IMG/VR virus record: IMGVR_UViG_3300042907_001080
Location: 186,001 to 250,000 of that record
Reading direction: 5' to 3' (one strand)
Length of the DNA stretch: 64,000 nucleotides
How positions within the stretch are numbered: position 1 is the first letter of the stretch; each line of letters starts with the position of its first letter. The notes under the pieces are model-generated. The model was not told where the DNA came from. It saw nothing but the letters and a program-made list of their open reading frames with translations, and made no database searches. The translations under genes were made by a program, and so were the position numbers. Below, in pieces: positions 1 through 64,000 of the stretch.

Positions 1-293
1 ATATGCGAGGTAGAACTTTTAAAAACGCAGTGGTTGTAGCTGATGAGATGCAGAATGCTACACCTAGTCAGATGAAGATGTTGCTGACGAGACTAGGACA
101 GAACAGCAAGATGGTAGTTACAGGAGACCTACAACAGGCTGATCGTCCTAGCAACAATGGCTTACTAGAATTTTTGGGATTGTATAATAACTTCCAGGGC
201 CACAGATATGTGGATCTAGTAAAATTTGATGTGCAGGATGTTGAACGTCACGAAGCTGTTAAGGAGATATTAGCAATCTACGGCGACGATTAA
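1..293 (+). CDS. phoH: PhoH-like ATPase, C-terminal part (5'-truncated by window)
   Basis: MRGRTF..VVADEMQNAT..QMKMLLTRLG..SKMVVTGDLQQAD..RH are PhoH family motifs. Confidence 0.93.
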   Translation, partial: MRGRTFKNAVVVADEMQNATPSQMKMLLTRLGQNSKMVVTGDLQQADRPSNNGLLEFLGLYNNFQGHRYVDLVKFDVQDVERHEAVKEILAIYGDD

Positions 294-532
294 TCTTTAG
301 GGAGGTAGGGGGTCAAGCGATCCCCTAACATTCTTTTATAAAACTCGATCATGTCATCATATCCTGCATCAGGATTGAGCCCGTTTTTGATCACAGTTTT
401 CTTTTCAAAGTCTAGTATAACCTTGGAAGTCTGGATATCTGTGGTTCTGTAGTGCCTTTTGAATTCAGTGACTTCGTCGTATTTGCCATCAGGCTTCTTG
501 ATGTATTTCACTATCATGTATCTATTATCCAT
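290..532 (-). CDS. hypothetical protein
   Basis: 80-aa ORF coupled to neighbouring minus-strand genes. Confidence 0.7.
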   Translation of the reverse strand: MDNRYMIVKYIKKPDGKYDEVTEFKRHYRTTDIQTSKVILDFEKKTVIKNGLNPDAGYDDMIEFYKRMLGDRLTPYLPKD

Positions 533-1019
533 TTACGCTATTTCCTTCTTGATCTATTTCCATCCAGGTGTGATCGCCCATGTATTTTACTCGAGCCTGA
601 TATTCATAGTCTTCTGGAGCACTACTGGACCAATCGTTGGGACCATGTTGTGTTAGCAATGTATATTGCTTTCTCTTGTCCCATGCTAGCCAATAGATAT
701 TACCCATTACCGGTTGAAACTGATACACCGCAGCATGAACAGCATCTGTGATATCTAATCTACGCTTGATAGCCTGCGCCTGTTTTTCTAACACATTAAC
801 CAATTCCACAATTCGATCGTATTCCTGCTGTGCATACATCCTAGCATGATTGATCATTAGATCTTTCTGCTTGGTTACCGGAACTAACTCGAATTTAACT
901 CCTCCGGCTTCCGTGGGATATTCTGATACGTTTCTATTGAAGAAAGGCACCATTGTTCCACCTATATCGGCATCAAAACTATTTCTGCCTTTGGCAAGAT
1001 TAGATTTTTTATCCGCCAT
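525..1019 (-). CDS. conserved hypothetical protein (DUF2452-like)
   Basis: YPTEAGG..F..VPV..QKDLMIN.AR..AQQEYDRI and F.PVMGNIYWL pattern. Confidence 0.65.
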   Translation of the reverse strand: MADKKSNLAKGRNSFDADIGGTMVPFFNRNVSEYPTEAGGVKFELVPVTKQKDLMINHARMYAQQEYDRIVELVNVLEKQAQAIKRRLDITDAVHAAVYQFQPVMGNIYWLAWDKRKQYTLLTQHGPNDWSSSAPEDYEYQARVKYMGDHTWMEIDQEGNSVNG

Positions 1020-1932
1020 TAATCTTTGATAATTTTACCAGAGTAGATGCTAAATTAATTTCTGGATCGATGATCAATGTGTGATCTACCAGAGCCTGCT
1101 TAATGACATGCAAAGCCTTGTCCTGATGTTCTTCTGATCCAAAAATATCTAAATGGTTGTATAGCCACACATATACTTCTTGCATCTCTTCAGCACGTAG
1201 TTTACCGCACAACATCTTACGTGCTTCTTGGATCTTTCCTGCTCTGAACAACTCGACCATATCAAACTTCCACTCTGCAGATCCTACATCTTCCTTAGTA
1301 GCACTGTGCAGTTTGGCATCGTTGGTATTTTGTTGCAATAAATTTAGACATTTACGCAGATCAGGATATGTGGTAGACACATACATATCTAGGGTATCTA
1401 AATCAAATTCAACGTTTTCTTCAACCAACACAGTGGCAGCTCTAGCGGTAAACTCTGTTTGATCAAGTTTTGAGAAATGCCATTGTTGGCAACGACTGTG
1501 CAATGCTGGCACAATCATATTAGGATTATTACAGGTTAAAATAAAGCGAGCATAATTGCTGTATTCTTCTATGATGCCTTTTAACGAATCCTGCGCCTGC
1601 GGACTAAGACGATCTGCTTCGTCTAACAGCACCACCTTAAAGGCACCCCAAGCGATACTGCTGATAAATGGCACTATCTTGTTGCGTATGAAATCAATAC
1701 CTGTTTCTCTACTGGCGTTTACTTCTAGCACATCAGCATCGAGAATTTCGATTTCGTTGACCAGAATCTTAGCCATGGTGGTTTTACCAATGCCTGGAGG
1801 CCCGCTTAACAGTAGATGAGGAATGCTTTTTTCAGCCACCCATGTTTCGACCTGTTTACGTTGTGCAGAGTCACGCCATACATACCCTTCCATCTTTTTA
1901 GGACGATACTTCTCAACCCATAGTTCTTTCAT
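1009..1932 (-). CDS. sliding-clamp loader AAA+ subunit (RFC small subunit / T4 gp44-like)
   Basis: LWVEKYRP, Walker A GPPGIGKTT, NAS, Walker B LLDEAD, SRC motif. Confidence 0.93.
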   Translation of the reverse strand: MKELWVEKYRPKKMEGYVWRDSAQRKQVETWVAEKSIPHLLLSGPPGIGKTTMAKILVNEIEILDADVLEVNASRETGIDFIRNKIVPFISSIAWGAFKVVLLDEADRLSPQAQDSLKGIIEEYSNYARFILTCNNPNMIVPALHSRCQQWHFSKLDQTEFTARAATVLVEENVEFDLDTLDMYVSTTYPDLRKCLNLLQQNTNDAKLHSATKEDVGSAEWKFDMVELFRAGKIQEARKMLCGKLRAEEMQEVYVWLYNHLDIFGSEEHQDKALHVIKQALVDHTLIIDPEINLASTLVKLSKINGG

Positions 1933-2120
1933 TCTTTTGCCTTGTTAATAATGTCTTGTGTAATTATACTATTTTCTGCATCATACAGCGAGAGGTTATG
2001 CAATCGATCTGCGCATGATCGAATGTCGTCGCTTAACTGGCCTCGACCAATTTCTCTTTCTACTGTGCGAGCAATCTCGTGTAATGCAATCACCGCATCA
2101 ACTAATTCAATATTCCTCAT
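1929..2120 (-). CDS. hypothetical protein
   Basis: Start revised to ATG at 2120 (MRNIELV...), ATGA-coupled to the upstream small ORF. Confidence 0.65.
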   Translation of the reverse strand: MRNIELVDAVIALHEIARTVEREIGRGQLSDDIRSCADRLHNLSLYDAENSIITQDIINKAKE

Positions 2121-2284
2121 ACCAATTCCTCTACCACACCGAGTATCTCTGCTGAAATAATAAGAGCGCCTGCCCAATACAAATTACCAGCAATTAATAC
2201 TGCACCAGCAATAATTCGTAATCCGCTTTTTACAAGACTAACATAAAAATGTCCTTTGCTGGTATCTTTAGGTTGGATTTCCAT
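2117..2284 (-). CDS. small membrane protein, 55 aa (not in ORF track)
   Basis: Manual translation MEIQPKDTSKGHFYVSLVKSGLRIIAGAVLIAGNLYWAGALIISAEILGVVEELV; overlaps both neighbours in operon fashion. Confidence 0.7.
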   Translation of the reverse strand: MEIQPKDTSKGHFYVSLVKSGLRIIAGAVLIAGNLYWAGALIISAEILGVVEELV

Positions 2285-2714
2285 CTTTTAGTCCTTTATT
2301 AATTTCTGCTGCAATAACACGTTGTCTAAGTTCGCTAGTTGAGAAATTGTGTTCACGTTTGTTAAAATAAAATTCAATGCCTCGATCGTCACATTCCCAT
2401 CGACCTGTAAAATCTTTTTCTGCGTATTCCTGTCCTAATATTCTAACATTAATAGGATAAGAAAGCAAGATATTTACAAGATCGGCTTCCGTTTCGTAGA
2501 CAAGTATCTCGTCAATATACTTACAGGCTTTCAGTTGTTCGTAGCGTTCAAATACACTTTGAATAGGTTTATTTTTTTCAGTAGGACGATCAATGGTGGG
2601 ATCTGTTTGCAACCCCACAATCAAATGATCGCATTGTGTCTTTGCTTCCTTGAGCATCATGATATGCCCAGCATGAAACAGGTCAAAGGTTGAGCAGGTA
2701 AAGCCTACTGTCAT
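2268..2714 (-). CDS. cytidylyltransferase (TagD/glycerol-3-phosphate CTase-like)
   Basis: STFDLFHAGH (HxGH), LIVGLQTD, KREHNFSTSELR. Confidence 0.88.
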   Translation of the reverse strand: MTVGFTCSTFDLFHAGHIMMLKEAKTQCDHLIVGLQTDPTIDRPTEKNKPIQSVFERYEQLKACKYIDEILVYETEADLVNILLSYPINVRILGQEYAEKDFTGRWECDDRGIEFYFNKREHNFSTSELRQRVIAAEINKGLKDGNPT

Positions 2715-3082
2715 TTTCTACTCAAAAACTCTTTGAGATTTGGTGGAGTCCAACCATCGGGCTTGAGAACTTTGCCATCTTCACGTTTAATTACTTTACC
2801 TGTCTTTTTATCAATTTTAGCAAAGTTGGTACGCATAACTTCTTTCCAGGCACCTTCTGCAGCTGCACCCATTGAGTGAATAGCACCGATAGTTACAACT
2901 AAGATGTCAATTAGCGCATCTAGAGATTCTACTTTGTCGTTATTATCTATTGCTACAGCAAGTTCTCTAGTTTCTTCCTCAATGAGTTTTAGATACATAT
3001 TGAACTGATCTTGATTGAGGGATTCAACTGCTTGATCGCAGGCCCGCATGAATTTTTCTTGATCACGAAATGGATTGGTCAT
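2711..3082 (-). CDS. MazG-like NTP pyrophosphohydrolase (PRA-PH-like)
   Basis: LIEEE..EL, DALIDILVV, N.AK..KREDGKVLKP.GW. Confidence 0.85.
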   Translation of the reverse strand: MTNPFRDQEKFMRACDQAVESLNQDQFNMYLKLIEEETRELAVAIDNNDKVESLDALIDILVVTIGAIHSMGAAAEGAWKEVMRTNFAKIDKKTGKVIKREDGKVLKPDGWTPPNLKEFLSRK

Positions 3083-3091
3083 TGTATCTCC

Positions 3092-3331
3092 TTAAGACTT
3101 TAATATCTTAATGATACATTTTTTTTCCTGTTCCTGCAACCACTCTTTTTCCAAATCTCCGAAGTCTGGAGAATCTGCCAAGGCAGTATCTACCAGGACC
3201 TTGATCTGATACAGATCTTGTTTGGCGTAAAAGGCAGTGAAATGATCATTGTACGGATCTCGGCATTCTCTAACCAAGGCACGTAGTTGATTTGAGATAT
3301 CAGCGATATCCGAACTTTTACGTAATTCCAT
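3092..3331 (-). CDS. hypothetical protein
   Basis: 79-aa ORF in operon. Confidence 0.65.
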   Translation of the reverse strand: MELRKSSDIADISNQLRALVRECRDPYNDHFTAFYAKQDLYQIKVLVDTALADSPDFGDLEKEWLQEQEKKCIIKILKS

Positions 3332-3750
3332 TAGTTAATTCTTGACATGTTTCCAGGTAGGAAGTCTTGTGGATCGATATTCATGCTTGATCCGTTTGAA
3401 AATTCCTGACCGATGTAGAAATCATTTGGTCTTTCGTCAGCAACTGCAATAACAGCTGTGGTTTCTACTTTTTGAAATTCTTTATCACCGTCGCCGTCGT
3501 TGATTTTAATCTTACGAGTCCACCGACCGTGTTCAATAAGAACCCACTGACCGATCTTGACATCGAGATCACATTCATCGCCGACTTTATAAACTTCAGC
3601 CCAACGAGGTTTAACACCGTGTGCTTTACCATCGTCACTTTGAATAACGATGCCGCCCGCAGTTTTCATTTCGCCCATGTCCATGTTAATAACAAGAAGG
3701 TCCTTTGGCAGAGGACGAACCTGCATGTGTCGTGCTTCGAGATTGAACAT
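3331..3750 (-). CDS. groES: co-chaperonin GroES-like (gp31-like)
   Basis: VRPL..DLLV, KTAGGIVI mobile loop, AEVYKVG, DVKIGQWVL. Confidence 0.82.
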   Translation of the reverse strand: MFNLEARHMQVRPLPKDLLVINMDMGEMKTAGGIVIQSDDGKAHGVKPRWAEVYKVGDECDLDVKIGQWVLIEHGRWTRKIKINDGDGDKEFQKVETTAVIAVADERPNDFYIGQEFSNGSSMNIDPQDFLPGNMSRIN

Positions 3751-3758
3751 AGTTTACC

Positions 3759-3989
3759 TTATTTCTTGTTGCTGCGAGCAGCTACTTCTTCATGTAATGC
3801 GTTGGGATTTTGTGCATAATAATCTGCTAGCACTTGTTCGCGTGTGCGTATCACTCTGCCACCTTCGCCAATTTCGTCACCTCGAGCGTTGACTTTCATA
3901 TTGCCCACAGCCGGAGTTTTTTCAAATCTCAAGCTCATCTTTTCCATGTCAATTTCTTTGCCTCTCATTGAGGTATAAGTTCTTCCCAT
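3759..3989 (-). CDS. hypothetical protein
   Basis: Start revised to MGRTY with AAGGAG SD; AVGNMKVNARGDEIG.GG motif. Confidence 0.7.
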   Translation of the reverse strand: MGRTYTSMRGKEIDMEKMSLRFEKTPAVGNMKVNARGDEIGEGGRVIRTREQVLADYYAQNPNALHEEVAARSNKK

Positions 3990-3990
3990 T

Positions 3991-4452
3991 TTATTCTCCT
4001 TTAAAGAATTCGTTAATTGGTAGCTTGTATTTAACACTGTCTATTTTGTGTACGCCAATTATGAACAGCACATAACTAGCTACCGAACTGCCTCTACCTA
4101 CTCCCCAAACAATATTATTGCTTCTGAGAGTATCTACCACATATTTCATTGCTCGCAACACAGGAATCAAATTATGATTTCTATATAATTCGATCTCTTG
4201 TAACAATCTATCATAGTTTTGTTCTGGACAGTGATCCACCAAAAATGCTTCTATGTCCATGCATTGATATTCTTTGGGTATAAACCATTCAGTGCAGTCT
4301 ATGTCAGCGGGGGGAATTGGATAGTTCAAATGCTCTTGATGCAATCTATTCACATATTGTGAAAGATCATCAGAAGTCTGGCAATGTTCCAGTATGTCTG
4401 GCCCATGCTGCATCACACCTTGAATAAGTTGTTGCGTTGTATTAGTCCACAT
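3991..4452 (-). CDS. dnaE: DNA polymerase III alpha (family C) fragment; stand-alone piece of the NTPase/palm region
   Basis: RLLQEIELY, YVVDTLRSNNIVWGVGRGSSVASYVLFIIGVHKIDSVKYKL matches DnaE GPGRGS..GSLV.Y.LGIT.IDP. Confidence 0.8.
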   Translation of the reverse strand: MWTNTTQQLIQGVMQHGPDILEHCQTSDDLSQYVNRLHQEHLNYPIPPADIDCTEWFIPKEYQCMDIEAFLVDHCPEQNYDRLLQEIELYRNHNLIPVLRAMKYVVDTLRSNNIVWGVGRGSSVASYVLFIIGVHKIDSVKYKLPINEFFKGE

Positions 4453-4672
4453 TGATCAATTGACCTAAATCACCATCTGCCTGTTTCAATTTCTGAGCAT
4501 GCCTCTTTGCGAGTTCTTCTCTATATATTGTAACAAAAGTAGATAGCTGTGTCAAGAGATCTCTACTGCCCATTCTTGCAGCAGCATGATATTTTTTATT
4601 CAATTCGATTAGGCGATTTTCAATGTCTTGATCTTTGTATTCTGACAGATCGCCGCTAAGGGGATGAAACAT
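4442..4672 (-). CDS. hypothetical protein
   Basis: Start revised to MFHPL at 4672 (TAATG coupling). Confidence 0.65.
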   Translation of the reverse strand: MFHPLSGDLSEYKDQDIENRLIELNKKYHAAARMGSRDLLTQLSTFVTIYREELAKRHAQKLKQADGDLGQLINVD

Positions 4673-5253
4673 TAGCTGTATAATCCTAGATAGTTCAAGA
4701 AAATCACGGTGGCACTGTGCCTCCATACTTCGATGATCACCGGATCGGTAGTAGATGTGACTGTAACTGATACAGGAAACCCTGGTGATTTTTTAATCAC
4801 TGTGCCACCCGAAGTAGTAAATGTAATGGTTCTAGCAGTACCATCACCATAAAGTTCTAGAGTGGCTTTACCAATCTGTCCGAGTCCTGTGACATCCACC
4901 GCTCCGGTAGGAAATTCAGAGAATGACAAGCTGGTGTTTGCTCCGAATTTTACTATGTGATACATGGCCTGCTTAAAACTGATGTCTTGTGTGCCTGCTA
5001 CAATGGCAGCACCATAGTCCTTTTTACGCAGGTATGCATCTTGTAAAGTTAGGGACCCTACTACGTTGTATAAGAAATCGTTGTCTTCGTCTTTGCGGGC
5101 CGCATTATCCTGCAGATCTGTGATCTCATTCTTAGCAGCAGAGAAGTTGGTTTTGATAGTATCAAAGTTATCTCTGAATACCTGCGTGTCGTTGTCCTGT
5201 CCAGCTACAGGAAAGTTTTCATTTATTGCTGCGAAATTGATAAGGCTTGTCAA
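4672..5253 (-). CDS. putative virion structural protein
   Basis: FPVAGQDNDTQVFRDNF N-terminus, beta-rich C-terminus, located in structural module. Confidence 0.6.
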   Translation of the reverse strand: MTSLINFAAINENFPVAGQDNDTQVFRDNFDTIKTNFSAAKNEITDLQDNAARKDEDNDFLYNVVGSLTLQDAYLRKKDYGAAIVAGTQDISFKQAMYHIVKFGANTSLSFSEFPTGAVDVTGLGQIGKATLELYGDGTARTITFTTSGGTVIKKSPGFPVSVTVTSTTDPVIIEVWRHSATVIFLNYLGLYS

Positions 5254-7751
5254 GGTAATTTTTCTCCACGTTGCGGGAATGCAAGGTATTTATCCTCTAT
5301 TTCTCCGTCTATAATATCTATTATATAGCGATCTGCTACAAAGTCAATGGTTTTAAAATCAAAGCCACTGGCTTTGATTCTAGCTAATATATTTTCAGCC
5401 GGGCTGGCCGCTGCATCATTGTCCGATCCCGGCTTGCAATAGCACAGAGGCAAGGCTGATACATATCCTGTTTCAAAAGATGCTTGGTCTTGTGTGCTGC
5501 GCATCCATAAGGGCAAAAATTCTCGATCTCTGTCCCCTATTGCGCTGATGCGTGATCTCATGTTTTTAATAGAATTAGGAAACACTCGCTGATGATCACT
5601 GTCGCTGACCAAGGGAATGTCGCTGTCTATTTTGATACTGTCATAGCTGATCAATACCTTGCTGTTAATGTTATTGGGTAGATTCACTGTTTGGCTGATG
5701 CTGCGACCGTTTTTTTCTAGGTCGTCTATGATTTCTACATAGATGACTTCATAGATGGTCTCTTGTGTTACAGGATCTTTGGCCTTGGCAGTTTTCACTT
5801 GTCCAAATTTCAATCTCTTGTGATAATGATTGCGACTCATGGCCTGCACAAATTTCTCAGCCTTGACACTTTCTATACCTGCATATATCAAAACTCGAAG
5901 ATCTGTCTGCACACTGAAATTAACGTCACCATATCGATAGATGTCTGTGGGGCGGAATATTGTTGCATCAGTGATAAAATTGAACCACGCTAATCTTTTG
6001 GGCTTTGATTGCAGAGCTTTGACATAGAGATTGGCAAAAGTTTTATTGTTTGCAACCAACACAGATAAATTAAATGTGCGATTTAATGTGGCAAAATTCA
6101 CACTGTCTCTGGCTCGCACAGTAAATGTAAACTTGAGATCGAACGTTGTGGTAGCAGCGTCGAAGGTCGAGGAATAATCTCTACTGAGTGTAGAACTGTC
6201 TTCAGCGGGTGATAGGTTGTCTGTGCGTTCGAAAAATCTTGTTAGTCCTGGACCAGTGTCATCTGCAAACTGTTTGATCTTGCCCTGTATTGCACCTGTA
6301 GGCAAAAATTGTAGTCCAGCAGGGAGATTGCCTGACACCCATTCATAGCTGATTCTCCCGCCATATAGTAGACTGGTTGCTTGAATGTATTTGTCAGAAG
6401 CAGTGTTTGGTTTGATTGTTCCAAGATCACTGTCAGTGATCCATTCTACTGCGCTGTCGATTTCTCCGATCACAGTGACAGTGAAAGTTTTTTCAGTCTT
6501 TGAAGTGCTGGCTCGCCAATATTCTTCATCAGTAGGTAGTCTATTAAGATGAGTTTTCACACTGATATATGTTACCCCAATGAATTCCACAGCGTCATTG
6601 ATTTTGTAAGTGGTAGAGTTATTCCATGTGCCTTTATATAGATAAGACGTATAGGCCAACTCTGCAGGATAATTCACAGCACGGACAGTGAATTGATAAT
6701 TTCTTGAGATTCTAGCCTGATATGGCACAGCCCCTGCTATGTCACCTGTGGTAGTATCTAGTTCCATGCCAGGAGGCAGTTGACTCTGCGAACCGTCGGG
6801 ATTGGTAGGCAATAGAAAGTATGCGATAGTGCCGGATAACGTGGGAGGATCATAGACATCTAAAAATATAGTTACATAGTTATTGGCACGGAAGCGGCCA
6901 AGATCGCTGTCAGTGATCCAAATTGGCACACGAGCACTGCTGGCATCTGCTTGAAATATATTGGTGTCGACCTGCACTATTGAGTTATCGGCTTGTAGAA
7001 ACTCTTCAGTGACCACATAGATTTTAAACAGCCTAGTTTCGGTATACACTCCGTCAGTGACAGCTACTATGAAATTGTAGATCCTGCTGAGACGTCTAGG
7101 AGTTCTGCTGGGTTCATTGTAATCAAACACAGTGATGTCGTAGGTAAATGTGTCAAAACCATTGCCTCGAGCTTGTATAAAGTCTATGGGAAATACGTCT
7201 AAGGGTGCGGTGTCATAGCCACCTGAAGTTTCCAGGTTGTATTCTACGGCAAATATGGGATCGGTGAAACCTGATATTATACCACTCTTGCTGAGGCTGA
7301 GTCCAGGAGGCAATACTCCTCCATTGGGCACAAGATAAAATTCTAATACATCACTGGCAATGAGATCTGTGTCACGTGCTTCAAGTTGAAAGTCGACCGG
7401 TGCATTGTCTAATACAAAGTAAGCTTCTGCTGGGCCGACGTTTAAAAATCCTTCCTTGGTGAGCCATATAGGTCTGTCACTGCCATCCACAGCCAGCTTA
7501 AAAGTGCGGTCTTCAATGTCCACACCGTCCGATGCTCGAATCACAAATCTACTTTCTGTATAGACTTTTACTTCAGTGGGACTGCCTTTGATAGCCCCAT
7601 CGATCAGTTTGAGTCCACGAGGCAAGGCACCTGCGATTAAGCTGTATGAGACAGTGGCTGTGAGATTGGTTGCGGCCTGTAATTGTATATCAATAGGTAT
7701 ACGTTCAGTGAGTAAGCCTAGACTATCTGCAGGAGTGATCCATGTTATCAT
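5250..7751 (-). CDS. putative Ig-domain baseplate wedge-like protein
   Basis: Repeated He_PIG-like G.LP.GL.L...G.I.G units; T4-like baseplate context. Confidence 0.75.
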   Translation of the reverse strand: MITWITPADSLGLLTERIPIDIQLQAATNLTATVSYSLIAGALPRGLKLIDGAIKGSPTEVKVYTESRFVIRASDGVDIEDRTFKLAVDGSDRPIWLTKEGFLNVGPAEAYFVLDNAPVDFQLEARDTDLIASDVLEFYLVPNGGVLPPGLSLSKSGIISGFTDPIFAVEYNLETSGGYDTAPLDVFPIDFIQARGNGFDTFTYDITVFDYNEPSRTPRRLSRIYNFIVAVTDGVYTETRLFKIYVVTEEFLQADNSIVQVDTNIFQADASSARVPIWITDSDLGRFRANNYVTIFLDVYDPPTLSGTIAYFLLPTNPDGSQSQLPPGMELDTTTGDIAGAVPYQARISRNYQFTVRAVNYPAELAYTSYLYKGTWNNSTTYKINDAVEFIGVTYISVKTHLNRLPTDEEYWRASTSKTEKTFTVTVIGEIDSAVEWITDSDLGTIKPNTASDKYIQATSLLYGGRISYEWVSGNLPAGLQFLPTGAIQGKIKQFADDTGPGLTRFFERTDNLSPAEDSSTLSRDYSSTFDAATTTFDLKFTFTVRARDSVNFATLNRTFNLSVLVANNKTFANLYVKALQSKPKRLAWFNFITDATIFRPTDIYRYGDVNFSVQTDLRVLIYAGIESVKAEKFVQAMSRNHYHKRLKFGQVKTAKAKDPVTQETIYEVIYVEIIDDLEKNGRSISQTVNLPNNINSKVLISYDSIKIDSDIPLVSDSDHQRVFPNSIKNMRSRISAIGDRDREFLPLWMRSTQDQASFETGYVSALPLCYCKPGSDNDAAASPAENILARIKASGFDFKTIDFVADRYIIDIIDGEIEDKYLAFPQRGEKLP

Positions 7752-7762
7752 GTGATCAATCC

Positions 7763-8338
7763 TTAGAGAAGTGTGCCGCAGTCCAGATCCATGCGTCCAG
7801 GCAGCAGTATGGTGCCAAAATCTATGTTTGCAGATTGTAAAGCTACCTGCATGGCATTGGTATAAGTGCCGTCTATGCGTCCAAAATCATAGGAAGTTAA
7901 AATGTCTGTGACTGGAATAATGGTTTTGAAACTCACTGTGGAGCCAAAAGCAGTGACTTCTATGTCCTTTCTGCTGGTAGTAGATCCAGGAGCTGCTACG
8001 CCAGCCATGGTAATCTGTTGATGTGTGCTGGCCAGCATAACACCAGCATCGGTGTCTATTCTAATAAAAGCATCTGGAGCAGTGCTGTTGACTGTAATAG
8101 TATCTGTGTTTTCGTCCAACAGCATCTTGGTGCCGGATACTAGCTTTTTAAATTTTAGATCAGCGCCTACTTTTTCTTTGAAAACACCTGCACCCACCGC
8201 ACCTACGTTGGTAGCAGTGATAGTTAGTTGTGTGCTTATATCTGCGAAGTTTGCATTTACTTTCTGGAATGCCGTGCGTAGATCATCGCCCAGTCCATCA
8301 TTTACCACATTGCCGATATTGATTGTTTGTATAGTCAT
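7763..8338 (-). CDS. baseplate/fibre protein with gp9/gp10-like N-terminus
   Basis: INIGNVVNDGLGDDLRTAFQKVNANF. Confidence 0.7.
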   Translation of the reverse strand: MTIQTINIGNVVNDGLGDDLRTAFQKVNANFADISTQLTITATNVGAVGAGVFKEKVGADLKFKKLVSGTKMLLDENTDTITVNSTAPDAFIRIDTDAGVMLASTHQQITMAGVAAPGSTTSRKDIEVTAFGSTVSFKTIIPVTDILTSYDFGRIDGTYTNAMQVALQSANIDFGTILLPGRMDLDCGTLL

Positions 8339-8359
8339 AACACGCTCTCTTTAGTGTAT

Positions 8360-8800
8360 TTACCGTTTTTTGAAGTTAAAGGCTATGCTAATTCTAACTG
8401 CCTTACTAGTATTAGGTCTTACTCTATGCTCTAAACTACCAGGAAATACTAGCAGATCTCCTGCTTGGGGTGATTCTGTCCAATATGCTTCGCCCTGCTT
8501 AAACTCTATAAGACCCGCAGGAACCTGTACATACAGCACCCCAACTCTAGCCCACTGACTGTGACTATGCCAACCCGTGCCTTCACCCTGTAGATTAACA
8601 TTAAACCACCATGTGTCTATACTACCCGCTTCTGCTTCAACTGCCCTATATGTTGATTCAAACCATGGAAAAGGCTGACCAGTATAACCTATACTCTGCC
8701 AGCCTGCTCCGTACCTGCGTCTATAGTCCAAACCACGCTGATGTTGTATCAGTTCCGCCAACCCTGCGTCAACTGCCAGCCTGCGTTGTTCAAACATCAA
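8360..8800 (-). CDS. 2OG-Fe(II) oxygenase-like protein
   Basis: WFNVN..G...WHSH, GVLYV, GDLLVFPGSLEHRV.PN...RISIAFN. Confidence 0.82.
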   Translation of the reverse strand: MMFEQRRLAVDAGLAELIQHQRGLDYRRRYGAGWQSIGYTGQPFPWFESTYRAVEAEAGSIDTWWFNVNLQGEGTGWHSHSQWARVGVLYVQVPAGLIEFKQGEAYWTESPQAGDLLVFPGSLEHRVRPNTSKAVRISIAFNFKKR

Positions 8801-11728
8801 TTACCAATAGAAGTTAAACACATGTGAAGTGCTGGTATTGCCAGTCAACCCGGTATTATCGTATGTTATGGTTCTGCCACCGTTGAAGTCTACCTGATTT
8901 CCTATCACAGTTCTAGTGCCAAAGCCTGCTATGTTGCTGGTTATTCTAGCACCAACTGGTATAGCCGTAGCCTCAGCCAATCTAGGATCATCTACAAGAC
9001 AGTATGTAGCGCCTAGCGTGCCGCCACTATAAGGATGTACTAATCCAGTGAATGTGTTCGGGAACTCTTCACTCACAGTTGTACCGTTGTTGACGATAGT
9101 ATGTCTAGCACCAGTGAAGTTTACTGTGGCCACGCCGCTCCATCCAGGTGAAACATCTACTCCCCAGTTACTAGGATCTGCTGTGAACACTGCTGCGGTG
9201 ACTATGCAAAACGTAGAATCGCTAGTATTTGTTACGGTATTTCCTACTCGAACTTGTTTATCTAAATTAGGATACGCTGACTTGGAAATATAGATAGTGG
9301 TCAGAGTGTTAGTGACTACCGATACACCATTCAACTCATAATAAGATGTATCAGATAACGGGTAACCCAAGTCCAAGAACAATCGAGTATCTGATTCAAC
9401 ACCATAAGTCACTGTGGAAGTAAATGCCGCGGCATACTTGGCCGTGTTACTGATTCTAACCATGGCCATCTTGCCATCAAAGTAGTTGTTGCCACCGCTT
9501 ATATTACCTATGGCTAAACTGTCTGTAGAGTTAGTATAGTTGGCTGTGCCAAATGTTCCTGAAACTTTAGTCTGCTCAACACCATTATAGAATACTTTCT
9601 GTGTGCCTGCGTCGTTGACAATGGCCACGTGTGTCCATTGCGCTGGAGTAGGTTCAGTGTATCGTACATCGTCATATTGAGCGCCTTGACCAACAACTAA
9701 TTTGCTGTCACTTATTGCTATGTTTATAGCATTAGTTGCGGCCCAACCTTCTTGATTTAACAAGCCCCATATGCCGCCAGTCATATTTGCGCTGCCATCA
9801 CCTGAACTATTAGCGTTTAACCAGAACTCTATGGTCCAAGATGTGCCCAAGTTCCAGTCGGTGCTGGCAGGTGTTGATAGATAATCTCCTTGAGGTTGAT
9901 TAAACTGTAAACTAAACGGTGGCTCTGGATCAAGACTGGTGTCATTGATGGTAATGTCATTGTCGGTGGTTGCTAATACTGTACCAGTGATGCTAACTGA
10001 TCGAAGACTGACTGTAAATGTTTCACTACCCTCAGTGGTAGCATCAACATCGGGTGTTACTGTAAATGAACCTGCGTTATTGGTAATTTCTACTTCGCCA
10101 CTGCTTGTACCGAAATCACCAGCGTTAGTTTCTACGGTCCAAAAATAAGTGTCGTCGGGAATATTAGTTCCGCTTACATCAATTATTAAACTACTGCCTT
10201 CATTGACATTGTTGGCTCTAGGTGCTATTTGATAAGTTGGCTCTGGTGTTAGGCTGGTGTCATTGATAGTTACTGAATCACTGGTTACTAAGTTTGGTTC
10301 TAAAAGACCAGTACGCAGGCTTACTGTAAATGACCCAGGGCCTTCGGTGGTATCATCAGCAGTGGGTGTCACCGAGAACGTTCCTGAATTACTTGTAACC
10401 GTAACAGTTCCAAAGGTTGTGGTAAAGTCTTCAAAGCCAGTTTCTATGACCCAGGAATAATTGCCATCTGATATATTAGTTCCACCAACTGTGAATTCTA
10501 AACTACTGCCTTCATCAACGTTGTCAGCGGCAGGTGTTAGTGTATATGTTGGCTCTGGTGTTAGACTTGTGTCATTGATAGTTACTGGATCACTGGTCAC
10601 TAATATATCACCAGCGATACTATCTGCTCGAAGACTGACTGTAAATGTCTCTGCACCCTCGGTGGTGGTATCAGTATCGGGTGTTACTGTAAATGAACCT
10701 TCGTTATTGGTAATGGTAACTAATCCATTATTTGCGCCAAAATCGCCTGCGCTGGTCTCCATAGTCCAATAATAAGTGCCGTTGACAATATTAGTTCCAC
10801 CTACATTAAATGTCAAAGTGCTGCCTTCATCGACGTTATCAGCATCTGGAGTCAGTGTATAAGTTGGTTGGATGCTGCCACTAAAAGCCAGTAGATAGAC
10901 CGGTCCTGTATAACTTGCTACTCCATCACCGATACCAGGATTGGTTTGTCTTTCTCTCCCTGGACGCTGTTGTTGACTGTTGGCGTGGAAATCATTGCCC
11001 CAATAACTCCAAAATGTTTCTAATGGATTATTATTGCGCCATTGATCACCTTTACCTGACAGTAGATTGCCACTGTAAGAGCACAAGGCCTGAATGTCGT
11101 TGTCAGCCTCTCGATTGATACCCATTATGACAAACTTGTCCGGAAGGTCTCCGTCGTTGTCTCTAAACCCTGAGCCGCCGTTGCTGGTCAATAAACCAGA
11201 ATATCCATTTGCGCCAGCAGTGAAATTGGTAACGGCTGGGCTCCCATATACTGTGTCGTTGGTGTGAAATGGAGTGTTGGTTTGAAGATAATAATCTAAA
11301 CGTCTAATAATATCGTAGATGGTTTCTGAACCTGTACTGGACACTAGATCGTATATCAAATAGTTGGTGTTAGAAGTGGGATCTGATAATGTGCCAGAAC
11401 CATCTACCAAGGCTATTTTTGTAATGCCAGTTTTAAGGAAAAAGTTAGCATAAACACCACCACCGTCGCCAAATGCTGTGCGAGTAATCGCACCAGAAGA
11501 TTGGAAGTTGGCTTCTCGGAATCCGGTGGTTCCAATACGGGCAAAAGGATCACTTAAGGTTTCACTAGTTTTTAATCCGGTGGTGGCCATAAGGATTTGC
11601 CAACCTGAGGTGACTATGCCGCTGGTATCTACGTCGGGTGTAAAAGTAGTTGGCGGAGCCAATCCATCGCCACCTCCACCGCCTCCACCGCTGGTGGTGC
11701 TGATTAATAATATTTGTGATATGGGCAT
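8801..11728 (-). CDS. tail fibre/receptor-binding protein with three Calx-beta-like repeats and a LamG/ConA-like lectin domain
   Basis: 3x NVDEG..TTEG.ETFTVSLR..VTINDTS; WTIEFW, WTHVAIV, YFDGKMAMVRISNTAKY. Confidence 0.78.
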   Translation of the reverse strand: MPISQILLISTTSGGGGGGGDGLAPPTTFTPDVDTSGIVTSGWQILMATTGLKTSETLSDPFARIGTTGFREANFQSSGAITRTAFGDGGGVYANFFLKTGITKIALVDGSGTLSDPTSNTNYLIYDLVSSTGSETIYDIIRRLDYYLQTNTPFHTNDTVYGSPAVTNFTAGANGYSGLLTSNGGSGFRDNDGDLPDKFVIMGINREADNDIQALCSYSGNLLSGKGDQWRNNNPLETFWSYWGNDFHANSQQQRPGRERQTNPGIGDGVASYTGPVYLLAFSGSIQPTYTLTPDADNVDEGSTLTFNVGGTNIVNGTYYWTMETSAGDFGANNGLVTITNNEGSFTVTPDTDTTTEGAETFTVSLRADSIAGDILVTSDPVTINDTSLTPEPTYTLTPAADNVDEGSSLEFTVGGTNISDGNYSWVIETGFEDFTTTFGTVTVTSNSGTFSVTPTADDTTEGPGSFTVSLRTGLLEPNLVTSDSVTINDTSLTPEPTYQIAPRANNVNEGSSLIIDVSGTNIPDDTYFWTVETNAGDFGTSSGEVEITNNAGSFTVTPDVDATTEGSETFTVSLRSVSITGTVLATTDNDITINDTSLDPEPPFSLQFNQPQGDYLSTPASTDWNLGTSWTIEFWLNANSSGDGSANMTGGIWGLLNQEGWAATNAINIAISDSKLVVGQGAQYDDVRYTEPTPAQWTHVAIVNDAGTQKVFYNGVEQTKVSGTFGTANYTNSTDSLAIGNISGGNNYFDGKMAMVRISNTAKYAAAFTSTVTYGVESDTRLFLDLGYPLSDTSYYELNGVSVVTNTLTTIYISKSAYPNLDKQVRVGNTVTNTSDSTFCIVTAAVFTADPSNWGVDVSPGWSGVATVNFTGARHTIVNNGTTVSEEFPNTFTGLVHPYSGGTLGATYCLVDDPRLAEATAIPVGARITSNIAGFGTRTVIGNQVDFNGGRTITYDNTGLTGNTSTSHVFNFYW
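9922..10868 (-). repeat. three tandem ~104-aa coding repeats (Calx-beta/Ig-like)
   Basis: PTY(T/Q)..P.A.NV.EGS...INDTSL unit repeated three times with visible nucleotide similarity; boundaries approximate. Confidence 0.85.
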
Positions 11729-11737
11729 CTCGTTTCC

Positions 11738-14700
11738 TTAATCTGGTCCAACATTGCCGGCCAACACCCACGAGTCTGTGTCAATCTTTAACAGCGTGGC
11801 CATACCGTACTCAGATACTAGGAAAGTTCCACCGTTTGAGTAATTATCATCACCGGGAATCATCACTTGTATACTGCCGCCTTCTGTGTTGATAGCCACA
11901 CTATCACCTCGAGGATTCACAATGGTAATCACAGTGCCTATGGGGAACTCTACGCGACTATTGTAGGGGATACGAATGCTTTCGATATCGTCGGTACAGA
12001 GAATGTGATGTCCGCGATCCACCATACCTAGCGTATAATCTACACCATTGAACAGTCTCTGCGGAACATCTGTAGCACTGGTACTCTGTTTGGTACCATC
12101 GGCAAACACAATGTTGCCGCCGTCTGTGTCACGCACAATTTCTACGACCATTGGTGGATAGTAACCAAAAACATCATAGTCGCTGGTGTTGTTGGTGGTT
12201 ACAGTCACTGTGGCTGTGGTTTTGATCAATGGATCACTGCTGTCGTTTAATAGGCCAGCATAATTGTTCACACCTGCTATATCAACAACATCAATAGCGT
12301 AGTTGAAATCGGCGCCCCAGTAGTTGGTCTCTGTATTAACATCTGTGTAGCAGAACTGTCCATACTCGCCTGTGCCCGAGCCGTCTAGAGGCAAGCGAGC
12401 AGCCCAAGCCCAATTATCATCATCGGTGCTATTACGTCCCGTGATATAGAAACTGTTAGCGTCTGTGACTAGACACTCACCAGAACTGCCAATGTAAGCA
12501 CTATAGTCAATGTTAGGAGACAGCCAACGCTTCCACACAGTTTCTCCTGCGGGTGTTAGTAGGAATATTTTAATAGCATAGTCTTCGTCTGTGGTGATAG
12601 TCTCTGAACTGTCATCTTCAACCGCTACCAATAGATTTCCGTCTGGTGTGCGGGCAATGGTTATATCCTGACCATCAGTGCGTCTCTGCCATTTGACTGT
12701 GCCTGTGCTGTCTAACTTGCTGACAAAAGAATCACCGCTGTCGTTTTCGTCTACAACATATATGTCTGTGCCAATGGTCACTACACTATGTCCTTCGTGA
12801 TCGTCGTTTCCAGCGTTGAGTTGACGAGCCCACTGTAGTGTACCTGCGCTGTTGAACTTGTAAACCACCGATAGATCATCAAAATTGTTAGCTGCCAATT
12901 CTCCATATCCACCGCCTACCGCAATGATATTGTCTTGACTGTCCACTGTCAGTGTAATTATTTCATCATACTTATCTTTTGCTGTGCCAAATGTGCGCTG
13001 CCAAGTAGGAGTAATCAGCACACAGTCATTGTCTCGTGAGTAGGTCACTGACCAACTACCGTCAGCAGTAAAGTCAACCTGTGCAGTTGTTTCTATCTTC
13101 CAAGTTGTTGATTGACTTGTACCTGACACATTGTCGATGTAAAACTCGTTTTGGCCAACGAAGAGATTAACTGTTAGGTCGTTAGCGGGACTTGTTCCGC
13201 CTAGGCTTGTTCCAGGAACAACAACAACATCACCGTTGACATAGTTACTACCGTTGGCGGTAATTACACGACTACCGTCTTGATTGCTGTAATCGTTGTC
13301 AAAGAACGGTCCTTGTATTGTAAAGATAAATCCAGAACCTACTTCAAAGTTAGTGCCTGATACTTCAGTATCAGTTGCCACTGTGGTTCCAGCGGCTGTT
13401 CCTGTATGAGTCACATTGTTAATGACACCACCGCCTAGCGTACCCCCTACTGTAATGATGATATCGTTGTCCGGTGTTGCTCCAGGTACGCCAACTAAAC
13501 TTGTACCTAAAATCTTGATCTTGTGCCCTGCTAGATAGTCTGTACCACCACTAACAACCGAAACACTATAAGTACCATCACCGTTGTTGGTGATGTCAAA
13601 TGTAGCACCTGAACCTTCTCGTGTTGTACCAGTCAATCCAGTGTAGCGTTCCGAAAAGTTAACACTTTGGAACGGTGAAATACCAGTTCCGCCAATCTGC
13701 CAGTTGTCATTGATATACTCAACTTCTGGAACAGCACTTCTTAAAATCACAATAGTGCCTACACCGCTGCCTGTTTGTGGGACTACAGGAAACTCAGCAC
13801 TGAACTCGCCCATTTTTCTACCACCTATCACATAGGCTCCGTCGCTGGTCCAGGCAATGGTGTTTAGTTCAACATCGCCGTCACTGTCTTTGAATTCTGT
13901 AACATTTAAAAGACGACCAGTATCTTGATCTAAAGTAAACAATATGCTGTAAGTATAGGTGTCAAAAACATAACCCAACCCCATGATGTTGCCTGTGACG
14001 GGATGAATTTTGAGGCTGGTTAACTCACCATTGTCGCCATTGTCATCTTCAAAAACTCTAACACTCCATAGTCTATCGCCTTCAGGACTGATCTTCATTA
14101 CGAATGCATGGTCGTCGTCATCTTCGTCGCCACCTATATAACTGTAGCCCTGTGAGTCAACTGCAACGCAATCGCCTTCGATGTGATTATTAGAATCGCG
14201 ACTGTCTAGACCAATAAACCAACCTACCTGCGTCTGTGTCAGTTTAAGGTCACCATCGTTGGGAATTGTCAGCGTACCGTCAGCACCAAATGTATAAGCG
14301 TAAGTTTCACTCTTGACAATGTTGTTGGCCACAGTGGTGTCAGCGTCTGGTACCAGTGTGGAATTTGTTGCGGTAATAGTTTCATCCCAGTTTTCATGAG
14401 TTAGAGGACTGTCGCTGGTAGTGTGGGTGACAAAGCGAGCCGGCACACGACTTTCTGTGAAACTTAAATCACCAATGGTCAAGTCAGTGCCTGCTGTGGG
14501 CAACTGTACCACAAAGTAATCGTATTCGTCGTCTGCTGAACTGCCATTTCGAAACGGTGTGGCATTCCAACTGTATCCGTATCCGTCTACGGCAAACTTG
14601 TCACCGAATACTGCTATGGCCTGACCGCGGCCTCCTTCTGGACTATCGGGTTCCTCTTCTTCTAGGTGGGCCACATCAACATAGCGTTGCCAAACCACCG

Positions 14701-15919
14701 CACCCTGTGTGTCATAGCGAACCACGATCATCTTGTTCTGTCCAAGATTTTCTCGGCCATTTTCTGAAACATCAGGTAGTGGGCCTGTTTTCTTGGCAAA
14801 TGTCAAGGATGATAGATAAACATCGCCTGTGGCAGTGGCTGTCAATCCCGCGATCCAACTGCCGCAAGGTCCTGGGCCAAGTCTGCGTGTCCACTGTACC
14901 ACACCACTTGAGTTCAGTTTGGTCAATATACCAGCAGACGCTTCTGGAGTGTTATTGATATCACTGTTTGTAGTTTTAACTTCATAGGCACCTACCGCAT
15001 AGATATTGCCCAGTGCGTCACTGGCACAGTCACCGCCGTACATGTCATAGGTGTCGGGTGCTTCTAGACTCTTGCTCCATACAGGCTCTAGATCCTCGTC
15101 TAGTTTTTCAATGAACATCTTGTTAACACCGGCATTGGTGTCGTGGTAATAACCAGTGACAAAAACATTCTCATCAGGGTCAACATCGATACCTGTAACA
15201 ACTACAAGGTCTGTTACGGGCAACTGTAAGGATTTTTTCAACAGCACTGAGCCATCAGTGATGCTGATTTCCATTATTAATACTGCGCTAGGTCCTGGAC
15301 CACCTTCACCCACTGAAAAGGCCAAGGCCAATGTGGTAGTGCTCTTTTCTTCAATGTAGCCTAGGAAGGACGAAATCTGTCCAATGACATATTCTTTCTT
15401 CCAACCCAAAGTGCCCGTGGATTCAAACTGCATCACGATAACATCAGAACTTTCATCGCCTGCGTTAAGAGTAATGTAAGCACGATCCGAACTGTCTATG
15501 GCCAATGCTATTGGATAATACTCACTGAATGATTTTTGCCAGGCTACGGCACCAGCGGCTGTGTATTTGGTAAGAACTGCTATGGGGTAACTGTCATTAT
15601 CTTCATAAGTTTGAGTCAATGAGTAAAGATTACCCAGGCTGTCATAGCGCAGAGCACGGGGGTTAGTGTCACCTTCTTGGCTACGCTGTGTGGCGATCCA
15701 ATGCTCTGTTGAGCCTGCTGTGACCACAACATTGCCCTCGGCAGTAAGAGTAGCACCATCGCCCCCACCATAACTCAACTGTGACCAAGTACTGGTACCA
15801 TTACCATACTTGACCTTGCCAGTATCTGTTTCTAATCCTGGTTCGCCGGCGGCTAGTACGGGATTAGTTTGTGTCCAGTTGGCCGCAGTGTCACGGCGTA
15901 GTTTGATTCTTGTTGTCAT
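11738..15919 (-). CDS. tail fibre protein with Mtd N-terminal domain and beta-propeller repeats
   Basis: RIKLRRDTAANWT..NPVLA.GEPGLETDTGK.KYGNG (Mtd_N); repeated K...G...W.(K/R) propeller blades. Confidence 0.8.
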   Translation of the reverse strand: MTTRIKLRRDTAANWTQTNPVLAAGEPGLETDTGKVKYGNGTSTWSQLSYGGGDGATLTAEGNVVVTAGSTEHWIATQRSQEGDTNPRALRYDSLGNLYSLTQTYEDNDSYPIAVLTKYTAAGAVAWQKSFSEYYPIALAIDSSDRAYITLNAGDESSDVIVMQFESTGTLGWKKEYVIGQISSFLGYIEEKSTTTLALAFSVGEGGPGPSAVLIMEISITDGSVLLKKSLQLPVTDLVVVTGIDVDPDENVFVTGYYHDTNAGVNKMFIEKLDEDLEPVWSKSLEAPDTYDMYGGDCASDALGNIYAVGAYEVKTTNSDINNTPEASAGILTKLNSSGVVQWTRRLGPGPCGSWIAGLTATATGDVYLSSLTFAKKTGPLPDVSENGRENLGQNKMIVVRYDTQGAVVWQRYVDVAHLEEEEPDSPEGGRGQAIAVFGDKFAVDGYGYSWNATPFRNGSSADDEYDYFVVQLPTAGTDLTIGDLSFTESRVPARFVTHTTSDSPLTHENWDETITATNSTLVPDADTTVANNIVKSETYAYTFGADGTLTIPNDGDLKLTQTQVGWFIGLDSRDSNNHIEGDCVAVDSQGYSYIGGDEDDDDHAFVMKISPEGDRLWSVRVFEDDNGDNGELTSLKIHPVTGNIMGLGYVFDTYTYSILFTLDQDTGRLLNVTEFKDSDGDVELNTIAWTSDGAYVIGGRKMGEFSAEFPVVPQTGSGVGTIVILRSAVPEVEYINDNWQIGGTGISPFQSVNFSERYTGLTGTTREGSGATFDITNNGDGTYSVSVVSGGTDYLAGHKIKILGTSLVGVPGATPDNDIIITVGGTLGGGVINNVTHTGTAAGTTVATDTEVSGTNFEVGSGFIFTIQGPFFDNDYSNQDGSRVITANGSNYVNGDVVVVPGTSLGGTSPANDLTVNLFVGQNEFYIDNVSGTSQSTTWKIETTAQVDFTADGSWSVTYSRDNDCVLITPTWQRTFGTAKDKYDEIITLTVDSQDNIIAVGGGYGELAANNFDDLSVVYKFNSAGTLQWARQLNAGNDDHEGHSVVTIGTDIYVVDENDSGDSFVSKLDSTGTVKWQRRTDGQDITIARTPDGNLLVAVEDDSSETITTDEDYAIKIFLLTPAGETVWKRWLSPNIDYSAYIGSSGECLVTDANSFYITGRNSTDDDNWAWAARLPLDGSGTGEYGQFCYTDVNTETNYWGADFNYAIDVVDIAGVNNYAGLLNDSSDPLIKTTATVTVTTNNTSDYDVFGYYPPMVVEIVRDTDGGNIVFADGTKQSTSATDVPQRLFNGVDYTLGMVDRGHHILCTDDIESIRIPYNSRVEFPIGTVITIVNPRGDSVAINTEGGSIQVMIPGDDNYSNGGTFLVSEYGMATLLKIDTDSWVLAGNVGPD

Positions 15920-15922
15920 TGT

Positions 15923-16129
15923 TTATGCTCCGTTGCCACCGTCGATGGTGTTGTCTAAATTGTCGTTGTAGGTTTGATCAGCAAACCCGCCCTCTGCTAC
16001 ATACTGTGCTCTACCTGCTAGCCAAGGAACTAATGTGCTCCAAATGCTGCCGGTCCATTGATAGGTCACAGCGTTGTCACCTACGTATTCTTGCCCTAGT
16101 GTGGGCTCTGTTGGAAATGTTATTGCCAT
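15923..16129 (-). CDS. small fibre-associated protein
   Basis: MAITFP..PT.GQ.Y....VTYQW.G..W domain typical of phage fibre N-termini; late promoter upstream. Confidence 0.65.
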   Translation of the reverse strand: MAITFPTEPTLGQEYVGDNAVTYQWTGSIWSTLVPWLAGRAQYVAEGGFADQTYNDNLDNTIDGGNGA

Positions 16130-16154
16130 TTTTGTGTCCTATTCATATTTATCG

Positions 16155-19100
16155 TTAAACCTTAGTGTAGCCATAGTAGACTGTAACTGATGATCCGCTG
16201 GTGTTGGCAATAGTAAAATCAAATCTATTGCTGGTTGATCCTACATAGGTAGCGTCTGTACTGATTGTACCTGCAGTACCTCTGATCTGATCAGGTATAG
16301 CTGTTAGCAATATAGGTGATCCGCCGCCTGTATAGTTCCACGCATACTGATATCCTATTGCTGGCACATTAGTATTTGTTATGCTTAATGTAGCATTCCA
16401 AGTAATAATGCCATTAGGAATATTTCCCTTAACCCACAAGGTGTAAGTGCCGTCTGACGGAACTGTGAAATTGTAGGTGTTAGTACCTGTGGTAACAGTC
16501 CATGATCCTTCTACACGCTGGGCTGTTTGACTAACGCCTGTACTGTTTACAATGTCGCCGGGAATATTTAAATTACCATCCTCACCAAATGTCCATCTAC
16601 GTAGAGTACTATCACTTAAGTTAATCTCGATATCAATGTTGCCTTCACTCTTAATATCACCAGGAATAGTTAAATTACCATCTGTGTCAAACTCCCAAAC
16701 TTGATTAGTTTCACTAGGTGTAGTAATTTGTATATTACCATTAGTAGTAGTACGCACATTGTGATCGTCTGTGCCCAGAAAGATACTGGTCACTGACAAA
16801 TCACCTGTGGTCAAGTGTAGGTGGTGCTCGCCTTCGAAAGTAGGAGAGCCACTGTTAATCAGTACTGATTCAGCACCCACATTCGCAGGGTCGTAGTTAT
16901 CCTCTTCGGGCGATACCCGAACTCTAAATTCATAAGCATCACTGGTCAAGGTAAAAGTAAAATTGCCTTCACCAAATTCATCTAATACAACTGTGCCTGT
17001 ACTAGGAGTAGATAGGCCAACACCCTCTGGATAGATCCACCAGTAGAGTGTTTGTCCACCTCTGGTCGGTGCGTCTACATACACATAGTCCACATTGCCC
17101 TCTGTCCAAGTGTTGCTAGGGACAGTTAATGTAATACCGTTTTCTGTATTTGAAAATGTGCCGCCGCCTTTGATCACCAACTTCTGGCTAGCCACTGCTG
17201 GCGTTGCTGGAGTTAGTTGAATAGTTGGATTGCTGGTAACAACGCCTTCTGAGATCGTGCCACCTTGTGGCAATGTTAATGTGCCTGTTGATTCTAACAC
17301 TAGTTCGTTAGCACCGTTGGTCAATCTGTCGTCACCACCAACATTACCGTAGTATAGCGTACCAATTAGGTCACTGGTAAGATCATATTCTGGATCAAAA
17401 TCAGTTATGGTAAACTCGTTGATGTAGTCACTGTCTGTTTTGGCAGCGTCAACCACTGTGATATCGCTGGCGTCGGCGTCTAATGTTCCGCTGAATCCAG
17501 AAGGAGTAAATTCATAGTTGCCCACTGCGAATATTGTTCCAGCACTGTCAACCTGTGCTACAAGAGCGTTAGGTTGAATTTCGGGGAAATTTTCTATGTC
17601 TCCAAATCCACCGCCCACTGCCACATAGCCATTCCTCACTGCTAGGTTGCTGCCGCCGCCTAGTTGGACAAAAAAGCCACCGGCAAACATCGACGAGGTT
17701 GTATTGGTCAGCAATCTTTGCCATTCCACTCCACCGTCCGTGTCATACTTGGCGAGGACCATTTTAGTAGTTTCTTCGTTGGCAGAGACGGTTATTCCTG
17801 ATAGGTATAGGTAGTTGTCTGGACCAACTACAATGCTGGTAGCAAAATCTGAACAGGTACCTATTAACTTGCGAGTCCATTGTTTAACACCTGAACTGTT
17901 AAACTTGATTATGATCATGGCCTGGAACTCCTGACCATTGTTATCATAATAAAAATTTCCGCAAACGTAAATGTTGCCCGCACTGTCTATGTCAGCATCT
18001 GCTCCTTTACAGTCGTAGCCTTCTTCAACTGTCACAGACTTTTGCCATGCTATTGTGCCATCACTGAGATACTTGACAACCAGCATTTGATCGTCAGTAT
18101 CCTCTCCCAGTTGAGCCATATAACCTACACTGACTACTTCACCAGTTGGACCAACTGCCATACCATAGGCTTCTTCATTACCTTGTCCGTCAAGTGCTCT
18201 TGACCAAGTGACTGTGCCATCTGCCGCGTTGATTTTAGTGGTGACTACTTGATTATCTGTGTCGCTATCGGCATAACCAACTATAATAGGACTGCCATCT
18301 GATGCTACATCAACAACTGTGTTAAAGTTTTCATAGCCAACATCGTAGGACTTGCTCCAGTTTATACTGCCATCTTCAGTGTCAAGTTTAGTTAATGTGG
18401 CAATATTGTATGCGCCAATGCCCTCCCCGATTGCCCATCCAGCAACATAGATATGGCCGCTGTCGTTGTCCACAGCCAAGCCCCAACCGTTGGTGAATTC
18501 TGCACCCTTAAAAATCATGCTCCATACTTGTGTGCCATTGGGGTTAAATCTAGCCACGCTGCTGTATGATCCGGTGTAGCCCCCACCTGTATCCTCGCTG
18601 TGAACGATCAAGGCAACAACATCACCGTTGGCCAAATATTCAACACTCATAGCCAATGCCGGTACATCGGCCGCGCCTAATGATGTTTCAAATTCCTGTA
18701 TCCAAATATTGCTATTACCGCTGTCTAATACACTATTACCGTTGCTGTCAAGTATGTCACCACCTACTGGTAGTGTTAGATTTCCATCCTCACCAAAACT
18801 CCATCTTCGCAGTGTTGAGTCACTTAGGTTGATGTCAATGTTGATGTTGCCTTCACTAAGAATATCGCCTGGGACAGTTAAATTACCATCTTTACCAAAA
18901 CTCCAAAGATTTGTCGCATCTGTACCAATCTGTACACCCACGTTGGTCAAAGTTGAATCATAGGGTAACTTGACATAGTTAAAGTCATCACCAAAGAATA
19001 GATCCACAGTGGTAGGGTCATCACGCATGATGTGGAAATGACTTGATTGGGTAGGAACACATTGTTCAGGAGTATTACCAAACAATACGGTACCACGGTC

Positions 19101-21032
19101 TGTGGTCAATGCGATACCTTGGGTACTATCACTGCCTCCGATCTGTTGTCCACCGGGTAATGTTAAAGTACCATTGTCTAAAAATGTCCAACCTTGACTG
19201 TTTATGCCAATTTGGACTCCGTATGTATCGTCTTCGTTTTCAATTGGTGTAAGGTTAAAATAGTTTTGTTCAGTGTTGGTGTTGCGTACTAGTAACTGCC
19301 CAAACTCTCCAAAGAATACTGTCCAGTTATTGTTGATTAACCTATCAGAGTATGCTGAAGTTTGAACTGTAGCGTCTGGGAATGTAATTGAATTAACATC
19401 AAGGTCAGTGTCAGGCAGGGGTTGAACTAAAGGTGCCGCATCAACCCAAACATCGCTGTACTTGATATAGAGTCTGCCTTCTACAGTATTGAACCATAAG
19501 GTACCATTGTCTGCTGTGGGTGCTGTGTCCTGACGAACTACGGTTGAACTTCCACTACCGCCGGTGTAGGCTGTGGTCTGAACTGTGCCGTCTGGGAATG
19601 TTAGGTCACCATCTTCACCAAATCTCCATCTGTGTAGTGTGCTGTCTGTAAGGTTGATGTCAATGTTGATAGCACTTTCGCTACGGATATCGCCTGGTAG
19701 TTCTAGACCACCGTCGCCTCGGAAGGTCCATCTGTGTGTAACAACATCTTCTTCATCATTGCCATCATTACTGCGATCATATGATATAATTCTTAGGCCA
19801 CTGCGATCACTGTCTTGCCAGGCTAGTTGAATTCGACCTCGGTTTAGTTCTGTTTCATCATCTGGATTGCCGGTATAGGTTCTGATGATGCTGTGGTCTT
19901 CATTACTAGGCATATTGTACCAACGAACACTAGTGTTATCACCGTCGTTACCGTCTACGATAAGATGACCACCATCAACACCGCCAACAACAATATCTCC
20001 AGGAGCAGTTAAGTCGCCATCGTTATCGAATGTCCAAGTGTGAGCATCTGTGCTGTATTTTGTAGCAATAGTAGCACCGTTGTTGTCAACCCATACCCAT
20101 GAATCTTCATCCTTACCTGCTGGGCTTGCTGGTCCTGCTGTGATACCAGCATAGTTGCCTGCTACGGTTTTTAGTGTAGCACCGTTGATAATGCTACCAT
20201 CTGGCAATGCCACAACACCGCCATCGGTGACTTCCAGTACATACAGGTTGTTGAGTCCCTGGTTAGGATTTTCATTGTACAGTTTGCTGGTGGTAATCTT
20301 TCCATCATCTAATGAGTCAGTAAAGCCTTCACCAAAGTCTGTGATAGATAATCCGCCACCACCTAGTACACTAGCACCTGTGCTGTCTACAATGTCACCG
20401 CCTGGAGGTAGTCGTAGTCTTGTGGTGTCATCAACGAATTCAAATTTAAAATCACCGCCACCATCAATTCCAATTTCTGCTAGGCCATTGCTTGGATCTA
20501 GTCTAAAGTAGGCTCGAACAACATCGTTGTCGTCTTTGGATTCAAGTTGGAAAACTGCGCCTGGGTCCGCAATGATCTTGTTGTTCGCAAATGTGATATC
20601 ACCAGTGTTAGCATTGCCGCCTGTAACCACATCTCCGTCAATAATCAGTTGACCTTGATCAGTAATACTTAATGGAATACCCCCAATAAAAATTGTGTTG
20701 GTACTAACATACAGGCTGCGCCAAGGCAATGTGCTTGAACCTAGATCGCCACCATTGGCAGTCTGCGGCAAAATATCTCCACCCACAGTCAAGTTGCTGG
20801 TTATGGTAGTTGCTTGATCGATAGTGATTGCTGAACTATCAGTAGTGCTCATCACACTGCCCGTAAACTCAAATGCTCCCAGGTTTAATCCGCTTCCGTC
20901 AACTAACCCTAATTTTGTATATAGATCAGTAAATCCTACATTGACTTTTTGGAACGCAGCTCGTAGGCTATCGCCCTTCTTGTCATTAGCTGTGAGGCCT
21001 ACGCCTATTAATACATCTGTTAATTTTGCCAT
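16155..21032 (-). CDS. large modular tail fibre protein
   Basis: gp9/gp10-like N-terminus (ANDKKGDSLRAAFQKVN), W.F..DG.LT.PG repeats, beta-propeller region. Confidence 0.8.
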   Translation of the reverse strand: MAKLTDVLIGVGLTANDKKGDSLRAAFQKVNVGFTDLYTKLGLVDGSGLNLGAFEFTGSVMSTTDSSAITIDQATTITSNLTVGGDILPQTANGGDLGSSTLPWRSLYVSTNTIFIGGIPLSITDQGQLIIDGDVVTGGNANTGDITFANNKIIADPGAVFQLESKDDNDVVRAYFRLDPSNGLAEIGIDGGGDFKFEFVDDTTRLRLPPGGDIVDSTGASVLGGGGLSITDFGEGFTDSLDDGKITTSKLYNENPNQGLNNLYVLEVTDGGVVALPDGSIINGATLKTVAGNYAGITAGPASPAGKDEDSWVWVDNNGATIATKYSTDAHTWTFDNDGDLTAPGDIVVGGVDGGHLIVDGNDGDNTSVRWYNMPSNEDHSIIRTYTGNPDDETELNRGRIQLAWQDSDRSGLRIISYDRSNDGNDEEDVVTHRWTFRGDGGLELPGDIRSESAINIDINLTDSTLHRWRFGEDGDLTFPDGTVQTTAYTGGSGSSTVVRQDTAPTADNGTLWFNTVEGRLYIKYSDVWVDAAPLVQPLPDTDLDVNSITFPDATVQTSAYSDRLINNNWTVFFGEFGQLLVRNTNTEQNYFNLTPIENEDDTYGVQIGINSQGWTFLDNGTLTLPGGQQIGGSDSTQGIALTTDRGTVLFGNTPEQCVPTQSSHFHIMRDDPTTVDLFFGDDFNYVKLPYDSTLTNVGVQIGTDATNLWSFGKDGNLTVPGDILSEGNINIDINLSDSTLRRWSFGEDGNLTLPVGGDILDSNGNSVLDSGNSNIWIQEFETSLGAADVPALAMSVEYLANGDVVALIVHSEDTGGGYTGSYSSVARFNPNGTQVWSMIFKGAEFTNGWGLAVDNDSGHIYVAGWAIGEGIGAYNIATLTKLDTEDGSINWSKSYDVGYENFNTVVDVASDGSPIIVGYADSDTDNQVVTTKINAADGTVTWSRALDGQGNEEAYGMAVGPTGEVVSVGYMAQLGEDTDDQMLVVKYLSDGTIAWQKSVTVEEGYDCKGADADIDSAGNIYVCGNFYYDNNGQEFQAMIIIKFNSSGVKQWTRKLIGTCSDFATSIVVGPDNYLYLSGITVSANEETTKMVLAKYDTDGGVEWQRLLTNTTSSMFAGGFFVQLGGGSNLAVRNGYVAVGGGFGDIENFPEIQPNALVAQVDSAGTIFAVGNYEFTPSGFSGTLDADASDITVVDAAKTDSDYINEFTITDFDPEYDLTSDLIGTLYYGNVGGDDRLTNGANELVLESTGTLTLPQGGTISEGVVTSNPTIQLTPATPAVASQKLVIKGGGTFSNTENGITLTVPSNTWTEGNVDYVYVDAPTRGGQTLYWWIYPEGVGLSTPSTGTVVLDEFGEGNFTFTLTSDAYEFRVRVSPEEDNYDPANVGAESVLINSGSPTFEGEHHLHLTTGDLSVTSIFLGTDDHNVRTTTNGNIQITTPSETNQVWEFDTDGNLTIPGDIKSEGNIDIEINLSDSTLRRWTFGEDGNLNIPGDIVNSTGVSQTAQRVEGSWTVTTGTNTYNFTVPSDGTYTLWVKGNIPNGIITWNATLSITNTNVPAIGYQYAWNYTGGGSPILLTAIPDQIRGTAGTISTDATYVGSTSNRFDFTIANTSGSSVTVYYGYTKV

Positions 21033-21044
21033 TTATCGCTCCAA

Positions 21045-22835
21045 TTATGCCAATGCTGCTATTCTTGTTTGGAAGTCAGCAAAGCTAGAGCTTGCCGCCA
21101 CAACAGATTTTAATTCTGCAAGATTAATTACTCTACTGCCTTTTAGTGTTAATCTTTCTGCTATTGTTATATCGTTTTCAAAAGTAACATCTGTGTTGAA
21201 TGTTGTCTGAACATCCACTGTCAATCCGCTGGAGTCGCTGGTGCTGATAGTGCTGTTGATAAATTCCAGTGTTGATGTGTAGAATAGTTCTTTGGTTGTA
21301 GTATCATAAACAACCGGCCTTGCTGAACTTGTAGTTGATCTAACGGGATTAACATAGAATCCAGCTGCTGCGCCGTTGAGTATAGCACCGCTGGCATTTA
21401 AGATAATACTGTTTGCTGATTGATTATTGTGTCCTGCATAATGTCCGACAGCGATCGCATAGTCACCCTGACTTGATTGACCAGCATTGTCACCTATGGC
21501 AACCGCACTAGCACCTTGCTCAAAATATGCTGCTGATGCTCCTACAGCCACTCCGTAGTTGCTTTGTCTAAGTTCACCTGCCTGTCCTCCTATAGCGACT
21601 GCACGGGTGCCTTGATCTTCTGATCCAGCTGATGCACCAATGGCAACTGCACGATAGGCTTGATTTAAACCGGCATTTTCACCTAGTGCTATCTTTTCTT
21701 CACTGGTTCTCAATGTTGTGGCTTCTATGTTACCGTAGACTGTGGCAGTGTTGCCATCTATGATCTGTGTTGAATTGTCTGTGAACACAGAGCCTATGAA
21801 AATACCTCGTAAGGTGCCACTCACAGCGTCTACCATCACAGTAGAATCATCTGCAAACACTGAACCTCGTAAATCAAACACTGGATTCACGGCGATGGTT
21901 AAAGTGTCTGTGGCCACGTTTTTACTCAGCGTGATGGTTGCGTCACTGGCAATGTTTAATATGTCACTGGCAGCATCAGCTGCCAGTATATTAGCTATAT
22001 CATTGTTGACTACAATTTGTGTAAACGCATTTACCGCAGGTGCTGAGTTGGTAATAGTCACGTCACCTGTGGCAATGTCTGTACTAACTGTGATACCTAC
22101 ACCAGAAGATATACTTATGACACCGGTGTTGGTTACTCTCAAGTTGTCACCAGTTGTGCCGTTTATGTTAATACCTGCACCTGTGGCTCTGCCTGAGGGC
22201 AAAGCAGTGACGTTCTGTAGACTGCGAACACCGGTATTGGTTATTGTTGACACGCCACTGCTTGTAGCAGTTGATATTCCCAACCCTGCCGCTACACTAA
22301 GTATGCCAGTGTTTGAGAATGTAATTGAGTCTGCTCCTGAACTCACTGCCAGACCTACGCCTGAGCCTGACAAGAAATTCACTGTGTCGCCAAATGTGGT
22401 TGCCACTATAGACAGATCGTTGTTGATCTGTATTTCTTTGAAGAATGTTTTATCAGGATCTATGATCAAACTGGTCCCCACACCAGTTAACGGATCGCCT
22501 CCCACGGTAGATCCTACGGGCAGATTAATGGTGTTGCCCACGCCTTTGATCTGTGCGCTTCCTGCCCACAAGCCGTTTAATGGATCTACTGTGGTGTGTT
22601 CTGCTGTAAACACCGATCGCCACTGATGAGTTACATCTCCCAAACTGCGTAAATTATTTGTAGTAGGAGTAACATCGGTATCTAACGATGAAAAATCTAT
22701 AGGAGCCAGTCCTGACCCAGTACCAATAGTAGCAACTAGTATGTCAAAGTTTTCATTGACTTTGATAAATGCTTCATTGACTTCACTCCATAAAACAGGA
22801 GGACGACCTGGGGTTATATTATTATTAAAAGGCAT
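21045..22835 (-). CDS. tail fibre protein with YadA-head-like repeats
   Basis: (A/G)VAIG..AG...Q 14-aa repeats; GI.SV.AG.GI repeats. Confidence 0.75.
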   Translation of the reverse strand: MPFNNNITPGRPPVLWSEVNEAFIKVNENFDILVATIGTGSGLAPIDFSSLDTDVTPTTNNLRSLGDVTHQWRSVFTAEHTTVDPLNGLWAGSAQIKGVGNTINLPVGSTVGGDPLTGVGTSLIIDPDKTFFKEIQINNDLSIVATTFGDTVNFLSGSGVGLAVSSGADSITFSNTGILSVAAGLGISTATSSGVSTITNTGVRSLQNVTALPSGRATGAGININGTTGDNLRVTNTGVISISSGVGITVSTDIATGDVTITNSAPAVNAFTQIVVNNDIANILAADAASDILNIASDATITLSKNVATDTLTIAVNPVFDLRGSVFADDSTVMVDAVSGTLRGIFIGSVFTDNSTQIIDGNTATVYGNIEATTLRTSEEKIALGENAGLNQAYRAVAIGASAGSEDQGTRAVAIGGQAGELRQSNYGVAVGASAAYFEQGASAVAIGDNAGQSSQGDYAIAVGHYAGHNNQSANSIILNASGAILNGAAAGFYVNPVRSTTSSARPVVYDTTTKELFYTSTLEFINSTISTSDSSGLTVDVQTTFNTDVTFENDITIAERLTLKGSRVINLAELKSVVAASSSFADFQTRIAALA

Positions 22836-25800
22836 TATGTTCTCCCTACCGCTATTTCAATTGACCCTATGTGATCCGAATCGTATGCTACCAGAGCTTT
22901 GCCAACTACTGTGCCTACTTTTACGTCACTTGTGGCAGCTACTGCCACTCCTGGAATTCCTGATGTGATCAAAATATCTCCTTTTGATATTTTTCCTACT
23001 ACCTTGCAGGGCACACGACCTTGTAGTGCAACTAGATTCTTCAAGCCCGGGCAAGCATCATACATGACAAATGCTGCATTATTAGACACCACACCAGCTA
23101 CTCTAGTGTCACCTTTGATATTGCCCGTAGTAACTTCTTTGTCTCCACCAAATACAAGAACAGTTCCTACTTCATATTCTCGATCACCTTCGTAGTATTC
23201 TGCAAGGTCAGCAGCATATGTGGCCTGCATCCTTGATCCTGGGTTCAAGCTCCAATTGCCTATGATAGTACCAGCCACGACATTGCCACCAGTGGTTAAT
23301 GTCTGTGCCTGTATGCCTGTGCAAGTGATAGTGCTGCTTGATGTAATTGCTCCCACTGCGGTGATAGGAGCATTAGAAACACCGTTCTGCGTTTTGAATT
23401 CATGACTGTCATTCCAATAAGATGTTTTATCATCTGCAGCCAACGACCCTTCACTGATTAGTATACCGCCAGCACTGTTGTATCCGTAATAGCGTAGGTA
23501 ACCGCCAGTGGCAGTTGTTGCTGAATCAACAGCCAACTGCGTGTCAATTTTGATATTAGACACATCAACGGTCCTGCCACCGAAATCACCGTTTACGTCT
23601 CTTACTATAATCTCACTGGCTCCGACACTACTGCTGCTTCCAGAAGATCCAGCTACTATACTATAAGAACCATCTGATGTTGCAGTAGCACCAGTTCTTC
23701 GTAAGAATCCCAAAGCACTATACTGTGATTTCTTAATGGCCAAACCATCGTTGACCACATCAGCGAATGCCACTGCGGCAGCGTTGGCAGTGCTCACACT
23801 GCTGTTACCGATCAGTGTGTCTGGAGCCAGCTGTGCAAGATCTCCTAGCTGAATACTGTTGGCCTTGATAGTAACATGTCCGTCAGTGACGTCAAAATCC
23901 GCATTGCTGAAACTGCTTAATCCACTAGCTGCTTGAATAACGGCAGCAGATCCTGTAGGTGCTGCGGCCTGTGCAGTAGCAATGGTCATTGCCAACTTGC
24001 TCTGTTCAATAGCTGCGGCCGCATTCACTTCAGCGTTGTTGACCGCACCGGCACTCAACTGCACGTCTATATTGTTTAGTGTAGAGTCTATGCCAGTGCG
24101 TAGATCAAAAGTGAGATCACCAGTGACACTGGCATTTACAAAGATGTCGCCAACACCAGTGAACACCATTACTTGACCTGCCTGCACATTAGATCCTGCA
24201 TAGTTTTGTAAATTGGTAAAAGTCAGACTCTGCAGGTTTACTGCATCTTGAGGGTCAGTTGGATCGGCAACATTAGAAATCTTGTTGAAGTTGAGATTCA
24301 TATTTGCCTGCATGCCCAGTTGGCCATCCAAACTCATGAAACCACCTGTGCCAAGAGGTATTACTTCGGCTGGCGCAACAGCGGCACCTTCATGTGAGAT
24401 TCCCAGTCGGCGATCTATGTATTTGCGTGTGGCATTCTCTGTGGGCACAGTATCTGTGGCGTTATCTGTGAATCCACTGTCTGTGGAAAACTCACTGACC
24501 GGCACACCACGTTTGAATCCAATACCGTCCAAATTACTCAGTGCAATAGAACTTGAGAATGTGACCTGGCCAGTGCCCTGATCCACTCTAAAGTATGGTC
24601 CGACTGAGAAATTACCAAATTGATCTGTGGTAACATAAAACACACGACCCACATCACGTTCTTCTGTTTCTTTGGAGTCGTCTATCGGGTTAACACTACC
24701 TCCATAAATTTCTTTGGGATAGTTGGTGTCTGCATAAGAACCTGTGCCGATCTCGAGTAGATCGTGTCCAGTAACCCGAGTAAGAGCAATTCTAATAGTC
24801 AACGTGCCGAGGCTGCCGCTGGTACGCACAGCCACGGCAGCTTTAATGGTGTAACTTGTGGACAAATTGTTTATGGCATTGACTAACGGACGGTTCAGTG
24901 TGATTCTGCCAAACACGGTGCCAGTTACACCAGGACCTTGATACGAACTAATCACATATTCTTCGCCCAGGTAAACAAACTTAGCTGCAGATAATCTAGA
25001 TATTTCAGTAGTTGAAATAGCAATTACCGCAAAAGCATTGTCACCTGCGCGGCCGGTAACTAGACCTACTTTATGCACTCCACTCTGTGTACCAGAGGTT
25101 TCTATGGCCGGATCACCAGGCACATCTGTAATTTGGAATGTATCAGGATTTCCTGTGCTGACAACAAAATACCTATTTTGAATACTTATTCCTGTGGGCA
25201 AAGCACCAGTGGTAGTGAATTTGACCACATCTCCCGCAGAGAATCCATGGCCGACTAGTGTTACCACAGCTGGATTAGCGATTGATATAGTGCAGGTTGT
25301 ACCAGTTGGTGTTGAAGATATAAATTCTCCAGGCTGGAATACCGTGATATCTATATAGTTGTAGTTTTCTCTGGTCTGGGTGAGAGTCAACCCCACGATG
25401 TTATATCTATGAATGCCACTACCTGCAGTTGTGATACTCACAGCAGCACCGTTTTTCTGTGTGCTTATACTGAATTGTGTTTCTGTGAGATTGTTAGGTA
25501 ACACATAGTAAGTTTCTCCCACTAGCAATGGAGCAGGTAACGTGCCCGTGGTGGTGAAAGTTATGGTATAGGCTTCTAACAGTTTGTGAGTTTTCACGGC
25601 TTTGATACTCAGTCCACTACCATTTGTCAATGTAAATGTGCCTCCTCCCGGAGTTGTGCTGACTGTAAACGTGTTATATGTGGGCTGTGTGATGATGTAA
25701 TAGGTAATGCCGCTGACAAAGTTGTTGGCAGTGCTGGTAGGGATTATTCTATCACCAATTCTCAGTTTGTGATTACCACTGGTAGTGCAGACGTTTGAAA

Positions 25801-28800
25801 CTATATCGGTTATGGTCAATGCCACACGGAATATTGTAGGTGTAGCCGGATTAACTAATATCTCATAAGGACCATTGCTATCTGCGGTATTAGTGAATGA
25901 CAATACACGATACACATTTGAAAGTGTCTCACGCAGTTTAAGACCGGTAGAAGGTCTTACAGCAACATCTTCTAGACTGCCGGTGAGCAGTGTATTGCTG
26001 AGTTGACGCATGGTCATTTTGGTGTTATTTGCTACTACCGCAAATAGACCTTCTGAGGCAGATCCTATGCCAGTGCTGAGATTTAATCTTGCTACTCCTA
26101 CTGGAAGATCAGTGGTAGTCACACTAGTCACTGGGTATCTATATATTTCTGTGCCGTGTAGAACTTCTAATTCTGATCCACTTAATGGTGTATAGTCATA
26201 ATTATACACAAATATAGATAATCCACCTGCCACGTTGGCATATGCACCACTAGGAAAATAACAATCTACTCGTTGATTTAGATCTTCATAGACAGTGGTT
26301 GGGGTAGGAACTTCAAGTGGATCTGCACCTTCCGCAACCAAGGCATAATTACCATGAGCATTTGAACCGCCGACTGAACGAATCTGTCCACCAGTCAATG
26401 AGTAGTAGGCAATATGGCAGTAGTATGTGAACATGGACACTGCTTCAGTCAAGCCACCATTGGCCACAACTATGCCATATCCGAGGTCGTTGATCTGTGT
26501 GAAGTCATTACATAACATGCTTCTGTTACCAGGCATCAACAATTCATATCGATTGCCATTGAAATCCACATAGCTCACAGCCGATGCCTGAAGCGCAGCT
26601 TTATTGGTCTGAATGATGGTTCTAACAGCAATGTTATTAGCAGTGTAACCCACAAAGCTAGGTTCAGTTATGGCTACCACTGCCTGTGCAGCTGTGAAGT
26701 TGGCAGCACCGATGATTGAACTCATGCGGGTCATTAGGGTGTTTATGGTAGCAGCTTCTGTGGCCGAGGCAGGAGTTCCTGAGGTTCTAGTCACTGCAGA
26801 ATAACTCACAGCTGGAGCCAAGTCCTGCACAATTTGTCCTAGCAGATAATTCAAATAGGCATGCCAGGTTGCAGATTGAGCTTGTGTTAGCGAAGAATCA
26901 GTGATCACTGCACCTGTGAGATTGTTGTAGAATTTCAACCCTCTTGTGCGTGTGGCCACATTGCCGCCATAAATCAAGTCATGGATCACTGCGTCTACAG
27001 CTTGTCTAATCTGATATTCTACTTCACTGGCCACATATACCGTGGCAGTGGTAAATCCACTGAGATTGCCTGCTATCTGTGCATCGATATAAGCAATTAG
27101 TTCAGCGATTTCATAGTCTCTGTTTGCCAACAGCAGTGCATAGGCATTAGTGACGTTAGCAGACAGTCCAACCGGTAGTGTAAATGACAGAGCTGGTGCG
27201 GCAACAATGCCGCGTTCTATAGTGTCTGCTATGACAGTATTGCTCTGATCCACAGTTTCTTGAATGGTAGGGTAAGCAGTAATTAGATCGTTTACAGAAT
27301 CATGCACGAACTCAATAGCTTCCAATGTGATTCGTCGTTGATCGGTCAATACCACTGCGCTTTGACTGAGTCTGTAGGTCAAGCCATTTTGTCTGGTCCA
27401 GTAGTTGGTGCCTAGCACAATATCTCTTCCCAGGCCATCTAGGATCAATCCAGTGTCTCGACTGCAGGCAGCGGAATTGTACGTGAATACGCTGAATGGC
27501 CAAGGCGTGGTTTCATCTAATACAAATGTAGCTGTGCTGCCGTCCTTGTCATAGACAAAGTCTCGGACATAGTTTATTCTATATACAGAATCTGCTACAA
27601 TGAATGATGCTGGAAGTTGCGGAAATCTATCAAGATCACTGACTTGCAATCTTGTTGGAGTGACCACGACGTCGATATTAAATTCCAGGTTGCCTGCAAA
27701 TCCGTCTGTGAACATACCGCCAGCAAACACCTGTCTGTCCTTGCTGCGGCTGAATGAAGCACACTCTTGAAAGTATGGAGACCTTGACAATATCTGACCT
27801 GTGGGATCCAATACTCCCATGAAACCGCCATGACCTATGGCTGATATAGCCTGCCAACGCACGGTATCGTTGGCTAGGAACACGTCCATCTCTTCGTTGT
27901 CTTTGGGATAATTCACTGATCCCGATCCATCAATTACATCCTTGAACGCTGTGATCAAGTCTGTGATAACCCCATCAGCACCCACCTCAGACTGGAACGC
28001 AGGATCAATAGTCTGTAAAAATAAATTCTGTTTAGGTGAGGTCACCGCAGTATTAGTGATAATATCTTGAACCAGCTCTTCAAAAAGATCTATCACCGCC
28101 AGATATTCACTGAGCTGTGTGGTAATTACTGTGTTACCAATTTCACTTTGATAATATTTCAGTGCTGCAGATATAGTTCGATTGTATTCTCCGTAGTCTA
28201 GATCAAAAGTAAGATCGTCAACTAAGATACCTATGCTGGTTTTGTAGAATGGTTTATCATAATTAAAAGTAGAAACAAAAGGTATAACATTATTGATTTT
28301 GCGGAATTCAATAGTAGCAACGATTTCTTCCTGTAGAAACTGTCTGTTCAATCTGATCAGGTCCGCAGCTGCTTCGTAGCCGCCTTTGTTTTGTATTTTG
28401 GGGTAGACAGGTTGAGTGCTGTTCTGTAGATAATGATAACCGTAGGCCTGTGTGACCACATCAAGGCCATCAATGACTGGGTCTCTACGGAATTTATTAA
28501 ATGCCCAAGGACTAGCAGATGTGCCTGGACGAGGTCTAAAAATAACTCTACGGAATTCATCTCCTACTACAGAAACGTTTGCAGGAACTTTTAGTGGATA
28601 GTTTTCGAAATATTCTCCACTTTCTACTAGCACAGAAATCTGTATGTTTCTAGCAATGTCTCCATAGGTTATGCTTTCACCTATTTGAAAATTGCCAGAT
28701 AATATATCCACATCAAAAATTTCATTGCCACCACTCTCTAGCTGTCCTGAATGCGCCACAATCTGGGCCAATGCGTTGCTGGTCTTACCTCGTAGGAATA

Positions 28801-30292
28801 GTCCTTCACGTATGTCTCGACCTCGGACAGCTTCAACGGTGTTAGTAGTAACATCTCCTGTGAAGTCTGTGCGCAATCCTGCGGTGTAGATCAAGAATCT
28901 AGGAAGATCTACTACGAAATTTGGCAATGAGCTAAATCCCGAACCTTTGTCTGTAATAGTGATACTGGTAATTGCCCCGCCGGTAACCACAGCGGAACCG
29001 AATGCTCCACTACCACCGCCACCGGTAATTCTTACAGAAACTAAACTGTAACCACTTCCACCATTGCTGATAGATACTGACCCCACTTTGTATCTGATAT
29101 TAAAAGTGGCACCAGTTCCTATTGGACCGATCCCTACAGGCGCAGCACTAGTGATGATTGTGGTCGGCACGGCAGTTGCACCCGGTAGCGCAGTATATGT
29201 GCCAGTAGAGACGACTTTAAAAGTAACAATAGCACCGGGAGTAGTTAGGGTAGTCAATACTTCTATTAAACAAGCCCCACCACCCGAAGGCACAGTTCCT
29301 CCAGAGACTTGTAGTATATCACCGGGATAATAATTTGCACCTACAGTATTAATTACAACAGTGTCCACACTCATACGTATGGTGCCAGCAAATCCTATGC
29401 CAGATGTAGGGGATTCTTCAATGGCAGTCAACGAACATTCGGTAGCTCCGTTATTAAAGGTCAGTGTTTTTTCATAAGGCCCAATAATAGCTCGTGATTC
29501 TAAAACCAATTGTTCTGCACGTTTGAGAGCAGCTTCGAGAGTTCTATAAGCATACGCTAGAGCACGACCTTGCAGTTCTTGCGACACACCCGGGCGATCG
29601 TCTTCACCGCTGAGCGCCACATACAAATTCACACTGCTACCAAATGCCGAACTATCAACATACTGTTTTGTAGCTGCGATCAATCCGCCGTAATTTGTGT
29701 CGTCATCTGGTTCTGGACTTCTAGAAAGTATCAGCGGTCCGCTCATACGTCCAAAGCTGGTATCCGTAAGACCTGTAGCAGGATCTATGGCATTGACTCC
29801 GAATCTAGATATTTTAGAATCTGCATAATTCTTATTAACTAATTCGTGACTGTAAATTGGTGCCAACGGGCTAATTGTTGTTCCGGCATCAATTATACGA
29901 TATTGATTACCGCCAGAGCGCATGGACAAATCGCCGCCTAGTTGTGGTGTTGTATCAGCAGCTATTTCGGCAAAATCTGCATTAATTGCAATTTGATTGG
30001 GGTTAGTGGTAAAATCAATGCTGATACCACTGCCTGCAACAAGTTTTTTAAATTGCAGTCCTGACTCTGTGTTATTCACAGTGACTACAGGAGTATTGCC
30101 AGTAACAACATCGTTCTGACCCACGTAGGTAGATGGAGTGTCTTCTAGGCCTGTGAATTGTAATCTTTCGCCGAGCCCTAGTGAGCTGTAAAGTTCTCTA
30201 AAGTTGTCATTAACTTTACGGAATGAATCTCTTATACTGTCGCCGGTGCCGTCGTTGCCAACGGTACCGATATCAATAGTCTTTCTTGCCAT
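22835..30292 (-). CDS. giant virion structural protein (2485 aa) with C-terminal peptidase-G2/IMC autocleavage-like domain
   Basis: N-terminal IDIGTVGNDGTGDSIRDSFRKVNDNF; C-terminal ADLAEYY..GTVLVFGG.KEVT..VAGVVS..VALQGRVPCKV. Confidence 0.82.
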   Translation of the reverse strand: MARKTIDIGTVGNDGTGDSIRDSFRKVNDNFRELYSSLGLGERLQFTGLEDTPSTYVGQNDVVTGNTPVVTVNNTESGLQFKKLVAGSGISIDFTTNPNQIAINADFAEIAADTTPQLGGDLSMRSGGNQYRIIDAGTTISPLAPIYSHELVNKNYADSKISRFGVNAIDPATGLTDTSFGRMSGPLILSRSPEPDDDTNYGGLIAATKQYVDSSAFGSSVNLYVALSGEDDRPGVSQELQGRALAYAYRTLEAALKRAEQLVLESRAIIGPYEKTLTFNNGATECSLTAIEESPTSGIGFAGTIRMSVDTVVINTVGANYYPGDILQVSGGTVPSGGGACLIEVLTTLTTPGAIVTFKVVSTGTYTALPGATAVPTTIITSAAPVGIGPIGTGATFNIRYKVGSVSISNGGSGYSLVSVRITGGGGSGAFGSAVVTGGAITSITITDKGSGFSSLPNFVVDLPRFLIYTAGLRTDFTGDVTTNTVEAVRGRDIREGLFLRGKTSNALAQIVAHSGQLESGGNEIFDVDILSGNFQIGESITYGDIARNIQISVLVESGEYFENYPLKVPANVSVVGDEFRRVIFRPRPGTSASPWAFNKFRRDPVIDGLDVVTQAYGYHYLQNSTQPVYPKIQNKGGYEAAADLIRLNRQFLQEEIVATIEFRKINNVIPFVSTFNYDKPFYKTSIGILVDDLTFDLDYGEYNRTISAALKYYQSEIGNTVITTQLSEYLAVIDLFEELVQDIITNTAVTSPKQNLFLQTIDPAFQSEVGADGVITDLITAFKDVIDGSGSVNYPKDNEEMDVFLANDTVRWQAISAIGHGGFMGVLDPTGQILSRSPYFQECASFSRSKDRQVFAGGMFTDGFAGNLEFNIDVVVTPTRLQVSDLDRFPQLPASFIVADSVYRINYVRDFVYDKDGSTATFVLDETTPWPFSVFTYNSAACSRDTGLILDGLGRDIVLGTNYWTRQNGLTYRLSQSAVVLTDQRRITLEAIEFVHDSVNDLITAYPTIQETVDQSNTVIADTIERGIVAAPALSFTLPVGLSANVTNAYALLLANRDYEIAELIAYIDAQIAGNLSGFTTATVYVASEVEYQIRQAVDAVIHDLIYGGNVATRTRGLKFYNNLTGAVITDSSLTQAQSATWHAYLNYLLGQIVQDLAPAVSYSAVTRTSGTPASATEAATINTLMTRMSSIIGAANFTAAQAVVAITEPSFVGYTANNIAVRTIIQTNKAALQASAVSYVDFNGNRYELLMPGNRSMLCNDFTQINDLGYGIVVANGGLTEAVSMFTYYCHIAYYSLTGGQIRSVGGSNAHGNYALVAEGADPLEVPTPTTVYEDLNQRVDCYFPSGAYANVAGGLSIFVYNYDYTPLSGSELEVLHGTEIYRYPVTSVTTTDLPVGVARLNLSTGIGSASEGLFAVVANNTKMTMRQLSNTLLTGSLEDVAVRPSTGLKLRETLSNVYRVLSFTNTADSNGPYEILVNPATPTIFRVALTITDIVSNVCTTSGNHKLRIGDRIIPTSTANNFVSGITYYIITQPTYNTFTVSTTPGGGTFTLTNGSGLSIKAVKTHKLLEAYTITFTTTGTLPAPLLVGETYYVLPNNLTETQFSISTQKNGAAVSITTAGSGIHRYNIVGLTLTQTRENYNYIDITVFQPGEFISSTPTGTTCTISIANPAVVTLVGHGFSAGDVVKFTTTGALPTGISIQNRYFVVSTGNPDTFQITDVPGDPAIETSGTQSGVHKVGLVTGRAGDNAFAVIAISTTEISRLSAAKFVYLGEEYVISSYQGPGVTGTVFGRITLNRPLVNAINNLSTSYTIKAAVAVRTSGSLGTLTIRIALTRVTGHDLLEIGTGSYADTNYPKEIYGGSVNPIDDSKETEERDVGRVFYVTTDQFGNFSVGPYFRVDQGTGQVTFSSSIALSNLDGIGFKRGVPVSEFSTDSGFTDNATDTVPTENATRKYIDRRLGISHEGAAVAPAEVIPLGTGGFMSLDGQLGMQANMNLNFNKISNVADPTDPQDAVNLQSLTFTNLQNYAGSNVQAGQVMVFTGVGDIFVNASVTGDLTFDLRTGIDSTLNNIDVQLSAGAVNNAEVNAAAAIEQSKLAMTIATAQAAAPTGSAAVIQAASGLSSFSNADFDVTDGHVTIKANSIQLGDLAQLAPDTLIGNSSVSTANAAAVAFADVVNDGLAIKKSQYSALGFLRRTGATATSDGSYSIVAGSSGSSSSVGASEIIVRDVNGDFGGRTVDVSNIKIDTQLAVDSATTATGGYLRYYGYNSAGGILISEGSLAADDKTSYWNDSHEFKTQNGVSNAPITAVGAITSSSTITCTGIQAQTLTTGGNVVAGTIIGNWSLNPGSRMQATYAADLAEYYEGDREYEVGTVLVFGGDKEVTTGNIKGDTRVAGVVSNNAAFVMYDACPGLKNLVALQGRVPCKVVGKISKGDILITSGIPGVAVAATSDVKVGTVVGKALVAYDSDHIGSIEIAVGRT

Positions 30293-30324
30293 GGTTAGAA
30301 TCCTAGATTGAGCAAATGCTCTAA

Positions 30325-30360
30325 TATTTAGCCCAAAGTTTTATAAGCCGGATGTAAATA
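30325..30360. promoter_or_regulatory. divergent pair of TAAATA late-type promoter motifs
   Basis: TAAATA on minus strand (30325-30330) before the structural operon and on plus strand (30355-30360) 4 nt before ATG 30365. Confidence 0.65.
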
Positions 30361-30364
30361 CTAG

Positions 30365-30652
30365 ATGTTTCTCACAATCAAAACTCAGCAAAATCAATAC
30401 TCTAGACTCAGTAAACACGGAGTCGAACATCAATATAAGAGAAAAAAGACCGTAGCAGTATTGAGATGTGACGCCTGTGATTCAATATTTGAAAGAGATC
30501 TCAAACATATAGATAAGAAACGCCTCAGCAACAATTTCTTTCATTGTTGCGGGTCTTGTGATGCCAAAAGATTTGCTCAACGCAAGGGGATTGAGCAGAA
30601 GCAGATATGGAACATGCCTGCTAGTTTAGACTTACCTGTGTCTAAATTCTAA
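30365..30652 (+). CDS. hypothetical protein with putative Zn-binding cysteines
   Basis: CDAC ... CCGSC. Confidence 0.65.
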   Translation: MFLTIKTQQNQYSRLSKHGVEHQYKRKKTVAVLRCDACDSIFERDLKHIDKKRLSNNFFHCCGSCDAKRFAQRKGIEQKQIWNMPASLDLPVSKF

Positions 30653-30968
30653 ATGATTCGCCGCAGCCGCAGCGATCTCGCTCATTGGGATTGATAAAAT
30701 CAAAGCCTTCATTGAGTCCATTGCGGACCCAATCCATGGTCAACCCGTTTAAATAGGCTAGACTTTTGGCATCAACCAGCACAACAAACCCGTCGTGTGC
30801 AAAATTAGTTACTCCTACTTCAGATTCGTAACTGTCCACGTATTCTAACACATAGGCTAGCCCACTGCACCCTGTGGTTCTAACACCTATGCGAATGCCT
30901 ACACCTTTACCTCGGCGTTCTAAATTCTGTTTAATCTTTTTAGCCGCTGTGTCGGTTACGGTAATCAT
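30642..30968 (-). CDS. iscA: Fe-S cluster assembly A-type carrier IscA
   Basis: GVRTTGCSGLAY, F.NPN..RCGCGESF. Confidence 0.95.
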   Translation of the reverse strand: MITVTDTAAKKIKQNLERRGKGVGIRIGVRTTGCSGLAYVLEYVDSYESEVGVTNFAHDGFVVLVDAKSLAYLNGLTMDWVRNGLNEGFDFINPNERDRCGCGESFRI

Positions 30969-31326
30969 CTACGGCCGCCTTGATAGCATCTTCTGCAAGG
31001 ATACTACAATGTATCTTTACTGGTGGTAGAGCTAGTTCTTCTGCTATTTCTTTGTTTTTGATTGTTCCGGCTTGGTCGAGGGTTTTGCCTTTGAGCCACT
31101 CTGTGACAAGGCTCGAACTCGCGATAGCCGATCCGCAGCCATACGTTTTAAATTTTGCATCTGTAATAATACCTGTATCATGATCTACCTTTATTTGTAG
31201 TTTCATTACGTCACCGCAAGCAGGAGCACCGACCATACCAGTGCCCACTGTGGGATCATCTTTGGCAAATGATCCTACATTACGTGGGTTTTCGTAATGA
31301 TCAATTACTTTGTCCGAGTACGCCAT
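30940..31326 (-). CDS. iscU: Fe-S cluster scaffold IscU
   Basis: MAYSDKVIDHYENPRNVG, GAPACGDVM, YGCGSAIASSS, LPPVKIHCS. Confidence 0.97.
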   Translation of the reverse strand: MAYSDKVIDHYENPRNVGSFAKDDPTVGTGMVGAPACGDVMKLQIKVDHDTGIITDAKFKTYGCGSAIASSSLVTEWLKGKTLDQAGTIKNKEIAEELALPPVKIHCSILAEDAIKAAVDDYRNRHSG

Positions 31327-31858
31327 TGATTATTCTCCAGTTTATTATCTTCCATATATTAGACAAATAGCTTTTTTTATCTGCCTGATAGTCCAATGCC
31401 CATGCATGTTCCCACCAATCTACTAATAGCACAATGTCGTTCTTGATTTCGTGATTCACAATGGTTTTGATCTTGCCATCCCGAGCCAAGTATACCCATC
31501 CGCTGCCCTGTATCTTCATGGCTGTTTTTTCAAATTCTTCTTTGAACCGGTCAAAAGTATCAAAGTGTTTTTCTATAAACTGTAAAATAGCATCATAGGG
31601 TCTATTAGATCCTTCTGGTTTTTGTAGTTGACCAAAATAGATACTGTGTAAAAATGCGCCAGCTTCGTTGAAATCGTCATCACCTTCGCCCTTGTTGTAG
31701 CGATCAACATAGGCTTTGTATAATGTTCCGTAGTGATAATCTATGGTTTCTTTGGATTTCACGGGATCGAGATCTTCGCGATCGTATGGCAGTGTCAACT
31801 GTATGAGTTTGTCTTTTTTGCCTTCAACAATGAACTTTTGAATGAAATTGTATGCCAT
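31301..31858 (-). CDS. Fe/Mn superoxide dismutase (compact, divergent)
   Basis: LPY...L.P, YHYG, FLHSIYF, GSGWVYL, DWWEHAW..DY; start revised to MAYNF. Confidence 0.88.
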   Translation of the reverse strand: MAYNFIQKFIVEGKKDKLIQLTLPYDREDLDPVKSKETIDYHYGTLYKAYVDRYNKGEGDDDFNEAGAFLHSIYFGQLQKPEGSNRPYDAILQFIEKHFDTFDRFKEEFEKTAMKIQGSGWVYLARDGKIKTIVNHEIKNDIVLLVDWWEHAWALDYQADKKSYLSNIWKIINWRIINGVLGQSN

Positions 31859-31863
31859 ACATG

Positions 31864-31880
31864 TATTTACCGCATAAATA
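31864..31880. promoter_or_regulatory. divergent TAAATA late-type promoter pair
   Basis: Minus-strand TAAATA 5 nt before the SOD ATG; plus-strand ATAAATA before the SD and ATG at 31901. Confidence 0.62.
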
Positions 31881-31900
31881 ACCGACAAGGAGATTTTAAT

Positions 31901-32140
31901 ATGCTAGGATTAATCAAGAAACTTTTTGGCAGTAAGCCAGCCGAACCTGTTGCAGTTCCCTACAAGGTAGAAACTCCACCAGTCGAAGTCGCACAACCTT
32001 CAGTCGAGCCAACAGCAGCAGAAGTTTCTGCTGAAAACAAAGCAGTGGCAGTGGCAAAAGCCAAACGAGCACCAGCGAAAAAAGCGCCTATTAAGAAAGT
32101 AGCAGCGCCGAAGACTCCGCGAAAGCCAAAGGCTCCGTAA
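31901..32140 (+). CDS. small protein with Ala/Lys/Pro-rich histone-H1-like tail
   Basis: AAGGAG SD; MLGLIKKLFG amphipathic N-terminus; KRAPAKKAPIKKVAAPKTPRKPKAP. Confidence 0.72.
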   Translation: MLGLIKKLFGSKPAEPVAVPYKVETPPVEVAQPSVEPTAAEVSAENKAVAVAKAKRAPAKKAPIKKVAAPKTPRKPKAP

Positions 32141-33161
32141 CTTTTTTATCCTGCTCGTAAAGGGCAAATGAGGCTAAATTCTTGGCCTTGCTTTCACACA
32201 TGATGTCTGCCCACGGCCTATGTGTCAACGCCCACTCATTGACCGCGGTATTCCAATAAAAGCCACTGTGTGCTCTTAGTTTGGCTTTTTTGTAACCTGC
32301 TTCTAGGAGGGACGGAAGATCGGGGCGGATGTGTCTGGGATGGTCAATAAGACAGTCTTCCCGTGAAACACTATAATGTATGACAGGGCGCACACCACGC
32401 CAGCTATCGATAACCCTTTTAACACGATCATCATTTGCTTCAATGTATTCTCCAGTTTTAATCCAGTGATGATGAATGTCTAGCACCAAGGCACAGTCTT
32501 TGACCAATTCAATGCTAGATTCAATACCCCAGGTCATTTCGTCATTTTCAATGGTAAGGCAGTTGCGAGCCTCGGGTGTCATTTTGCTAAGAGCGTCACG
32601 AATACCTTGTGGTCCCAGCTTGCCGGAGATATGCACATTGATCTTGAAGTCTTGGAATGTTTGACCATATCCCATCCATCGAGCCATGTCCACATGATAC
32701 TCGAACTCTTCTATACTGCGTTCTACTATGCCCGGGTTAATAGACGCCAACACGCAAAACTGGCCAGGATGAAAGCTGAGCCTAACATTATTCTTCCTAG
32801 CCACATCACCCACACGGGCAAATCCTCTTTCTGCAAAGGCTCTAACATCGGGCTGCCGCCAAAACCACTTCCAACTAGGCTCAGTGTATACAGGAAGTAT
32901 ATCACTTGAGAGTCGTACCATTCTAAGATCTTCATCTAATGTTCCTACCCTGCTGACTAATTTATAGCAGGCTTCTATGTTTCGTTCCATTAACTCCCAA
33001 AGACGCTGTTCTGCTTCTTGAGGATGTTCACGCAACCACCTAACTGTGGTAGAGCCTGTATTTAAGTCACGATCAACAGCATTGATTTTCATGCCGTTGA
33101 CTTCGGAAGGATCGTTGATCCATTTGCAGGCAAAGCCTAGACGTCTGAGTGTAGTGTTCAT
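32091..33161 (-). CDS. uvsE: UV-damage endonuclease UvsE/UVDE
   Basis: RLGFACK, RLSSDILP, RLSFHPGQFCVL, INVH, LTIENDE, LVLDIHHH, IMCESKAKN. Confidence 0.93.
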   Translation of the reverse strand: MNTTLRRLGFACKWINDPSEVNGMKINAVDRDLNTGSTTVRWLREHPQEAEQRLWELMERNIEACYKLVSRVGTLDEDLRMVRLSSDILPVYTEPSWKWFWRQPDVRAFAERGFARVGDVARKNNVRLSFHPGQFCVLASINPGIVERSIEEFEYHVDMARWMGYGQTFQDFKINVHISGKLGPQGIRDALSKMTPEARNCLTIENDEMTWGIESSIELVKDCALVLDIHHHWIKTGEYIEANDDRVKRVIDSWRGVRPVIHYSVSREDCLIDHPRHIRPDLPSLLEAGYKKAKLRAHSGFYWNTAVNEWALTHRPWADIMCESKAKNLASFALYEQDKKVTEPLAFAESSALLLS

Positions 33162-33167
33162 ACTATA

Positions 33168-33196
33168 AGTATAACATCATCACTGCCAGTTGTCAA
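33168..33196 (-). promoter_or_regulatory. sigma70-type promoter, probably giving leaderless uvsE mRNA
   Basis: TTGACA-17nt-TATACT, ending 6 nt before the ATG. Confidence 0.8.
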
Positions 33197-33986
33197 CTAC
33201 AAATTTGTCCTGAACATCCTGTGGATTTGGTTCTCCGTGAAACACAGCTATACTACAATCTGGAGGAGGTCGCACATCGTGTTTCACTGTTTTGAATCGC
33301 CGTCCGCCATGTGCAACAGTGAGTTCATCTCTGCTGCGTATTTCCCATTTGTAACTCATAATCCATTCTTTGGGCCAAAATATCATTCTATCTTTGGCTA
33401 TCTTCCAAATCCAATCTTGATCTCCTTGCAGCCGTTGTGCCTCCGACGGTTTCGATTTGAATTGATCGTATATATGACCTTGTGTGCCGTGTGTCCATGC
33501 CAACACCGAACTGTTGAGATAATTCCAACTGGGGAAAAATTTTCTATTGAAATCATGGATACCTATAAAACTGGTAGGATGATATCCAGTGAGCTTATTC
33601 ATGTTGGCATGTATGACTACATCTAGATCCAGATATAATATTCTTCCCCTGAGAGGTAATGCAGAATCAAACATGTGAACCTTGTGCCACCAACCTCTAG
33701 CATAATTGGCGTTGGGTTGATATATTTTACGAACTCCGGCAATATCATGTTGATCGTCGGTGAGACAGGCAAACTCATAAGGCACTGTGAGATGTCTAGA
33801 CACCATATTACGTAGACGCTCTACATATTCACGACCATATTTGTTACCGAATCTCACACACAGCACAGTGATAGGTTCGTTGAGATCCGAAGGCACTACA
33901 AGATCGGGATATTCTCCACGTGCTGCCATTTTGGCAGCTCGCTTTTCAGCCTTGGCTTGTATGCGTTGTTCTTTTGACAATTCCAT
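33180..33986 (-). CDS. glycosyltransferase (GT-A/GT8-like)
   Basis: GNKYG..YV..L..MV.RHL, WW.K..MF, LYLDLDVVI (DxD), NSSVL.W, GDQDWI, VFHGEPNP. Confidence 0.8.
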   Translation of the reverse strand: MELSKEQRIQAKAEKRAAKMAARGEYPDLVVPSDLNEPITVLCVRFGNKYGREYVERLRNMVSRHLTVPYEFACLTDDQHDIAGVRKIYQPNANYARGWWHKVHMFDSALPLRGRILYLDLDVVIHANMNKLTGYHPTSFIGIHDFNRKFFPSWNYLNSSVLAWTHGTQGHIYDQFKSKPSEAQRLQGDQDWIWKIAKDRMIFWPKEWIMSYKWEIRSRDELTVAHGGRRFKTVKHDVRPPPDCSIAVFHGEPNPQDVQDKFVVDNWQ

Positions 33987-34791
33987 CTATGGCTACCAAG
34001 TCTTTTAAAATATCACCCAGGTCGTCTAGTTTGATCATATTTGGACCATCGCTAGGAGCACTATCAGGATCTTCGTGACATTCCATAAAGACAGCTGCCA
34101 CTGAACCTGTGGCTATAGCAGCTCTCGCCAGGTATGGGACCATGGTCCTATCTCCGCCAGATCTTTCTCCCATTCCTCCAGGCTGTTGAACAGAATGTGT
34201 GGCATCAAAGACCACTGGATAGCCAGTGCTTGCCATAATAGGTAGGCTGCGCATATCAACCACAAGATTATTGTATCCATGAGTGTATCCTCTTTCGCAT
34301 AACATAATGCGTTCGTTTCCAGTTGAAGCAATCTTTGATGCGACGTTTTTCATATCGTGGGGAGCAAGAAATTGTCCCTTCTTGACATTTATAGCACAGC
34401 CTGTAGCACCCGCGGCCAACAATAAGTCAGTTTGTCTACATAAAAATGCTGGAATCTGTAGTATGTCAATGCCAGCATCTGCACATTCCTTTGCCTGCCA
34501 GCTTTCATGAATGTCTGTCAAAACAGGCACTCCGAACGTATGTTTAATCGCATTAAGAACATCAAGTCCTTCTTTGATTCCTACACCACGTTTGGTAGAA
34601 ATACTAGAACGATTGGCTTTGTCAAAACTGCTTTTGTATATCAAAGGAATACCTAATAATGCTGTGATAGCAATTAATCTTGCACAAGTATCTTCTGCAT
34701 GATCTTGACTTTCAATTTGGCAAGGTCCAGCAATTAATACGAACGGAAGATTGTTACTAACAGAGAGAGAATTAATATTAAATGTATGCAT
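33946..34791 (-). CDS. kdsA: 3-deoxy-D-manno-octulosonate 8-phosphate synthase (metal-dependent type)
   Basis: AGPCQIES, KSSFDKANRSS, QIPAFLCRQTDLL, NVKKGQFLAP, FDATHSVQQPG, PSDGP. Confidence 0.96.
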   Translation of the reverse strand: MHTFNINSLSVSNNLPFVLIAGPCQIESQDHAEDTCARLIAITALLGIPLIYKSSFDKANRSSISTKRGVGIKEGLDVLNAIKHTFGVPVLTDIHESWQAKECADAGIDILQIPAFLCRQTDLLLAAGATGCAINVKKGQFLAPHDMKNVASKIASTGNERIMLCERGYTHGYNNLVVDMRSLPIMASTGYPVVFDATHSVQQPGGMGERSGGDRTMVPYLARAAIATGSVAAVFMECHEDPDSAPSDGPNMIKLDDLGDILKDLVAIDGIVKRTTHTSQG

Positions 34792-34799
34792 ATAATTAT

Positions 34800-34991
34800 T
34801 TACCAATGCCTAATGGTGTTGGCAACAATAAAGCAACAGGTTATAACGTGAATGACTACCCAAAAAGTTTTTAAGAATAAAACAATTCGAGCTTCACGTA
34901 GAGTGAGGATAGGCACATCTGGCCTATCCTCATCAGTTTGTCCCATTCTGTGCCCGGTTGCCCGAGCCCATATTTTTTCAAAACTATTCAT
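34800..34991 (-). CDS. small membrane protein
   Basis: 63 aa with hydrophobic C-terminal helix; ATGA-coupled to queD. Confidence 0.68.
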   Translation of the reverse strand: MNSFEKIWARATGHRMGQTDEDRPDVPILTLREARIVLFLKTFWVVIHVITCCFIVANTIRHW

Positions 34992-35515
34992 CCTTCGTAT
35001 ATTGCAGAATTACCTGCGTGTTCGAATACTTCGGCAGATTTTAGTTTAACGCCTACGCCAACAGGATAACGTGCTTCAAAAACACGACCATCAGGATGTG
35101 TCCAGCCACGGCCTTCTTGATAAGCAGTTAGAATTTCGTTCATAGTCTTGTAAACTAGTTCGGCAAACATTTCACAGCCTACACCATCTACAATACGTAG
35201 ATCGATGATGCCCATGTTTTTAAAACCACCTTGGATTTTGTTTAATTCTACAAATGTGCCACGTTCTGGATCGTCTTTGCCAATAACTAGTGTATGATCA
35301 AATTGCCATTCACTCCATTCTTTGAATGCTTTGAGTCCACCAAAGTCCATGACCCAGTTGCGATCATCTAAGGTTTCTGATTCAAAGATTAGTTTAATGC
35401 CAATGGAGTAACCATGTAGCATAGAACAATGTGAGTGCGTTGAACGCCATTGTCTAAAACAGCATGACAGCCCTCTGTCGTTGCCGTAAGTTTTTGTTGA
35501 AAGATATTTTGCCAT
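34988..35515 (-). CDS. queD: 6-carboxytetrahydropterin synthase / PTPS
   Basis: SHCSMLHGY, NWVMDFGGLK, FDH, GCEMFA, VFEH..NSA.Y. Confidence 0.88.
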   Translation of the reverse strand: MAKYLSTKTYGNDRGLSCCFRQWRSTHSHCSMLHGYSIGIKLIFESETLDDRNWVMDFGGLKAFKEWSEWQFDHTLVIGKDDPERGTFVELNKIQGGFKNMGIIDLRIVDGVGCEMFAELVYKTMNEILTAYQEGRGWTHPDGRVFEARYPVGVGVKLKSAEVFEHAGNSAIYEG

Positions 35516-35538
35516 CTCTAGTCTCCTTTATATAGGTA

Positions 35539-35592
35539 GCAAGTTTGATGACTGCAGAGTGTTTATAGAGGGATGATGCCATAGAGTCCTCT
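35539..35592 (-). promoter_or_regulatory. preQ1-I-like riboswitch aptamer variant in the queD 5' UTR
   Basis: Minus strand AGAGG-ACTCTATGGCATCATC-CCTCT-ATAAA-CACTCTGCAGTCATCAAACTTGC upstream of an AAGGAG SD; P1 stem and ATAAA match the Bacillus queC preQ1-I pattern. Confidence 0.68.
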
Positions 35593-35626
35593 TTGTGTGT
35601 ATTGTAATATTATATTACATTTCTAT

Positions 35627-36220
35627 TTATAATGCAATGAATTTCACATTATTTTTCTGCCATTCCGGTGGCATCTGCCAGTCTGGTCTATTATAGATCA
35701 CAAATGTTGTATCGGGATAATACATGAATACTGCGGCAATTTGATAGACCCAATAGCTGGGATCTACTGCCTGTGATCCCACTCTAGCATAGTTCACGGT
35801 GCCTTTGTAGATATTATTCACACTGTGATCGATCGGATACAGATCAAATCCGATCATTACAACTTCTTCGTGTCCTAACATCGCTGACAATAGCACAGCA
35901 TAACCGCCACTGCCCCAATGTTCAGCTTGATCCTTTTTCGATTCACCTCGGGTAGGCACCTCAGGTAGAAGATTGATGTTTTTGTTTTTTCTTATTTTTC
36001 TGAAGTAGTGATGCCAATGGTCCCGCACATAGATTTCTGTGTCTTTGGTATTGGGATTATTTACAGCTTCGTCAGCCATTCTGCGATCGCAACAGACCAA
36101 ATGATTGACATTTAGATCTCGATGTATGGCATTACATCCTATAAGAACATGATCGGTGTATGCGCTGATATCAACGCGGCGTCTACTTTCGCCATTGCCA
36201 ATTACCAATGCTCGAGGCAT
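35627..36220 (-). CDS. GT42/MAF(DUF115)-like putative CMP-ulosonate glycosyltransferase
   Basis: LVIGNGESR, IGCNA, SGGYAVLLSAMLGHEEVVMIGFDLY resembles the CstII/MAF fold pattern. Confidence 0.55.
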   Translation of the reverse strand: MPRALVIGNGESRRRVDISAYTDHVLIGCNAIHRDLNVNHLVCCDRRMADEAVNNPNTKDTEIYVRDHWHHYFRKIRKNKNINLLPEVPTRGESKKDQAEHWGSGGYAVLLSAMLGHEEVVMIGFDLYPIDHSVNNIYKGTVNYARVGSQAVDPSYWVYQIAAVFMYYPDTTFVIYNRPDWQMPPEWQKNNVKFIAL

Positions 36221-37062
36221 TATTCGATTCTACCGAATCCGTTCCATATTCCAGGGTTGCCTGGCTGAACACATACCCAACCAATTGACTTTCCTGCTTG
36301 AGGTGAACTGTTCCATACGATATCGCCTTCGTTAAACGAACCGCTACTAGGAGGTTCATTCCCACTAAGATGCAACTTGTCGTTGAATTTTAATGCACCA
36401 TTTACGTGTAATGTACTACGAGGATCAGGATTGTTGACATTGATGCCCAGGGAACCTATGATTGTGACCTTGGTATCGCCCACCGTCGGATTGCCTATGA
36501 TAACATTACCGCCAGCTTTGATTTGGATCCTAGCTGTGTTATCGGTTCCTAGTTCTAGGTCAGTGTAATTATAAGTGCCAATTCTTGCAGTGTTGGTACC
36601 TTCTGCACCTATTACTATATCCACATTTTGATCTATGATATTAACAGCAGCTTTGGGTTGATCTGTTCCAAGCCCTAATCGATCAGATATACTGTCATAA
36701 ACTAGATATTGATTTACACTTAATCCGCCATCTACTATCAATCCCTTGAGACGACCAACTTCTCTTAAACTGCTTTTGGTTACGGTAGGACCTAATTCTT
36801 TCTCATCAATTAATTTGATGTTGTTGGTGCTTAGATATTTTCCTTTGGCAAGATCTATATTTTCAGATATAAAAAATCTATCTGGATCGGAATTAAAAAT
36901 GAACTGTTTATTATGTCCCTGTCCATTCCACAGTATGCCTTTGCCATTGATATCGCCTTTGATGATGATGTAAGGGAATTCAGCAGAGTCAATTTCTTGA
37001 CCTTCTTGAAATACTTCTTGCAATAGGGTAGTTAGGGCATTTAATTTTTCTTGGCTTGCCAT
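36220..37062 (-). CDS. putative virion protein (paralog of 37064-38158)
   Basis: Shared GKG.LW.GQG..KQFIFNS.PDRFF, KELGPT.TKS.LREVGRL, EGDI.WN..P....GWVC; start revised to MASQEK. Confidence 0.68.
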   Translation of the reverse strand: MASQEKLNALTTLLQEVFQEGQEIDSAEFPYIIIKGDINGKGILWNGQGHNKQFIFNSDPDRFFISENIDLAKGKYLSTNNIKLIDEKELGPTVTKSSLREVGRLKGLIVDGGLSVNQYLVYDSISDRLGLGTDQPKAAVNIIDQNVDIVIGAEGTNTARIGTYNYTDLELGTDNTARIQIKAGGNVIIGNPTVGDTKVTIIGSLGINVNNPDPRSTLHVNGALKFNDKLHLSGNEPPSSGSFNEGDIVWNSSPQAGKSIGWVCVQPGNPGIWNGFGRIE

Positions 37063-37063
37063 G

Positions 37064-38158
37064 TTATGAATTTCCAATTTTACCGAAAGGCGACCATATC
37101 CCAGGAGATCCGGTTTGAATGCACACCCAACCCACATAAGAGTTCATTCTCGGTTGGATGTTCCATATAATGTCACCTTCGTTATACGATCCATTTGTTG
37201 GATAAGTGCTGTCGTATTTTTGCAGTCTATTGTTGAATCTCACTGCGCCATTTACATGCAGATCAACTTCTGGATCCGGAGTCGAAACCCTTACTGAAAG
37301 TTTACCATGTACATGTATTTGGGTAGGAGCCAGTTTGGGATTACCTAATATAATATTGCCACTCGACGAGATGATTATTCTTGCAGTGTTGTCAGTGCCT
37401 AATTCTAAATTATTACTGGCGTAAGTGCCAATGAATGCTTTTACGGTGTCTTTGGTGCCGAGAACTATCTCTACTCCGTCATCTAGGATGCTGACAGCTG
37501 CGTTAGGATTTTCAGTGCCTAGTCCTAGTCTGCTAGTGTTGGCATCGAATACCATAAACTGACCCACCGATAATCCGCCATCTACTATCAGTCCATTAAG
37601 CCGACCAACTTCTCTGAGATTGCTTTTGGTTATAGTAGGACCTAATTCTTTCTCATCAATTACTTTGATGTTGTTGACAGTGATGCTTTTGCCTTTGGCA
37701 AGATCGATGGATTCAGATGAAAAGAATCTATCCGGACTGGAGTTAAATATAAACTGTTTGGTATATCCTTGGCCACTCCAAAGCAGTCCTTTGCCGTCGA
37801 TGGTATCACCTGAAAACACAATAGGCACATCTTTCTCAAATTTGATATCTGCACGTATCTCATCCACCTCTAGAATCTTGGTTTTTAGGGTGCCTGCGAC
37901 TGTGAGATTATCGATGTTTTCTACGAACAGATTAGTGACAGTGACACCATCATTGTTCACTGTTAATTGAGTTTTTACAGCGGTATCTGTGATACCGGTG
38001 CTGGCAAAGTTATGTATTTTGCCTCCGGAAATATGATCCCCCGATAGAGATCGAAATGGCATTTTTCTTGCGATTTCTTTGACATCTGGGGCAGCGGTTT
38101 GTGCGATCGAGTTGATCTCATCGCCTAGTGCGGCTAATAAATTATTGACATTACTCAT
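37064..38158 (-). CDS. putative virion protein (paralog of 36220-37062)
   Basis: Same shared motifs; TAAATA 7 nt upstream; start revised to MSNVNN. Confidence 0.68.
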   Translation of the reverse strand: MSNVNNLLAALGDEINSIAQTAAPDVKEIARKMPFRSLSGDHISGGKIHNFASTGITDTAVKTQLTVNNDGVTVTNLFVENIDNLTVAGTLKTKILEVDEIRADIKFEKDVPIVFSGDTIDGKGLLWSGQGYTKQFIFNSSPDRFFSSESIDLAKGKSITVNNIKVIDEKELGPTITKSNLREVGRLNGLIVDGGLSVGQFMVFDANTSRLGLGTENPNAAVSILDDGVEIVLGTKDTVKAFIGTYASNNLELGTDNTARIIISSSGNIILGNPKLAPTQIHVHGKLSVRVSTPDPEVDLHVNGAVRFNNRLQKYDSTYPTNGSYNEGDIIWNIQPRMNSYVGWVCIQTGSPGIWSPFGKIGNS

Positions 38159-38180
38159 AGTAATGTATTTATCCGCCAAC

Positions 38181-38207
38181 AAAAAAGCGGACCAAAGCCC
38201 GCTTTTT
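38181..38207 (-). terminator. rho-independent terminator (likely bidirectional)
   Basis: Minus strand AAAAA-GCGGGC-TTTG-GTCCGC-TTTTTT. Confidence 0.85.
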
Positions 38208-38224
38208 ACTGAGAATCTACTTTG

Positions 38225-39400
38225 TTATTGCACTTTAAGTAGCACAGTATCTTCGTTGATACGACCGTTGAGTTTGATATCTACGGCCTTGATATCGTCT
38301 AGAAACTTGCGTAACTGCACTTTACCTGCAGCCTTGAACTCTTTGAGCTGTTCTTCGGGCTTGCGCAGAGTTTTCTGCACACTTTTTATTGGATCAAATC
38401 CAATAACTGTGGTGCCTTTGACTGCAAGATCGCTGAATTCAGCAGCCATATATTTGCCCAATTTGCGTGTTTTGACATTAAAGATCCACAGTTCCTTGGC
38501 TCCGATGATGTCTTGTGGGTTGATAGACACTAATTTAAGTTTTTCATCCTGCTTGAGATACTTCATCTTGGCCACAACTTTGGCCTTGTCAGTGGGCTTT
38601 TTAGCACGAGGCTTTTTATTAACCTTAGCCTCTTGTGCTAGCATATCACAGGCTGCAAGAATTTCGCTATAGAACAGCGTGATCTTCTTTAGATTGGCCT
38701 TGCTCAAATGACTATAACCTTCTTTCAATTGCTCGTCTTTGGTAGTGGCTGCTTCCACTAATTCGTCATAGTTTCGACTGTATAGTGTTTTAATGATTCG
38801 AGCGTGAGCGGCCTTGGCTTGGCGTCCACGTAGAAGATTTAGAAGTTTAAATGCTTTTGGATCAAATGCATCTGGATCTGTTTGAAAAGCTTCAATAGCA
38901 TCTTCAATCTCTTCAGTCATGCCTATTGCAACTTCACGCAGTCGTTCTTGGATGCTAGGAGTACACACTGCGGGTTTGACCTCCACTGCACCTTCTTCGA
39001 GTTCAACTTCGTCATGTTTACCTTCTTCGATGATCTTAGCAATGGCTTTGCTTAACCATTCTGCGGTATTACGGCCCTCGTTGAAGTCTGCTCTTACTGC
39101 TGGCATACCTTTGAGTAAGTTGGCAGCAATGGCACCTACGGTCGTGCCGCATCGATTGTCTTTGGTATCTTTGAATGCTTTAATAACATCTTTTGGATAG
39201 TTCTGGCTGCTCATCCAATTAATAACTTTGGGTTTGAGTTCTTTGCCGCTGGTTTCCAAACGATAATAACTCATAGCCATCCGGAAATGTCGACTGAACT
39301 GGTCAGCAGTCATGATCTCGTGGTCGTCCCATTTTGGACTTAGATCACGTCCTTTGTTTTGGCGGATATCGATACTTGCTTTTTTCAGTTTGGTTACCAT
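38225..39400 (-). CDS. conserved hypothetical early protein
   Basis: Start revised to MVTKLKK with AGGAG SD; LVSINP..IIGA.ELW.FNVKTRKL, KTLRKP C-terminus. Confidence 0.75.
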   Translation of the reverse strand: MVTKLKKASIDIRQNKGRDLSPKWDDHEIMTADQFSRHFRMAMSYYRLETSGKELKPKVINWMSSQNYPKDVIKAFKDTKDNRCGTTVGAIAANLLKGMPAVRADFNEGRNTAEWLSKAIAKIIEEGKHDEVELEEGAVEVKPAVCTPSIQERLREVAIGMTEEIEDAIEAFQTDPDAFDPKAFKLLNLLRGRQAKAAHARIIKTLYSRNYDELVEAATTKDEQLKEGYSHLSKANLKKITLFYSEILAACDMLAQEAKVNKKPRAKKPTDKAKVVAKMKYLKQDEKLKLVSINPQDIIGAKELWIFNVKTRKLGKYMAAEFSDLAVKGTTVIGFDPIKSVQKTLRKPEEQLKEFKAAGKVQLRKFLDDIKAVDIKLNGRINEDTVLLKVQ

Positions 39401-39431
39401 AGAGTCACTCCTGTTGTTAAACAATACATAT

Positions 39432-39460
39432 ATTATAGCACCAAATGATGAACATGTCAA
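39432..39460 (-). promoter_or_regulatory. consensus sigma70 promoter
   Basis: TTGACA-17nt-TATAAT. Confidence 0.88.
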
Positions 39461-39651
39461 CCATGATTAAATCGTTTGATTTCATGTAGGTCTCCGTTTT
39501 CATCTTCTTGGTAGACCACAGCTTCTGTAATTCCTAATCCAAGATTGGCTTCTGCTATTTCCAATGCTTCTTTTCTACTGCTGGTGGTTTCTACCAATTC
39601 TTCGTGACCGGCCTCATCCACTGCCCAAACTTCGTAAAGTTCAAAGTTCAT
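39457..39651 (-). CDS. hypothetical acidic protein
   Basis: 64-aa ORF with AAGGAG SD. Confidence 0.65.
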   Translation of the reverse strand: MNFELYEVWAVDEAGHEELVETTSSRKEALEIAEANLGLGITEAVVYQEDENGDLHEIKRFNHG

Positions 39652-39669
39652 GATACTAACACAATCTCC

Positions 39670-40251
39670 TTAAGTAAATTTTTCCCAGTCCCCACCAGGC
39701 GCCACCACCCAGCCAAGCTGTTGAAGATCATTCCGGATCTCGTCGGTTATACAGCCTTCCGGCACATATTTCTCTACTACTGCCTTCCGAGCTTCTTGTT
39801 CTTCGGTCAGCTGTTCGTTTTCTTTTGCAGGTGCATAGACGCCAATATCACGAATACCTGAACAGTACCAATCTATGTAGTCGCCTTTTTGTTGCATGTC
39901 AGCAATGATGCCACCAGCACTGCGCCAACTACAACCCCATTCCTCTTGTTTAAGGATAGGAATAACATCTAATTTAATAAACCCGTTGTTGCACATGGCC
40001 GCATATAAGTTTTGGGCGTAGTCATCTCTGGCTCGAACTTTCTCTAAAATCCAATCGGTGGTTAAGAGATCGTACTCCATATTGTTTACACGGCGTTGGG
40101 GATCGTCAAACTTATGATCGTGTTCGTTGATTATCTTTTCAAAAAGATCTAGATAATCTTCATTGACGGGTTCGCCTTGTTCAGCCTGACGCTTGACATA
40201 TCCTTGCTTTTGGAAAGAATGCCGTTCAGGGCTGCTTGAAATTTTTGACAT
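39670..40251 (-). CDS. hypothetical protein
   Basis: YAQNLYAAMCNN, SWRSAGGIIAD, GDYIDWYCSG motifs. Confidence 0.72.
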   Translation of the reverse strand: MSKISSSPERHSFQKQGYVKRQAEQGEPVNEDYLDLFEKIINEHDHKFDDPQRRVNNMEYDLLTTDWILEKVRARDDYAQNLYAAMCNNGFIKLDVIPILKQEEWGCSWRSAGGIIADMQQKGDYIDWYCSGIRDIGVYAPAKENEQLTEEQEARKAVVEKYVPEGCITDEIRNDLQQLGWVVAPGGDWEKFT

Positions 40252-40579
40252 CTTGTATTGCTTTCTTTAGTGTTTCTGCGTAGTTAACTGCCTGTTGTTC
40301 GGTCATTATGATGCTGGCTTCGTATTTGACATAGCCTTTAGTTAACAAGATCCAAATGGTCTGCCAGCGATTGAGCTTCCACCATTCTGATTTTTGTGTG
40401 GTATAGGTAGTAACCGTAACATAATGATCGTCAGCTTCAACCCAAACATTGTGATCGTGATTGGCATCTTGACATTCGCAAACAACTTGATAGGTAATAG
40501 CATCGCCCCAGTCGCTGCGTTTCAATACGCCTTCTGCTGGAGTTTGTGGTTTAAGTGTCGTTAAAGGTTCGGACATCAT
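40226..40579 (-). CDS. hypothetical protein
   Basis: Operon-coupled ORF with VVCEC motif. Confidence 0.65.
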   Translation of the reverse strand: MMSEPLTTLKPQTPAEGVLKRSDWGDAITYQVVCECQDANHDHNVWVEADDHYVTVTTYTTQKSEWWKLNRWQTIWILLTKGYVKYEASIIMTEQQAVNYAETLKKAIQDVKNFKQP

Positions 40580-40778
40580 TTCTTCTTTCATATATGCTTT
40601 TTACCATACGTTGATAGTCTTCTTCCGGCAACACAGTTCTATACATGCTGAGAGCCTGTGTGACCATGATACCGGCTATCTCTATGTCTTTATATTCTTC
40701 CATCATCACGCTAGTAAACTGTAGATACTTGGTATATAGGTCTTCAATACTGTGTTGATTTTTATCAGATATACTCAT
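40551..40778 (-). CDS. hypothetical protein
   Basis: 75-aa ORF in operon. Confidence 0.62.
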   Translation of the reverse strand: MSISDKNQHSIEDLYTKYLQFTSVMMEEYKDIEIAGIMVTQALSMYRTVLPEEDYQRMVKSIYERRNDVRTFNDT

Positions 40779-40779
40779 A

Positions 40780-41616
40780 TTATGTCCATAGACTATCTCG
40801 GGCTTTGATAAGGCGGATCATCATAGCTTCATCTTCGGCCGCATATTCTTCTTCAATCTTCTGTAGCAGTTCGTGTGATCGTGTGCTGAGTTCTTCAAGT
40901 TCGGGAGTCTTCTTGCTGCCAAAAAGTCTGCCATCGTTGAGGAGTCGTGCCTTTTCACAGTATTCAGTCCAGCCGCTGACATCATAAGGATCAGGACGAT
41001 TACGATAAGTCACAGTCCACCATAGGTAAAGTTCTTTGATCTCTTTTGCACGAAGAGCCTGTCCTGTAGGTTTGCCGTAGTCTAGATGATCTGGTTCACA
41101 CCAATCAGTGTTAGTAAGAGTCATAGCCCAATCTAAATGATCAATGCCTGCTTGAGGACAGCGCCAAGTGCGCCAACGGAACCAACCTGTAGCCCAGAAA
41201 GGTGCCTTATACTTTGCCTTATCTTCTTCGCTACCCCAAGCAATATGACTCCATGCTTGTTCTATTTCAACAAAGTCTACAAGTTCGTTGAAGAGGCAAG
41301 GAAGGAACCGGTTGCCCACGTCGCACCAGTTACCGGGCTTAATATCGCGAGGGTGAGCGGTAAGACTATGAGTGCGACTAACCCAACGGTTATTAATGTA
41401 ATACTTAACATCGTAAATCTTTCTAACAGGCCAGGTGACAAAATCTTGGATATAGCTTAGGCCTTCTTCAGCTAGCCAATAACGGACAGGATGATAGCGT
41501 TTGGCTTCATCTTCCCATTCGGCCCAGCCGTCCGAGGTTAGCGCACCCTTTTTAGGTGTGCCTCGAACCCAATCTGCGAACGGGGAGCATGACCAGTAGT
41601 TTGTGTGTTGTGCCAT
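40780..41616 (-). CDS. hypothetical Trp-rich protein
   Basis: 278-aa ORF directly downstream of a consensus promoter. Confidence 0.75.
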   Translation of the reverse strand: MAQHTNYWSCSPFADWVRGTPKKGALTSDGWAEWEDEAKRYHPVRYWLAEEGLSYIQDFVTWPVRKIYDVKYYINNRWVSRTHSLTAHPRDIKPGNWCDVGNRFLPCLFNELVDFVEIEQAWSHIAWGSEEDKAKYKAPFWATGWFRWRTWRCPQAGIDHLDWAMTLTNTDWCEPDHLDYGKPTGQALRAKEIKELYLWWTVTYRNRPDPYDVSGWTEYCEKARLLNDGRLFGSKKTPELEELSTRSHELLQKIEEEYAAEDEAMMIRLIKARDSLWT

Positions 41617-41625
41617 AATAAAGTA

Positions 41626-41654
41626 ATTATACAGTCTTTCTAGAAACTTGTCAA
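41626..41654 (-). promoter_or_regulatory. consensus sigma70 promoter with extended -10 TG
   Basis: TTGACA-17nt-TATAAT, 9 nt before the ATG, no SD. Confidence 0.88.
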
Positions 41655-41671
41655 TAAGAATCTTTTTTGAC

Positions 41672-42055
41672 TCAAATTTTTCTTTGGTATCCGGCTAGAT
41701 TGAGCATGATACTATACTGCTCGTAGGCTTTTTGGACAGCAGTATTGGATTGACGATACCAACTTTCCTCACGTTCCTTTTCCATAAGCATGGAAAACAT
41801 GTCGGCATCGCTGTAGCCGTGGGTATGATTGCCAAAAAATCTTTGTTCCATTTCTACAAGAGCTCGAAATCTGCTTTCAGGTATTTGAACTGTGAATACT
41901 TTTTCTGTTTCAAATTTTACAAAATCTCTGTTTACAATATCTGCTCGCAGAGGATCTGTAAAATATTTGGGAGGGTGGTATCTGGCCCTACGTTTTTGAT
42001 CATCTACAATTTGTATTTCGTAGTTTTTACAAAACTGATCAACTTTTTCTTTCAT
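41672..42055 (-). CDS. hypothetical protein
   Basis: 127-aa ORF coupled to thyX. Confidence 0.68.
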   Translation of the reverse strand: MKEKVDQFCKNYEIQIVDDQKRRARYHPPKYFTDPLRADIVNRDFVKFETEKVFTVQIPESRFRALVEMEQRFFGNHTHGYSDADMFSMLMEKEREESWYRQSNTAVQKAYEQYSIMLNLAGYQRKI

Positions 42056-42717
42056 TGTACTAGGCTTTCTGCTAGAGGAAATATTTCTGCAATTACTTTT
42101 GCACAGGCTTTAGCAATTTCTTGATGCTCTTTCTGGGTGCCATTGGCCGAGCGTAGTTCAATAAAATGCACCCATGACCGCAATGTTCCATTCATATACA
42201 AGCGACTTTCTATAAGACCTTCTGGTAATACAGCCCGAGCCTGTTCCTTGGCTATGCCATTAGCGATAGCCCATTCATACTCTCGTTTGGCAGCATAGAT
42301 GACTCGCTGTTGAGCACGGTACCATTCATTTTGTAACAATTGATCATCGACGTCGACGCTATTCTGTCTGTTCTTAGGGTCTTGAAGTCTAGCTTCCCTT
42401 GTAACAAAATTGAGATCTTTCGTTGGGTCAGCATAGCGTTGAGAGAACTCTTGGAAACTGAAACTTCTGTGTCGCAAGATTTGCCGGGCAATGTCTCTTG
42501 TTGTGGTAATTTCGATACAGGCGGAGACCATTTCGAGCGGTGACCAGTGTTGGTGTTTAACCAAGTATCGGATAAGTTTATCTGATGTCTCTGTATTAAG
42601 CTGGTTGCTGGGATTGCTGACACGGGCGCAATACGCAATGAGTTCCTGTGCATCTGCAATACCCATAAGTTTAAATTCGCCTGTGGGTTGGCTGTAGGAT
42701 AAAAGTTTAACATTCAT
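42052..42717 (-). CDS. thyX: FAD-dependent thymidylate synthase
   Basis: AYCARVS, HWSPLE, RQILRHRSFSFQEFSQRY, KEQARAVLP. Confidence 0.96.
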   Translation of the reverse strand: MNVKLLSYSQPTGEFKLMGIADAQELIAYCARVSNPSNQLNTETSDKLIRYLVKHQHWSPLEMVSACIEITTTRDIARQILRHRSFSFQEFSQRYADPTKDLNFVTREARLQDPKNRQNSVDVDDQLLQNEWYRAQQRVIYAAKREYEWAIANGIAKEQARAVLPEGLIESRLYMNGTLRSWVHFIELRSANGTQKEHQEIAKACAKVIAEIFPLAESLVQ

Positions 42718-43271
42718 TTATAATTCCTTAGTAATTCTATAATTTCTTCTTCTGAATAAAGTTTAATCGTTTTGATAAAAGAATCAAACTCTTCAAAATC
42801 TATATTAGCATATTTTTCCGGAGGAGCAATCTGTGCTGCAGGCATTTTAACTAGAGTCAAACCAAATTCGCAGTTCATAGGATAAACTAAAAAATCTGTT
42901 TCTTTAATAAAATACATTAACAGTTTGTACGAATCCGAACAATATTTTGACTGTGACCAAAATTTTGTTGGAGGAATCATGTCATGTATTAATATCCAGT
43001 GGTTGCAATGATTTACAGAATTATTAAAGTCTTTTAATACAAAATCATAATCGTGATTTGCATCTATAAAAATTATATCAAACGACACTTCTTTGTCTAG
43101 AATTAAAAAAAAATCATCAGTCGTTGATTTTATAAGAGCGTTGTTGTTAGTGTCTACTGATAACTTTACATTGCATTTTATTTGATCAAAGTTTTTATTT
43201 TGATCAATGCCTAACTCTAGATACACAAGATCTTTAATATTTGAAATATTGTTTATTATAGAACAAGACAT
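42714..43271 (-). CDS. class I SAM-dependent methyltransferase-like protein
   Basis: YLELGI, SVD, TTDDFF, FDIIFIDANH, ILIHD (Methyltransf_24-like); AT-rich; start revised. Confidence 0.78.
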   Translation of the reverse strand: MSCSIINNISNIKDLVYLELGIDQNKNFDQIKCNVKLSVDTNNNALIKSTTDDFFLILDKEVSFDIIFIDANHDYDFVLKDFNNSVNHCNHWILIHDMIPPTKFWSQSKYCSDSYKLLMYFIKETDFLVYPMNCEFGLTLVKMPAAQIAPPEKYANIDFEEFDSFIKTIKLYSEEEIIELLRNYK

Positions 43272-43275
43272 TTTG

Positions 43276-43767
43276 TTATTTCTGTTCTTGTTCTTTTTCA
43301 GGAAAACACAATGATTCCATGGTTTTGTAATGTTCGTAGGCTTTTTTAAGAGCTTCGAATCTTTCAAGTTTTGCCGGATCAGGCACTAGTATGGACAGTC
43401 TTTGTTCCATTTTCTTCATGAACTCTTTGAGGCTCTTACCATCTATTTTAATATCAGTGCCCGCAGCCATGTCAATACCATCGCCGGTAATACTCACAGT
43501 CTGTGGAACAGCAGCGTTGGTAAATGTATATCCACTAGTTCCTGTAGCCCACTGACTGTTATTGCTAATGTTATTAATAGTTGTAATACCGCCTACTGTT
43601 GCTCCGTAATTGTAAGAATACGCAGATGATGGCAGAGTAATTGTTGAAACTCCGGAGCCAAGTGTAATTGTATCTAATGTATCAGTCATGGTGCTTGCTT
43701 GAGCAGCACCATAACTGCTTAGATCAATTTCAATATCATCAAGTGTGATACTGTCCTTGTCGTTCAT
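43276..43767 (-). CDS. hypothetical protein
   Basis: Thr/Ser-rich linker; RLSILVPDP..E.FEALKKAYEHYK C-terminus. Confidence 0.68.
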   Translation of the reverse strand: MNDKDSITLDDIEIDLSSYGAAQASTMTDTLDTITLGSGVSTITLPSSAYSYNYGATVGGITTINNISNNSQWATGTSGYTFTNAAVPQTVSITGDGIDMAAGTDIKIDGKSLKEFMKKMEQRLSILVPDPAKLERFEALKKAYEHYKTMESLCFPEKEQEQK

Positions 43768-43769
43768 GA

Positions 43770-43961
43770 TTAGGCCTTGGCTTCTTTGCGGGCGTTTTTT
43801 TCTTCTGTGATTTCATTGCGACGAGCTTTAACTGCTTTGCCTACTTCTTGTAATGCTTTGCGAGCACGGGTGCCTGCGGCATTGTTACCTGCTGCAAATT
43901 TTGCGTCTTCTGCCAAGAATGCTTCCATTGCTGCTTTTAATTGTTCTACTGTGTTTGACAT
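43770..43961 (-). CDS. histone H1-like (Hc1 family) protein
   Basis: KF.AGNNAAGTRARKALQE..K..K.RR.EI. Confidence 0.8.
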   Translation of the reverse strand: MSNTVEQLKAAMEAFLAEDAKFAAGNNAAGTRARKALQEVGKAVKARRNEITEEKNARKEAKA

Positions 43962-44003
43962 AATGTTTTCCTTAAGTTATGTTCTACTACTTATAATAGT
44001 AAT

Positions 44004-44112
44004 TGGTGTGGTCGGTAGGATTCGAACCTACAAAGCGATGTCTAAGACGTTGCCCTTGCCCAAATGCGTTTCACAACGGACCGGAGGTATACCAAGTTCC
44101 ACTCACGACCAC
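44004..44112 (-). tRNA. atypical tRNA-like RNA (109 nt), Leu-like body, no canonical anticodon arm
   Basis: Acceptor GTGGTCG/CGACCAC plus A-CCA, T arm GTAGG-TTCGAAT-CCTAC, D loop GGAACTTGGTA; 53-nt central region. Confidence 0.7.
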
Positions 44113-44118
44113 ACATAC

Positions 44119-44147
44119 AGTATATAACCGCAAACGCAAAAGGTCAA
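44119..44147 (-). promoter_or_regulatory. sigma70 promoter for the tRNA-like RNA
   Basis: TTGACC-17nt-TATACT, 6 nt before the first acceptor-stem base. Confidence 0.8.
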
Positions 44148-44175
44148 GACTTTTGTAGTTAAATACTGTCAGATT

Positions 44176-45156
44176 ATGACACAAGACTTCACAAAGATAC
44201 CATTCCATAACATAACAAGATTTGGTCAACGCACCATGTTGCATCGCCCGTTATTTTCTACCAGTTGGATTTTGGGCCGTTTCTGTAATTATAACTGTTC
44301 TTACTGTTGGCCCTATGCTAGATCGGACAAGGTAGATCACCAGCCTTTAGAAGTATATACTAATACTGTAGATGAAATCAAACGACAGGCTCGACTAAAT
44401 GGCTTCAATGAATTCCATTGGAGTTTCAGTGGCGGTGAACCTACTGCTTACCGACAGCTACATGATTTGATTAAACACCTTGACGAAACAGAAAGCACAT
44501 ACCAAAGTATACACATGACAACCAATTTAAGTCCTGGAAGTAAATGGTGGAATACCTGGTGTGCCAACACAGCATTACTACAACGCAGAAGTATCACAGC
44601 ATCATTTCATGATGAGTTTGCTCGAGAGCAGGAATTCGGTGACAAGTGTCTACAGTTATTGCATGAGCGTGTGCATGTCACAGTCAATCAAGTAATGGTC
44701 CCGGAAAAGTTTTATGAGCTTTATGAACGCATGTCTCGGCTACATGCTCGTGGAATCAATGTTACGCTCAAACCGCAAAGTGATCCTACAGCGAGTCGTG
44801 TAGTCGATGGCTACACAACAGAAATGATTGATCTATTACAGACTGGATTTCCTCAAACATCACAAGGCGAAGACGTTTATCAAATAGCATTGTATGATAC
44901 AGACAACAAAGAATATTTGTTCGATCAAGCAGAAAGATTTAATGCTTTTGGTTTTAACAAATTCCAAGGTTGGAGTTGCAATAGTGGGTATCAAAGTGTT
45001 ATAATAAGAGGTAATGAAGTGAAACGATCATATAGCTGTCACGACCGACTATTAGGAACACTAGAGAGCTTTGAGCTTTTTAAAAAACCAACAGTTTGTA
45101 TAACACCTAGTTGTGTCAGCAGTGCTGATTCAAAGATACCAAAATGTATAAACTAG
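44176..45156 (+). CDS. radical SAM protein with C-terminal Cys-rich (twitch-like) domain
   Basis: CNYNCSYC, SGGEPT, TTN, C..G..SC...C...C. Confidence 0.92.
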   Translation: MTQDFTKIPFHNITRFGQRTMLHRPLFSTSWILGRFCNYNCSYCWPYARSDKVDHQPLEVYTNTVDEIKRQARLNGFNEFHWSFSGGEPTAYRQLHDLIKHLDETESTYQSIHMTTNLSPGSKWWNTWCANTALLQRRSITASFHDEFAREQEFGDKCLQLLHERVHVTVNQVMVPEKFYELYERMSRLHARGINVTLKPQSDPTASRVVDGYTTEMIDLLQTGFPQTSQGEDVYQIALYDTDNKEYLFDQAERFNAFGFNKFQGWSCNSGYQSVIIRGNEVKRSYSCHDRLLGTLESFELFKKPTVCITPSCVSSADSKIPKCIN

Positions 45157-46121
45157 AAAACATAAAAGACATACATCTAGAATTAACAAGTAAGTGTCAA
45201 GCACGATGCCCAATGTGTCCTCGCCGAGTTAACGGAGGGATACTAAATCCTATTATGTCGTTAAATGAGATAACACTAGAACAATTTAAAGAATGGTTCT
45301 CAGATGAATTTATAAATCAACTGGATAGTCTGTTTATGTGCGGCAATTTAGGTGATCCTATTATTGCTGAAGATTGTTTAGAGATATTTCAATACTTAAA
45401 AGAAACTAATCCTAACATACGATTGAGCATGCATACAAATGGTAGTGCTAGAAATATACACTGGTGGAAAAAATTAGCAAAGTATAAAGTTAAAGTTACA
45501 TTTGGAATAGACGGTTTAGAAGATACACACAAGTTATATCGAATAAGCACTAATTGGAACACCATTATAAAAAATGCCGAGTCATTTATAAAAGCTGGCG
45601 GCGAAGCAGAATGGCACATGTTAGTGTTTAAGCATAACGAACATCAAATTGAAGAATGCCGTGCGCTAAGTCACAAACTTGAATTTAAAAAATTCACAAC
45701 CAAGCATACTAGTCGTTTTAAAGATAACAAATTTCATGTATTGGACGAAACCGGCAAGACTGTTAATATTCTTTATCCTACTAAACTTAGCACTTCACAT
45801 ACAGTAAATGTGTTGTCAGTATTACCAGCAGAGATACAATGCAAGGCAAAGAAATATAGTCAACTATACATAAGTGCAGACGGAGGAGTTAGTCCGTGTT
45901 GCTGGTTGGATTTTTCCTGGCAGTTGCCTAACCAGGACAATAGAATAAATTATATGGATAAAATTGGAGTTTATCCTAACCTAAATAAACAGTCGTTAAT
46001 AGATATATTTAATTCTGGTTTCTTTAGTAAGATTGAAAGTACCTGGTCAGCCGTTCCTTTAATGGAATGCGGCAAACAATGTGGACATTTTGATAAGCTA
46101 GGAGAGCAATTTGTTAGTTGA
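45144..46121 (+). CDS. radical SAM/SPASM-twitch protein
   Basis: CQARCPMC, CGNLGDP, HTNG, FGIDG, VSPCC. Confidence 0.92.
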   Translation: MYKLENIKDIHLELTSKCQARCPMCPRRVNGGILNPIMSLNEITLEQFKEWFSDEFINQLDSLFMCGNLGDPIIAEDCLEIFQYLKETNPNIRLSMHTNGSARNIHWWKKLAKYKVKVTFGIDGLEDTHKLYRISTNWNTIIKNAESFIKAGGEAEWHMLVFKHNEHQIEECRALSHKLEFKKFTTKHTSRFKDNKFHVLDETGKTVNILYPTKLSTSHTVNVLSVLPAEIQCKAKKYSQLYISADGGVSPCCWLDFSWQLPNQDNRINYMDKIGVYPNLNKQSLIDIFNSGFFSKIESTWSAVPLMECGKQCGHFDKLGEQFVS

Positions 46122-46704
46122 TACAGAACACTTACATCACTGGATGCAAGCCATAAGACAAAGCCCAGATCCTATGAGGACCATGGATGCATTCTGGTCT
46201 GGACAACTTAAAAGCAAAGAATGGTTGATCTCAAATTTAAGAAAACACATTAATAAATTTGTAGGTATTGATATACATGGTGGCTGGGTTGGTGTACTAG
46301 CCAGTATGTTGTTCCAAAGTGATATCCCTATTATTAATATTCGTAGTGTTGATATTGACCCTACCTGCGAATCTATTGCAGTTAACATGAACAAGATTGA
46401 AGAAATGGTTGGCAAGTTTCGTGCTGTCACAGCAGACATGTGTGCTCTTCGCAGTGATGCAGATGTCATTATCAACACCAGTTGTGAACACATAACACAA
46501 GACCAATATGACATATGGTTAAGCGGAATGCCACATAGCAGCCTACTAGCATTGCAAAGCAATAATTATAATATAGATGAACATGTTAGGATTGCTAACA
46601 GTTTAGAAGAGTTTAAAAAACAATGCCATCTGGACAATATTTTGTATGCCGGGGAACTTGATTTGCCGTTGTACAAACGATTTATGATTATAGGAAAACA
46701 ATGA
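46111..46704 (+). CDS. class I SAM-dependent methyltransferase-like protein
   Basis: IHGGWVGVL, SVDIDP, INTSCEH. Confidence 0.75.
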   Translation: MLVDTEHLHHWMQAIRQSPDPMRTMDAFWSGQLKSKEWLISNLRKHINKFVGIDIHGGWVGVLASMLFQSDIPIINIRSVDIDPTCESIAVNMNKIEEMVGKFRAVTADMCALRSDADVIINTSCEHITQDQYDIWLSGMPHSSLLALQSNNYNIDEHVRIANSLEEFKKQCHLDNILYAGELDLPLYKRFMIIGKQ

Positions 46705-47435
46705 TAGAATTAGGGTTAGTTAAATGGTATAATGACGCAAAGAGATACGGGTTTATTAAAGCAGACTCGGATGGAGAATCTATTTTGGCACAGAGTCATT
46801 CTATTGTGGAAGAACCAAAGACTTTGAGAGAATTTCAACGTGTAACTTTTGAAAGATATGTAACTGATAATGGCCTAGAAGCACGTACTATAAATATCGC
46901 CATGAACCCAGATTTATCGATTTACGAACACGAAGTTATATCATTGAAAAAACAACGACTTCATCTTTCTTCATTTGTAGGACATGTCTTATTAGTGGTT
47001 AATACTGCCAGCCGATGCGGACTTACACCTCAGTACGAAGGATTAGAAAAATTATTTCAAAAATATAAAGATAAAAAATTTACAATCCTGGCATTTCCGA
47101 CAAACAATTTCGCAGGACAGGAGCCTAATACAAATGCCGAAATTTTAGATTTTTGTGAGACAAATTATAATGTAAGTTTTTATGTTATGGAAAAATCAAA
47201 TATTGTAGAACAGGATAGTTCAAGCCCTGCACAATTCGCCGAAACTGCACCTAGAGAAATAAATTCTTTTTATAAAGACCTTGCCACCAGAACAAATGTT
47301 TTACCGCAGTGGAATTTCCACAAGTATCTAATTAATCGTACGGGTTCTATTATTAAAAGTTTTGATCATTTGACTCAACCAGACAATGATGTATTAATTA
47401 ACGCAATCGAAGAATTTTTGGATAGTAACGTATGA
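46701..47435 (+). CDS. cold-shock domain / glutathione peroxidase fusion
   Basis: N-terminal GLVKWYNDAKRYGFI (CSD RNP1); C-terminal VNTASRCGLTPQY, AFPTNNF.GQEP, WNFHKYLI. Confidence 0.85.
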   Translation: MIELGLVKWYNDAKRYGFIKADSDGESILAQSHSIVEEPKTLREFQRVTFERYVTDNGLEARTINIAMNPDLSIYEHEVISLKKQRLHLSSFVGHVLLVVNTASRCGLTPQYEGLEKLFQKYKDKKFTILAFPTNNFAGQEPNTNAEILDFCETNYNVSFYVMEKSNIVEQDSSSPAQFAETAPREINSFYKDLATRTNVLPQWNFHKYLINRTGSIIKSFDHLTQPDNDVLINAIEEFLDSNV

Positions 47436-48358
47436 AAATATTAATGACTGGATCATCGGGATTTATCGGATCTCACTTAGCACCACTTTTAGAAAAAGAC
47501 CACACAGTTCATCATCTCAAAAGCGATCTAACAGATCACAAGAGTGTTCAGCTAGAAGTAGCTTCTGTACAACCAGATATCATTGTGCACCTAGCTGCAC
47601 GTACAGAAGTAGAACAAAGCTTCTATGAACAAATTACCTTTAGTGAAATAAACTATATAGGAACAGTTAATTTAATTGAAGCAGCCGCCTCTGTTAAAAA
47701 TTTAAAGAACTTTGTGTTTGCTAGTACTATGGAAGTTTATGGTTGGCAACCTATTAGTGATACTGTAAAAAATGGCGCCATACCTAAAGTATTTGAAACA
47801 TTTGATGAGAACACTCAGCCTAACCCCAATGCTCCTTATTCTGTAGCCAAATATGGATGTGAGAAATATTTAGAATACGCTTACAGATGTTATGGATTGC
47901 CATTTACTGCTATACGTCAAACAAACAGCTATGGTCGTAAAGATAACAAGTTTTTTGTTACAGAACAAATTATTAGTCAGATGCTAGAAAATTCCAAAGA
48001 AGTAAATCTTGGATATGCTGAACCATATAGAAATTTTATTTTTATTGACGACCTATTAGATGCTTGGATTACAGTTATTACAAATCCTGATAAAGTAAAC
48101 AGTGGACTAATACTTACTATTGGTCCTGATGCTCCTATAAAGATTAGGGATTATGCACAAAAAATTGCCAAAAAATTAAACTGGCAAGGAACGATTAATT
48201 GGGATACTAAATTGTTCAGGCCTGGGGAGATTTACTGGCTTAATAGCAATCACAATCTAATAACTAAATTAACTGGATGGTATCCTAAAGTCAGTTTAGA
48301 CGAGGGGCTAGATCAAACTATTAAAATCTGGAAAGAAAAATATGATAGTAGAACATAA
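47432..48358 (+). CDS. NAD-dependent nucleotide-sugar epimerase/dehydratase
   Basis: TGSSGFIG, HLAA, STMEVYG, YSVAK. Confidence 0.92.
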   Translation: MKILMTGSSGFIGSHLAPLLEKDHTVHHLKSDLTDHKSVQLEVASVQPDIIVHLAARTEVEQSFYEQITFSEINYIGTVNLIEAAASVKNLKNFVFASTMEVYGWQPISDTVKNGAIPKVFETFDENTQPNPNAPYSVAKYGCEKYLEYAYRCYGLPFTAIRQTNSYGRKDNKFFVTEQIISQMLENSKEVNLGYAEPYRNFIFIDDLLDAWITVITNPDKVNSGLILTIGPDAPIKIRDYAQKIAKKLNWQGTINWDTKLFRPGEIYWLNSNHNLITKLTGWYPKVSLDEGLDQTIKIWKEKYDSRT

Positions 48359-48974
48359 GTTAAACGATGTACCGAGAATATCTGTTTTTGATAATGTACT
48401 ATCTGCTGAATTTTGTAGAGGTATGATAGAAAAACATTCCAATGCTGGAATGAATTCTAATTCTGGTTATCAAAGTCGTGTTGAGTCGTATGCCCAAGTT
48501 ACAGAAGAAGTTGAAAATAGAGGAATTAGTCTAGGTGTTGATCCCTATGATTATGATATAATAGCAACAGCTATTGTTAATGTTGCTAAAATTCCATATT
48601 CTCACATAGAGGCTATTGATATTTACAACTATCACGAAGGACAGTATCTAGCTTATCATCACGATTACTGTTATGACCCTAGACAAATCAACTATTATAA
48701 AAACGGTGGCGACAGAGTTGGAACCGGTATTTTTTATTTTAATGATGATTTTGTAGGCGGAGAAACTTATTTTCCTAAATTTGATGTATCTATTACTCCT
48801 AAGACTGGTTCCTTTTTGTATTTTGAACAATGCTATGACGAAGCAACTAATTGGGACACAATACACGAAAGCAAACTAATTACCAAAGGAACTAAGTGGA
48901 TCGCTAGTTGCTTTTTTAGTGATAGGCCTAGAGTAGGATGGTCTAGTAGAGATCATTTGTATGCTAACGGATAA
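48342..48974 (+). CDS. prolyl 4-hydroxylase-like 2OG-Fe(II) oxygenase
   Basis: Y..GQY...HHD, GGDR..T.IFY.ND...GGET.FP, HES..ITKGTKW. Confidence 0.88.
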   Translation: MIVEHKLNDVPRISVFDNVLSAEFCRGMIEKHSNAGMNSNSGYQSRVESYAQVTEEVENRGISLGVDPYDYDIIATAIVNVAKIPYSHIEAIDIYNYHEGQYLAYHHDYCYDPRQINYYKNGGDRVGTGIFYFNDDFVGGETYFPKFDVSITPKTGSFLYFEQCYDEATNWDTIHESKLITKGTKWIASCFFSDRPRVGWSSRDHLYANG

Positions 48975-49665
48975 TTGGATTCCTTTTTACAAATATAATG
49001 ATCAAGGTGTGCCTGGATGCATGTCTCAGCAAACCTATGAACCGTTAATAAATCCGGAAGGAACTGTATACTGTGCCAACTACGATCATAATAATCTGTA
49101 TCAACGTAAATGGCAACCAGACCGTGTGGGTTACACTCAAGACATTGTTGAATATTTTTTTAACAAAGAAGTTGGATATGCACACAAATTTAGCAACAAG
49201 CTATGGGCGCCGGAAATTATAGATATAGATTATGTTAGCAAACGTATTTTTTATAAATGGTATGGGCCCACTTGCAACGAATTAATATATACAGGCAGAA
49301 CTTTACCATCTGATTGGAAATTACAACTTCGAAATATCATGATGGATTGTTATAATGAAGGAGTTTACAAACTTACAATGTATCCACATTGTCATTACTA
49401 TGATAACAGCGGAATTATGCACACGCTAGATATGTATGGGTGCGTTGAAGTAGATGATCCGTTTATTGAAGCAAAGTATATGGATGGGATAATTCACGAA
49501 ACCGCTAAATTTAGACTAGACGAGACCGGACCTAAAAACAATAATAGATATGATTTAGAAAAAATGTTCTTCAATAGTTTATGCACCCACGTAAAATGGG
49601 GAGAATGCGATTTAAATTTTGTCTATCAAAATATAATTGGAGATAGCGATGAAATATATAGGTAA
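48961..49665 (+). CDS. protein-kinase-like fold protein with degenerate catalytic motifs
   Basis: F.KEV..., APEIIDID...KRIF, W..QL..I..D....GVYKLTMYP, TLDMYG; paralog of 60250-60945. Confidence 0.5.
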   Translation: MLTDNWIPFYKYNDQGVPGCMSQQTYEPLINPEGTVYCANYDHNNLYQRKWQPDRVGYTQDIVEYFFNKEVGYAHKFSNKLWAPEIIDIDYVSKRIFYKWYGPTCNELIYTGRTLPSDWKLQLRNIMMDCYNEGVYKLTMYPHCHYYDNSGIMHTLDMYGCVEVDDPFIEAKYMDGIIHETAKFRLDETGPKNNNRYDLEKMFFNSLCTHVKWGECDLNFVYQNIIGDSDEIYR

Positions 49666-50281
49666 CTGCGCAGATAAAATAGATTGGAATGAAGTAATTA
49701 AATTATGCCAAGAGAGCGTAACAGGAGATAGAAACACTGTGGTCTCTGTGGTTGAAAGATCCGAAGTTAATTTACAGAATCGAGAACCTATGCAGGCCAA
49801 GGTTTTATTGTCGGTAGCAGAACAAATAGCCAACGAACAATTGCTTCAAGAGTATAGAAAAGTGATAGGAGATTGGCGTGATGCTGGATGTGACCTGGAT
49901 AAAATTTATTGGTATGATTACTATCCAGGGGATCATTATCCAGAAAGTATATCAGATACATTTGCTGCCATACTAGGAATTCGCCCATTAAGAGTTTTTG
50001 TAAGTGAAGTATATCCGGGTATTACAGTTCCCTATCACTGGGATGTAGAAGATAAGGGACCAGAATGGTTAAAAAAATACGGAATGCTTTATAGATATAC
50101 CTGCTGTATAGATGTGCCGAGGGTCGGAAGTGTATTAATCGTTGACGATCATTGTTTATATGATTTTAAGCAAGGAGACATTTTTGAATGGGATAGTTAT
50201 AGAAACTATCATTCAGCTGCCAACGGCGGCGAACACATACAGTATTATTTTCACATGTTAGGATATAAAATAAAATGTTAG
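49649..50281 (+). CDS. aspartyl/asparaginyl beta-hydroxylase-like 2OG-Fe(II) oxygenase
   Basis: VYPG..VPYHWD, GDIFEW....YHSAANGG; start revised (GGAGA SD). Confidence 0.78.
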   Translation: MKYIGNCADKIDWNEVIKLCQESVTGDRNTVVSVVERSEVNLQNREPMQAKVLLSVAEQIANEQLLQEYRKVIGDWRDAGCDLDKIYWYDYYPGDHYPESISDTFAAILGIRPLRVFVSEVYPGITVPYHWDVEDKGPEWLKKYGMLYRYTCCIDVPRVGSVLIVDDHCLYDFKQGDIFEWDSYRNYHSAANGGEHIQYYFHMLGYKIKC

Positions 50282-50820
50282 AAAGAGTTGGTAACTGTTC
50301 AAAAATTATAGATTGGAACGAAGTTATAAAAGAGATTGCTGAACAACGACCGGCCTATATCGGACCTAGCCACAAGGAAGATGATCCAATTCCGGGCCTT
50401 AAAGAAGTAACAGATTTGTGGAAGCGTTCGGGATTCAAAACTGTTGCTGATGGTGGAACAGTGGAATGGGACATGTTTTTGCCTCATACAAATTTTAATA
50501 TTTCTATCGCTGAAAAATTTTGTGAGTTTGTTGGATTGAAAACGTATACAAGCTGCTGGATTAGTAGAATAAATCCTGCACGTTGCTCACCTTGGCATTG
50601 GGATGTCCATGACGATGAAGTAAATTTATCTCAAAGAACAGACATAGTTCGATATCATTGTCATATAGGACAACCGACACACGGTCATGTTTTAATAGTA
50701 GATAATTTTTGTTTATATAAACAGCCTCAGGGAGAAATATATAAATGGCCATCTAGAACAACTTGGCATTGCGGATTAAACAGTGGGCTAACTCCGAAGT
50801 ATCTTTTTAATATATGGTGA
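50275..50820 (+). CDS. aspartyl/asparaginyl beta-hydroxylase-like 2OG-Fe(II) oxygenase
   Basis: ISRINP...SPWHWD, GEIYKW....WHCGLNSG..PK. Confidence 0.78.
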   Translation: MLERVGNCSKIIDWNEVIKEIAEQRPAYIGPSHKEDDPIPGLKEVTDLWKRSGFKTVADGGTVEWDMFLPHTNFNISIAEKFCEFVGLKTYTSCWISRINPARCSPWHWDVHDDEVNLSQRTDIVRYHCHIGQPTHGHVLIVDNFCLYKQPQGEIYKWPSRTTWHCGLNSGLTPKYLFNIW

Positions 50821-50824
50821 TGAT

Positions 50825-51025
50825 ATGATCAATGAAAAATACAGTAATGAAGATGTTCCTATTCAAGATACATTTTATATGCAAAAGTTTATGGAGATTC
50901 AACGTCAAAATGTTGTATTATCAAATAAACTACGAGACTTATATGAAATTCTTGAGATCCGTGATGTTGTAGAAATGCATTTTGGGGATAAGTTTTTTAA
51001 TATCTTAAATGATACACCTGCATGA
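50825..51025 (+). CDS. hypothetical protein
   Basis: 66-aa ORF ATGA-coupled to a radical SAM gene. Confidence 0.6.
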   Translation: MINEKYSNEDVPIQDTFYMQKFMEIQRQNVVLSNKLRDLYEILEIRDVVEMHFGDKFFNILNDTPA

Positions 51026-52422
51026 ATAAAATTAAACACTGGCAAGAGAAAATTGAATCAGTATCAGGAAGCAAAACTTTTTGCATATTGCCCTGGATAC
51101 ATTTTGCCACACGTCCCAACGGCGACATGCGACTATGTTGTAATGCTAACAGTAGTGGAGCAGGAACGGATCACGAAATTGGTCTAGTAAAAAACGAAAC
51201 AGGTCGTCCTGCTAATTTTGGACGGGAAACTCCTATGAGCGCATGGAACAACAAATACATGCGAGATGTACGTTTAACTATGCTAGAAGGAAAGATTCCT
51301 TCTAGCTGTAGTAAATGTATTGCTGAAGAGTCTAAAGGTGTTGCTAGCAAACGTATTTGGGAAACAGGTACTTGGATAGAAGAAGGTCTTGATGTTGAAG
51401 AGCTTGTTAAACAAACAGAAGAAAATGGAACAATTCCTGAACGTCTTGTTTATCTAGATTTAAGATTAGGACATACTTGTAATCTTAAGTGTGTTATGTG
51501 TAGTCCTCATGATAGTAGCATGTGGGTTTCTGATCATAAAAAGATATATCCTCTATTTCAGACTAAAGAACTTAAAGATCAAATGGCATGGGATCAATCA
51601 GAGTTTAACAATAAATGGCACGAAAATCCAGACTTCTGGAAAGAAATGTATACTCAGATTCCTAATCTAAAACAAGTATACTTTGCAGGCGGCGAACCTT
51701 TGCTTATTAAGGAGCATAAACTGTTCCTTGAAGAAATTGTTAGACAAGGATACGCGGACAAGATCCTTGTACGATACAACACAAATGGATTATTAGTAAA
51801 TGACGAAATTATTGAACTCTGGAAAAAATTCAAAAAAGTTAAAGTAGGGTTTAGCATCGATGCTGTCGGCGACCGTAATTACTATATACGCTATCCTAGT
51901 GATTGGGTTACTATCGAACGTAATCTTCACAAGTTAGATAACACTCCTGGCAACATACAAGTTAGCATTGCCACTGCTATACAAATACTAAACATCAAAC
52001 ACTTGCCTGAACTTGCCAAGTGGAAGATACAACAGAATTTTAAGAAAGTAAACTTTGAAAATATAACTGGTGGAATTGAAGCCGGCGGCGGAATTGTTAA
52101 CATGCACTTGTTGTATATACCCACGTTCTTAAGTATTAGATGTTTGCCTGAATATGATAAAGAACAAGTGCGTAAGAGCTTTGCTGATCTTGCTACATGG
52201 TTGTATACTAACTACAGACAAGATGAAGACTTTTGGAAAAACAATCCTTACGGATGGAAACGCTGGCAGGCAGTATTAGACTTTATGGATGCCGAAGATC
52301 ACACTGCTCAGTTACCTGCATTTGTTGAATATATTGAAAAGATAGAAGCTATACGTGATACAGATTTTGTTAAGACTTTTCCTGAGCTAGCACATTTGCT
52401 ACAGTCCCCAATCTTATCTTAG
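51022..52422 (+). CDS. radical SAM protein with N-terminal twitch domain
   Basis: FCILPW..RLCC..CSKC; CNLKCVMC; FAGGEP; YNTNG; FSID. Confidence 0.93.
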   Translation: MNKIKHWQEKIESVSGSKTFCILPWIHFATRPNGDMRLCCNANSSGAGTDHEIGLVKNETGRPANFGRETPMSAWNNKYMRDVRLTMLEGKIPSSCSKCIAEESKGVASKRIWETGTWIEEGLDVEELVKQTEENGTIPERLVYLDLRLGHTCNLKCVMCSPHDSSMWVSDHKKIYPLFQTKELKDQMAWDQSEFNNKWHENPDFWKEMYTQIPNLKQVYFAGGEPLLIKEHKLFLEEIVRQGYADKILVRYNTNGLLVNDEIIELWKKFKKVKVGFSIDAVGDRNYYIRYPSDWVTIERNLHKLDNTPGNIQVSIATAIQILNIKHLPELAKWKIQQNFKKVNFENITGGIEAGGGIVNMHLLYIPTFLSIRCLPEYDKEQVRKSFADLATWLYTNYRQDEDFWKNNPYGWKRWQAVLDFMDAEDHTAQLPAFVEYIEKIEAIRDTDFVKTFPELAHLLQSPILS

Positions 52423-53464
52423 GATTTTTAAAAATAGGATCAGCAAGCATTTTCTGAAACTCTGCGTATTCAGGATGAGTTGTCTTCCAAATGGTGCGCT
52501 GTTCATACGTGGTCTTATCCCAAGTATTCCAATCAATAACCAATTGAAAATCTACACTATAGAAATTTGGAAATCTGTCCAGGACTAATTGTGCGTAATC
52601 TTTCATTTCTTTGTAGTTTAGATCTTGAACCACATATTGTGTTAGGACATAGATATTAGGATTATTAGATATCTCATTGTTTATATAATCACAATTGTCT
52701 AACAATGTTGGCCAGTGTCCTCCACGGCGAACAACATCATATGTTTCTTCACGAGCTGCATCAAAGCTGATGCGTATAGCTCTAATTTTACTGTGCCATT
52801 TAGATATTCTGCGCCAATACGCAGGTGTAAGCATTACGCCGTTTGTCTGTAAGTCTAATATTAAATTGGGCCAAGGTGTTGGATCAAAGTTAACTAAAAA
52901 GTCTCGGAATATCTTAGAACCAAACGGATCACCACTGCCAGTGATATCTAGTGTAATATGTTTGTCATGCGGTTTGTCAAATACAGCATTAATAATTTTG
53001 TAGTGTAATTCTAGTTTACGTTCGTAATCAACACCTTCGTAATCGTATATCTTTTCAGTGCGACAACTAGGACAAGTTAAATTACAACTAGCATCGTTCT
53101 CAAACATAATATGTGTTGGAAATTCTGCTGGCTTAGGTGTATCTTCTATGTTGGGTAATCGATTGTCAGATATGTCGCCGCACACTGTATGATTACAATA
53201 CCTAAAACTTCCATCTAGTATAGACTCACGAATTATAGTTGCTACTTCCCCGTGCCATATTTCTTCAAACGATTGTTCATTTAAATTACCAATACTATAA
53301 GGCAACCAGCTTGTGCAGCACATCCAACAACTACCATCGTCCCTAATAGACAACGTTTCAAAAGGTTTATTACAAAATTTGCCTTGTAAATTTTTTTGTT
53401 TAACTTTAAGATTAGCTAAATCATGCCCGCTATCTATTTTAAGCATTATAGTTTTATTTTTCAT
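52370..53464 (-). CDS. radical SAM protein with N-terminal SPASM/twitch domain
   Basis: FCNKPF..WMCC..IGNL..EEIW; CNLTCPSC; GSGDPF; QTNG. Confidence 0.92.
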   Translation of the reverse strand: MKNKTIMLKIDSGHDLANLKVKQKNLQGKFCNKPFETLSIRDDGSCWMCCTSWLPYSIGNLNEQSFEEIWHGEVATIIRESILDGSFRYCNHTVCGDISDNRLPNIEDTPKPAEFPTHIMFENDASCNLTCPSCRTEKIYDYEGVDYERKLELHYKIINAVFDKPHDKHITLDITGSGDPFGSKIFRDFLVNFDPTPWPNLILDLQTNGVMLTPAYWRRISKWHSKIRAIRISFDAAREETYDVVRRGGHWPTLLDNCDYINNEISNNPNIYVLTQYVVQDLNYKEMKDYAQLVLDRFPNFYSVDFQLVIDWNTWDKTTYEQRTIWKTTHPEYAEFQKMLADPIFKNPKIRLGTVANVLAQEKS

Positions 53465-54560
53465 ATATAGGAATTATAGTTGTTGCTTTCCACAGGTCTT
53501 CAAAGTCTGTGAACTCTTTGGCTTTAGGCACACACATACCACATCCGCATCTTTGGTTAGGGCAAATAATTGGCGTTACCGGTTTAGATAACATATCTTT
53601 AACTTGCGAGATAATAGTTTCAGTATCTCGCAAATTTCCAATAGGACCCCGGCCTGTGTGTGTTGCCTGACATGTTTGATGATGGAACACATTGCCTGTA
53701 TGCTGCTCAACATGCATAAAAAACCAGTTAACTGTGCAATACCAGTCTTTAAACCAGTTGTTCACTAATTTGATATCTTGCCATTCATCTTCAACTTTAC
53801 CCTGTGTGCATCTGCTACCACAACATGCACGACCTACGTTTGTACCCTCGGCAGATGTAGATGCACTACGAGGTTGCCCCATCCATTCAAAGAACCAGTT
53901 CTGTTGTTCTTCTGTGTATTCGTGGCTTGTTCTACGTTGATTGCCGTCGGCATCTTGAAACCATCCCTTTCGAACAATATTTCCATCTCCGATTGGCACA
54001 GGATTCAGTCGTGAAATTCCTTTAGATTTGAGTAGATTACATACTTCAACCGCCTCGTCAAAATAGTCGCAATGTAGCATTACATTTGCCTGAACACTCA
54101 TCCCGGCATCATGCAGGCCTATAATATTTTTAATGCTTCTATCTTTTAATTTCTGATCAGCTTCACTATGCCAACTAACAGTAACGTGAACAAAATTATC
54201 TAAAATTCTTTTAGTAAATTGAGGCCCCCAAGAGCCGTTAGTAGTCAACCCTAACGCAAAATTTCCTTGTGTTTTTATATATTCTATCAATGGCCAAAAA
54301 TTAGGATTGGCGGTAGGTTCGCCACCGGTAAAATCTATGCTGGTTATATCACCATATAGTCTTTTTGAATTGTACAGATCTGCATAGCTCTTGATAAAAT
54401 CAAAAGTAGTTTTTAATTCTTCAAAGCTAGGATACGGACTATAGTTGTTATGACGTGTACTTTCACAGTAAGAACAGTCGTAATTACATCTGCGTAACAT
54501 TTCCCAGGTTACAATAAATGGTGTGGGATTTTTTAATTTAATTGCTGTTGTTTTTATCAT
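53454..54560 (-). CDS. radical SAM protein with Cys-rich C-terminus
   Basis: CNYDCSYC, TGGEPT, TTNG, CC..RC, C...RCGCGMC. Confidence 0.92.
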   Translation of the reverse strand: MIKTTAIKLKNPTPFIVTWEMLRRCNYDCSYCESTRHNNYSPYPSFEELKTTFDFIKSYADLYNSKRLYGDITSIDFTGGEPTANPNFWPLIEYIKTQGNFALGLTTNGSWGPQFTKRILDNFVHVTVSWHSEADQKLKDRSIKNIIGLHDAGMSVQANVMLHCDYFDEAVEVCNLLKSKGISRLNPVPIGDGNIVRKGWFQDADGNQRRTSHEYTEEQQNWFFEWMGQPRSASTSAEGTNVGRACCGSRCTQGKVEDEWQDIKLVNNWFKDWYCTVNWFFMHVEQHTGNVFHHQTCQATHTGRGPIGNLRDTETIISQVKDMLSKPVTPIICPNQRCGCGMCVPKAKEFTDFEDLWKATTIIPIYEK

Positions 54561-55450
54561 TGTTTTATCTTTGTTAACGGAATGTCTGCTGCGCAGGTGC
54601 AGTAATTCCTATCGCATATAATAGGGTTTATAGGTATTGAAAATGTACCTGCATATATGTTACCAAGACTACCACCGACTCTACAAGTCGCTCGGTGCAC
54701 ATCGCCGTCCCAATTTATCATTAGGCTTTCTATGCCTGCGTTGCAAGTCCAGCCCTTGAATTTGTTTAGATGCAATTTTATTACGTCGTTGGCATGCATA
54801 ATTTCTACATCGTCTATTCTACAGTTAGCCTTTGCCGTGGCATTCTGTGAGAGAATCCATTCTAAGTCGTTACCATCATACCGCATATCGTCAAACACAT
54901 TATGATCGCCCTCAGTCCAGCGTATTCTACGCACAGCAAATCTAATCCCTTTTTCTCGGAACTCTTTGACTACTTTGCGAACACTGTCCATATGATCGTA
55001 GTGAGCCATTATGTTAACAAAAAAGTCTGTTTGAGTTTTGTCATAGAACTCGTTAATTGTTCTCATCACACGCTGCCAGTCATATTCAAAATGCAGACTA
55101 AACACTAGGTGATTAAAATACATTTCGTTTTGCAAATACCAGTTAGCAGATCGAGTTCCGTTGGTTGTTAAGTTGACCCAGAATATATCCTTGCGTTTAA
55201 AGTAGTCTAGTAGATCTTCTATATCGGGATGCACACAAGGTTCGCCACCTGTTAAACTAATACGTAACGGTTTTCCAATTTCGCATAGTTTATCAACAGT
55301 TGTTTCTAGGATGTTAATATCTGTATGCGAACTAAAATTATCATGTATGCTTGAAGGGCAATATGTACAGTCGTAGTTGCAACGTTTGCCTAAATTCCAT
55401 TCAACTTTTATTTGATCTTGATGCGGCCAAGAACTGGTTATTTTATACAT
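54557..55450 (-). CDS. radical SAM/twitch protein
   Basis: CNYDCTYC, TGGEP, TTNG, CNAG..ATC..LGNI..C...CTC. Confidence 0.92.
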   Translation of the reverse strand: MYKITSSWPHQDQIKVEWNLGKRCNYDCTYCPSSIHDNFSSHTDINILETTVDKLCEIGKPLRISLTGGEPCVHPDIEDLLDYFKRKDIFWVNLTTNGTRSANWYLQNEMYFNHLVFSLHFEYDWQRVMRTINEFYDKTQTDFFVNIMAHYDHMDSVRKVVKEFREKGIRFAVRRIRWTEGDHNVFDDMRYDGNDLEWILSQNATAKANCRIDDVEIMHANDVIKLHLNKFKGWTCNAGIESLMINWDGDVHRATCRVGGSLGNIYAGTFSIPINPIICDRNYCTCAADIPLTKIKQ

Positions 55451-56690
55451 ACTGTTTAAATTCTGGTATAACTGCTAACAAATCTTGATTGCGAGTAGAG
55501 TCTAATGCAAAATTAAAATCTAAAAAGTCTTGCCACAAATTATTTTGATCCTTTGCTTGTAGATAGTTAATGTTATCTTGTATTTGTTGATGCGTAACTG
55601 TGCCTAACAGCGGGTTCTTTTTAACTGCGCTCCATGTATCTACTTGTGACTTAACTGCTAGAAGTTTTGTAATTGCTAGTGCTTTTAATTCTTGTGGTAA
55701 CACTTGTGCTGACAGACAGTTGGGATAACTAACACGGTGGCTATAAAATATAATGTCCATGGTGTTAATAAAATAATCAATACATTCTGCGGCTTGTAGT
55801 ATGTTGCCAGCTTGTGCTGTAAATGCCCCAACTACACGACTCACGTTAGGAATTTTTTTTATTTCTTTAATGTTTGCTTCAACTTGATTAAAGTCGCTGT
55901 TACCGCGAATGTAATTGTAAACATCGTGAATGCCATCAAGGCTGACATTAACGGCAATGCTTCTAAAATATGGCCAGTAGTCATGTATAGTCCTTCCTTT
56001 GCTAATTCCTAGCGTTGTGCCATTTGTGGCGTATTTTAATTCAATGTTAGCACCATAAGGCTTTAACATGTCTAAAATTTTATAATGTTGAGGATCCATT
56101 AGAGGCTCTCCACCTGCAAACTCTACTCGTCTAAAATGAGGTAGAAGTTTTTCAAAACTGGTCCACCAGTTGTCGCTATCGTCAAACTCTCCGATATACT
56201 TTCCGGGATTATCTACAAGCTCTGTAATAGTGTGTACTAGGAAATTATTTTCTTTCTTATAGAACGGAGTTACTTTGTCCCAGTCTTTCCAGTTAGTGCT
56301 ATCTAACGGATTACACATGCGACACTTCAAGTTACACAAGTTGTTAAGTTTAATCTCCATTGTAGGAAATTCAAACGGCATAATTTCTTGTAGCGGTGTA
56401 TCGGGATATAAGTTAATACGTGCTTCTGGAATAACTCCGTTAATATGACGTTGGCGCAAACTTTCTACACCCTGGTCTTCTAAGTCAAAGCAAGGTTTAC
56501 AAACCTCAGGCCGTTCTCCGCATAAGACTTGTTTGCGAACAAGTTGCATGGTTTCATTATTCCATATTTCTTCTAGTGTATTATTTTGTATGAACCCAAC
56601 CGGCGCACTACGACAACAGACTTTGACGGCTCCGTCTTCGCGTGTTGCTAACCCTGTAAAAGGGTGCATACAAAATGTTTTACTTTGCAT
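55443..56690 (-). CDS. radical SAM protein with N-terminal twitch domain
   Basis: FCMHPF..VCC..CKPC; CNLKCRMC; FAGGEP; ATNG; start revised. Confidence 0.93.
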   Translation of the reverse strand: MQSKTFCMHPFTGLATREDGAVKVCCRSAPVGFIQNNTLEEIWNNETMQLVRKQVLCGERPEVCKPCFDLEDQGVESLRQRHINGVIPEARINLYPDTPLQEIMPFEFPTMEIKLNNLCNLKCRMCNPLDSTNWKDWDKVTPFYKKENNFLVHTITELVDNPGKYIGEFDDSDNWWTSFEKLLPHFRRVEFAGGEPLMDPQHYKILDMLKPYGANIELKYATNGTTLGISKGRTIHDYWPYFRSIAVNVSLDGIHDVYNYIRGNSDFNQVEANIKEIKKIPNVSRVVGAFTAQAGNILQAAECIDYFINTMDIIFYSHRVSYPNCLSAQVLPQELKALAITKLLAVKSQVDTWSAVKKNPLLGTVTHQQIQDNINYLQAKDQNNLWQDFLDFNFALDSTRNQDLLAVIPEFKQYV

Positions 56691-57288
56691 TGATAATATT
56701 GTAAAGTTTTTTGGCCGCAATGCTATGTGCTATTGGGCCGGGATGGTTATTGTCGGACGCTAAATCTTCTGTATTCAAAATGTTATCACGTAACGCATTA
56801 TTGATAAATTTGGGAATACTACCAAAGTATTCGCCAATGGTGACATCAATTACTCGATCTATCAACATCTCCGGTTTCGGTGGAGCCCAAAAAGGATAAT
56901 AACGGAGTCCTAAACTATTAATATATAATTCTGCATGATTAATATAGATACCTGACCTAACATTGTTGTCGTAATTAGAATGAACCTCAGACCATTTCTT
57001 AAACAATTCGTCGTCCTGCCACGGTCCTATTTTTTTGTTCTTTTCTACTATATTAAAAATTACATCTCTATGAGAATAGGTCCAACCCACTACAACCAAG
57101 TCATCTTTCTTAAACCTAAACGACAAGATACGGGATAGTATCTCTAGATTACTACTACCCGGATCTCCGTTATTAATAGTTGTTCTGCCAGTTAATTTTC
57201 CTAACACTGCCGGCCATGATTGACTAGACGGATCATCTAATGCTAATCCAAGGGTAAATGAACAACCGAATGTTATAAGTCTTGACAT
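56680..57288 (-). CDS. SGNH/GDSL-like hydrolase or acyltransferase
   Basis: FGCSFT, G.SN, D..HPG. Confidence 0.68.
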   Translation of the reverse strand: MSRLITFGCSFTLGLALDDPSSQSWPAVLGKLTGRTTINNGDPGSSNLEILSRILSFRFKKDDLVVVGWTYSHRDVIFNIVEKNKKIGPWQDDELFKKWSEVHSNYDNNVRSGIYINHAELYINSLGLRYYPFWAPPKPEMLIDRVIDVTIGEYFGSIPKFINNALRDNILNTEDLASDNNHPGPIAHSIAAKKLYNIINAK

Positions 57289-57986
57289 GATATTGCCCAT
57301 TGTCTTTCTTTACACCAAAAGCATTCGTTACAAACTGGAACGTATTGACCCGGTATATAGTTTTTATAATCAATGCCTACTATCTCGCCTTCACAACTGC
57401 GGGTAATTTCAAACAGATCCGTGAGGCCAAGCTCACTATACATTTTAACAATTTCTGACTTGTCTGTGAAGCGGAATGGATGATAAACCATAAAGCCCAT
57501 GTGTTCCATTTCTGCCAAATGCTTGTTGTCCTCTGTAGGGTCAATGTCACGTTCACTCATACCATTGAATTGTGCTAATCTTGGGTTACGGGTTACTCCG
57601 TTGTAAAACGCATCTATGTTATATTTCTTACAAATATACTCTGCGTAAGCTCTTGCTTGAATGTTGTCACCGCTCACTTGCTTACCATACTCGTCGGTTA
57701 AGTTTGGTCCTACATTGCCGTACTCTAAATCGGGCGCAATAAAGTTAATATGCCGTTTAAATGTTGTATGATAGAAATTTTGAAATAACCATTTACACAC
57801 AGTATCTGCATTGTCTTGTTGCCAAGGTTTGGTTTTCCAGCAACGTATATGATTAATGATATGTATAGTTATATTATGTTCTTTGGCTTTTTGGCAAACC
57901 ATATAGGCAAGTAATGCGCTATCGGCACCGCCACTAACGGCAATGGCAATGTTTTTCCATTTTGGATTGAAGGGTACCTTGAACAT
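57273..57986 (-). CDS. QueC-like PP-loop adenine nucleotide alpha-hydrolase
   Basis: VSGGADS, HPF...KSEIV, TRSC...CNECFWCKER; start revised to MFKVPF. Confidence 0.75.
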   Translation of the reverse strand: MFKVPFNPKWKNIAIAVSGGADSALLAYMVCQKAKEHNITIHIINHIRCWKTKPWQQDNADTVCKWLFQNFYHTTFKRHINFIAPDLEYGNVGPNLTDEYGKQVSGDNIQARAYAEYICKKYNIDAFYNGVTRNPRLAQFNGMSERDIDPTEDNKHLAEMEHMGFMVYHPFRFTDKSEIVKMYSELGLTDLFEITRSCEGEIVGIDYKNYIPGQYVPVCNECFWCKERQWAISCQDL

Positions 57987-57991
57987 GGATA

Positions 57992-58022
57992 TATTTACAC
58001 GAGTTATACTAGCACATAAATA
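57992..58022. promoter_or_regulatory. divergent TAAATA late-type promoter pair
   Basis: TAAATA 5 nt and 4 nt before the two divergent ATGs (57986 and 58027). Confidence 0.65.
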
Positions 58023-58026
58023 TTTC

Positions 58027-58695
58027 ATGATTAACATAACCATGTGGCAATGCCCAAAAGGACTAATAGAACAAGCATTATCAGAGTGCCCAATTGAAGG
58101 TAGTCGCACTGCCTTGAATACTCCAACCGGTGACTTCTTCTATGACAGTTGGCAAATCAAAGATGAGTTTAAAGGTACAGCGTGGGAAGAACTACTATCT
58201 ACTTTACCTTACACAATTGGAGAAGCTCGTGTTATTACACTTGATCCCAATCAAAGTTACATGTCCCACGCTGACATTGATAATCGTTGGCATTTAAACT
58301 TGTCGGGCGAGCAGTCATATTTGATAGATTTAGATAATCAAAAAATGTATAAACAACGTGTAGACAATCATTGGTGTTATATGTTTGCTAATAAAATACA
58401 TACTGCTAGTAATTACGGTAGTGTACCACGTAAACAACTTGTAGTTCGCGAACCGTTAAAACGTAGCCACCACAAAAATTTAATCAACGTTGAAATTACT
58501 CCAGCATACGAACAGTTTGACTATCGTTATCAGTTTGACAATATTATTAGCCCGTGGCTGAATCGTAAGAATCAAGAAGGCGTTCTTGACAACTTTGTTT
58601 ACAAAGATACGGTTGTATCCTTTAGTATAGCAGAAGATGTCCAAGGACAACTTGACGCAATTATTTCTAATAAGTTTAAAGTTATCTATGTTTAA
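58027..58695 (+). CDS. aspartyl/asparaginyl beta-hydroxylase-like 2OG-Fe(II) oxygenase
   Basis: GEARVI.L.P..SY..HAD..RWHL, IHTASNYG..PR..LV; start revised. Confidence 0.78.
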   Translation: MINITMWQCPKGLIEQALSECPIEGSRTALNTPTGDFFYDSWQIKDEFKGTAWEELLSTLPYTIGEARVITLDPNQSYMSHADIDNRWHLNLSGEQSYLIDLDNQKMYKQRVDNHWCYMFANKIHTASNYGSVPRKQLVVREPLKRSHHKNLINVEITPAYEQFDYRYQFDNIISPWLNRKNQEGVLDNFVYKDTVVSFSIAEDVQGQLDAIISNKFKVIYV

Positions 58696-59134
58696 AGTTG
58701 GAATTACTGGAACTACTCGCGGCCTCGGCCAAGCACTACATGACCACTTTGTCAATAAGGGCTATCATGTAACGGCCTTTAATAGAGGATCAGACATGAG
58801 TGCCGCGGTTGGATGTGATTTGTTTATCAACAATGCCTACGGCATACAAATGGATATACTTAACCAACTTTATGCGAGTGTTGGCAAGATGATTGTCATG
58901 GGCAGTATAGTTACAGATTTTCCCGATGTAGAAATGCCAGACTACACCGCACAAAAAACAAAATTAGAAGAACGTGTGTTAGAGCTTAACCTTCCTAACA
59001 TATTGTTATTAAAGCTATCTAGCACTGCTTACAACGATTCGCAAGTTGTAATTGACGCTATTGAGTATTGGCTAGCAAACCCGTTGGTTAATATTATATC
59101 TTTTAGAGCAATAGGCGGTCCAAATCGTGGATAA
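58688..59134 (+). CDS. short SDR-like oxidoreductase
   Basis: ITGTTRGLG, FINNA, YTAQK. Confidence 0.78.
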   Translation: MFKVGITGTTRGLGQALHDHFVNKGYHVTAFNRGSDMSAAVGCDLFINNAYGIQMDILNQLYASVGKMIVMGSIVTDFPDVEMPDYTAQKTKLEERVLELNLPNILLLKLSSTAYNDSQVVIDAIEYWLANPLVNIISFRAIGGPNRG

Positions 59135-59726
59135 AAAAATTATTGTAACCGGTCACACAAGCGGTGTTGGTAAAGCAATTTACGACAAGTTTAAAGAAAT
59201 AAGTTGTAGAGAAATTGTGGGAATGAGCCGTAGCAATGGATATGATATAGATAAAGACTTTGATAAGATTGTAGAAGAATCTACAGGCTGTGAACTGTTT
59301 ATTAATAATGCTTACAGAGACAGTCAGCAATTAAAATTAGTTGAAGCACTTAAAGACAAAGTAGACATGATGGTTGTTATGGGCAGTGTTAGTAGATTCT
59401 ATCCAGAACTTATTCCTACACAGTATGTACACGATAAACAAGCACTAGCGGAAGCCTGTAGACTTATTAGTTTAAATCCCAACGGTATTCCACTGCTACA
59501 TTTAGATTTAGGATTTATAGAAGGTACAACAGTAGAAGAAAACGACCCAACAGCCTTTGTTAGTGACTACACTACGTCCAAGGCCGACATTGTTGATACA
59601 ATTATCTTCTGGGCACAAAAGCCCTCTATTAGACAGATCGAGTTTAGATGGAAACTAACTCCGCAGGTCATGTCTGAATTAAAAAGAATTAATCCCGATT
59701 TAGATCCATCTAGGATAACGTTCTAG
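59127..59726 (+). CDS. SDR-like oxidoreductase
   Basis: VTGHTSGVG, FINNA, YVHDK. Confidence 0.8.
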   Translation: MDKKIIVTGHTSGVGKAIYDKFKEISCREIVGMSRSNGYDIDKDFDKIVEESTGCELFINNAYRDSQQLKLVEALKDKVDMMVVMGSVSRFYPELIPTQYVHDKQALAEACRLISLNPNGIPLLHLDLGFIEGTTVEENDPTAFVSDYTTSKADIVDTIIFWAQKPSIRQIEFRWKLTPQVMSELKRINPDLDPSRITF

Positions 59727-60257
59727 ATTCTCTAAAAATCTATCTCCGTATATTTTCCACACAGTTTGATCTGTGTACCTGTAATGAACTTCTTTAACAC
59801 GTTCCACTATGCCTATCTTTTCTAATGTGGGAAAATAATATCTGTGTACTAGCCTTTGACTCGCTACCTTGCTGTCATTAGATGTGGCATATATGTTTTC
59901 TTCTCCGACCCATGCTATACAGGCAGGTAATAAAAATTGGTCAGTTAGATTTTGATGTTCTGCAATTAGACGTTGGGGAGTTATTAATCCACCGTGTGGT
60001 CTTGCCGCACCAAACGTGCAGGTACGTGCTAACACCCTATAACTATCAGGCCCCATGACATCATCAAATGAGTGAGCTACTACACTACCGATGGCTTTAT
60101 TGTCCTGATACAGTATCCATGCTTTCCAGGATTTTTCATTGTGAAAACAATCTATCATGGATTTTTGACTGGAATTGTTTTCGAACCCTTTTTCTTTTGC
60201 TTCTTTATAAAACTCGGAAAGATCTAGATCAGAAGACCAATCTACAATATTATACAT
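59700..60257 (-). CDS. hypothetical protein, possible GNAT-like fold
   Basis: WILYQDNKAIGSVVAH..YRVLARTC..IYATSN..L.K.G; start revised. Confidence 0.5.
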   Translation of the reverse strand: MYNIVDWSSDLDLSEFYKEAKEKGFENNSSQKSMIDCFHNEKSWKAWILYQDNKAIGSVVAHSFDDVMGPDSYRVLARTCTFGAARPHGGLITPQRLIAEHQNLTDQFLLPACIAWVGEENIYATSNDSKVASQRLVHRYYFPTLEKIGIVERVKEVHYRYTDQTVWKIYGDRFLENLERYPRWI

Positions 60258-60945
60258 AAAGTTTTTTACACTCGTCCATAAAATCAGAAGGGAAGTTTGT
60301 TTTAAAACTTTCAAATGCTAACAGTTGTATGTCTTTAAAGGGAGTCGGCTTATCCACGTCTATTCCCATAGCAGACATTTTAGGAAATAGATCTGCTTGC
60401 CTATCTTCACTGATATGGCTCATTACGCTACGTAAACTAATAGCAGGATCGTGATCACGATAACAGAAAAAATAATTGATACTTTTAAGTTGACCGTTGA
60501 CAACAAAATAACTACTGGGATGTAGACTGTATTTGTAGATACCTAATGCTTTGTGTGCTTTAAATATTTCTAACATCTGTTCTCGCCAATTGGGCAGTAC
60601 ACTATCGTAGTCTTGTTTAATAGGATCAGATTGTTGCCAAAAGTCATCACCATCTATTTCAAGATAGAGTTTTCTTTTTTCTAAATCTATATTAATAATG
60701 TTGGGAACTAGGTGCGGAAATATATTACGCATTTGAGTAATAAAATTTACTTCGCGCAACCATTTTTCATTCATTAGACTAGGGTCTACTACTTGATTCT
60801 GACCTTTATGATAATCAGTATCGTTGTGGTACCATTGACAAAATGTTTTTTTATCTTTGCTAATTAAGCTGGTATAAATTAGGTTATTTCGGCAAAGGCC
60901 TTTTCCTGGAACATCGTTATAATAGTATTCATATTCTGCAGTCAT
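60250..60945 (-). CDS. protein-kinase-like fold protein with degenerate catalytic motifs
   Basis: WLREV.F...M...VPNIINID...RKLYLEI.G..., HKALGIYKYSLHPSS, LKSINYF; paralog of 48961-49665. Confidence 0.52.
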   Translation of the reverse strand: MTAEYEYYYNDVPGKGLCRNNLIYTSLISKDKKTFCQWYHNDTDYHKGQNQVVDPSLMNEKWLREVNFITQMRNIFPHLVPNIINIDLEKRKLYLEIDGDDFWQQSDPIKQDYDSVLPNWREQMLEIFKAHKALGIYKYSLHPSSYFVVNGQLKSINYFFCYRDHDPAISLRSVMSHISEDRQADLFPKMSAMGIDVDKPTPFKDIQLLAFESFKTNFPSDFMDECKKLYV

Positions 60946-60950
60946 ACAAA

Positions 60951-60967
60951 TACTTATCAGCTAAGTA
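60951..60967. promoter_or_regulatory. divergent TAAGTA late-type promoter variant pair
   Basis: TAAGTA 5 nt before each of the divergent ATGs (60945 and 60973). Confidence 0.55.
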
Positions 60968-60972
60968 TTAAC

Positions 60973-61788
60973 ATGATTAGAGGAATTGGCGGCAAGCCTT
61001 ACATTAATTTAGATCCATTTTTGGATGTAAAAGGGTTTACAGAGTTACATCCAGAAATCTGTAAAGGTTTTGCTTTAGCAAGGGATTATGCCAAAGAAGG
61101 CACATGGATGGCTCCAGGCTTTGATCAAAGTCGAGGCAGTTATCAGTGGAACTGGAAACCGATATACAAAGCACATGAAGAATATCTTGCCTTGTCGAAT
61201 GATCATCCCATTAAAATTCAAGGTCAAGAAATATATCCTACAGATTTTAAAGACTACAAACAACGCAATTTATTCACACGTTATCTTAAAAGTGTATTAG
61301 GTGCTAACGATCCTTATACCTATTATTTTCTATGGAACGAAGGCGACTGGAATGAACGCAATGCTGAAAGACAAAAGACTGAGGAAAGCAACTTCTTTCC
61401 CGGTGTTGTTCAGTGGGTAGAAAATCTACAAGAACAAGGTATAATAGATCGCATAGGGCGTGTTATATTTTTTCTTTGCGATCATAACGGCAAAGCATTT
61501 GAACATCGAGACCTAGATGCTAAAAACGGTGTGTTTGAAAATGATTACTATACTCCGCATAATAACGAATTCATACATATAAGATATCGCACCAAGCGAG
61601 GTTTCTATATATGGGATCCCGACACACAAGACAAACACTATATTAATAGCCATGCTGCTATGTGGAACGATCAAGACTGGCACGGTGGGGAATCTAGCCT
61701 AGAACAAGAATACGGACTTAGAATTGACTGTAAGTTTACACAAGAATTCCGTAAACAAATTGGAATAGATCATTTAGAGAATTATTAA
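60973..61788 (+). CDS. putative 2OG-Fe(II) oxygenase (Asp-hydroxylase-like)
   Basis: GRVIFF..EHRD (HxD) ... WND.DWHGG....GLRID. Confidence 0.62.
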   Translation: MIRGIGGKPYINLDPFLDVKGFTELHPEICKGFALARDYAKEGTWMAPGFDQSRGSYQWNWKPIYKAHEEYLALSNDHPIKIQGQEIYPTDFKDYKQRNLFTRYLKSVLGANDPYTYYFLWNEGDWNERNAERQKTEESNFFPGVVQWVENLQEQGIIDRIGRVIFFLCDHNGKAFEHRDLDAKNGVFENDYYTPHNNEFIHIRYRTKRGFYIWDPDTQDKHYINSHAAMWNDQDWHGGESSLEQEYGLRIDCKFTQEFRKQIGIDHLENY

Positions 61789-62942
61789 TGTCTAATACAT
61801 ATTGCCCACTAGCCTGGATTGGCAGAAACATTTTACCTACTAGCATTCAACCTTGTTGTGAATGGTACGGTATTGGAGACCCGGTTGACAGTGCAGAAAA
61901 TATCGGACATAGTCCTGTATTTTTAAATGCTCGAGAAAAAATGAGTAAAGGAGAAAAAGTAGCCGGTTGTAAACAATGTTACTTAGCAGAAGAATCTGGT
62001 ATTAAATCTAGACGGCTACAGGCATTGGAACAATATGGGGTTGTAGATACTGTTGAAAGTAGAGTATTAGATGTTAGTTTTGACAATATATGTAACTTAA
62101 AATGTAGAGGATGTGCTTCGTCGAGCAGTCATCTTTGGTTTTCAGATGAAAAAGAAATATACAGTCACACTATTTTTGGTTCAAAATATGTTGAAAATAA
62201 TACTAATATAGATATTTCAGGATTGGAGTATGTCGGAGTTAGTGGAGGCGAACCGTTTTTAAGTAAAAAGTTTAACTCGTTTGCGGAAAAACTATTATCG
62301 ACACAAACGGCAAAAAATATATGTTTAACAATTAATACTAATGCAACTGTTAAACCTTCTCCTGCGGTATATGATCTAATTTTAACATGTAAAAATTTAA
62401 GTTTACAATTTAGCATAGACGGTATTGGGCACTTAAATTCTTATTTTAGAAGTGGCGCAACGTTTGAAGAATGTGAGAAAAATTTAAATTTCTTTAGAAA
62501 TCTAAAGACTCTAAGACAAGAAAAATCTACAAGTTTGGTCATACATACTACTGTTAGTTTATACAATGTAAATCTTCTTAAAGATATGGAAGACTACTTT
62601 CAAACAAATTATCCCGAATATGCGCTTACACATAGAAACTTATATTGGCCACCTCAACTATCAATTAGAAATCTTCCCCAACCGTATAAAGAAATTTTAA
62701 TTCCGATTGTTGAAAATTTTGGGGATAACTATAAAGATGTTTTATACGAATTAATATTAAATGAGCAGGATTATTTTAACCATTTTTTAAATTTTCATGT
62801 CAAGTTAGATTTATTAAGAAAAGAAAGTTTAAAAGATAGTAATCCATTGTTATCTGAATTTATAAAAAACTATCCTAGAGAATTAATAGATAGTAAAATC
62901 TTTTTTATTGAGCAAATGGATAAACTAAAATGCGGCACATAG
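61788..62942 (+). CDS. radical SAM protein with N-terminal twitch domain
   Basis: YCPLAW..QPCC..CKQC; CNLKCRGC; SGGEPF; NTN; FSIDG. Confidence 0.92.
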   Translation: MSNTYCPLAWIGRNILPTSIQPCCEWYGIGDPVDSAENIGHSPVFLNAREKMSKGEKVAGCKQCYLAEESGIKSRRLQALEQYGVVDTVESRVLDVSFDNICNLKCRGCASSSSHLWFSDEKEIYSHTIFGSKYVENNTNIDISGLEYVGVSGGEPFLSKKFNSFAEKLLSTQTAKNICLTINTNATVKPSPAVYDLILTCKNLSLQFSIDGIGHLNSYFRSGATFEECEKNLNFFRNLKTLRQEKSTSLVIHTTVSLYNVNLLKDMEDYFQTNYPEYALTHRNLYWPPQLSIRNLPQPYKEILIPIVENFGDNYKDVLYELILNEQDYFNHFLNFHVKLDLLRKESLKDSNPLLSEFIKNYPRELIDSKIFFIEQMDKLKCGT

Positions 62943-63427
62943 GTAATTACAAACATTGGGTAAATCCGCTATGGGAACACTTGGTGTTAACTAGGACAGG
63001 ACAGGCAAGGCCCCGCGACTGGCCGGCATCAACTGCGGTTGAAGCAACTGAATACAAAACATATAAAGAAGCAGGCTATGATTTAAATGCAGTTAATTGG
63101 TGGGTCTATGAAGAACGCGATTTAAATATAGATATCTCTCCTCCTTGGACAACCGGTCAATTACACTGGTGGATCACTAAACTATTACCAGGGCAATACA
63201 TGCCCATGCACACCGATCCTCATACACATGATACTAATTGTTCTCGTTATTGGATCCCGTTGCAGGATTATCATCCCGGACACATATTTGTATACAAGGA
63301 TGAAATGATTACTAATTACAAAAAAGGTGATGTATATGCTTACACTAGTTCTACAGATTTACATGGCGCAGCAAATATAGGTCATATACCTCGACTTGTT
63401 TTACAAATTACAGAATATGATATCTAA
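62930..63427 (+). CDS. aspartyl/asparaginyl beta-hydroxylase-like 2OG-Fe(II) oxygenase
   Basis: KLLPGQYMPMHTD, RYWIPL, HGAANIG..PRLVLQIT. Confidence 0.82.
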   Translation: MRHIGNYKHWVNPLWEHLVLTRTGQARPRDWPASTAVEATEYKTYKEAGYDLNAVNWWVYEERDLNIDISPPWTTGQLHWWITKLLPGQYMPMHTDPHTHDTNCSRYWIPLQDYHPGHIFVYKDEMITNYKKGDVYAYTSSTDLHGAANIGHIPRLVLQITEYDI

Positions 63428-64000
63428 AACATACTGTGTGTATCCTTTTATAAGTTCTAGTCTGCAAGCAGATAACACAGTTCTGCCCTGCGGACAGTTT
63501 ATGAAATCTACCTTGTTTCAAAATATTATTCCAATTAATGACGTAAGACAAGGTTCTGTAATGCAAGAAATGCGTAGAAAAATGTTAAACGGCGAACGAG
63601 TAGAAGGGTGCCAATGCTACGCCGAAGAAGAAATAGGCATTTCGTCAATGCGGCAAAGCGGCCTTAACAAATATGAATTTACTACTGACACCACAATAAA
63701 AAAATTAGAATTAGTTATGGATAACATCTGTAACATAAAATGCAGAAGTTGTGGATCACCTAATAGTCATACCTGGCACGAGGATGAAATAAAAATTTAT
63801 GGGGAATCTTTTTCTAAGAAAAAATACATTAAAAATACTCTATATAAAGATCTCGAGTTAGATAGCTTAGTTGAAATAGAAGTTCTTGGTGGCGAACCAA
63901 TGTACAGTCCTGGAACTAAAGATTTTTTTAAACTATTAAAGAATAAAGGAATTTTAGAAAATCTTTCTATACAGCTAAGTACAAACGGAACTGTAGAACC
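63417..64000 (+). CDS. radical SAM protein with N-terminal twitch domain (3'-truncated by window; not in ORF track)
   Basis: Manual translation MISKTYCVYPF..LPC..GCQC..CNIKCRSC..LGGEP..STNG. Confidence 0.88.
   Translation, partial: MISKTYCVYPFISSSLQADNTVLPCGQFMKSTLFQNIIPINDVRQGSVMQEMRRKMLNGERVEGCQCYAEEEIGISSMRQSGLNKYEFTTDTTIKKLELVMDNICNIKCRSCGSPNSHTWHEDEIKIYGESFSKKKYIKNTLYKDLELDSLVEIEVLGGEPMYSPGTKDFFKLLKNKGILENLSIQLSTNGTVE

What the first reader, a model, noticed from the sequence alone, without database searches (positions are those of the whole stretch)
30642..31858. SOD-iscU-iscA operon as a possible Fe-S supply and protection unit for the radical SAM arsenal
Seen: three overlapping genes under one late-type promoter, with intact IscU (three Cys, LPPVK) and IscA motifs. 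Established: radical SAM/SPASM enzymes need multiple superoxide-sensitive [4Fe-4S] clusters. Inference: these genes, plus the peroxidase inside the cluster, provision and protect at least 9 multi-cluster enzymes. IscU looks proteobacterial, hinting at the host group.
Basis: partly seen in the sequence, partly recalled or inferred. Interest (0 to 1): 0.62.

Follow-up and report, generated by a model that had tools for sequence, protein, structure and literature searches.

The report
Phage late operon: SOD, IscU, IscA
A giant lake-water phage carries a three-gene operon (a small superoxide dismutase plus the iron-sulfur scaffold IscU and carrier IscA) under a structural-gene-type promoter, and it probably helps load iron-sulfur clusters into the phage's 18 radical SAM enzymes, an idea already published for marine phages.

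Summary
On the minus strand, sod (31301-31858), iscU (30940-31326) and iscA (30642-30968) overlap by 26 and 29 nt. They follow one T4-late-type box, GTAAATA, placed 5 nt before the sod ATG. All catalytic residues are intact.

The window comes from a 282-kb lake-water jumbo myovirus related to Pseudomonas phage PA5oct. The phage encodes 19 radical SAM-domain proteins, 18 of them with CX3CX2C. No IscS, ferredoxin, HscA or glutaredoxin was found in the 282-kb record (about 80% complete), so the operon must plug into a host ISC pathway.

The same box heads structural genes, a four-gene radical SAM operon and the peroxidase, so co-timing is plausible at motif level.

- The SOD is an old jumbo-phage gene. 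PA5oct and a Vibrio phage have it without isc genes or radical SAM genes.
- iscU-iscA often occurs without SOD, under other promoters, and in a phage with a single radical SAM gene.
- Published work shows radical SAM enzymes resist superoxide.
- Nishimura et al. 2017 already linked viral IscU and A-type carriers to viral radical SAM genes.

IscU is proteobacterial. Burkholderiales is favoured as donor, but the class is not resolved. Verdict: a new variant of a known kind, of moderate interest.

The parts
31864..31870 (-). Late-type promoter box GTAAATA (core of the T4 box TATAAATA). A 5-nt spacer (CATGT, 31863..31859) follows, then the sod ATG.
   Evidence: Sequence read. Motif enrichment and spacing statistics. 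The same box and spacing precede structural genes. Box and spacing are kept in most of 48 distinct SOD-bearing viral loci, including SODs only 46-58% identical, while the spacer letters vary. The T4 box lies at -13..-6 (PMC1524935), which puts the A of the ATG at about +1; the leaderless reading is inferred.
31301..31858 (-). sod: a compact Fe/Mn-family superoxide dismutase, 185 aa.
   Evidence: Pfam Sod_Fe_N and Sod_Fe_C. Alignment to solved SODs. In a 32-sequence family alignment, ligands H42, D147 and H151 are invariant and H71 is at least 90% conserved. AlphaFold2 model pLDDT 87.8; Foldseek top hits are all Fe/Mn SODs with TM 0.80-0.84. There is a gap of about 18 residues in the N-domain hairpin, and His30 is replaced by Leu. 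No NCBIfam equivalog cut-off is reached.
30940..31326 (-). iscU: Fe-S cluster scaffold, 128 aa. A GGAG sits 10 nt before its ATG, inside the 3' end of sod.
   Evidence: NifU_N 2.5e-54. Full-length alignment to H. influenzae and E. coli IscU with Cys37, Asp39, Cys63, LPPVK, His105 and Cys106. At least 597 viral stretches encode relatives.
30642..30968 (-). iscA: A-type Fe-S carrier, 108 aa.
   Evidence: Fe-S_biosyn 5.6e-17. Alignment to E. coli IscA at 4e-34 with Cys35 (GCSG) and CGCG. It lies directly downstream of iscU, as in 78 of 80 cellular isc loci, where the two genes are 13-280 nt apart and do not overlap.
30574..30597 (-). Terminator-like hairpin plus T-rich tail, 45 nt past the iscA stop; a possible end of the operon.
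   Evidence: Consensus scan only, so weak.
30365..30652 (+). Convergent 95-aa Cys-rich ORF (CxxC...CCxxC). It overlaps the iscA 3' end by 11 nt and has its own box, GTAAATA-CTAG-ATG. It is a conserved neighbour of unknown function.
   Evidence: Present in 96 related loci. No Pfam hit.
31874..32140 (+). Divergent unit: box ATAAATA (31874-31880), AAGGAG, then a 79-aa Lys/Ala/Pro-rich ORF (31901-32140). It shares the intergenic region with sod.
52370..57998 (-). Putative client operon: box GTAAATA (57998..57992), TATCC, ATG 57986. It encodes a PP-loop/QueC-like gene, a 206-aa ORF and four radical SAM genes (55443-56720, 54557-55450, 53454-54560, 52370-53464).
44176..46121 (+). Two radical SAM genes: 44176-45156, and 45144-46121 with a SPASM domain. 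Upstream is TTAAATAC 9 nt before the ATG, a variant box.
46701..47435 (+). Cold-shock domain plus glutathione peroxidase ORF. An internal box ATAAATA (46890-46896), TCGCC and ATG 46902 sit at the domain boundary.
   Evidence: NTASRCG and WNF are kept.
51022..52422 (+). Radical SAM gene with an N-terminal twitch domain.
   Evidence: NF033640 at 406.8 bits against a cut-off of 170. CX3CX2C present.
61788..64000 (+). Two more radical SAM genes: 61788-62942 (N-twitch type) and 63396 onward, which runs off the window.

Best explanation
sod-iscU-iscA is a late-expressed auxiliary metabolic operon of a lake-water jumbo myovirus. RNA polymerase directed to the T4-late-type box GTAAATA probably starts at or next to the sod AUG, giving a leaderless mRNA. 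iscU and iscA are then translated by coupling, from start codons that lie inside the preceding gene. IscU (scaffold) and IscA (A-type carrier) are fully ISC-type and need the host's IscS for sulfur, ferredoxin for electrons and HscA/HscB, which dock on LPPVK. They add scaffold and carrier capacity at the time the phage makes its own Fe-S proteins, above all 18 radical SAM enzymes, several with auxiliary clusters. The compact Fe/Mn SOD made from the same transcript lowers superoxide. That would protect clusters being built on the ISC machinery and other solvent-exposed clusters, rather than the radical SAM clusters as such. Shown: gene identities, intact residues, overlap, the shared box and its link to structural genes, absence of the other ISC components, and the radical SAM census. 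Inferred: the transcription start, late timing, co-transcription, use of host partners, and radical SAM enzymes as the main clients.
For: Gene identity and residues. Overlaps and lack of internal terminators. Box enrichment, spacing and link to tail tube, adaptor and baseplate genes; the T4 box lies at -13..-6 (PMC1524935). Box and spacing conserved across SODs down to 46% identity. No IscS, Fer2, Hsp70 or glutaredoxin in the 282-kb record. 19 radical SAM-domain ORFs, 18 with CX3CX2C, and twitch/SPASM domains. The same box heads a four-gene radical SAM operon and the peroxidase. Related fragments carrying the isc locus hold up to 12 radical SAM genes. Complete cultured relatives without isc hold 0-4. 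77 of 80 SOD-seeded viral loci have iscU directly downstream, and the 3 exceptions carry an ErpA-like A-type carrier nearby. Precedent: marine T4-like viral genomes with IscU or an A-type carrier plus up to 12 radical SAM genes (PMC5332604), and a Baikal virus with an Fe-S assembly gene plus a viral ferredoxin (PMC7678222).
Against: There is no expression or biochemical data. Metatranscriptome contigs gave only fragments at 90-99% likeness, partly from relatives or cellular iscU. SOD homologues occur without isc and without radical SAM genes in PA5oct and Vibrio phage 2.275.O. iscU-iscA lacks SOD in 53 of 79 IscU-seeded loci and sits behind sigma-70-like promoters in some lineages. SOD adjacency needs at least 17 changes on the poorly resolved IscU+IscA tree. 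C48C1 has IscU with one radical SAM gene; a 132-kb and a 72-kb IscU-bearing fragment have none. Viperin and HemN resist superoxide and peroxide (PMC9576991). The record is about 80% complete, so missing ISC partners could lie in the unseen part.
Confidence: 0.55

Rival explanations
1. General Fe-S upkeep, not a radical SAM service. The phage supplies IscU and IscA to keep host Fe-S enzymes (respiration, TCA cycle, nucleotide and cofactor synthesis) working after host gene expression collapses. The radical SAM genes are incidental beneficiaries.
For: IscU is very widespread in viral contigs (at least 597 stretches) in many genomic contexts and with different promoter types. IscU occurs in C48C1 with a single radical SAM gene, and in 72-kb and 132-kb fragments with none. 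Earlier virome work treats iscU and sufA as general auxiliary metabolic genes (PMC5332604).
Against: In this genome the box is of the late, structural-gene type rather than early. The genome holds an unusual 18-19 radical SAM genes, while isc-free complete relatives hold 0-4.
Confidence: 0.25
2. The SOD is functionally independent of the isc genes. It is an ancestral jumbo-phage SOD, possibly virion-associated or a general late-phase antioxidant. iscU-iscA was inserted behind its promoter and merely shares transcription.
For: Homologues at 39-41% identity in PA5oct-like phages and Vibrio phage 2.275.O lie beside S21 and ClpS-like genes with no isc genes nearby. PA5oct gp223 carries the record's 'ESI-MS/MS' note, the same note carried by other proteins in that record that the paper counts among 93 virion-associated proteins (PMC7318152). 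The operon lies next to the tail-fibre module. SOD adjacency is patchy on the IscU+IscA tree. iscU-iscA keeps the cellular gene order, as expected for a block transfer.
Against: 77 of 80 SOD-seeded loci keep iscU directly downstream, including SODs only 46-58% identical. When iscUA is missing, another A-type carrier sits nearby. That persistence suggests selection for the pairing.
Confidence: 0.3
3. Takeover rather than supply. Phage IscU and IscA compete with the host proteins for IscS, HscA and iron, diverting or shutting down host Fe-S assembly.
For: Only scaffold and carrier are encoded, and both must bind host partners. LPPVK is retained.
Against: Every cluster-binding residue is conserved and under strong purifying selection across hundreds of viral copies at 84-100% identity. 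A decoy would be expected to lose them. The phage's own 18 radical SAM enzymes need working assembly.
Confidence: 0.05

Closest known systems
Viral Fe-S assembly auxiliary metabolic genes (IscU and A-type carriers) in marine T4-like environmental viral genomes (Nishimura et al. 2017, mSphere, PMC5332604)
   Same: The virus encodes IscU and/or an A-type carrier without a desulfurase. The same genomes hold many radical SAM genes (up to 12). The authors draw the same conclusion, that the assembly proteins serve viral as well as host Fe-S proteins. Their IscU is also of proteobacterial type.
   Different: Here the setting is a freshwater jumbo (at least 282-kb) PA5oct-related lineage with 18-19 radical SAM genes. 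iscU and iscA are fused into one overlapping operon with a superoxide dismutase behind a late-type, apparently leaderless promoter. Nearest cellular hits are mostly Burkholderiales rather than SAR86 or other gamma lineages.
Proteobacterial iscRSUA-hscBA-fdx operon (E. coli and H. influenzae IscU; E. coli IscA)
   Same: The gene order iscU then iscA. IscU aligns full-length with solved IscU, and IscA at 4e-34 with E. coli IscA. All cluster ligands and the HscA-binding LPPVK are present.
   Different: Only two of the eight genes are present. No IscS, Fdx or HscA was found in the phage record; IscR and HscB were not searched for. The genes overlap by 29 nt instead of being 13-280 nt apart. A sod gene sits upstream and the promoter is a phage late-type box.
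Fe/Mn SOD of jumbo phages (PA5oct gp223, annotated sodB in MIJ3 and Callisto; Vibrio phage 2.275.O NVP2275O_049)
   Same: About 180-190 aa, 39-41% identical, in the same wider clade of T4-superfamily jumbo myoviruses (portal 47-51% identical).
   Different: In those phages the gene lies among S21 and ClpS-like genes with no isc genes, and their genomes have no radical SAM hit.
T4 late promoter TATAAATA (-13..-6), read by gp55, gp33 and gp45
   Same: The core TAAATA. It is associated with structural genes, and its distance to the ATG fits a start about 6 nt past the box (PMC1524935).
   Different: The first two positions are relaxed (A/G at the position before TAAATA). About a quarter of the copies sit 4-6 nt from the ATG with no room for a Shine-Dalgarno sequence. 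Transcription starts were not mapped, and gp55, gp33 and gp45 homologues were not searched for.

Membership tests
IscU-type Fe-S scaffold (Pfam NifU_N, PF01592) | Profile match above the curated cut-off over the full length | tested here: met
   183.2 bits against a cut-off of 22, covering residues 2-126 of 128. E about 1e-64 to solved IscU structures.
IscU-type Fe-S scaffold (Pfam NifU_N, PF01592) | Three cluster-ligand cysteines (Cys37, Cys63, Cys106), Asp39, His105 and the HscA-binding LPPVK motif | tested here: met
   All are aligned with E. coli and H. influenzae IscU: GAPACGDV, YGCGSA, LPPVKIHCS.
IscU-type Fe-S scaffold (Pfam NifU_N, PF01592) | Assembles and transfers clusters together with IscS, Fdx and HscBA | not testable with these tools
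   This needs biochemistry or complementation.
A-type Fe-S carrier (IscA/SufA/ErpA; Pfam PF01521) | Profile match above the cut-off, plus the three conserved cysteines (Cys35 and C-x-C at the C-terminus) | tested here: met
   62.4 bits against a cut-off of 26.3. GCSG and CGCGESF align with E. coli IscA.
Fe/Mn superoxide dismutase (Pfam PF00081 + PF02777) | Both domains matched above the cut-offs | tested here: met
   Sod_Fe_C 82.6 bits against 20.9. Sod_Fe_N 38.7 bits against 27, but covering only profile positions 6-42 of 82.
Fe/Mn superoxide dismutase (Pfam PF00081 + PF02777) | Four metal ligands (His26, His73/81, Asp156/167, His160/171) and the gateway Tyr34 | tested here: met
   H42, H71, D147, H151 and Y50 are present. 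They are invariant or at least 90% conserved in 32 family members.
Fe/Mn superoxide dismutase (Pfam PF00081 + PF02777) | Two-domain SOD fold | tested here: met
   AlphaFold2 pLDDT 87.8; Foldseek TM 0.80-0.84 to many Fe and Mn SODs. The N-terminal hairpin is shortened by about 18 residues.
Fe/Mn superoxide dismutase (Pfam PF00081 + PF02777) | Membership of a named FeSOD or MnSOD equivalog, and metal specificity | tested here: not met
   The best NCBIfam hit scores 83.8 bits against a cut-off of 348. The gene is a divergent family member; metal and activity are unknown.
Complete ISC Fe-S assembly system | Cysteine desulfurase IscS, ferredoxin and the HscA chaperone encoded alongside | tested here: not met
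   No PF00266 or PF00012 hit and no significant PF00111 hit in the 282-kb record. The record is about 80% complete.
T4-type late promoter | A TATAAATA-like box upstream of late (structural) genes, enriched over chance | tested here: met
   About 20-fold enrichment. 21 of 75 copies lie 4-6 nt before an ORF start, against 0-14 of 106-308 for control heptamers. It heads tail tube, adaptor and baseplate genes.
T4-type late promoter | Late-phase transcription start about 6 nt past the box, dependent on a gp55-type sigma factor | not tested
   No transcription start data exist. RNA runs were held only as contigs. gp55, gp33 and gp45 homologues were not searched for.
Viral Fe-S auxiliary genes that co-occur with viral radical SAM genes | isc genes and an enlarged radical SAM set in the same viral genome | tested here: met
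   19 PF04055 hits, 18 with CX3CX2C, in the same record.
Viral Fe-S auxiliary genes that co-occur with viral radical SAM genes | A statistical association across independent genomes | tested here: inconclusive
   isc-positive: 19 here, fragments 0-12, C48C1 1. isc-negative complete relatives: 0, 0, 1, 1, 4. The genomes are few, related to one another and mostly fragments.

The most novel reading that the evidence does not exclude
In a widespread lineage of lake jumbo phages, a phage-specific compact SOD has been recruited as a dedicated guard of a phage-run Fe-S assembly line. SOD, IscU and IscA are made from one leaderless late mRNA, in step with leaderless late operons for 18 radical SAM enzymes and a peroxidase. 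Together they form a self-contained 'build and protect' module for oxygen-labile cofactors, which lets an aerobic-water phage run extensive radical chemistry, probably on virion or DNA components, late in infection.
Probability: 0.2. Interest if true: 0.6.

Novelty: new variant of a known kind. Interest (0 to 1): 0.4.

Why it matters
Phage-encoded Fe-S scaffolds are known from viromes, but nobody has shown what they are for. This lineage is abundant and persistent: near-identical DNA was found in 14 lake-water runs, and hundreds of related contigs exist. It pairs the scaffold and carrier with an antioxidant enzyme and an exceptional set of radical SAM genes under one promoter type. That makes it a good system for testing whether viral isc genes feed viral enzymes. 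The promoter geometry also points to widespread leaderless late mRNAs in a T4-superfamily jumbo phage, which can be checked directly by 5'-end mapping.

Tried and rejected
- Megablast of the locus against 50,697 phage records found nothing. Several tblastn hits labelled 'phage' (Acinetobacter phage MD-2021a, Salmonella, Listeria and Staphylococcus records) look like bacterial contigs and were not used as viral evidence.
- Rfam found nothing in 29500-33500.
- Four lake metatranscriptome runs were laid on 29800-33300. They are held only as contigs. Fragments at 90-99% likeness cover parts of all genes, partly from relatives or cellular iscU. They show no starts, strand or co-transcription, so they are inconclusive.
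- Within-clade co-occurrence was tried through 13 large portal-bearing contigs (54-160 kb). Only one reaches an iscU, so the test is uninformative.
- Donor class: the free tree puts the viral clade next to Comamonadaceae-rich Burkholderiales, but an AU test does not reject a virus-plus-Gammaproteobacteria grouping (p 0.277). 'Betaproteobacterial' stays a lead, not a result.
- The SPASM hit lying N-terminal of the radical SAM core looked odd. It is the known N-terminal twitch subfamily NF033640.
- The TTG start at 31888 for sod was rejected in favour of ATG 31858, which fits the conserved box-to-ATG geometry.
- No complex prediction was run.
- A 'Synechococcus' MAG contig with an 85% IscU is almost identical to a Hydrogenophaga sequence in the tree. 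It is probably mis-binned and gives no cyanobacterial link.
Full report
**What is there.** The window is bases 186001-250000 of a 281,658-bp IMG/VR virus record, linear and about 80% complete by CheckV.
- an SOD-like gene, 31301-31858 (185 aa from the ATG);
- iscU, 30940-31326 (128 aa);
- iscA, 30642-30968 (108 aa).

They overlap by 26 and 29 nt. Pfam assigns Sod_Fe_N plus Sod_Fe_C, NifU_N (2.5e-54) and Fe-S_biosyn (5.6e-17), all above the curated cut-offs.

**The proteins are intact.**
- IscU aligns end to end with solved H. influenzae and E. coli IscU. It keeps Cys37, Asp39, Cys63, LPPVK and His105-Cys106.
- IscA aligns with E. coli IscA at 4e-34 and keeps Cys35 and the C-terminal CGCG.
- The SOD is a short, divergent member of the Fe/Mn family. 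It reaches no NCBIfam equivalog cut-off, has a gap of about 18 residues in the N-terminal hairpin, and has Leu in place of His30. The four metal ligands and the gateway Tyr are present. They are invariant or at least 90% conserved in a 32-member family alignment.
- An AlphaFold2 model of the SOD (pLDDT 87.8) matches Fe and Mn SODs at TM 0.80-0.84.

**What kind of phage.**
- The portal protein is 47-51% identical to those of Pseudomonas phage PA5oct, Sinorhizobium phage Phosso, Serratia phage BF and Pectobacterium phage CBB. PHROGs identify a T4-type DNA polymerase, a tail sheath and a portal. This is a T4-superfamily jumbo myovirus.
- It carries 28 tRNA genes.
- Fourteen lake-water metagenome runs hold the locus at 98-100% of sampled words. 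Hundreds of IMG/VR contigs encode close relatives of IscU (at least 597), the SOD (240) and the portal (at least 593). The lineage is abundant in fresh water.

**The promoter claim.**
- Upstream of sod the minus strand reads CGGTAAATA-CATGT-ATG. Genome-wide, [A/G]TAAATA is about 20-fold enriched in the 60 nt before ORF starts.
- 21 of its 75 copies lie 4-6 nt before an ATG that opens an ORF of at least 50 codons. Control heptamers give 0-14 of 106-308 copies.
- Genes with the box include tail tube, head-tail adaptor, baseplate wedge, baseplate hub and fibre-like proteins.
- The T4 late box TATAAATA lies at -13..-6 (PMC1524935). A 5-nt spacer therefore puts the A of the ATG at +1. The sod message and about 20 others would then be leaderless; this is inferred, not mapped.
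- Box and spacing are kept in most of 48 distinct SOD-bearing loci, even where the SOD is only 46-58% identical and the spacer letters differ.
- No terminator-like site interrupts the three genes on their strand. One follows iscA.
- iscU has a GGAG 10 nt before its ATG, inside sod. One late transcription unit with coupled translation is the best reading.

**Clients and partners.**
- The genome has 19 PF04055 hits, and 18 of those ORFs carry CX3CX2C. Nine lie in the window.
- Five of the nine show SPASM or twitch domains. Three are bona fide N-terminal-twitch radical SAM proteins, NF033640. One gene outside the window has a weak B12-binding domain hit, below the curated cut-off.
- No cysteine desulfurase, Hsp70 or glutaredoxin was found, and only a sub-threshold Fer2 fragment interrupted by stop codons. 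The phage therefore supplies only scaffold and carrier and must use a host ISC pathway.
- The same box with 5-nt spacing heads the minus-strand operon that starts at 57986 (a PP-loop gene plus four radical SAM genes). It also heads an internal start at 46902, exactly at the boundary between the cold-shock and glutathione-peroxidase domains.
- The plus-strand radical SAM block at 44176 has the variant TTAAATAC 9 nt before its ATG.

**How tight is the unit?**
- Among the 80 best SOD-seeded viral loci, 77 have iscU directly downstream. The three exceptions have lost iscU-iscA but carry an ErpA-like A-type carrier about 300 nt further on.
- Among the IscU-seeded loci, only 26 of 79 have SOD upstream. 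The others place iscU in many contexts: some behind their own late box, some behind sigma-70-like TTGACA..TATAAT promoters.
- On an IscU+IscA tree the SOD state needs at least 17 changes, although the tree is poorly resolved.
- SOD homologues in PA5oct-like phages (41%) and Vibrio phage 2.275.O (39%) lie beside S21 and ClpS-like genes, with no isc genes.
- PA5oct gp223 carries the record's 'ESI-MS/MS' note, so it may be among that phage's 93 virion-associated proteins (PMC7318152).
- The SOD thus looks like an old jumbo-phage gene that became linked to isc in this lineage. It is not a part that defines the Fe-S function.

**Co-occurrence with radical SAM genes**.

| Genome or contig | isc genes | PF04055 hits |
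|---|---|---|
| This phage (282 kb) | yes | 19 |
| Related fragment, 86 kb | yes | 12 |
| Related fragment, 40 kb | yes | 9 |
| Related fragments, 34 and 50 kb | yes | 6 each |
| Related fragments, 72 and 132 kb | yes | 0 |
| C48C1 (complete, 156 kb) | IscU | 1 |
| PA5oct | no | 0 |
| Vibrio phage 2.275.O | no | 0 |
| Serratia phage BF | no | 1 |
| Pectobacterium phage CBB | no | 1 (below cut-off) |
| Sinorhizobium phage Phosso | no | 4 |

The direction fits the hypothesis. The sample is small, the genomes are related to one another and most are fragments, so I call the test inconclusive.

**Origin of the isc genes.**
- The 80 best cellular IscU matches (81-87% identity) are overwhelmingly Burkholderiales: Limnohabitans, Rhodoferax, Polaromonas, Hydrogenophaga and Paraburkholderia. 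A few are Gammaproteobacteria.
- 78 of the 80 have iscA directly downstream, separated by 13-280 nt. IscA identity is 55-65% for most Betaproteobacteria against 52-59% for the gamma sequences.
- In an IscU+IscA tree all 84 viral rows fall on one side of a branch (SH-aLRT 88), which is compatible with one old acquisition.
- An AU test does not reject grouping the viruses with the gamma sequences (p 0.277).
- 'Proteobacterial' is supported. 'Betaproteobacterial host' remains only a lead.

**Literature.**
- Nishimura et al. 2017 (PMC5332604) described marine viral genomes with IscU and/or A-type carriers. One is a 183-kb T4-like genome with 12 radical SAM genes. They concluded that the viral assembly proteins serve viral Fe-S proteins.
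- A Lake Baikal virome study made a similar link for a viral ferredoxin (PMC7678222).
- Rohaun and Imlay 2022 (PMC9576991) found viperin and HemN resistant to superoxide and peroxide in vitro, and radical SAM-dependent pathways unaffected in stressed E. coli.
- From general knowledge of E. coli, the ISC assembly machinery and dehydratase-type clusters are the oxidant-sensitive targets. That is where a co-expressed SOD would most plausibly help.

**Verdict.** The locus is best described as a late, probably leaderless SOD-IscU-IscA auxiliary operon that boosts host-dependent Fe-S assembly while the phage makes its many Fe-S enzymes. It is a new variant (SOD-linked, freshwater, jumbo phage) of an already published kind of viral auxiliary function. 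Interest is moderate.

Noticed in passing
whole genome; in the window: 30354-30367 (+), 31856-31870 (-), 34789-34803 (-), 46890-46904 (+), 57984-57998 (-), 58016-58029 (+): About a quarter of all [A/G]TAAATA boxes (21 of 75) sit 4-6 nt before an ATG with no room for a Shine-Dalgarno sequence. With the T4 box geometry (-13..-6), this predicts many leaderless late mRNAs in a T4-superfamily jumbo phage. A second class has the box 20-36 nt upstream together with a GGAG or AGGA.
   Followed up: partly
window 46701-47435 (+), internal ATG 46902: The cold-shock-domain/glutathione-peroxidase 'fusion' has a perfect late box (ATAAATA-TCGCC-ATG) at the domain boundary. A peroxidase-only protein of 177 aa may therefore be made late, separately from the full-length form. 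The catalytic Cys (NTASRCG) and WNF are kept; the usual FPCNQF motif reads FPTNNF.
   Followed up: partly
L123:10001-11208 (also L122 and L126): In three close relatives, iscU-iscA is missing after sod. A different ErpA-like A-type carrier (107 aa, GGGCSG...SCGCG) sits about 300 nt beyond the Cys-rich ORF, so one Fe-S carrier has been replaced by another.
   Followed up: partly
window 30365-30652 (+): A conserved 95-aa Cys-rich ORF (CDAC...CCGSC) is convergent with iscA and overlaps its 3' end by 11 nt. It has its own late box, is present in 96 related loci and has no Pfam hit.
   Followed up: no
window 31901-32140 (+): A divergent 79-aa Lys/Ala/Pro-rich ORF sits behind a late box and AAGGAG. 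In some relatives the same position holds a small protein with an N-terminal hydrophobic stretch and a K/A-rich tail.
   Followed up: no
window 51022-52422, 55443-56720, 61788-62942: In these radical SAM proteins the SPASM-like Pfam hit lies N-terminal of the radical SAM core. They belong to the known N-terminal twitch subfamily NF033640 (217-407 bits against a cut-off of 170).
   Followed up: yes
loci L045, L047, L049, L056, L060, L062, L063, L067 (upstream of iscU): In more distant viral lineages, iscU is preceded by sigma-70-like TTGACA-17-TATAAT promoters instead of a late box. The timing of viral iscU expression probably differs between lineages.
   Followed up: partly
window 33946-34806 (-): The KDO-8-phosphate synthase gene (DAHP_synth_1) more likely starts at ATG 34791, behind GGTAAATA-ATTAT, than at the TTG at 34806. 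Together with UvdE (32091-33161), it is conserved next to the sod operon in dozens of related loci.
   Followed up: partly
L254 (CALRUK020000005.1, a 264-kb contig in a 'Synechococcus sp. UW140' MAG): Its iscU-iscA is almost identical to a Hydrogenophaga sequence in the tree. The contig is probably mis-binned betaproteobacterial DNA.
   Followed up: partly
phage collection records CAKLQH02/CAKLQF02 ('Acinetobacter phage MD-2021a'), OR85xxxx and OR84xxxx 'phage' records: Several records labelled as phages carry cellular-type iscU-iscA, erpA and sodB on contigs up to 305 kb. They look like bacterial sequence and inflate apparent phage hits for these genes.
   Followed up: no
genome 160512-160587 and 265947-272250 (outside the window): 28 tRNA genes, 27 of them in one 6-kb array.
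   Followed up: no
window 5250-30292 (-): A run of very large minus-strand ORFs (833, 975, 1393, 1625, 596 and 2485 aa), probably fibre or structural proteins, lies directly downstream of the sod-isc operon on the same strand.
   Followed up: no

What the first reader, a model, noticed from the sequence alone, without database searches (positions are those of the whole stretch)
33180..36220. Candidate phage Kdo-glycosylation module: kdsA flanked by GT8-like and GT42/MAF-like transferases
Seen: a complete metal-type KdsA overlaps a DxD glycosyltransferase, and the 197-aa gene at 35627 has the IGNG.S / GCN / SG.YA...A..LG..E....G.D.Y pattern. Established: that pattern marks CstII (GT42) and MAF/DUF115 proteins, which use CMP-ulosonic acids, and KdsA makes Kdo-8P. 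kdsA has a late-type TAAATA 5 nt upstream. Inference: the phage may decorate its virion, or remodel host LPS, with Kdo-containing glycans, together with the cytidylyltransferase (2268) and epimerase (47432). No kdsB/C/D is in this window.
Basis: partly seen in the sequence, partly recalled or inferred. Interest (0 to 1): 0.68.

Follow-up and report, generated by a model that had tools for sequence, protein, structure and literature searches.

The report
Phage sialyltransferase-like gene near optional kdsA
The three enzyme genes are real, but they are not a fixed Kdo-sugar module: kdsA is an optional add-on, and the 197-aa protein belongs to a large virus-only family with a sialyltransferase-like fold that T4-like aquatic phages keep inside their head and fibre gene blocks.

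Summary
The window lies in a 281.7-kb T4-like jumbo phage contig. The sequence facts hold. 33946-34791(-) is a complete Cys-type (metal-type) KdsA, and it overlaps a GT-A/GT8-fold DxD glycosyltransferase at 33180-33986(-). The 197-aa protein at 35627-36220(-) carries the GNGxS / CN / SG...G.D.Y pattern.

Its family profile hits CstII/CstI at E about 1e-8. Its AF2 model (pLDDT 97) matches Maf (Z 13.2), CstI (Z 10.7) and archaeal MptE-type HPPK (Z 10.7).

The "Kdo module" reading is weak:
- kdsA lies between the two transferases in only 37 of 78 related loci.
- No kdsB, kdsC, kdsD or waaA is found in this contig, nor kdsB, kdsC or waaA in a 98%-complete 353-kb relative.
- The enzyme at 2268 is a TagD/RfaE-type nucleotidyltransferase, not KdsB-type.
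- GT8-fold enzymes use UDP-hexoses.
- The neighbouring genes (UvdE, SOD, IscU, IscA) are unrelated accessory genes.

New here: the 197-aa protein belongs to a virus-only family of 648 clusters at 50% identity. A second copy in this genome sits between the portal and the prohead protease. 73 of 127 distant loci show the same head-module position.

The pterin-kinase rival is weak, because the neighbouring PTPS-like gene has CxxxHGY rather than ExxHGH and the adjacency is confined to this lineage. The most likely role is a nucleotide-sugar transferase acting on virion proteins. The donor sugar is unknown.

The parts
39432..39460 (-). Perfect sigma-70-type promoter match (TTGACA-17-TATAAT with TG) ahead of the 411-aa gene. 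It may start a unit running p411 > fibre-like > fibre-like > 197-aa gene.
   Evidence: 12 of 12 matches. The number of such sites in the region is not above shuffles, so it is only a candidate.
38225..39460 (-). 411-aa conserved protein (phrog_11903, function unknown). The true start is probably downstream of the listed TTG. It is the first gene of the conserved block.
   Evidence: Homologues occur in PA5oct-like and other jumbo phages. It is syntenic in the related loci.
37064..38182 (-). 372-aa fibre-like virion protein, a paralogue of the next gene.
   Evidence: PHROG hits to virion structural, tail-fibre and head-decoration families over the middle and C-terminal parts.
36220..37137 (-). 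305-aa fibre-like virion protein. Its TAA stop overlaps the ATG of the 197-aa gene (TAATG).
   Evidence: A fibre-like gene lies immediately upstream of the family gene in 59 of 73 related loci with enough flank.
35627..36220 (-). 197-aa protein of a virus-specific family with the GT42/DUF115 (sialyltransferase-like, GT-A variant 2) fold. Motifs: GNGESR, GCNA, D45, WGSG, GFDLY, NNIYKGT.NY.
35624..35631 (-). TATAAATA (T4 late-promoter consensus) overlapping the stop codon of the 197-aa gene, 108 nt upstream of the PTPS-like ATG. It may start a unit running PTPS-like > 63 aa > kdsA > GT.
   Evidence: There are only 12 copies in the genome (32 expected), and 7 lie within 60 nt upstream of same-strand ORFs. 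Suggestive only.
34988..35515 (-). 175-aa PTPS/QueD-like T-fold protein with invariant C30-x3-H34-G-Y36, D73-H74, E115 and E165.
   Evidence: PF01242 49 bits, phrog_2389 E 2.5e-32. Below the QueD cut-off (36 bits against 89). Motif analysis.
34800..34991 (-). 63-aa hydrophobic small protein (phrog_1679); present in only some of the relatives.
33946..34791 (-). kdsA: Kdo-8-phosphate synthase, Cys (metal) type. An accessory gene of this phage lineage.
33180..33986 (-). 268-aa GT-A / GT8-fold DxD glycosyltransferase of the P1 PmgQ / P7 HdmD family (phrog_1962), with a charged N-terminal helix.
33168..33196 (-). Sigma-70-like promoter match (11 of 12, with TG) just ahead of the UvdE gene. It marks the downstream edge of the block.

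Best explanation
This region is not one dedicated pathway. It is an accessory-gene island between a fibre-like gene block and the baseplate genes of a T4-like jumbo phage, and it holds three separate things.

(1) The 197-aa protein belongs to a large virus-only family with the sialyltransferase-like fold shared by GT42 CstII/CstI, Maf/DUF115 and WaaZ. It keeps the nucleotide-binding motifs of that fold. It is translationally coupled to a fibre-like virion gene, and its paralogue sits between portal and prohead protease. It is therefore most likely an enzyme that transfers a nucleotide-activated sugar onto a virion protein during assembly. By analogy the donor would be a CMP-linked ulosonic or nonulosonic acid taken from the host pool.

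(2) The 268-aa protein is a metal-dependent GT8-fold transferase, which most likely uses a UDP-hexose.

(3) kdsA is an optional auxiliary gene of cellular origin. Its nearest cellular relatives are Alphaproteobacteria. It raises Kdo-8-P synthesis in the infected cell, and the host must supply KdsD, KdsC and KdsB.

Shown: the gene identities, the folds, the conserved motifs, the synteny statistics and the absence of the other Kdo genes. Inferred: that the 197-aa protein is catalytically active, that its acceptor is a virion protein, and the nature of its donor.
For: - Family size and virus restriction: 1177 hits in the 90%-identity collection, 648 clusters at 50% identity, no Pfam annotation, and Atlas clusters that are 94-100% viral.
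- Sequence link to GT42: E 7e-9 to 2e-7, covering both the N-terminal GNGxS..CN stretch and the SG..A..G.D.Y stretch.
- Relatives reach PF01973 (8 of 109; P0159 scores 49.9 bits, above the gathering cut-off) and PF06002 (7 of 109).
- Fold: AF2 pLDDT 97.4. Maf 5mu5 Z 13.2 over 165 residues, CstI Z 10.7 over 171 residues, and GT29 sialyltransferases Z 8-9.
- Structural-module synteny: a fibre-like gene is immediately upstream in 59 of 73 loci. The second paralogue (G000:C1:92017-92673) lies in the order Portal_T4 > paralogue > acidic 291-aa protein > Peptidase_S77 > scaffold > Gp23. The family gene lies just after portal/g81 in 73 of 127 distant loci and within 3 kb after gp23 in 13 more.
- GT268 has the GT8 fold with DxD plus His.
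- KdsA scores above the equivalog cut-offs. It lies between the two transferases in 37 of 78 loci, in two sequence types (76-92% and 45-55% identity) that do not track the identity of the 197-aa gene.
- No PF02348, SIS, KdsC or WaaA in this genome. None of PF02348, KdsC or WaaA in the 98%-complete 353-kb relative either.
- Neighbouring UvdE, SOD, IscU and IscA show that the island is functionally mixed.
Against: - No biochemical data exist for any member of the family.
- The protein itself hits no Pfam, NCBIfam or PDB sequence on its own.
- The CstII catalytic His188 has no invariant counterpart. There is no His among the invariant or near-invariant columns.
- The fold is shared with pyrophosphokinases: MjHPPK Z 10.7 at rmsd 2.6, plus thiamin pyrophosphokinases and SteA. 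Fold alone therefore does not prove a glycosyltransferase.
- Position within structural operons is only circumstantial evidence about the acceptor.
- A perfect sigma-70-type promoter ahead of the p411-fibre-197aa unit would fit early rather than late expression.
- The complex prediction with the upstream fibre-like protein gave no answer.
Confidence: 0.5

Rival explanations
1. One reading: a dedicated Kdo-glycosylation module. The phage KdsA raises Kdo supply, host KdsC and KdsB make CMP-Kdo, and the 197-aa enzyme transfers Kdo onto virion proteins or host LPS, with the GT8-like enzyme adding further sugars.
For: - kdsA lies in the same minus-strand block, always in the same slot between the PTPS-like/63-aa genes and the GT8-like gene.
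- CMP-Kdo is, from general knowledge, a CMP-ulosonic acid that nearly all Gram-negative hosts make.
- The fold superfamily does include a named Kdo transferase. E. coli WaaZ hits PF01973 at E 6.9e-7, and its homologues carry PF01973 plus PF27901 WaaZ_KDO_III.
- An Atlas feature search lists a bacterial MptE-like/WaaZ cluster at score 0.89, which is a lead only.
- GT73 CMP-Kdo transferases are described as GT-A fold (PMC5811610).
Against: - kdsA is absent from 41 of 78 related loci that keep both transferases.
- It is absent around nearly all head-module copies of the family.
- No kdsB, kdsC, kdsD or waaA in this contig. No kdsB, kdsC or waaA in a 98%-complete relative.
- The profile-profile match to WaaZ is not significant (E 0.018, probability 2.5%), whereas the match to CstII is.
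- A TATAAATA and a 111-nt spacer separate the 197-aa gene from the kdsA unit.
- The GT8 fold implies UDP-hexose donors.
Confidence: 0.2
2. The 197-aa protein is an MptE-type 6-hydroxymethyl-dihydropterin pyrophosphokinase. It would work with the adjacent PTPS-like enzyme and the phage FolE in a pterin or folate branch.
For: - The MjHPPK structure 8sd5 matches at Z 10.7, rmsd 2.6 A, over 134 residues.
- Some relatives hit PF01973 'MptE-like'.
- The PTPS-like gene lies directly downstream in 73 of 78 loci of this lineage.
- The genome encodes GTP cyclohydrolase I and ThyX.
Against: - The family profile finds CstII/CstI in the PDB sequences but not 8sd5, even at E up to 10.
- The PTPS-like protein has CxxxHGY. 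Position 31 is H, S or N and never Glu, so it lacks the ExxHGH signature of the PTPS-III type that makes the HPPK substrate (motifs from PMC5041015).
- Adjacency to PTPS is confined to one lineage: only 21 of 127 loci found with distant queries, all of the same jumbo-phage type.
- Elsewhere the family sits in the head-gene module, which makes no sense for folate synthesis.
- No FolP in this genome or in the 98%-complete relative.
Confidence: 0.1
3. The family has lost catalysis. It would be a structural or assembly factor, such as a prohead core protein or fibre chaperone, that merely keeps a Rossmann-like fold.
For: - In T4, the interval between portal and protease holds small prohead core proteins gp67 and gp68 (from memory).
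- Fibre genes are often followed by chaperone genes.
- The family gene overlaps the stop of a fibre-like gene.
- The CstII catalytic His is not conserved.
Against: - The residues that stay invariant or nearly so across 109 sequences down to 27% identity are those lining the nucleotide site in CstII: G8-N9-G10, S12, C29-N30, S104-G105, G124, D126. In addition D45, N135, N136, Y138 and Y144 are conserved. That pattern is typical of an active enzyme.
- There is no N-terminal propeptide. The first strand starts at residue 3.
- Complex prediction with the fibre-like neighbour gave no answer, which is neither for nor against.
Confidence: 0.1

Closest known systems
Campylobacter CstII / CstI sialyltransferases (CAZy GT42; PDB 1ro7, 2p2v/2p56)
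   Same: The order and wording of the N-terminal GNGxS and CN motifs and of the SG..A...G.D.Y motif are the same. Profile E is 7e-9 to 2e-7. Fold match is Z 10.7 over 171 residues.
   Different: The phage protein is about 60-90 residues shorter and has E11 where CstII has P11. It has no invariant His to match catalytic His188, and H/N/Q where CstII has R129. It carries a family-specific NN.YKGT.NY...P..W loop, which lies in the region that HMMER aligns to the stretch after the DFY motif of CstII. PF06002 does not score on the protein itself.
Maf flagellin glycosyltransferase (DUF115/PF01973; PDB 5mu5)
   Same: It is the best structural match (Z 13.2, 165 residues). By analogy it is a soluble enzyme that decorates a structural protein of a large assembly with a CMP-nonulosonic acid.
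   Different: Maf is a 632-residue multidomain protein and matches only through its central domain. There is no sequence-level hit. PF01973 is reached only through relatives such as P0159.
Archaeal MptE-type HPPK (PDB 8sd5)
   Same: It has the same fold core (Z 10.7, rmsd 2.6 A, 134 residues). A pterin-pathway-like gene lies next door in this lineage.
   Different: There is no sequence hit. The neighbour is not of the PTPS-III type. The family sits in the head module in other phages. No FolP was found.
E. coli WaaZ, KdoIII transferase (PF27901 / PF01973; GT73 by my recollection of CAZy)
   Same: It belongs to the same superfamily (WaaZ hits PF01973 at E 6.9e-7). hhalign places the motifs in the same order: SGPTS ~ GNGES, VNGS ~ CNA, TD ~ CD45, GLDL ~ GFDL. 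This shows that Kdo transfer is possible on this fold.
   Different: The profile-profile match is not significant (E 0.018, probability 2.5%). WaaZ is about 283 aa and is confined to Enterobacterales in the search.
kdsA/kdsB auxiliary genes of Synechococcus phage S-SCSM2R (PMC12801897)
   Same: A phage-borne KdsA (40% identity), interpreted there as a cell-wall synthesis and modification gene.
   Different: That phage carries kdsB next to kdsA. This lineage has kdsA alone.
P1 PmgQ / P7 HdmD family (phrog_1962) and GT8 enzymes (LgtC, glycogenin, GlyE)
   Same: The 268-aa protein is 27-33% identical to PmgQ/HdmD and to a Pelagibacter phage Mosig protein. It has the GT8 fold with DxD plus a C-terminal His.
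   Different: The Pfam GT8 score is below the gathering cut-off. The donor and acceptor of the PmgQ family are not established.

Membership tests
KdsA (Kdo-8-phosphate synthase) | Score above the curated equivalog cut-offs | tested here: met
   NF003543 406 bits (cut-off 242); TIGR01362 379 bits (cut-off 314); the DAHP synthase models score far below their cut-offs.
KdsA, metal-dependent class | Cys in the GPC.IES motif (Asn in class I), plus His, Glu and Asp ligands | tested here: met
   GPCQIES, DATHSVQ and MECHEDP are read directly from the translation. The class rule is from memory of the KDO8PS literature.
Complete Kdo activation/transfer pathway | KdsD (SIS), KdsC, KdsB (PF02348) and a Kdo transferase (WaaA, PF04413) present alongside KdsA | tested here: not met
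   No match in the 281.7-kb contig for any of the four. In the 98%-complete 353-kb relative, PF02348, KdsC and WaaA were searched and not found; SIS was not searched there. The contig is estimated 80% complete.
GT8 (268-aa protein) | GT-A fold closest to GT8 structures, with DxD and a C-terminal His as metal ligands | tested here: met
   LgtC Z 17.6, GlyE 17.5, glycogenin 16.7. D120, D122 and H250 are invariant in 16 homologues.
GT8 (268-aa protein) | Pfam PF01501 above the gathering score | tested here: not met
   14.5 bits against 24.3.
GT42 (CstII/CstI) | CMP-site motifs: GNGxS, CN, SG, D.Y | tested here: met
   Aligned by HMMER to CstII residues 8-12, 30-31, 132-133 and 154-156. E 7e-9. 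The columns are conserved in 109 sequences.
GT42 (CstII/CstI) | Catalytic base His188 (and Arg129) | tested here: not met
   No His among the invariant or 90%-conserved columns. The residue aligned with R129 by hand, from the SG-motif alignment, is H, N or Q. No residue-level structural superposition was available.
GT42 (CstII/CstI) | Use of a CMP-activated ulosonic acid donor | not testable with these tools
PF01973 (DUF115 / MptE-like, including Maf) | HMM score above the gathering cut-off | tested here: inconclusive
   The protein itself gives no hit. 8 of 109 relatives hit (best E 1.7e-8). P0159 (32% identical) scores 49.9 bits against 34.6. Best fold match is Maf, Z 13.2.
MptE-type HPPK | Functional coupling to a supplier of 6-hydroxymethyl-dihydropterin (PTPS-III, ExxHGH) and to FolP | tested here: not met
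   The neighbour has CxxxHGY and never Glu at position 31. There is no FolP. The PTPS adjacency is confined to one lineage.
GT73 / WaaZ KdoIII transferase | Significant profile-profile similarity to the WaaZ family | tested here: not met
   hhalign of A1 against A4: E 0.018, probability 2.5%. PF27901 is not in the local Pfam copy.
T4-type late transcription unit | TATAAATA placed to drive the gene | tested here: inconclusive
   There is one TATAAATA at 35624-35631(-), 108 nt before the PTPS-like ATG, and none before kdsA. Only 12 occur in the genome.

The most novel reading that the evidence does not exclude
T4-like phages of aquatic bacteria (pelagimyophage-like and jumbo relatives) carry, as a near-core gene of the head-morphogenesis module, a virus-specific sialyltransferase-fold enzyme. 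On this reading it glycosylates capsid, prohead or fibre proteins with a CMP-activated acidic sugar. In the jumbo lineage a second copy serves fibre-like proteins, and an acquired kdsA feeds it Kdo. Routine virion glycosylation with ulosonic acids would then be a widespread, unrecognised trait of abundant marine and freshwater phages.
Probability: 0.2. Interest if true: 0.75.

Novelty: new variant of a known kind. Interest (0 to 1): 0.5.

Why it matters
Phage-borne kdsA is already reported, and a GT8-like phage transferase is ordinary. What is new is the 197-aa family. It has hundreds of sequence clusters, is confined to viruses, has no annotation, and gives a very confident sialyltransferase-like model. 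It also holds a fixed place beside the portal, protease and capsid genes of T4-like aquatic phages.

If it is an active transferase, post-translational glycosylation of virions would be common in some of the most abundant phages on Earth. That would bear on particle surface charge, stickiness, host recognition and grazing or decay in the water column. It would also add a virus-specific branch to the GT42 / DUF115 / GT73 superfamily.

Because a cultured carrier exists (Pelagibacter phage HTVC008M, three copies), the question can be tested directly.

Tried and rejected
- Near-identity DNA search of the region against the phage collection: no match.
- The single 197-aa protein against PDB sequences, Pfam and NCBIfam: nothing. 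Only the family profile reached known proteins.
- Foldseek against the PDB gave only borderline E-values (1.4e-3 and weaker), though the right families ranked on top. The VIA-align wide search was clearer.
- The search for related loci with the 109-sequence alignment failed because no stretch was conserved enough. A 27-sequence alignment worked.
- Several encoding-contig look-ups gave contigs too short to inform, no DNA, or no record.
- Literature searches for the MptE/HPPK structure and for DUF115 in phages found nothing useful.
- PF27901 (WaaZ_KDO_III) is not in the local Pfam copy. I substituted a WaaZ family alignment and hhalign. The result was not significant.
- Complex prediction of the 305-aa fibre-like protein with the 197-aa protein: no answer, score 0.00. 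This is not evidence either way.
- The 291-aa protein next to the head-module paralogue is not related to the fibre-like proteins, so the idea of a conserved enzyme-plus-fibre gene pair in both contexts was dropped.
- The idea that the 2268 nucleotidyltransferase stands in for KdsB was rejected. It is a PF01467 HIGH-type enzyme acting on phosphorylated substrates, and it lies among replication genes.
- A complete preQ0/DpdA DNA-modification pathway, as an explanation for the PTPS-like gene, was not supported. FolE is present but no TGT/DpdA was found.
- No reads tools were used. No other genetic code was needed.

Full report
**Setting.** The window is bases 186001-250000 of a 281,658-bp IMG/VR viral contig, estimated 80% complete. 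The phage is T4-like. Elsewhere in the contig the genes run Portal_T4 (366 bits), a family paralogue, an acidic 291-aa protein, the Peptidase_S77 prohead protease, a scaffold-like protein and Gp23 (333 bits).

In the window, all genes of interest are on the minus strand. In order of transcription they are:
- a 411-aa conserved protein (38225-39460)
- two paralogous fibre-like virion proteins (37064-38182 and 36220-37137)
- the 197-aa gene (35627-36220)
- a PTPS/QueD-like gene (34988-35515)
- a 63-aa hydrophobic ORF (34800-34991)
- kdsA (33946-34791)
- a 268-aa glycosyltransferase (33180-33986)
- UvdE, an Fe/Mn SOD-like protein, IscU and IscA
- after one small plus-strand ORF, a 2485-aa gp10-like baseplate protein

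**The observation.**
- KdsA passes two equivalog models well above their cut-offs. It has the Cys-containing GPCQIES motif of the metal-dependent class.
- The kdsA stop overlaps the start of the 268-aa gene by 41 nt.
- The 268-aa protein is weak on Pfam GT8 (14.5 bits) but belongs to phrog_1962, the P1 PmgQ / P7 HdmD family. In 16 homologues D120-x-D122 and H250 are invariant. Its AF2 model (pLDDT 88) is closest to the GT8 enzymes LgtC (Z 17.6), GlyE (17.5) and glycogenin (16.7).
- The 197-aa protein hits nothing on its own. It has 1177 relatives in the 90%-identity collection and 648 clusters at 50% identity.
- A profile of 109 of these relatives hits CstII, CstI and a Pasteurella sialyltransferase at E 7e-9 to 2e-7, through both the GNGxS..CN motif and the SG..A..G.D.Y motif.
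- Eight relatives reach PF01973 (one above the gathering cut-off) and seven reach PF06002.
- The AF2 model is excellent (pLDDT 97.4, pTM 0.93). It matches Maf (Z 13.2), CstI (Z 10.7), the archaeal MptE-type HPPK (Z 10.7), SteA, mammalian GT29 sialyltransferases (Z 8-9) and thiamin pyrophosphokinases (Z 6-8).

The one weak item is the promoter. The TAAATA before kdsA overlaps the stop codon of the previous ORF, and the hexamer is rarer in the genome than composition predicts.

**Is it a Kdo module?** I fetched 80 IMG/VR loci whose 197-aa homologue is 43-100% identical and mapped the neighbours.
- The order p411 > fibre-like > 197-aa > PTPS-like > (63 aa) > GT8-like > UvdE > SOD > IscU > IscA is kept throughout.
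- Of the 78 loci that contain both transferases, 73 have the PTPS-like gene between them, but only 37 have kdsA.
- kdsA always occupies the same slot. It comes in two sequence types (76-92% and 45-55% identical to the window's copy), and these types do not follow the divergence of the 197-aa gene. That is the behaviour of an exchangeable accessory cassette.
- The nearest cellular KdsA proteins are about 60% identical and mostly from Pelagibacteraceae and other Alphaproteobacteria. The phage copies form their own clades.
- The rest of the Kdo pathway is missing. There is no PF02348 (KdsB/NeuA type), SIS domain, KdsC or WaaA in this contig. There is no PF02348 in 12 related contigs, and no PF02348, KdsC or WaaA in the 353-kb contig rated 98% complete, which does carry kdsA.
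- The 'cytidylyltransferase' at 2268 is a PF01467 HIGH-type nucleotidyltransferase. Its best matches, RfaE domain II and TagD, are both below cut-off. It lies next to a MazG-like gene and a clamp-loader gene. Enzymes of that class act on phosphorylated substrates, not on free Kdo.
- The epimerase at 47432 is a generic SDR 4,6-dehydratase/epimerase inside a radical-SAM cluster on the other strand.
- Phage kdsA as an auxiliary gene has been reported before, there together with kdsB (PMC12801897).

**What the 197-aa family is tied to.** Queries with distant family members brought in 127 further loci.
- Only 21 of these show the PTPS-like/GT8-like context, and all 21 belong to the same jumbo lineage.
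- In 73, the family gene (often a tandem pair) lies directly after the T4-type portal gene and an 81-aa ORF, and before a roughly 300-aa protein, the gp21 protease, the scaffold and gp23.
- In 13 more, it lies within 3 kb downstream of gp23.
- The window's own genome has such a head-module copy, 26% identical to the 197-aa protein.
- Pelagibacter phage HTVC008M has three copies. Two flank a carbamoyltransferase/PhyH cluster and one lies shortly after the capsid genes.
- In the jumbo lineage the copy under study overlaps the stop codon of a fibre-like gene (TAATG). A fibre-like gene lies immediately upstream in 59 of 73 loci.

The family is therefore tied to virion-structural gene blocks in two independent contexts. 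It is not tied to kdsA or, in general, to PTPS.

**Transferase or pyrophosphokinase?** The fold is shared by CMP-sugar transferases (GT42, GT29, Maf, WaaZ) and by pyrophosphokinases (MptE, TPK, SteA), so the fold alone cannot decide. Four points favour the transferase side.
- At the sequence level the family profile finds GT42 enzymes but not MjHPPK, even at E up to 10.
- The conserved residues map, by the HMMER alignment, to the CMP-site motifs of CstII.
- The neighbouring PTPS-like protein has an invariant C-x3-H-G-Y and never the Glu of the ExxHGH signature that marks PTPS-III, the type that would make the HPPK substrate.
- No FolP is present, and a folate enzyme has no reason to sit between the portal and the prohead protease.

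Against a simple GT42 assignment, the catalytic His188 of CstII has no invariant counterpart, and the family has its own conserved acidic and aromatic residues (D45, E51, N135, N136, Y138, Y144, W157).

A lead from the Atlas feature search was a bacterial cluster carrying PF01973 and PF27901 WaaZ_KDO_III, at score 0.89. I followed it up.
- E. coli WaaZ, named 3-deoxy-D-manno-oct-2-ulosonate III transferase, does hit PF01973 (E 6.9e-7).
- Its homologues carry both families. Kdo transfer therefore has a precedent in this superfamily.
- However, the profile-profile comparison of the phage family with a WaaZ alignment is not significant (E 0.018, probability 2.5%).

Kdo remains one possible donor among several.

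**Transcription.** A perfect sigma-70-type promoter match lies ahead of the 411-aa gene (39460-39432). An 11-of-12 match lies ahead of UvdE. A TATAAATA overlaps the stop of the 197-aa gene, followed by an AT-only 17-nt palindrome and a 111-nt spacer before the PTPS-like gene. This suggests, but does not show, that the 197-aa gene and kdsA belong to different units.

**Conclusion.** The enzyme identifications are right. The proposal of a dedicated Kdo-glycosylation module is only weakly supported.

The best reading is a mixed accessory island with three parts:
- an optional kdsA auxiliary gene
- a GT8-fold hexosyltransferase of the PmgQ family
- a member of a large, unannotated, virus-specific family with the sialyltransferase fold, whose fixed place in head and fibre gene blocks points to modification of virion proteins

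The donor sugar, the acceptor and even the catalytic activity remain inferences.

Noticed in passing
window 44176-62942 (both strands): A dense cluster of at least nine radical-SAM genes, several with SPASM domains. Two score far above the cut-off for the twitch-domain radical SAM family NF033640 (51022-52422, 407 bits; 55443-56720, 314 bits). The cluster also holds a 2OG-Fe(II) oxygenase (48342-48974), an SDR dehydratase/epimerase (47432-48358) and a PP-loop ATPase with a weak QueC/TilS match (57273-58109). G+C is lower here (0.33-0.38) than in the structural block (0.41-0.47). This is very unusual for a phage.
   Followed up: partly
window 30642-33161 (-): A run of auxiliary genes directly downstream of the finding: UvdE UV endonuclease, an Fe/Mn SOD-like protein, IscU (NifU_N) and IscA. 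The Fe-S assembly genes may serve the many radical-SAM enzymes. The run is conserved in order across the related loci.
   Followed up: partly
G000:C1:92017-92673 (-), outside the window (locus L302:10017-10673): A second paralogue of the 197-aa family (218 aa, 26% identity) lies between Portal_T4 and an acidic 291-aa protein, ahead of the gp21 protease, scaffold and Gp23. The same arrangement is seen in 73 of 127 distant loci.
   Followed up: yes
G000:C1:162258-162785 (-), outside the window (locus L090): A GTP cyclohydrolase I (FolE) gene at 134 bits. Together with the PTPS-like gene and a weak QueC-like gene it hints at a deazaguanine or pterin branch, but no TGT/DpdA was found in the contig.
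   Followed up: partly
window 34988-35515 (-): The PTPS-like protein has an invariant CxxxHGY in 64 homologues instead of HGH. Phe, Tyr or (rarely) His sits where, by a hand alignment to E. coli QueD from memory, the first Zn-ligand His of QueD would lie. It fits none of the published PTPS-I, -II or -III signatures.
   Followed up: partly
window 46701-47435 (+): A single ORF fuses a cold-shock DNA-binding domain (residues 5-65) to a glutathione peroxidase domain (residues 74-172).
   Followed up: no
window 39432-39460 (-) and 35603-35619: A 12-of-12 sigma-70 promoter match with an extended -10 TG lies ahead of the 411-aa gene. A perfect AT-only 17-nt palindrome (TGTAATAT-A-ATATTACA) lies in the spacer after the 197-aa gene, next to a TATAAATA.
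   Followed up: no
loci L018, L023, L034-L037, L044, L078, L082 against the rest: Phage kdsA occurs as two divergent types at the same genomic slot. The type does not track the divergence of the flanking genes; for example, L024 has a 197-aa homologue at 60% identity but KdsA at 91%. This suggests cassette exchange between phages.
   Followed up: partly
window 22835-30292 (-) and 5250-21032 (-): A series of very large structural ORFs (2485, 1625, 1393, 975 and 833 aa). For the homologues of the 2485-aa one in related loci, a weak T4 gp9/gp10 N-terminal match is on record.
   Followed up: no
protein P0159 (435 aa; metagenome contigs without DNA): A relative made of two tandem copies of the family domain. 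Its first copy scores above the PF01973 gathering cut-off. It is the sequence bridge between the phage family and DUF115.
   Followed up: partly

Follow-up and report, generated by a model that had tools for sequence, protein, structure and literature searches.

The leader of the queD-like gene and its surroundings

The stretch of DNA analyzed here (the window, 64,000 nt) is positions 186001-250000 of a 281,658-bp IMG/VR record of an uncultured phage (G000:C1). On the minus strand, a 111-nt gap separates a 197-aa ORF (35627-36220) from a 175-aa ORF (34988-35515), and this gap is the leader of the 175-aa ORF. Downstream of it on the same strand (32091-34991) are a 63-aa ORF, a full-length KDO-8-phosphate synthase (NF003543, E 5e-122), a glycosyltransferase-like protein and a UvdE UV-endonuclease; a phage-borne KdsA points to a Gram-negative host. 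The 305-aa and 372-aa ORFs just upstream of the leader (36220-38182) match tail-fibre and virion-protein PHROGs, and a run of very large ORFs (975, 1393, 1625, 596 and 2485 aa) occupies 8801-30292 of the minus strand. Read as RNA, with its 5' end at 35592, the leader and its flanks contain the following features, all on the minus strand:

35632-35637, -35-like hexamer TTGCAT
35609-35614, -10 hexamer TATAAT, with a predicted transcript start near 35602
35588-35592, P1 5' strand AGAGG, pairing with 35567-35571
35572-35587, 16-nt loop ACUCUAUGGCAUCAUC, which comprises the next three features
35584-35587, L1 (ACUC)
35577-35583, P2 5' strand (UAUGGCA; the paired nucleotides are 35578-35582)
35572-35576, L2 (UCAUC), whose final C (35572) abuts the P1 3' strand
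35567-35571, P1 3' strand CCUCU
35554-35566, L3 (AUAAACACUCUGC), an A-rich half followed by YUCUGC
35547-35553, P2 3' strand (AGUCAUC), also the 5' strand of a helix that sequesters the start codon
35529-35546, linker AAACUUGCUACCUAUAUA, which in the predicted OFF fold pairs imperfectly with the Shine-Dalgarno region and is conserved only within platform type A (defined below)
35523-35528, Shine-Dalgarno AAGGAG, 7 nt before the AUG
35511-35516, GAUGGC, the start codon (AUG at 35515) with its flanks, 3' strand of the sequestering helix
34988-35515, queD-like gene (6-carboxytetrahydropterin synthase family), 175 aa, with motif CxxxHGY

An earlier sequence-only reading described a preQ1-I-like riboswitch variant at this site, and its observation was confirmed: the RNA is present, and loop AUGGC (35582-35578) is complementary to GUCAU (35552-35548), as it had stated. 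The GCAG/UUGC hairpin that it proposed ahead of the Shine-Dalgarno can be drawn in the window, but it is neither the minimum-energy fold nor conserved. The single-sequence fold is not special (z = -0.53), so the evidence is comparative. A 42-aa ORF (35454-35582) starts at the AUG inside the loop and overlaps the queD start, but this AUG is absent from most family members and the ORF is probably not meaningful.

The 175-aa protein belongs to the PTPS/QueD family, matching PF01242 (E 6.6e-13) and phrog_2389, "QueD-like" (E 2.5e-32). It falls below the NCBIfam QueD cut-off (TIGR03367, 36.2 bits against 89.25) and carries CxxxHGY instead of the CxxxHGH signature (PMC10516641). However, it is 44-48% identical to the QueD-like proteins of Pseudomonas phage PCCM_PaP002 and Acinetobacter phage HD01, where the CxxxHGY protein is the only QueD homologue inside QueE-QueC-QueD-FolE-DpdA clusters. 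We infer from this context that the protein probably works as QueD and that the family very probably makes 6-carboxytetrahydropterin. The phage also encodes GTP cyclohydrolase I (FolE), a QueE-like radical SAM enzyme (phrog_2076) and a phosphoribosyltransferase about 60 kb from queD, outside the window (G000:C1:157650-162974). Searches for TGT/DpdA and QueC in this genome and in three near-complete relatives were negative or marginal; a 278-aa PP-loop ATPase in the window (57273-58109, minus strand) scores weakly with QueC, TilS and LarE models (15-31 bits) and is not a clear QueC. This may be a QueC-less deazaguanine route, as in Cellulophaga phage phiST, or synthesis at the nucleotide level. 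Phages with FolE, QueD and QueE but no QueC are known, and because their DpdA3-type enzymes escape such searches (PMC10516641), the negative results do not exclude DNA modification.

Conservation and covariation of the pseudoknot

The same element precedes QueD-like genes in about 190 uncultured lake-phage contigs. A search of IMG/VR with the protein found more than 592 relatives, of which 80 loci were kept; of 81 leaders, the window included, 75 carry the element, one more is truncated and five lack it. A 23-nt degenerate pattern taken only from L2, the P1 3' strand and L3 occurs once in the window against 0.00 expected and in at least 120 viral contigs of IMG/VR. Among the 120 hits examined, 118 also have the P1 5' strand, an L1 starting NCU and a complementary P2, none of which is part of the pattern. 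Together this gives 193 instances and 144 unique sequences. A covariance model built here (R1) found exactly one strong copy in each of five large phage genomes (49-65 bits), always before the QueD-like gene, and the next-best hits (at most 20.6 bits) were read and are spurious. The same pattern, one base shorter, was run against 596 Gb of prokaryote genomes; of the first 120 hits, only 5 have even a 5-bp P1 and none has the L1 NCU start and a complementary P2, although these hits do not prove absence from bacteria. BLAST of two leader types against cultured phages in GenBank gave only chance matches, and the protein region matched five cultured phages in which queD sits mid-operon without this leader.

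The gene association is nearly uniform. Of 116 downstream ORFs, 112 are QueD-like, and in three of the other four a cupin or a methyltransferase comes first and the QueD-like gene second. The fourth (locus L201, 2658-3650) is the most divergent copy, with an AU-rich P2 (UAGU/ACUA), and precedes a 306-aa protein of unknown function (phrog_14221) with only weak PTPS/QueD-family similarity. Counting such divergent paralogues, every operon behind the element contains a QueD-like gene. At one locus (L180, 6747-7172), a canonical 141-aa QueD (CxxxHGH) is directly followed by a 171-aa QueD-like protein of the same cluster as the window's protein, both behind one copy of the element, so the two forms may not be redundant. 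A QueE-like radical SAM gene (phrog_2076, E 3.5e-54) lies downstream in 27 loci, and GTP cyclohydrolase I lies upstream in 26.

The covariation across phage queD leaders that the sequence-only reading had named as a test was found for both helices, which form an H-type pseudoknot. We aligned the sequences without reference to pairing, taking the P2 5' strand as the 7 nt before the last 5 loop nucleotides and the 3' strand as the 7 nt after the 13-nt L3. P1 (5 bp) is 99.4% paired in the 144 unique sequences, with a center pair of C-G in 92, A-U in 31 and U-A in 21. The five core pairs of P2 (5-7 bp) are 86% paired, compared to 58% when partners are shuffled (maximum 64% in 2000 shuffles), and all seven P2 pairs are 73% paired in register compared to 26-45% when shifted by 1-5 nt. 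The top P2 pair is U-A in 76, C-G in 21, A-U in 19 and G-C in 12. On a gapless MAFFT alignment of 86 sequences, P2 is 69.9% paired against 49.3% shuffled, with a covariation score of 0.579 against 0.229 (0 of 500 shuffles reach it) and at most 0.18 for slid registers; in 48 sequences, P1 is 98.8% paired, with a score of 0.295 against 0.066. This evidence makes it very unlikely that the element is a DNA-level signal, a promoter plus operator, because crossing covariation has no DNA-level reading, G-U pairs are tolerated in P2, and the spacing between the P1 arms varies from 13 to 19 nt.

The unpaired segments are also conserved. L1 reads NCU followed by 0-7 variable nucleotides, with C at position 2 in 138 of 144 and U at position 3 in 125 of 144. 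L2 reads UCANC (U 143, C 142, A 143, N, C 144 of 144), and L3 is always 13 nt (NNAHAHAYUCUGC), A-rich and ending in the invariant YUCUGC. The L2 and L3 columns of the 120 pattern-derived loci were partly fixed by the pattern, which inflates these figures in part, but the columns are equally conserved in the 75 loci found through the protein. L3 positions 4 and 6 follow the P1 center pair in all 144 sequences (mutual information 0.94 and 0.82 bits): C-G goes with a pyrimidine at position 4 and A at position 6, whereas A-U or U-A goes with A at position 4. Both states occur within platform classes A, A', C and D, and the simplest reading is a base triple between L3 and P1. A blind mutual-information scan over all fixed columns, leaving out pairs of neighboring columns, ranked highest the P1 center pair, P2 pairs 7-1, 6-2 and 5-3, and L3 positions 4 and 6 with the P1 center pair.

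A pseudoknot with conserved loops could equally be a translational operator bound by a protein, either the QueD-like enzyme itself or a phage or host regulator, that selects one of two folds, in the manner of the 5' pseudoknot of the T4 gene 32 leader. Its bistable leader (described below), its conserved single-stranded nucleotides, its detection only in phages and its constant tie to one protein family are consistent with this. We consider it unlikely, since the element is kept before very different QueD paralogues (141-aa canonical, 195-aa and 306-aa forms) and before a cupin or methyltransferase placed ahead of queD, it occurs across phages from small contigs to 380-kb genomes, no conserved neighboring regulator gene was seen, and its small size and the C next to P1 resemble small-molecule aptamers.

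Expression platform and comparison with known riboswitches

Downstream of P2, the leaders fall into at least four designs. Type A, that of the window, has UGYCAUC ... GAUGGCA; type C has UGYCAUUGUU ... AACAAUGGCA; type D has AAGUCAUC ... GAUGACUU; and type B has CCUAUG ... CAUAGG, which covers the Shine-Dalgarno. In every design the 5' strand of this helix is the P2 3' strand, which never contains the Shine-Dalgarno. In 98% of 154 unique leaders, at least four of the first eight nucleotides after L3 pair with the start or Shine-Dalgarno region in the minimum-energy fold of the downstream segment, compared to 41% after those eight nucleotides are shuffled. In the window, GUCAUC (35552-35547) pairs with GAUGGC (35516-35511). 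Among 103 unique non-B leaders, 82 have a contiguous helix of 7 bp or more here, and the bases flanking the AUG and the second codon covary with the strand after L3 (C/G, UG/CA, CU/AG, CUU/AAG). The two helices therefore exclude each other, and each is supported by covariation, although in type B leaders the overlap of P2 with the Shine-Dalgarno hairpin is only 2-4 nt. The hairpin is more stable than the bare P2 duplex in 91% of leaders (median -8.6 against -5.3 kcal/mol); because the folding method used cannot compute pseudoknot energies, the balance between the two states is only estimated. The default state should be closed, and extra stabilization of the pseudoknot should open the start site. 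No U-tract terminator is present, so control would be translational.

Two competing folds of similar size, at the very 5' end of the transcript in types A and C, might instead constitute a ligand-independent device, such as a folding-pathway element, thermosensor or leader stabilizer that sets a fixed or temperature-dependent level of translation. This is unlikely, as invariant unpaired nucleotides in L1, L2 and L3, a fixed L3 length and a base-triple-like rule go beyond what a thermosensor or stabilizer needs.

No Rfam 15 family matches the window copy, short excerpts of it or seven other loci. In particular, the class I preQ1 model (RF00522) gave no hit at its gathering threshold (39 bits) and none at E <= 10 in excerpts of 351 and 111 nt, and over the whole phage genome it listed three other sites at 9.7-11.9 bits, treated as noise, and not this one. 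Literature searches found no description of the element. The architecture nevertheless parallels preQ1-I: an H-type pseudoknot with a 5-bp P1 (5-6 bp in preQ1-I), a C at the 3' end of L2 directly before the P1 3' strand, where preQ1-I has its specificity base C15/C17 (PMC10622847), an A-rich L3 starting right after P1, which in preQ1-I makes A-minor contacts (PMC3273816), and association with a gene of the queuosine/7-deazaguanine pathway. The window copy even shares AGAGG/CCUCU and the AUAAA start with the Bacillus subtilis aptamer tail (PMC3273816). In contrast, L3 is 13 nt with an invariant YUCUGC half that preQ1-I lacks, compared to about 6-7 nt; P2 has 5-7 bp, compared to 3-4; L1 differs; the putative aptamer is about 46 nt, compared to roughly 34 nt (30-36); and the element has been seen only in uncultured phages. 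In preQ1-I the P2 3' strand carries the Shine-Dalgarno or terminator-controlling sequence, so that ligand binding represses expression, whereas here it is complementary to the start codon or Shine-Dalgarno, which predicts activation. We therefore describe the element as preQ1-I-like in fold and opposite in predicted logic, and do not file it as a preQ1-I member.

The interpretation in the sequence-only reading was thus partly supported. A structured, conserved, phage-borne RNA in the queD leader, P1, the AUGGC/GUCAU pseudoknot and the resemblance to preQ1-I hold. Membership in the PreQ1 family, the GCAG/UUGC alternative hairpin and feedback control of deazaguanine synthesis are not supported, and a divergent preQ1- or preQ0-sensing OFF switch seems unlikely.

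Other known systems share individual features. Translational ON riboswitches such as the add adenine riboswitch of Vibrio vulnificus likewise use ligand-stabilized aptamer folding to withdraw a strand that otherwise pairs with the ribosome-binding region, but add is a three-way-junction purine aptamer of a bacterial purine-salvage gene, without sequence relation. SAM-II, SAM-V and other H-type pseudoknot riboswitches of about 50 nt exert translational control and have a loop that lies in a helix groove and forms base triples, but their conserved nucleotides and gene context differ, none matches here in Rfam, and the Shine-Dalgarno is inside the pseudoknot, giving OFF logic. THF-II (folE motif) and THF-I riboswitches sense a pterin-type heterocycle and are tied to the GTP cyclohydrolase/pterin branch from which QueD also draws its substrate, but they are bacterial, with different folds and OFF logic, and have no Rfam match here.

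We consider it somewhat more likely than not that the leader folds into an H-type pseudoknot aptamer that acts as a translational switch. Comparison establishes a conserved, covarying pseudoknot with a loop-helix contact in the queD leader, tied to genes of one pathway, and a mutually exclusive, covarying helix that shares its strand at 35553-35547 and hides the start codon or, in other leaders, the Shine-Dalgarno. That the hairpin is the default OFF state, that a small ligand is bound at all, and that binding turns translation on are inferences. In this view, a ligand with a guanine-like face would be read by the invariant C at the end of L2, by analogy with preQ1-I, and would stabilize the pseudoknot, free the start codon and turn on translation of queD and, in other phages, of queE and neighbors in the same operon. 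ON control of a biosynthetic enzyme by a pathway metabolite is unusual, but it fits a precursor or substrate better than an end product. Candidates, which are guesses, are dihydroneopterin triphosphate or another pterin, GTP or guanine, or a 7-deazaguanine intermediate that this enzyme family consumes.

We regard the element as a well-supported new riboswitch candidate. It is possible, though slightly less likely than not, that it represents a new riboswitch class, so far seen only in phages: a preQ1-I-like pseudoknot enlarged and rewired into an ON switch that senses a guanine-faced intermediate of the GTP, pterin and 7-deazaguanine route, letting the phage start its DNA-hypermodification pathway only when precursor is available. 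Riboswitches are rare in phages (PMC9004378), and none is known that belongs to phages alone. All known preQ1 riboswitches repress, so an activating aptamer of the same architecture would show how a minimal pseudoknot can be rewired and may reveal a new ligand in the pterin/7-deazaguanine area. It would also be the first regulatory signal described for phage 7-deazaguanine DNA modification, a counter-defense against restriction. With about 46 nt of putative aptamer, 144 natural variants, several natural platform designs and clear predictions for mutants, the element is ready for experiment.

Promoters and transcripts of the leader

In the window, a perfect TATAAT lies 17 nt after TTGCAT, which matches TTGACA at only 3 of 6 positions and was not listed by a consensus scan; the transcript would begin about 10 nt before P1. 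Related leaders of types A and C have strong sigma-70-like promoters whose -10 ends 6-9 nt before P1, placing the element downstream of the promoter, which also speaks against a DNA-level signal. In contrast, none of 51 type B leaders has a promoter upstream of P1, but 47 of 51 (among them loci L025, L044 and L075) have a near-consensus one inside the element, between the P1 3' strand and the Shine-Dalgarno. There, L3 supplies TTTACA or TATACA, followed by 17-18 nt and TATAAT or TAAAAT in the hairpin loop, often with TGn. This observation favors a DNA-level reading, and transcripts from this site would lack the aptamer.

Contigs from four lake metatranscriptome runs cover the leader and the first codons (35435-35650) at 90-100% identity. 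Contig depth falls off upstream of about 35590-35617, from 184 (35510-35563) to 18 (35564-35617) to 0 further upstream, one 1559-nt contig ends at 35589, and one fragment abuts an adapter at 35585. Although this is compatible with the predicted start, contig ends are not transcript ends and DNA carry-over is possible, so the support is only weak. Relatives of this phage are evidently common in lake RNA libraries.
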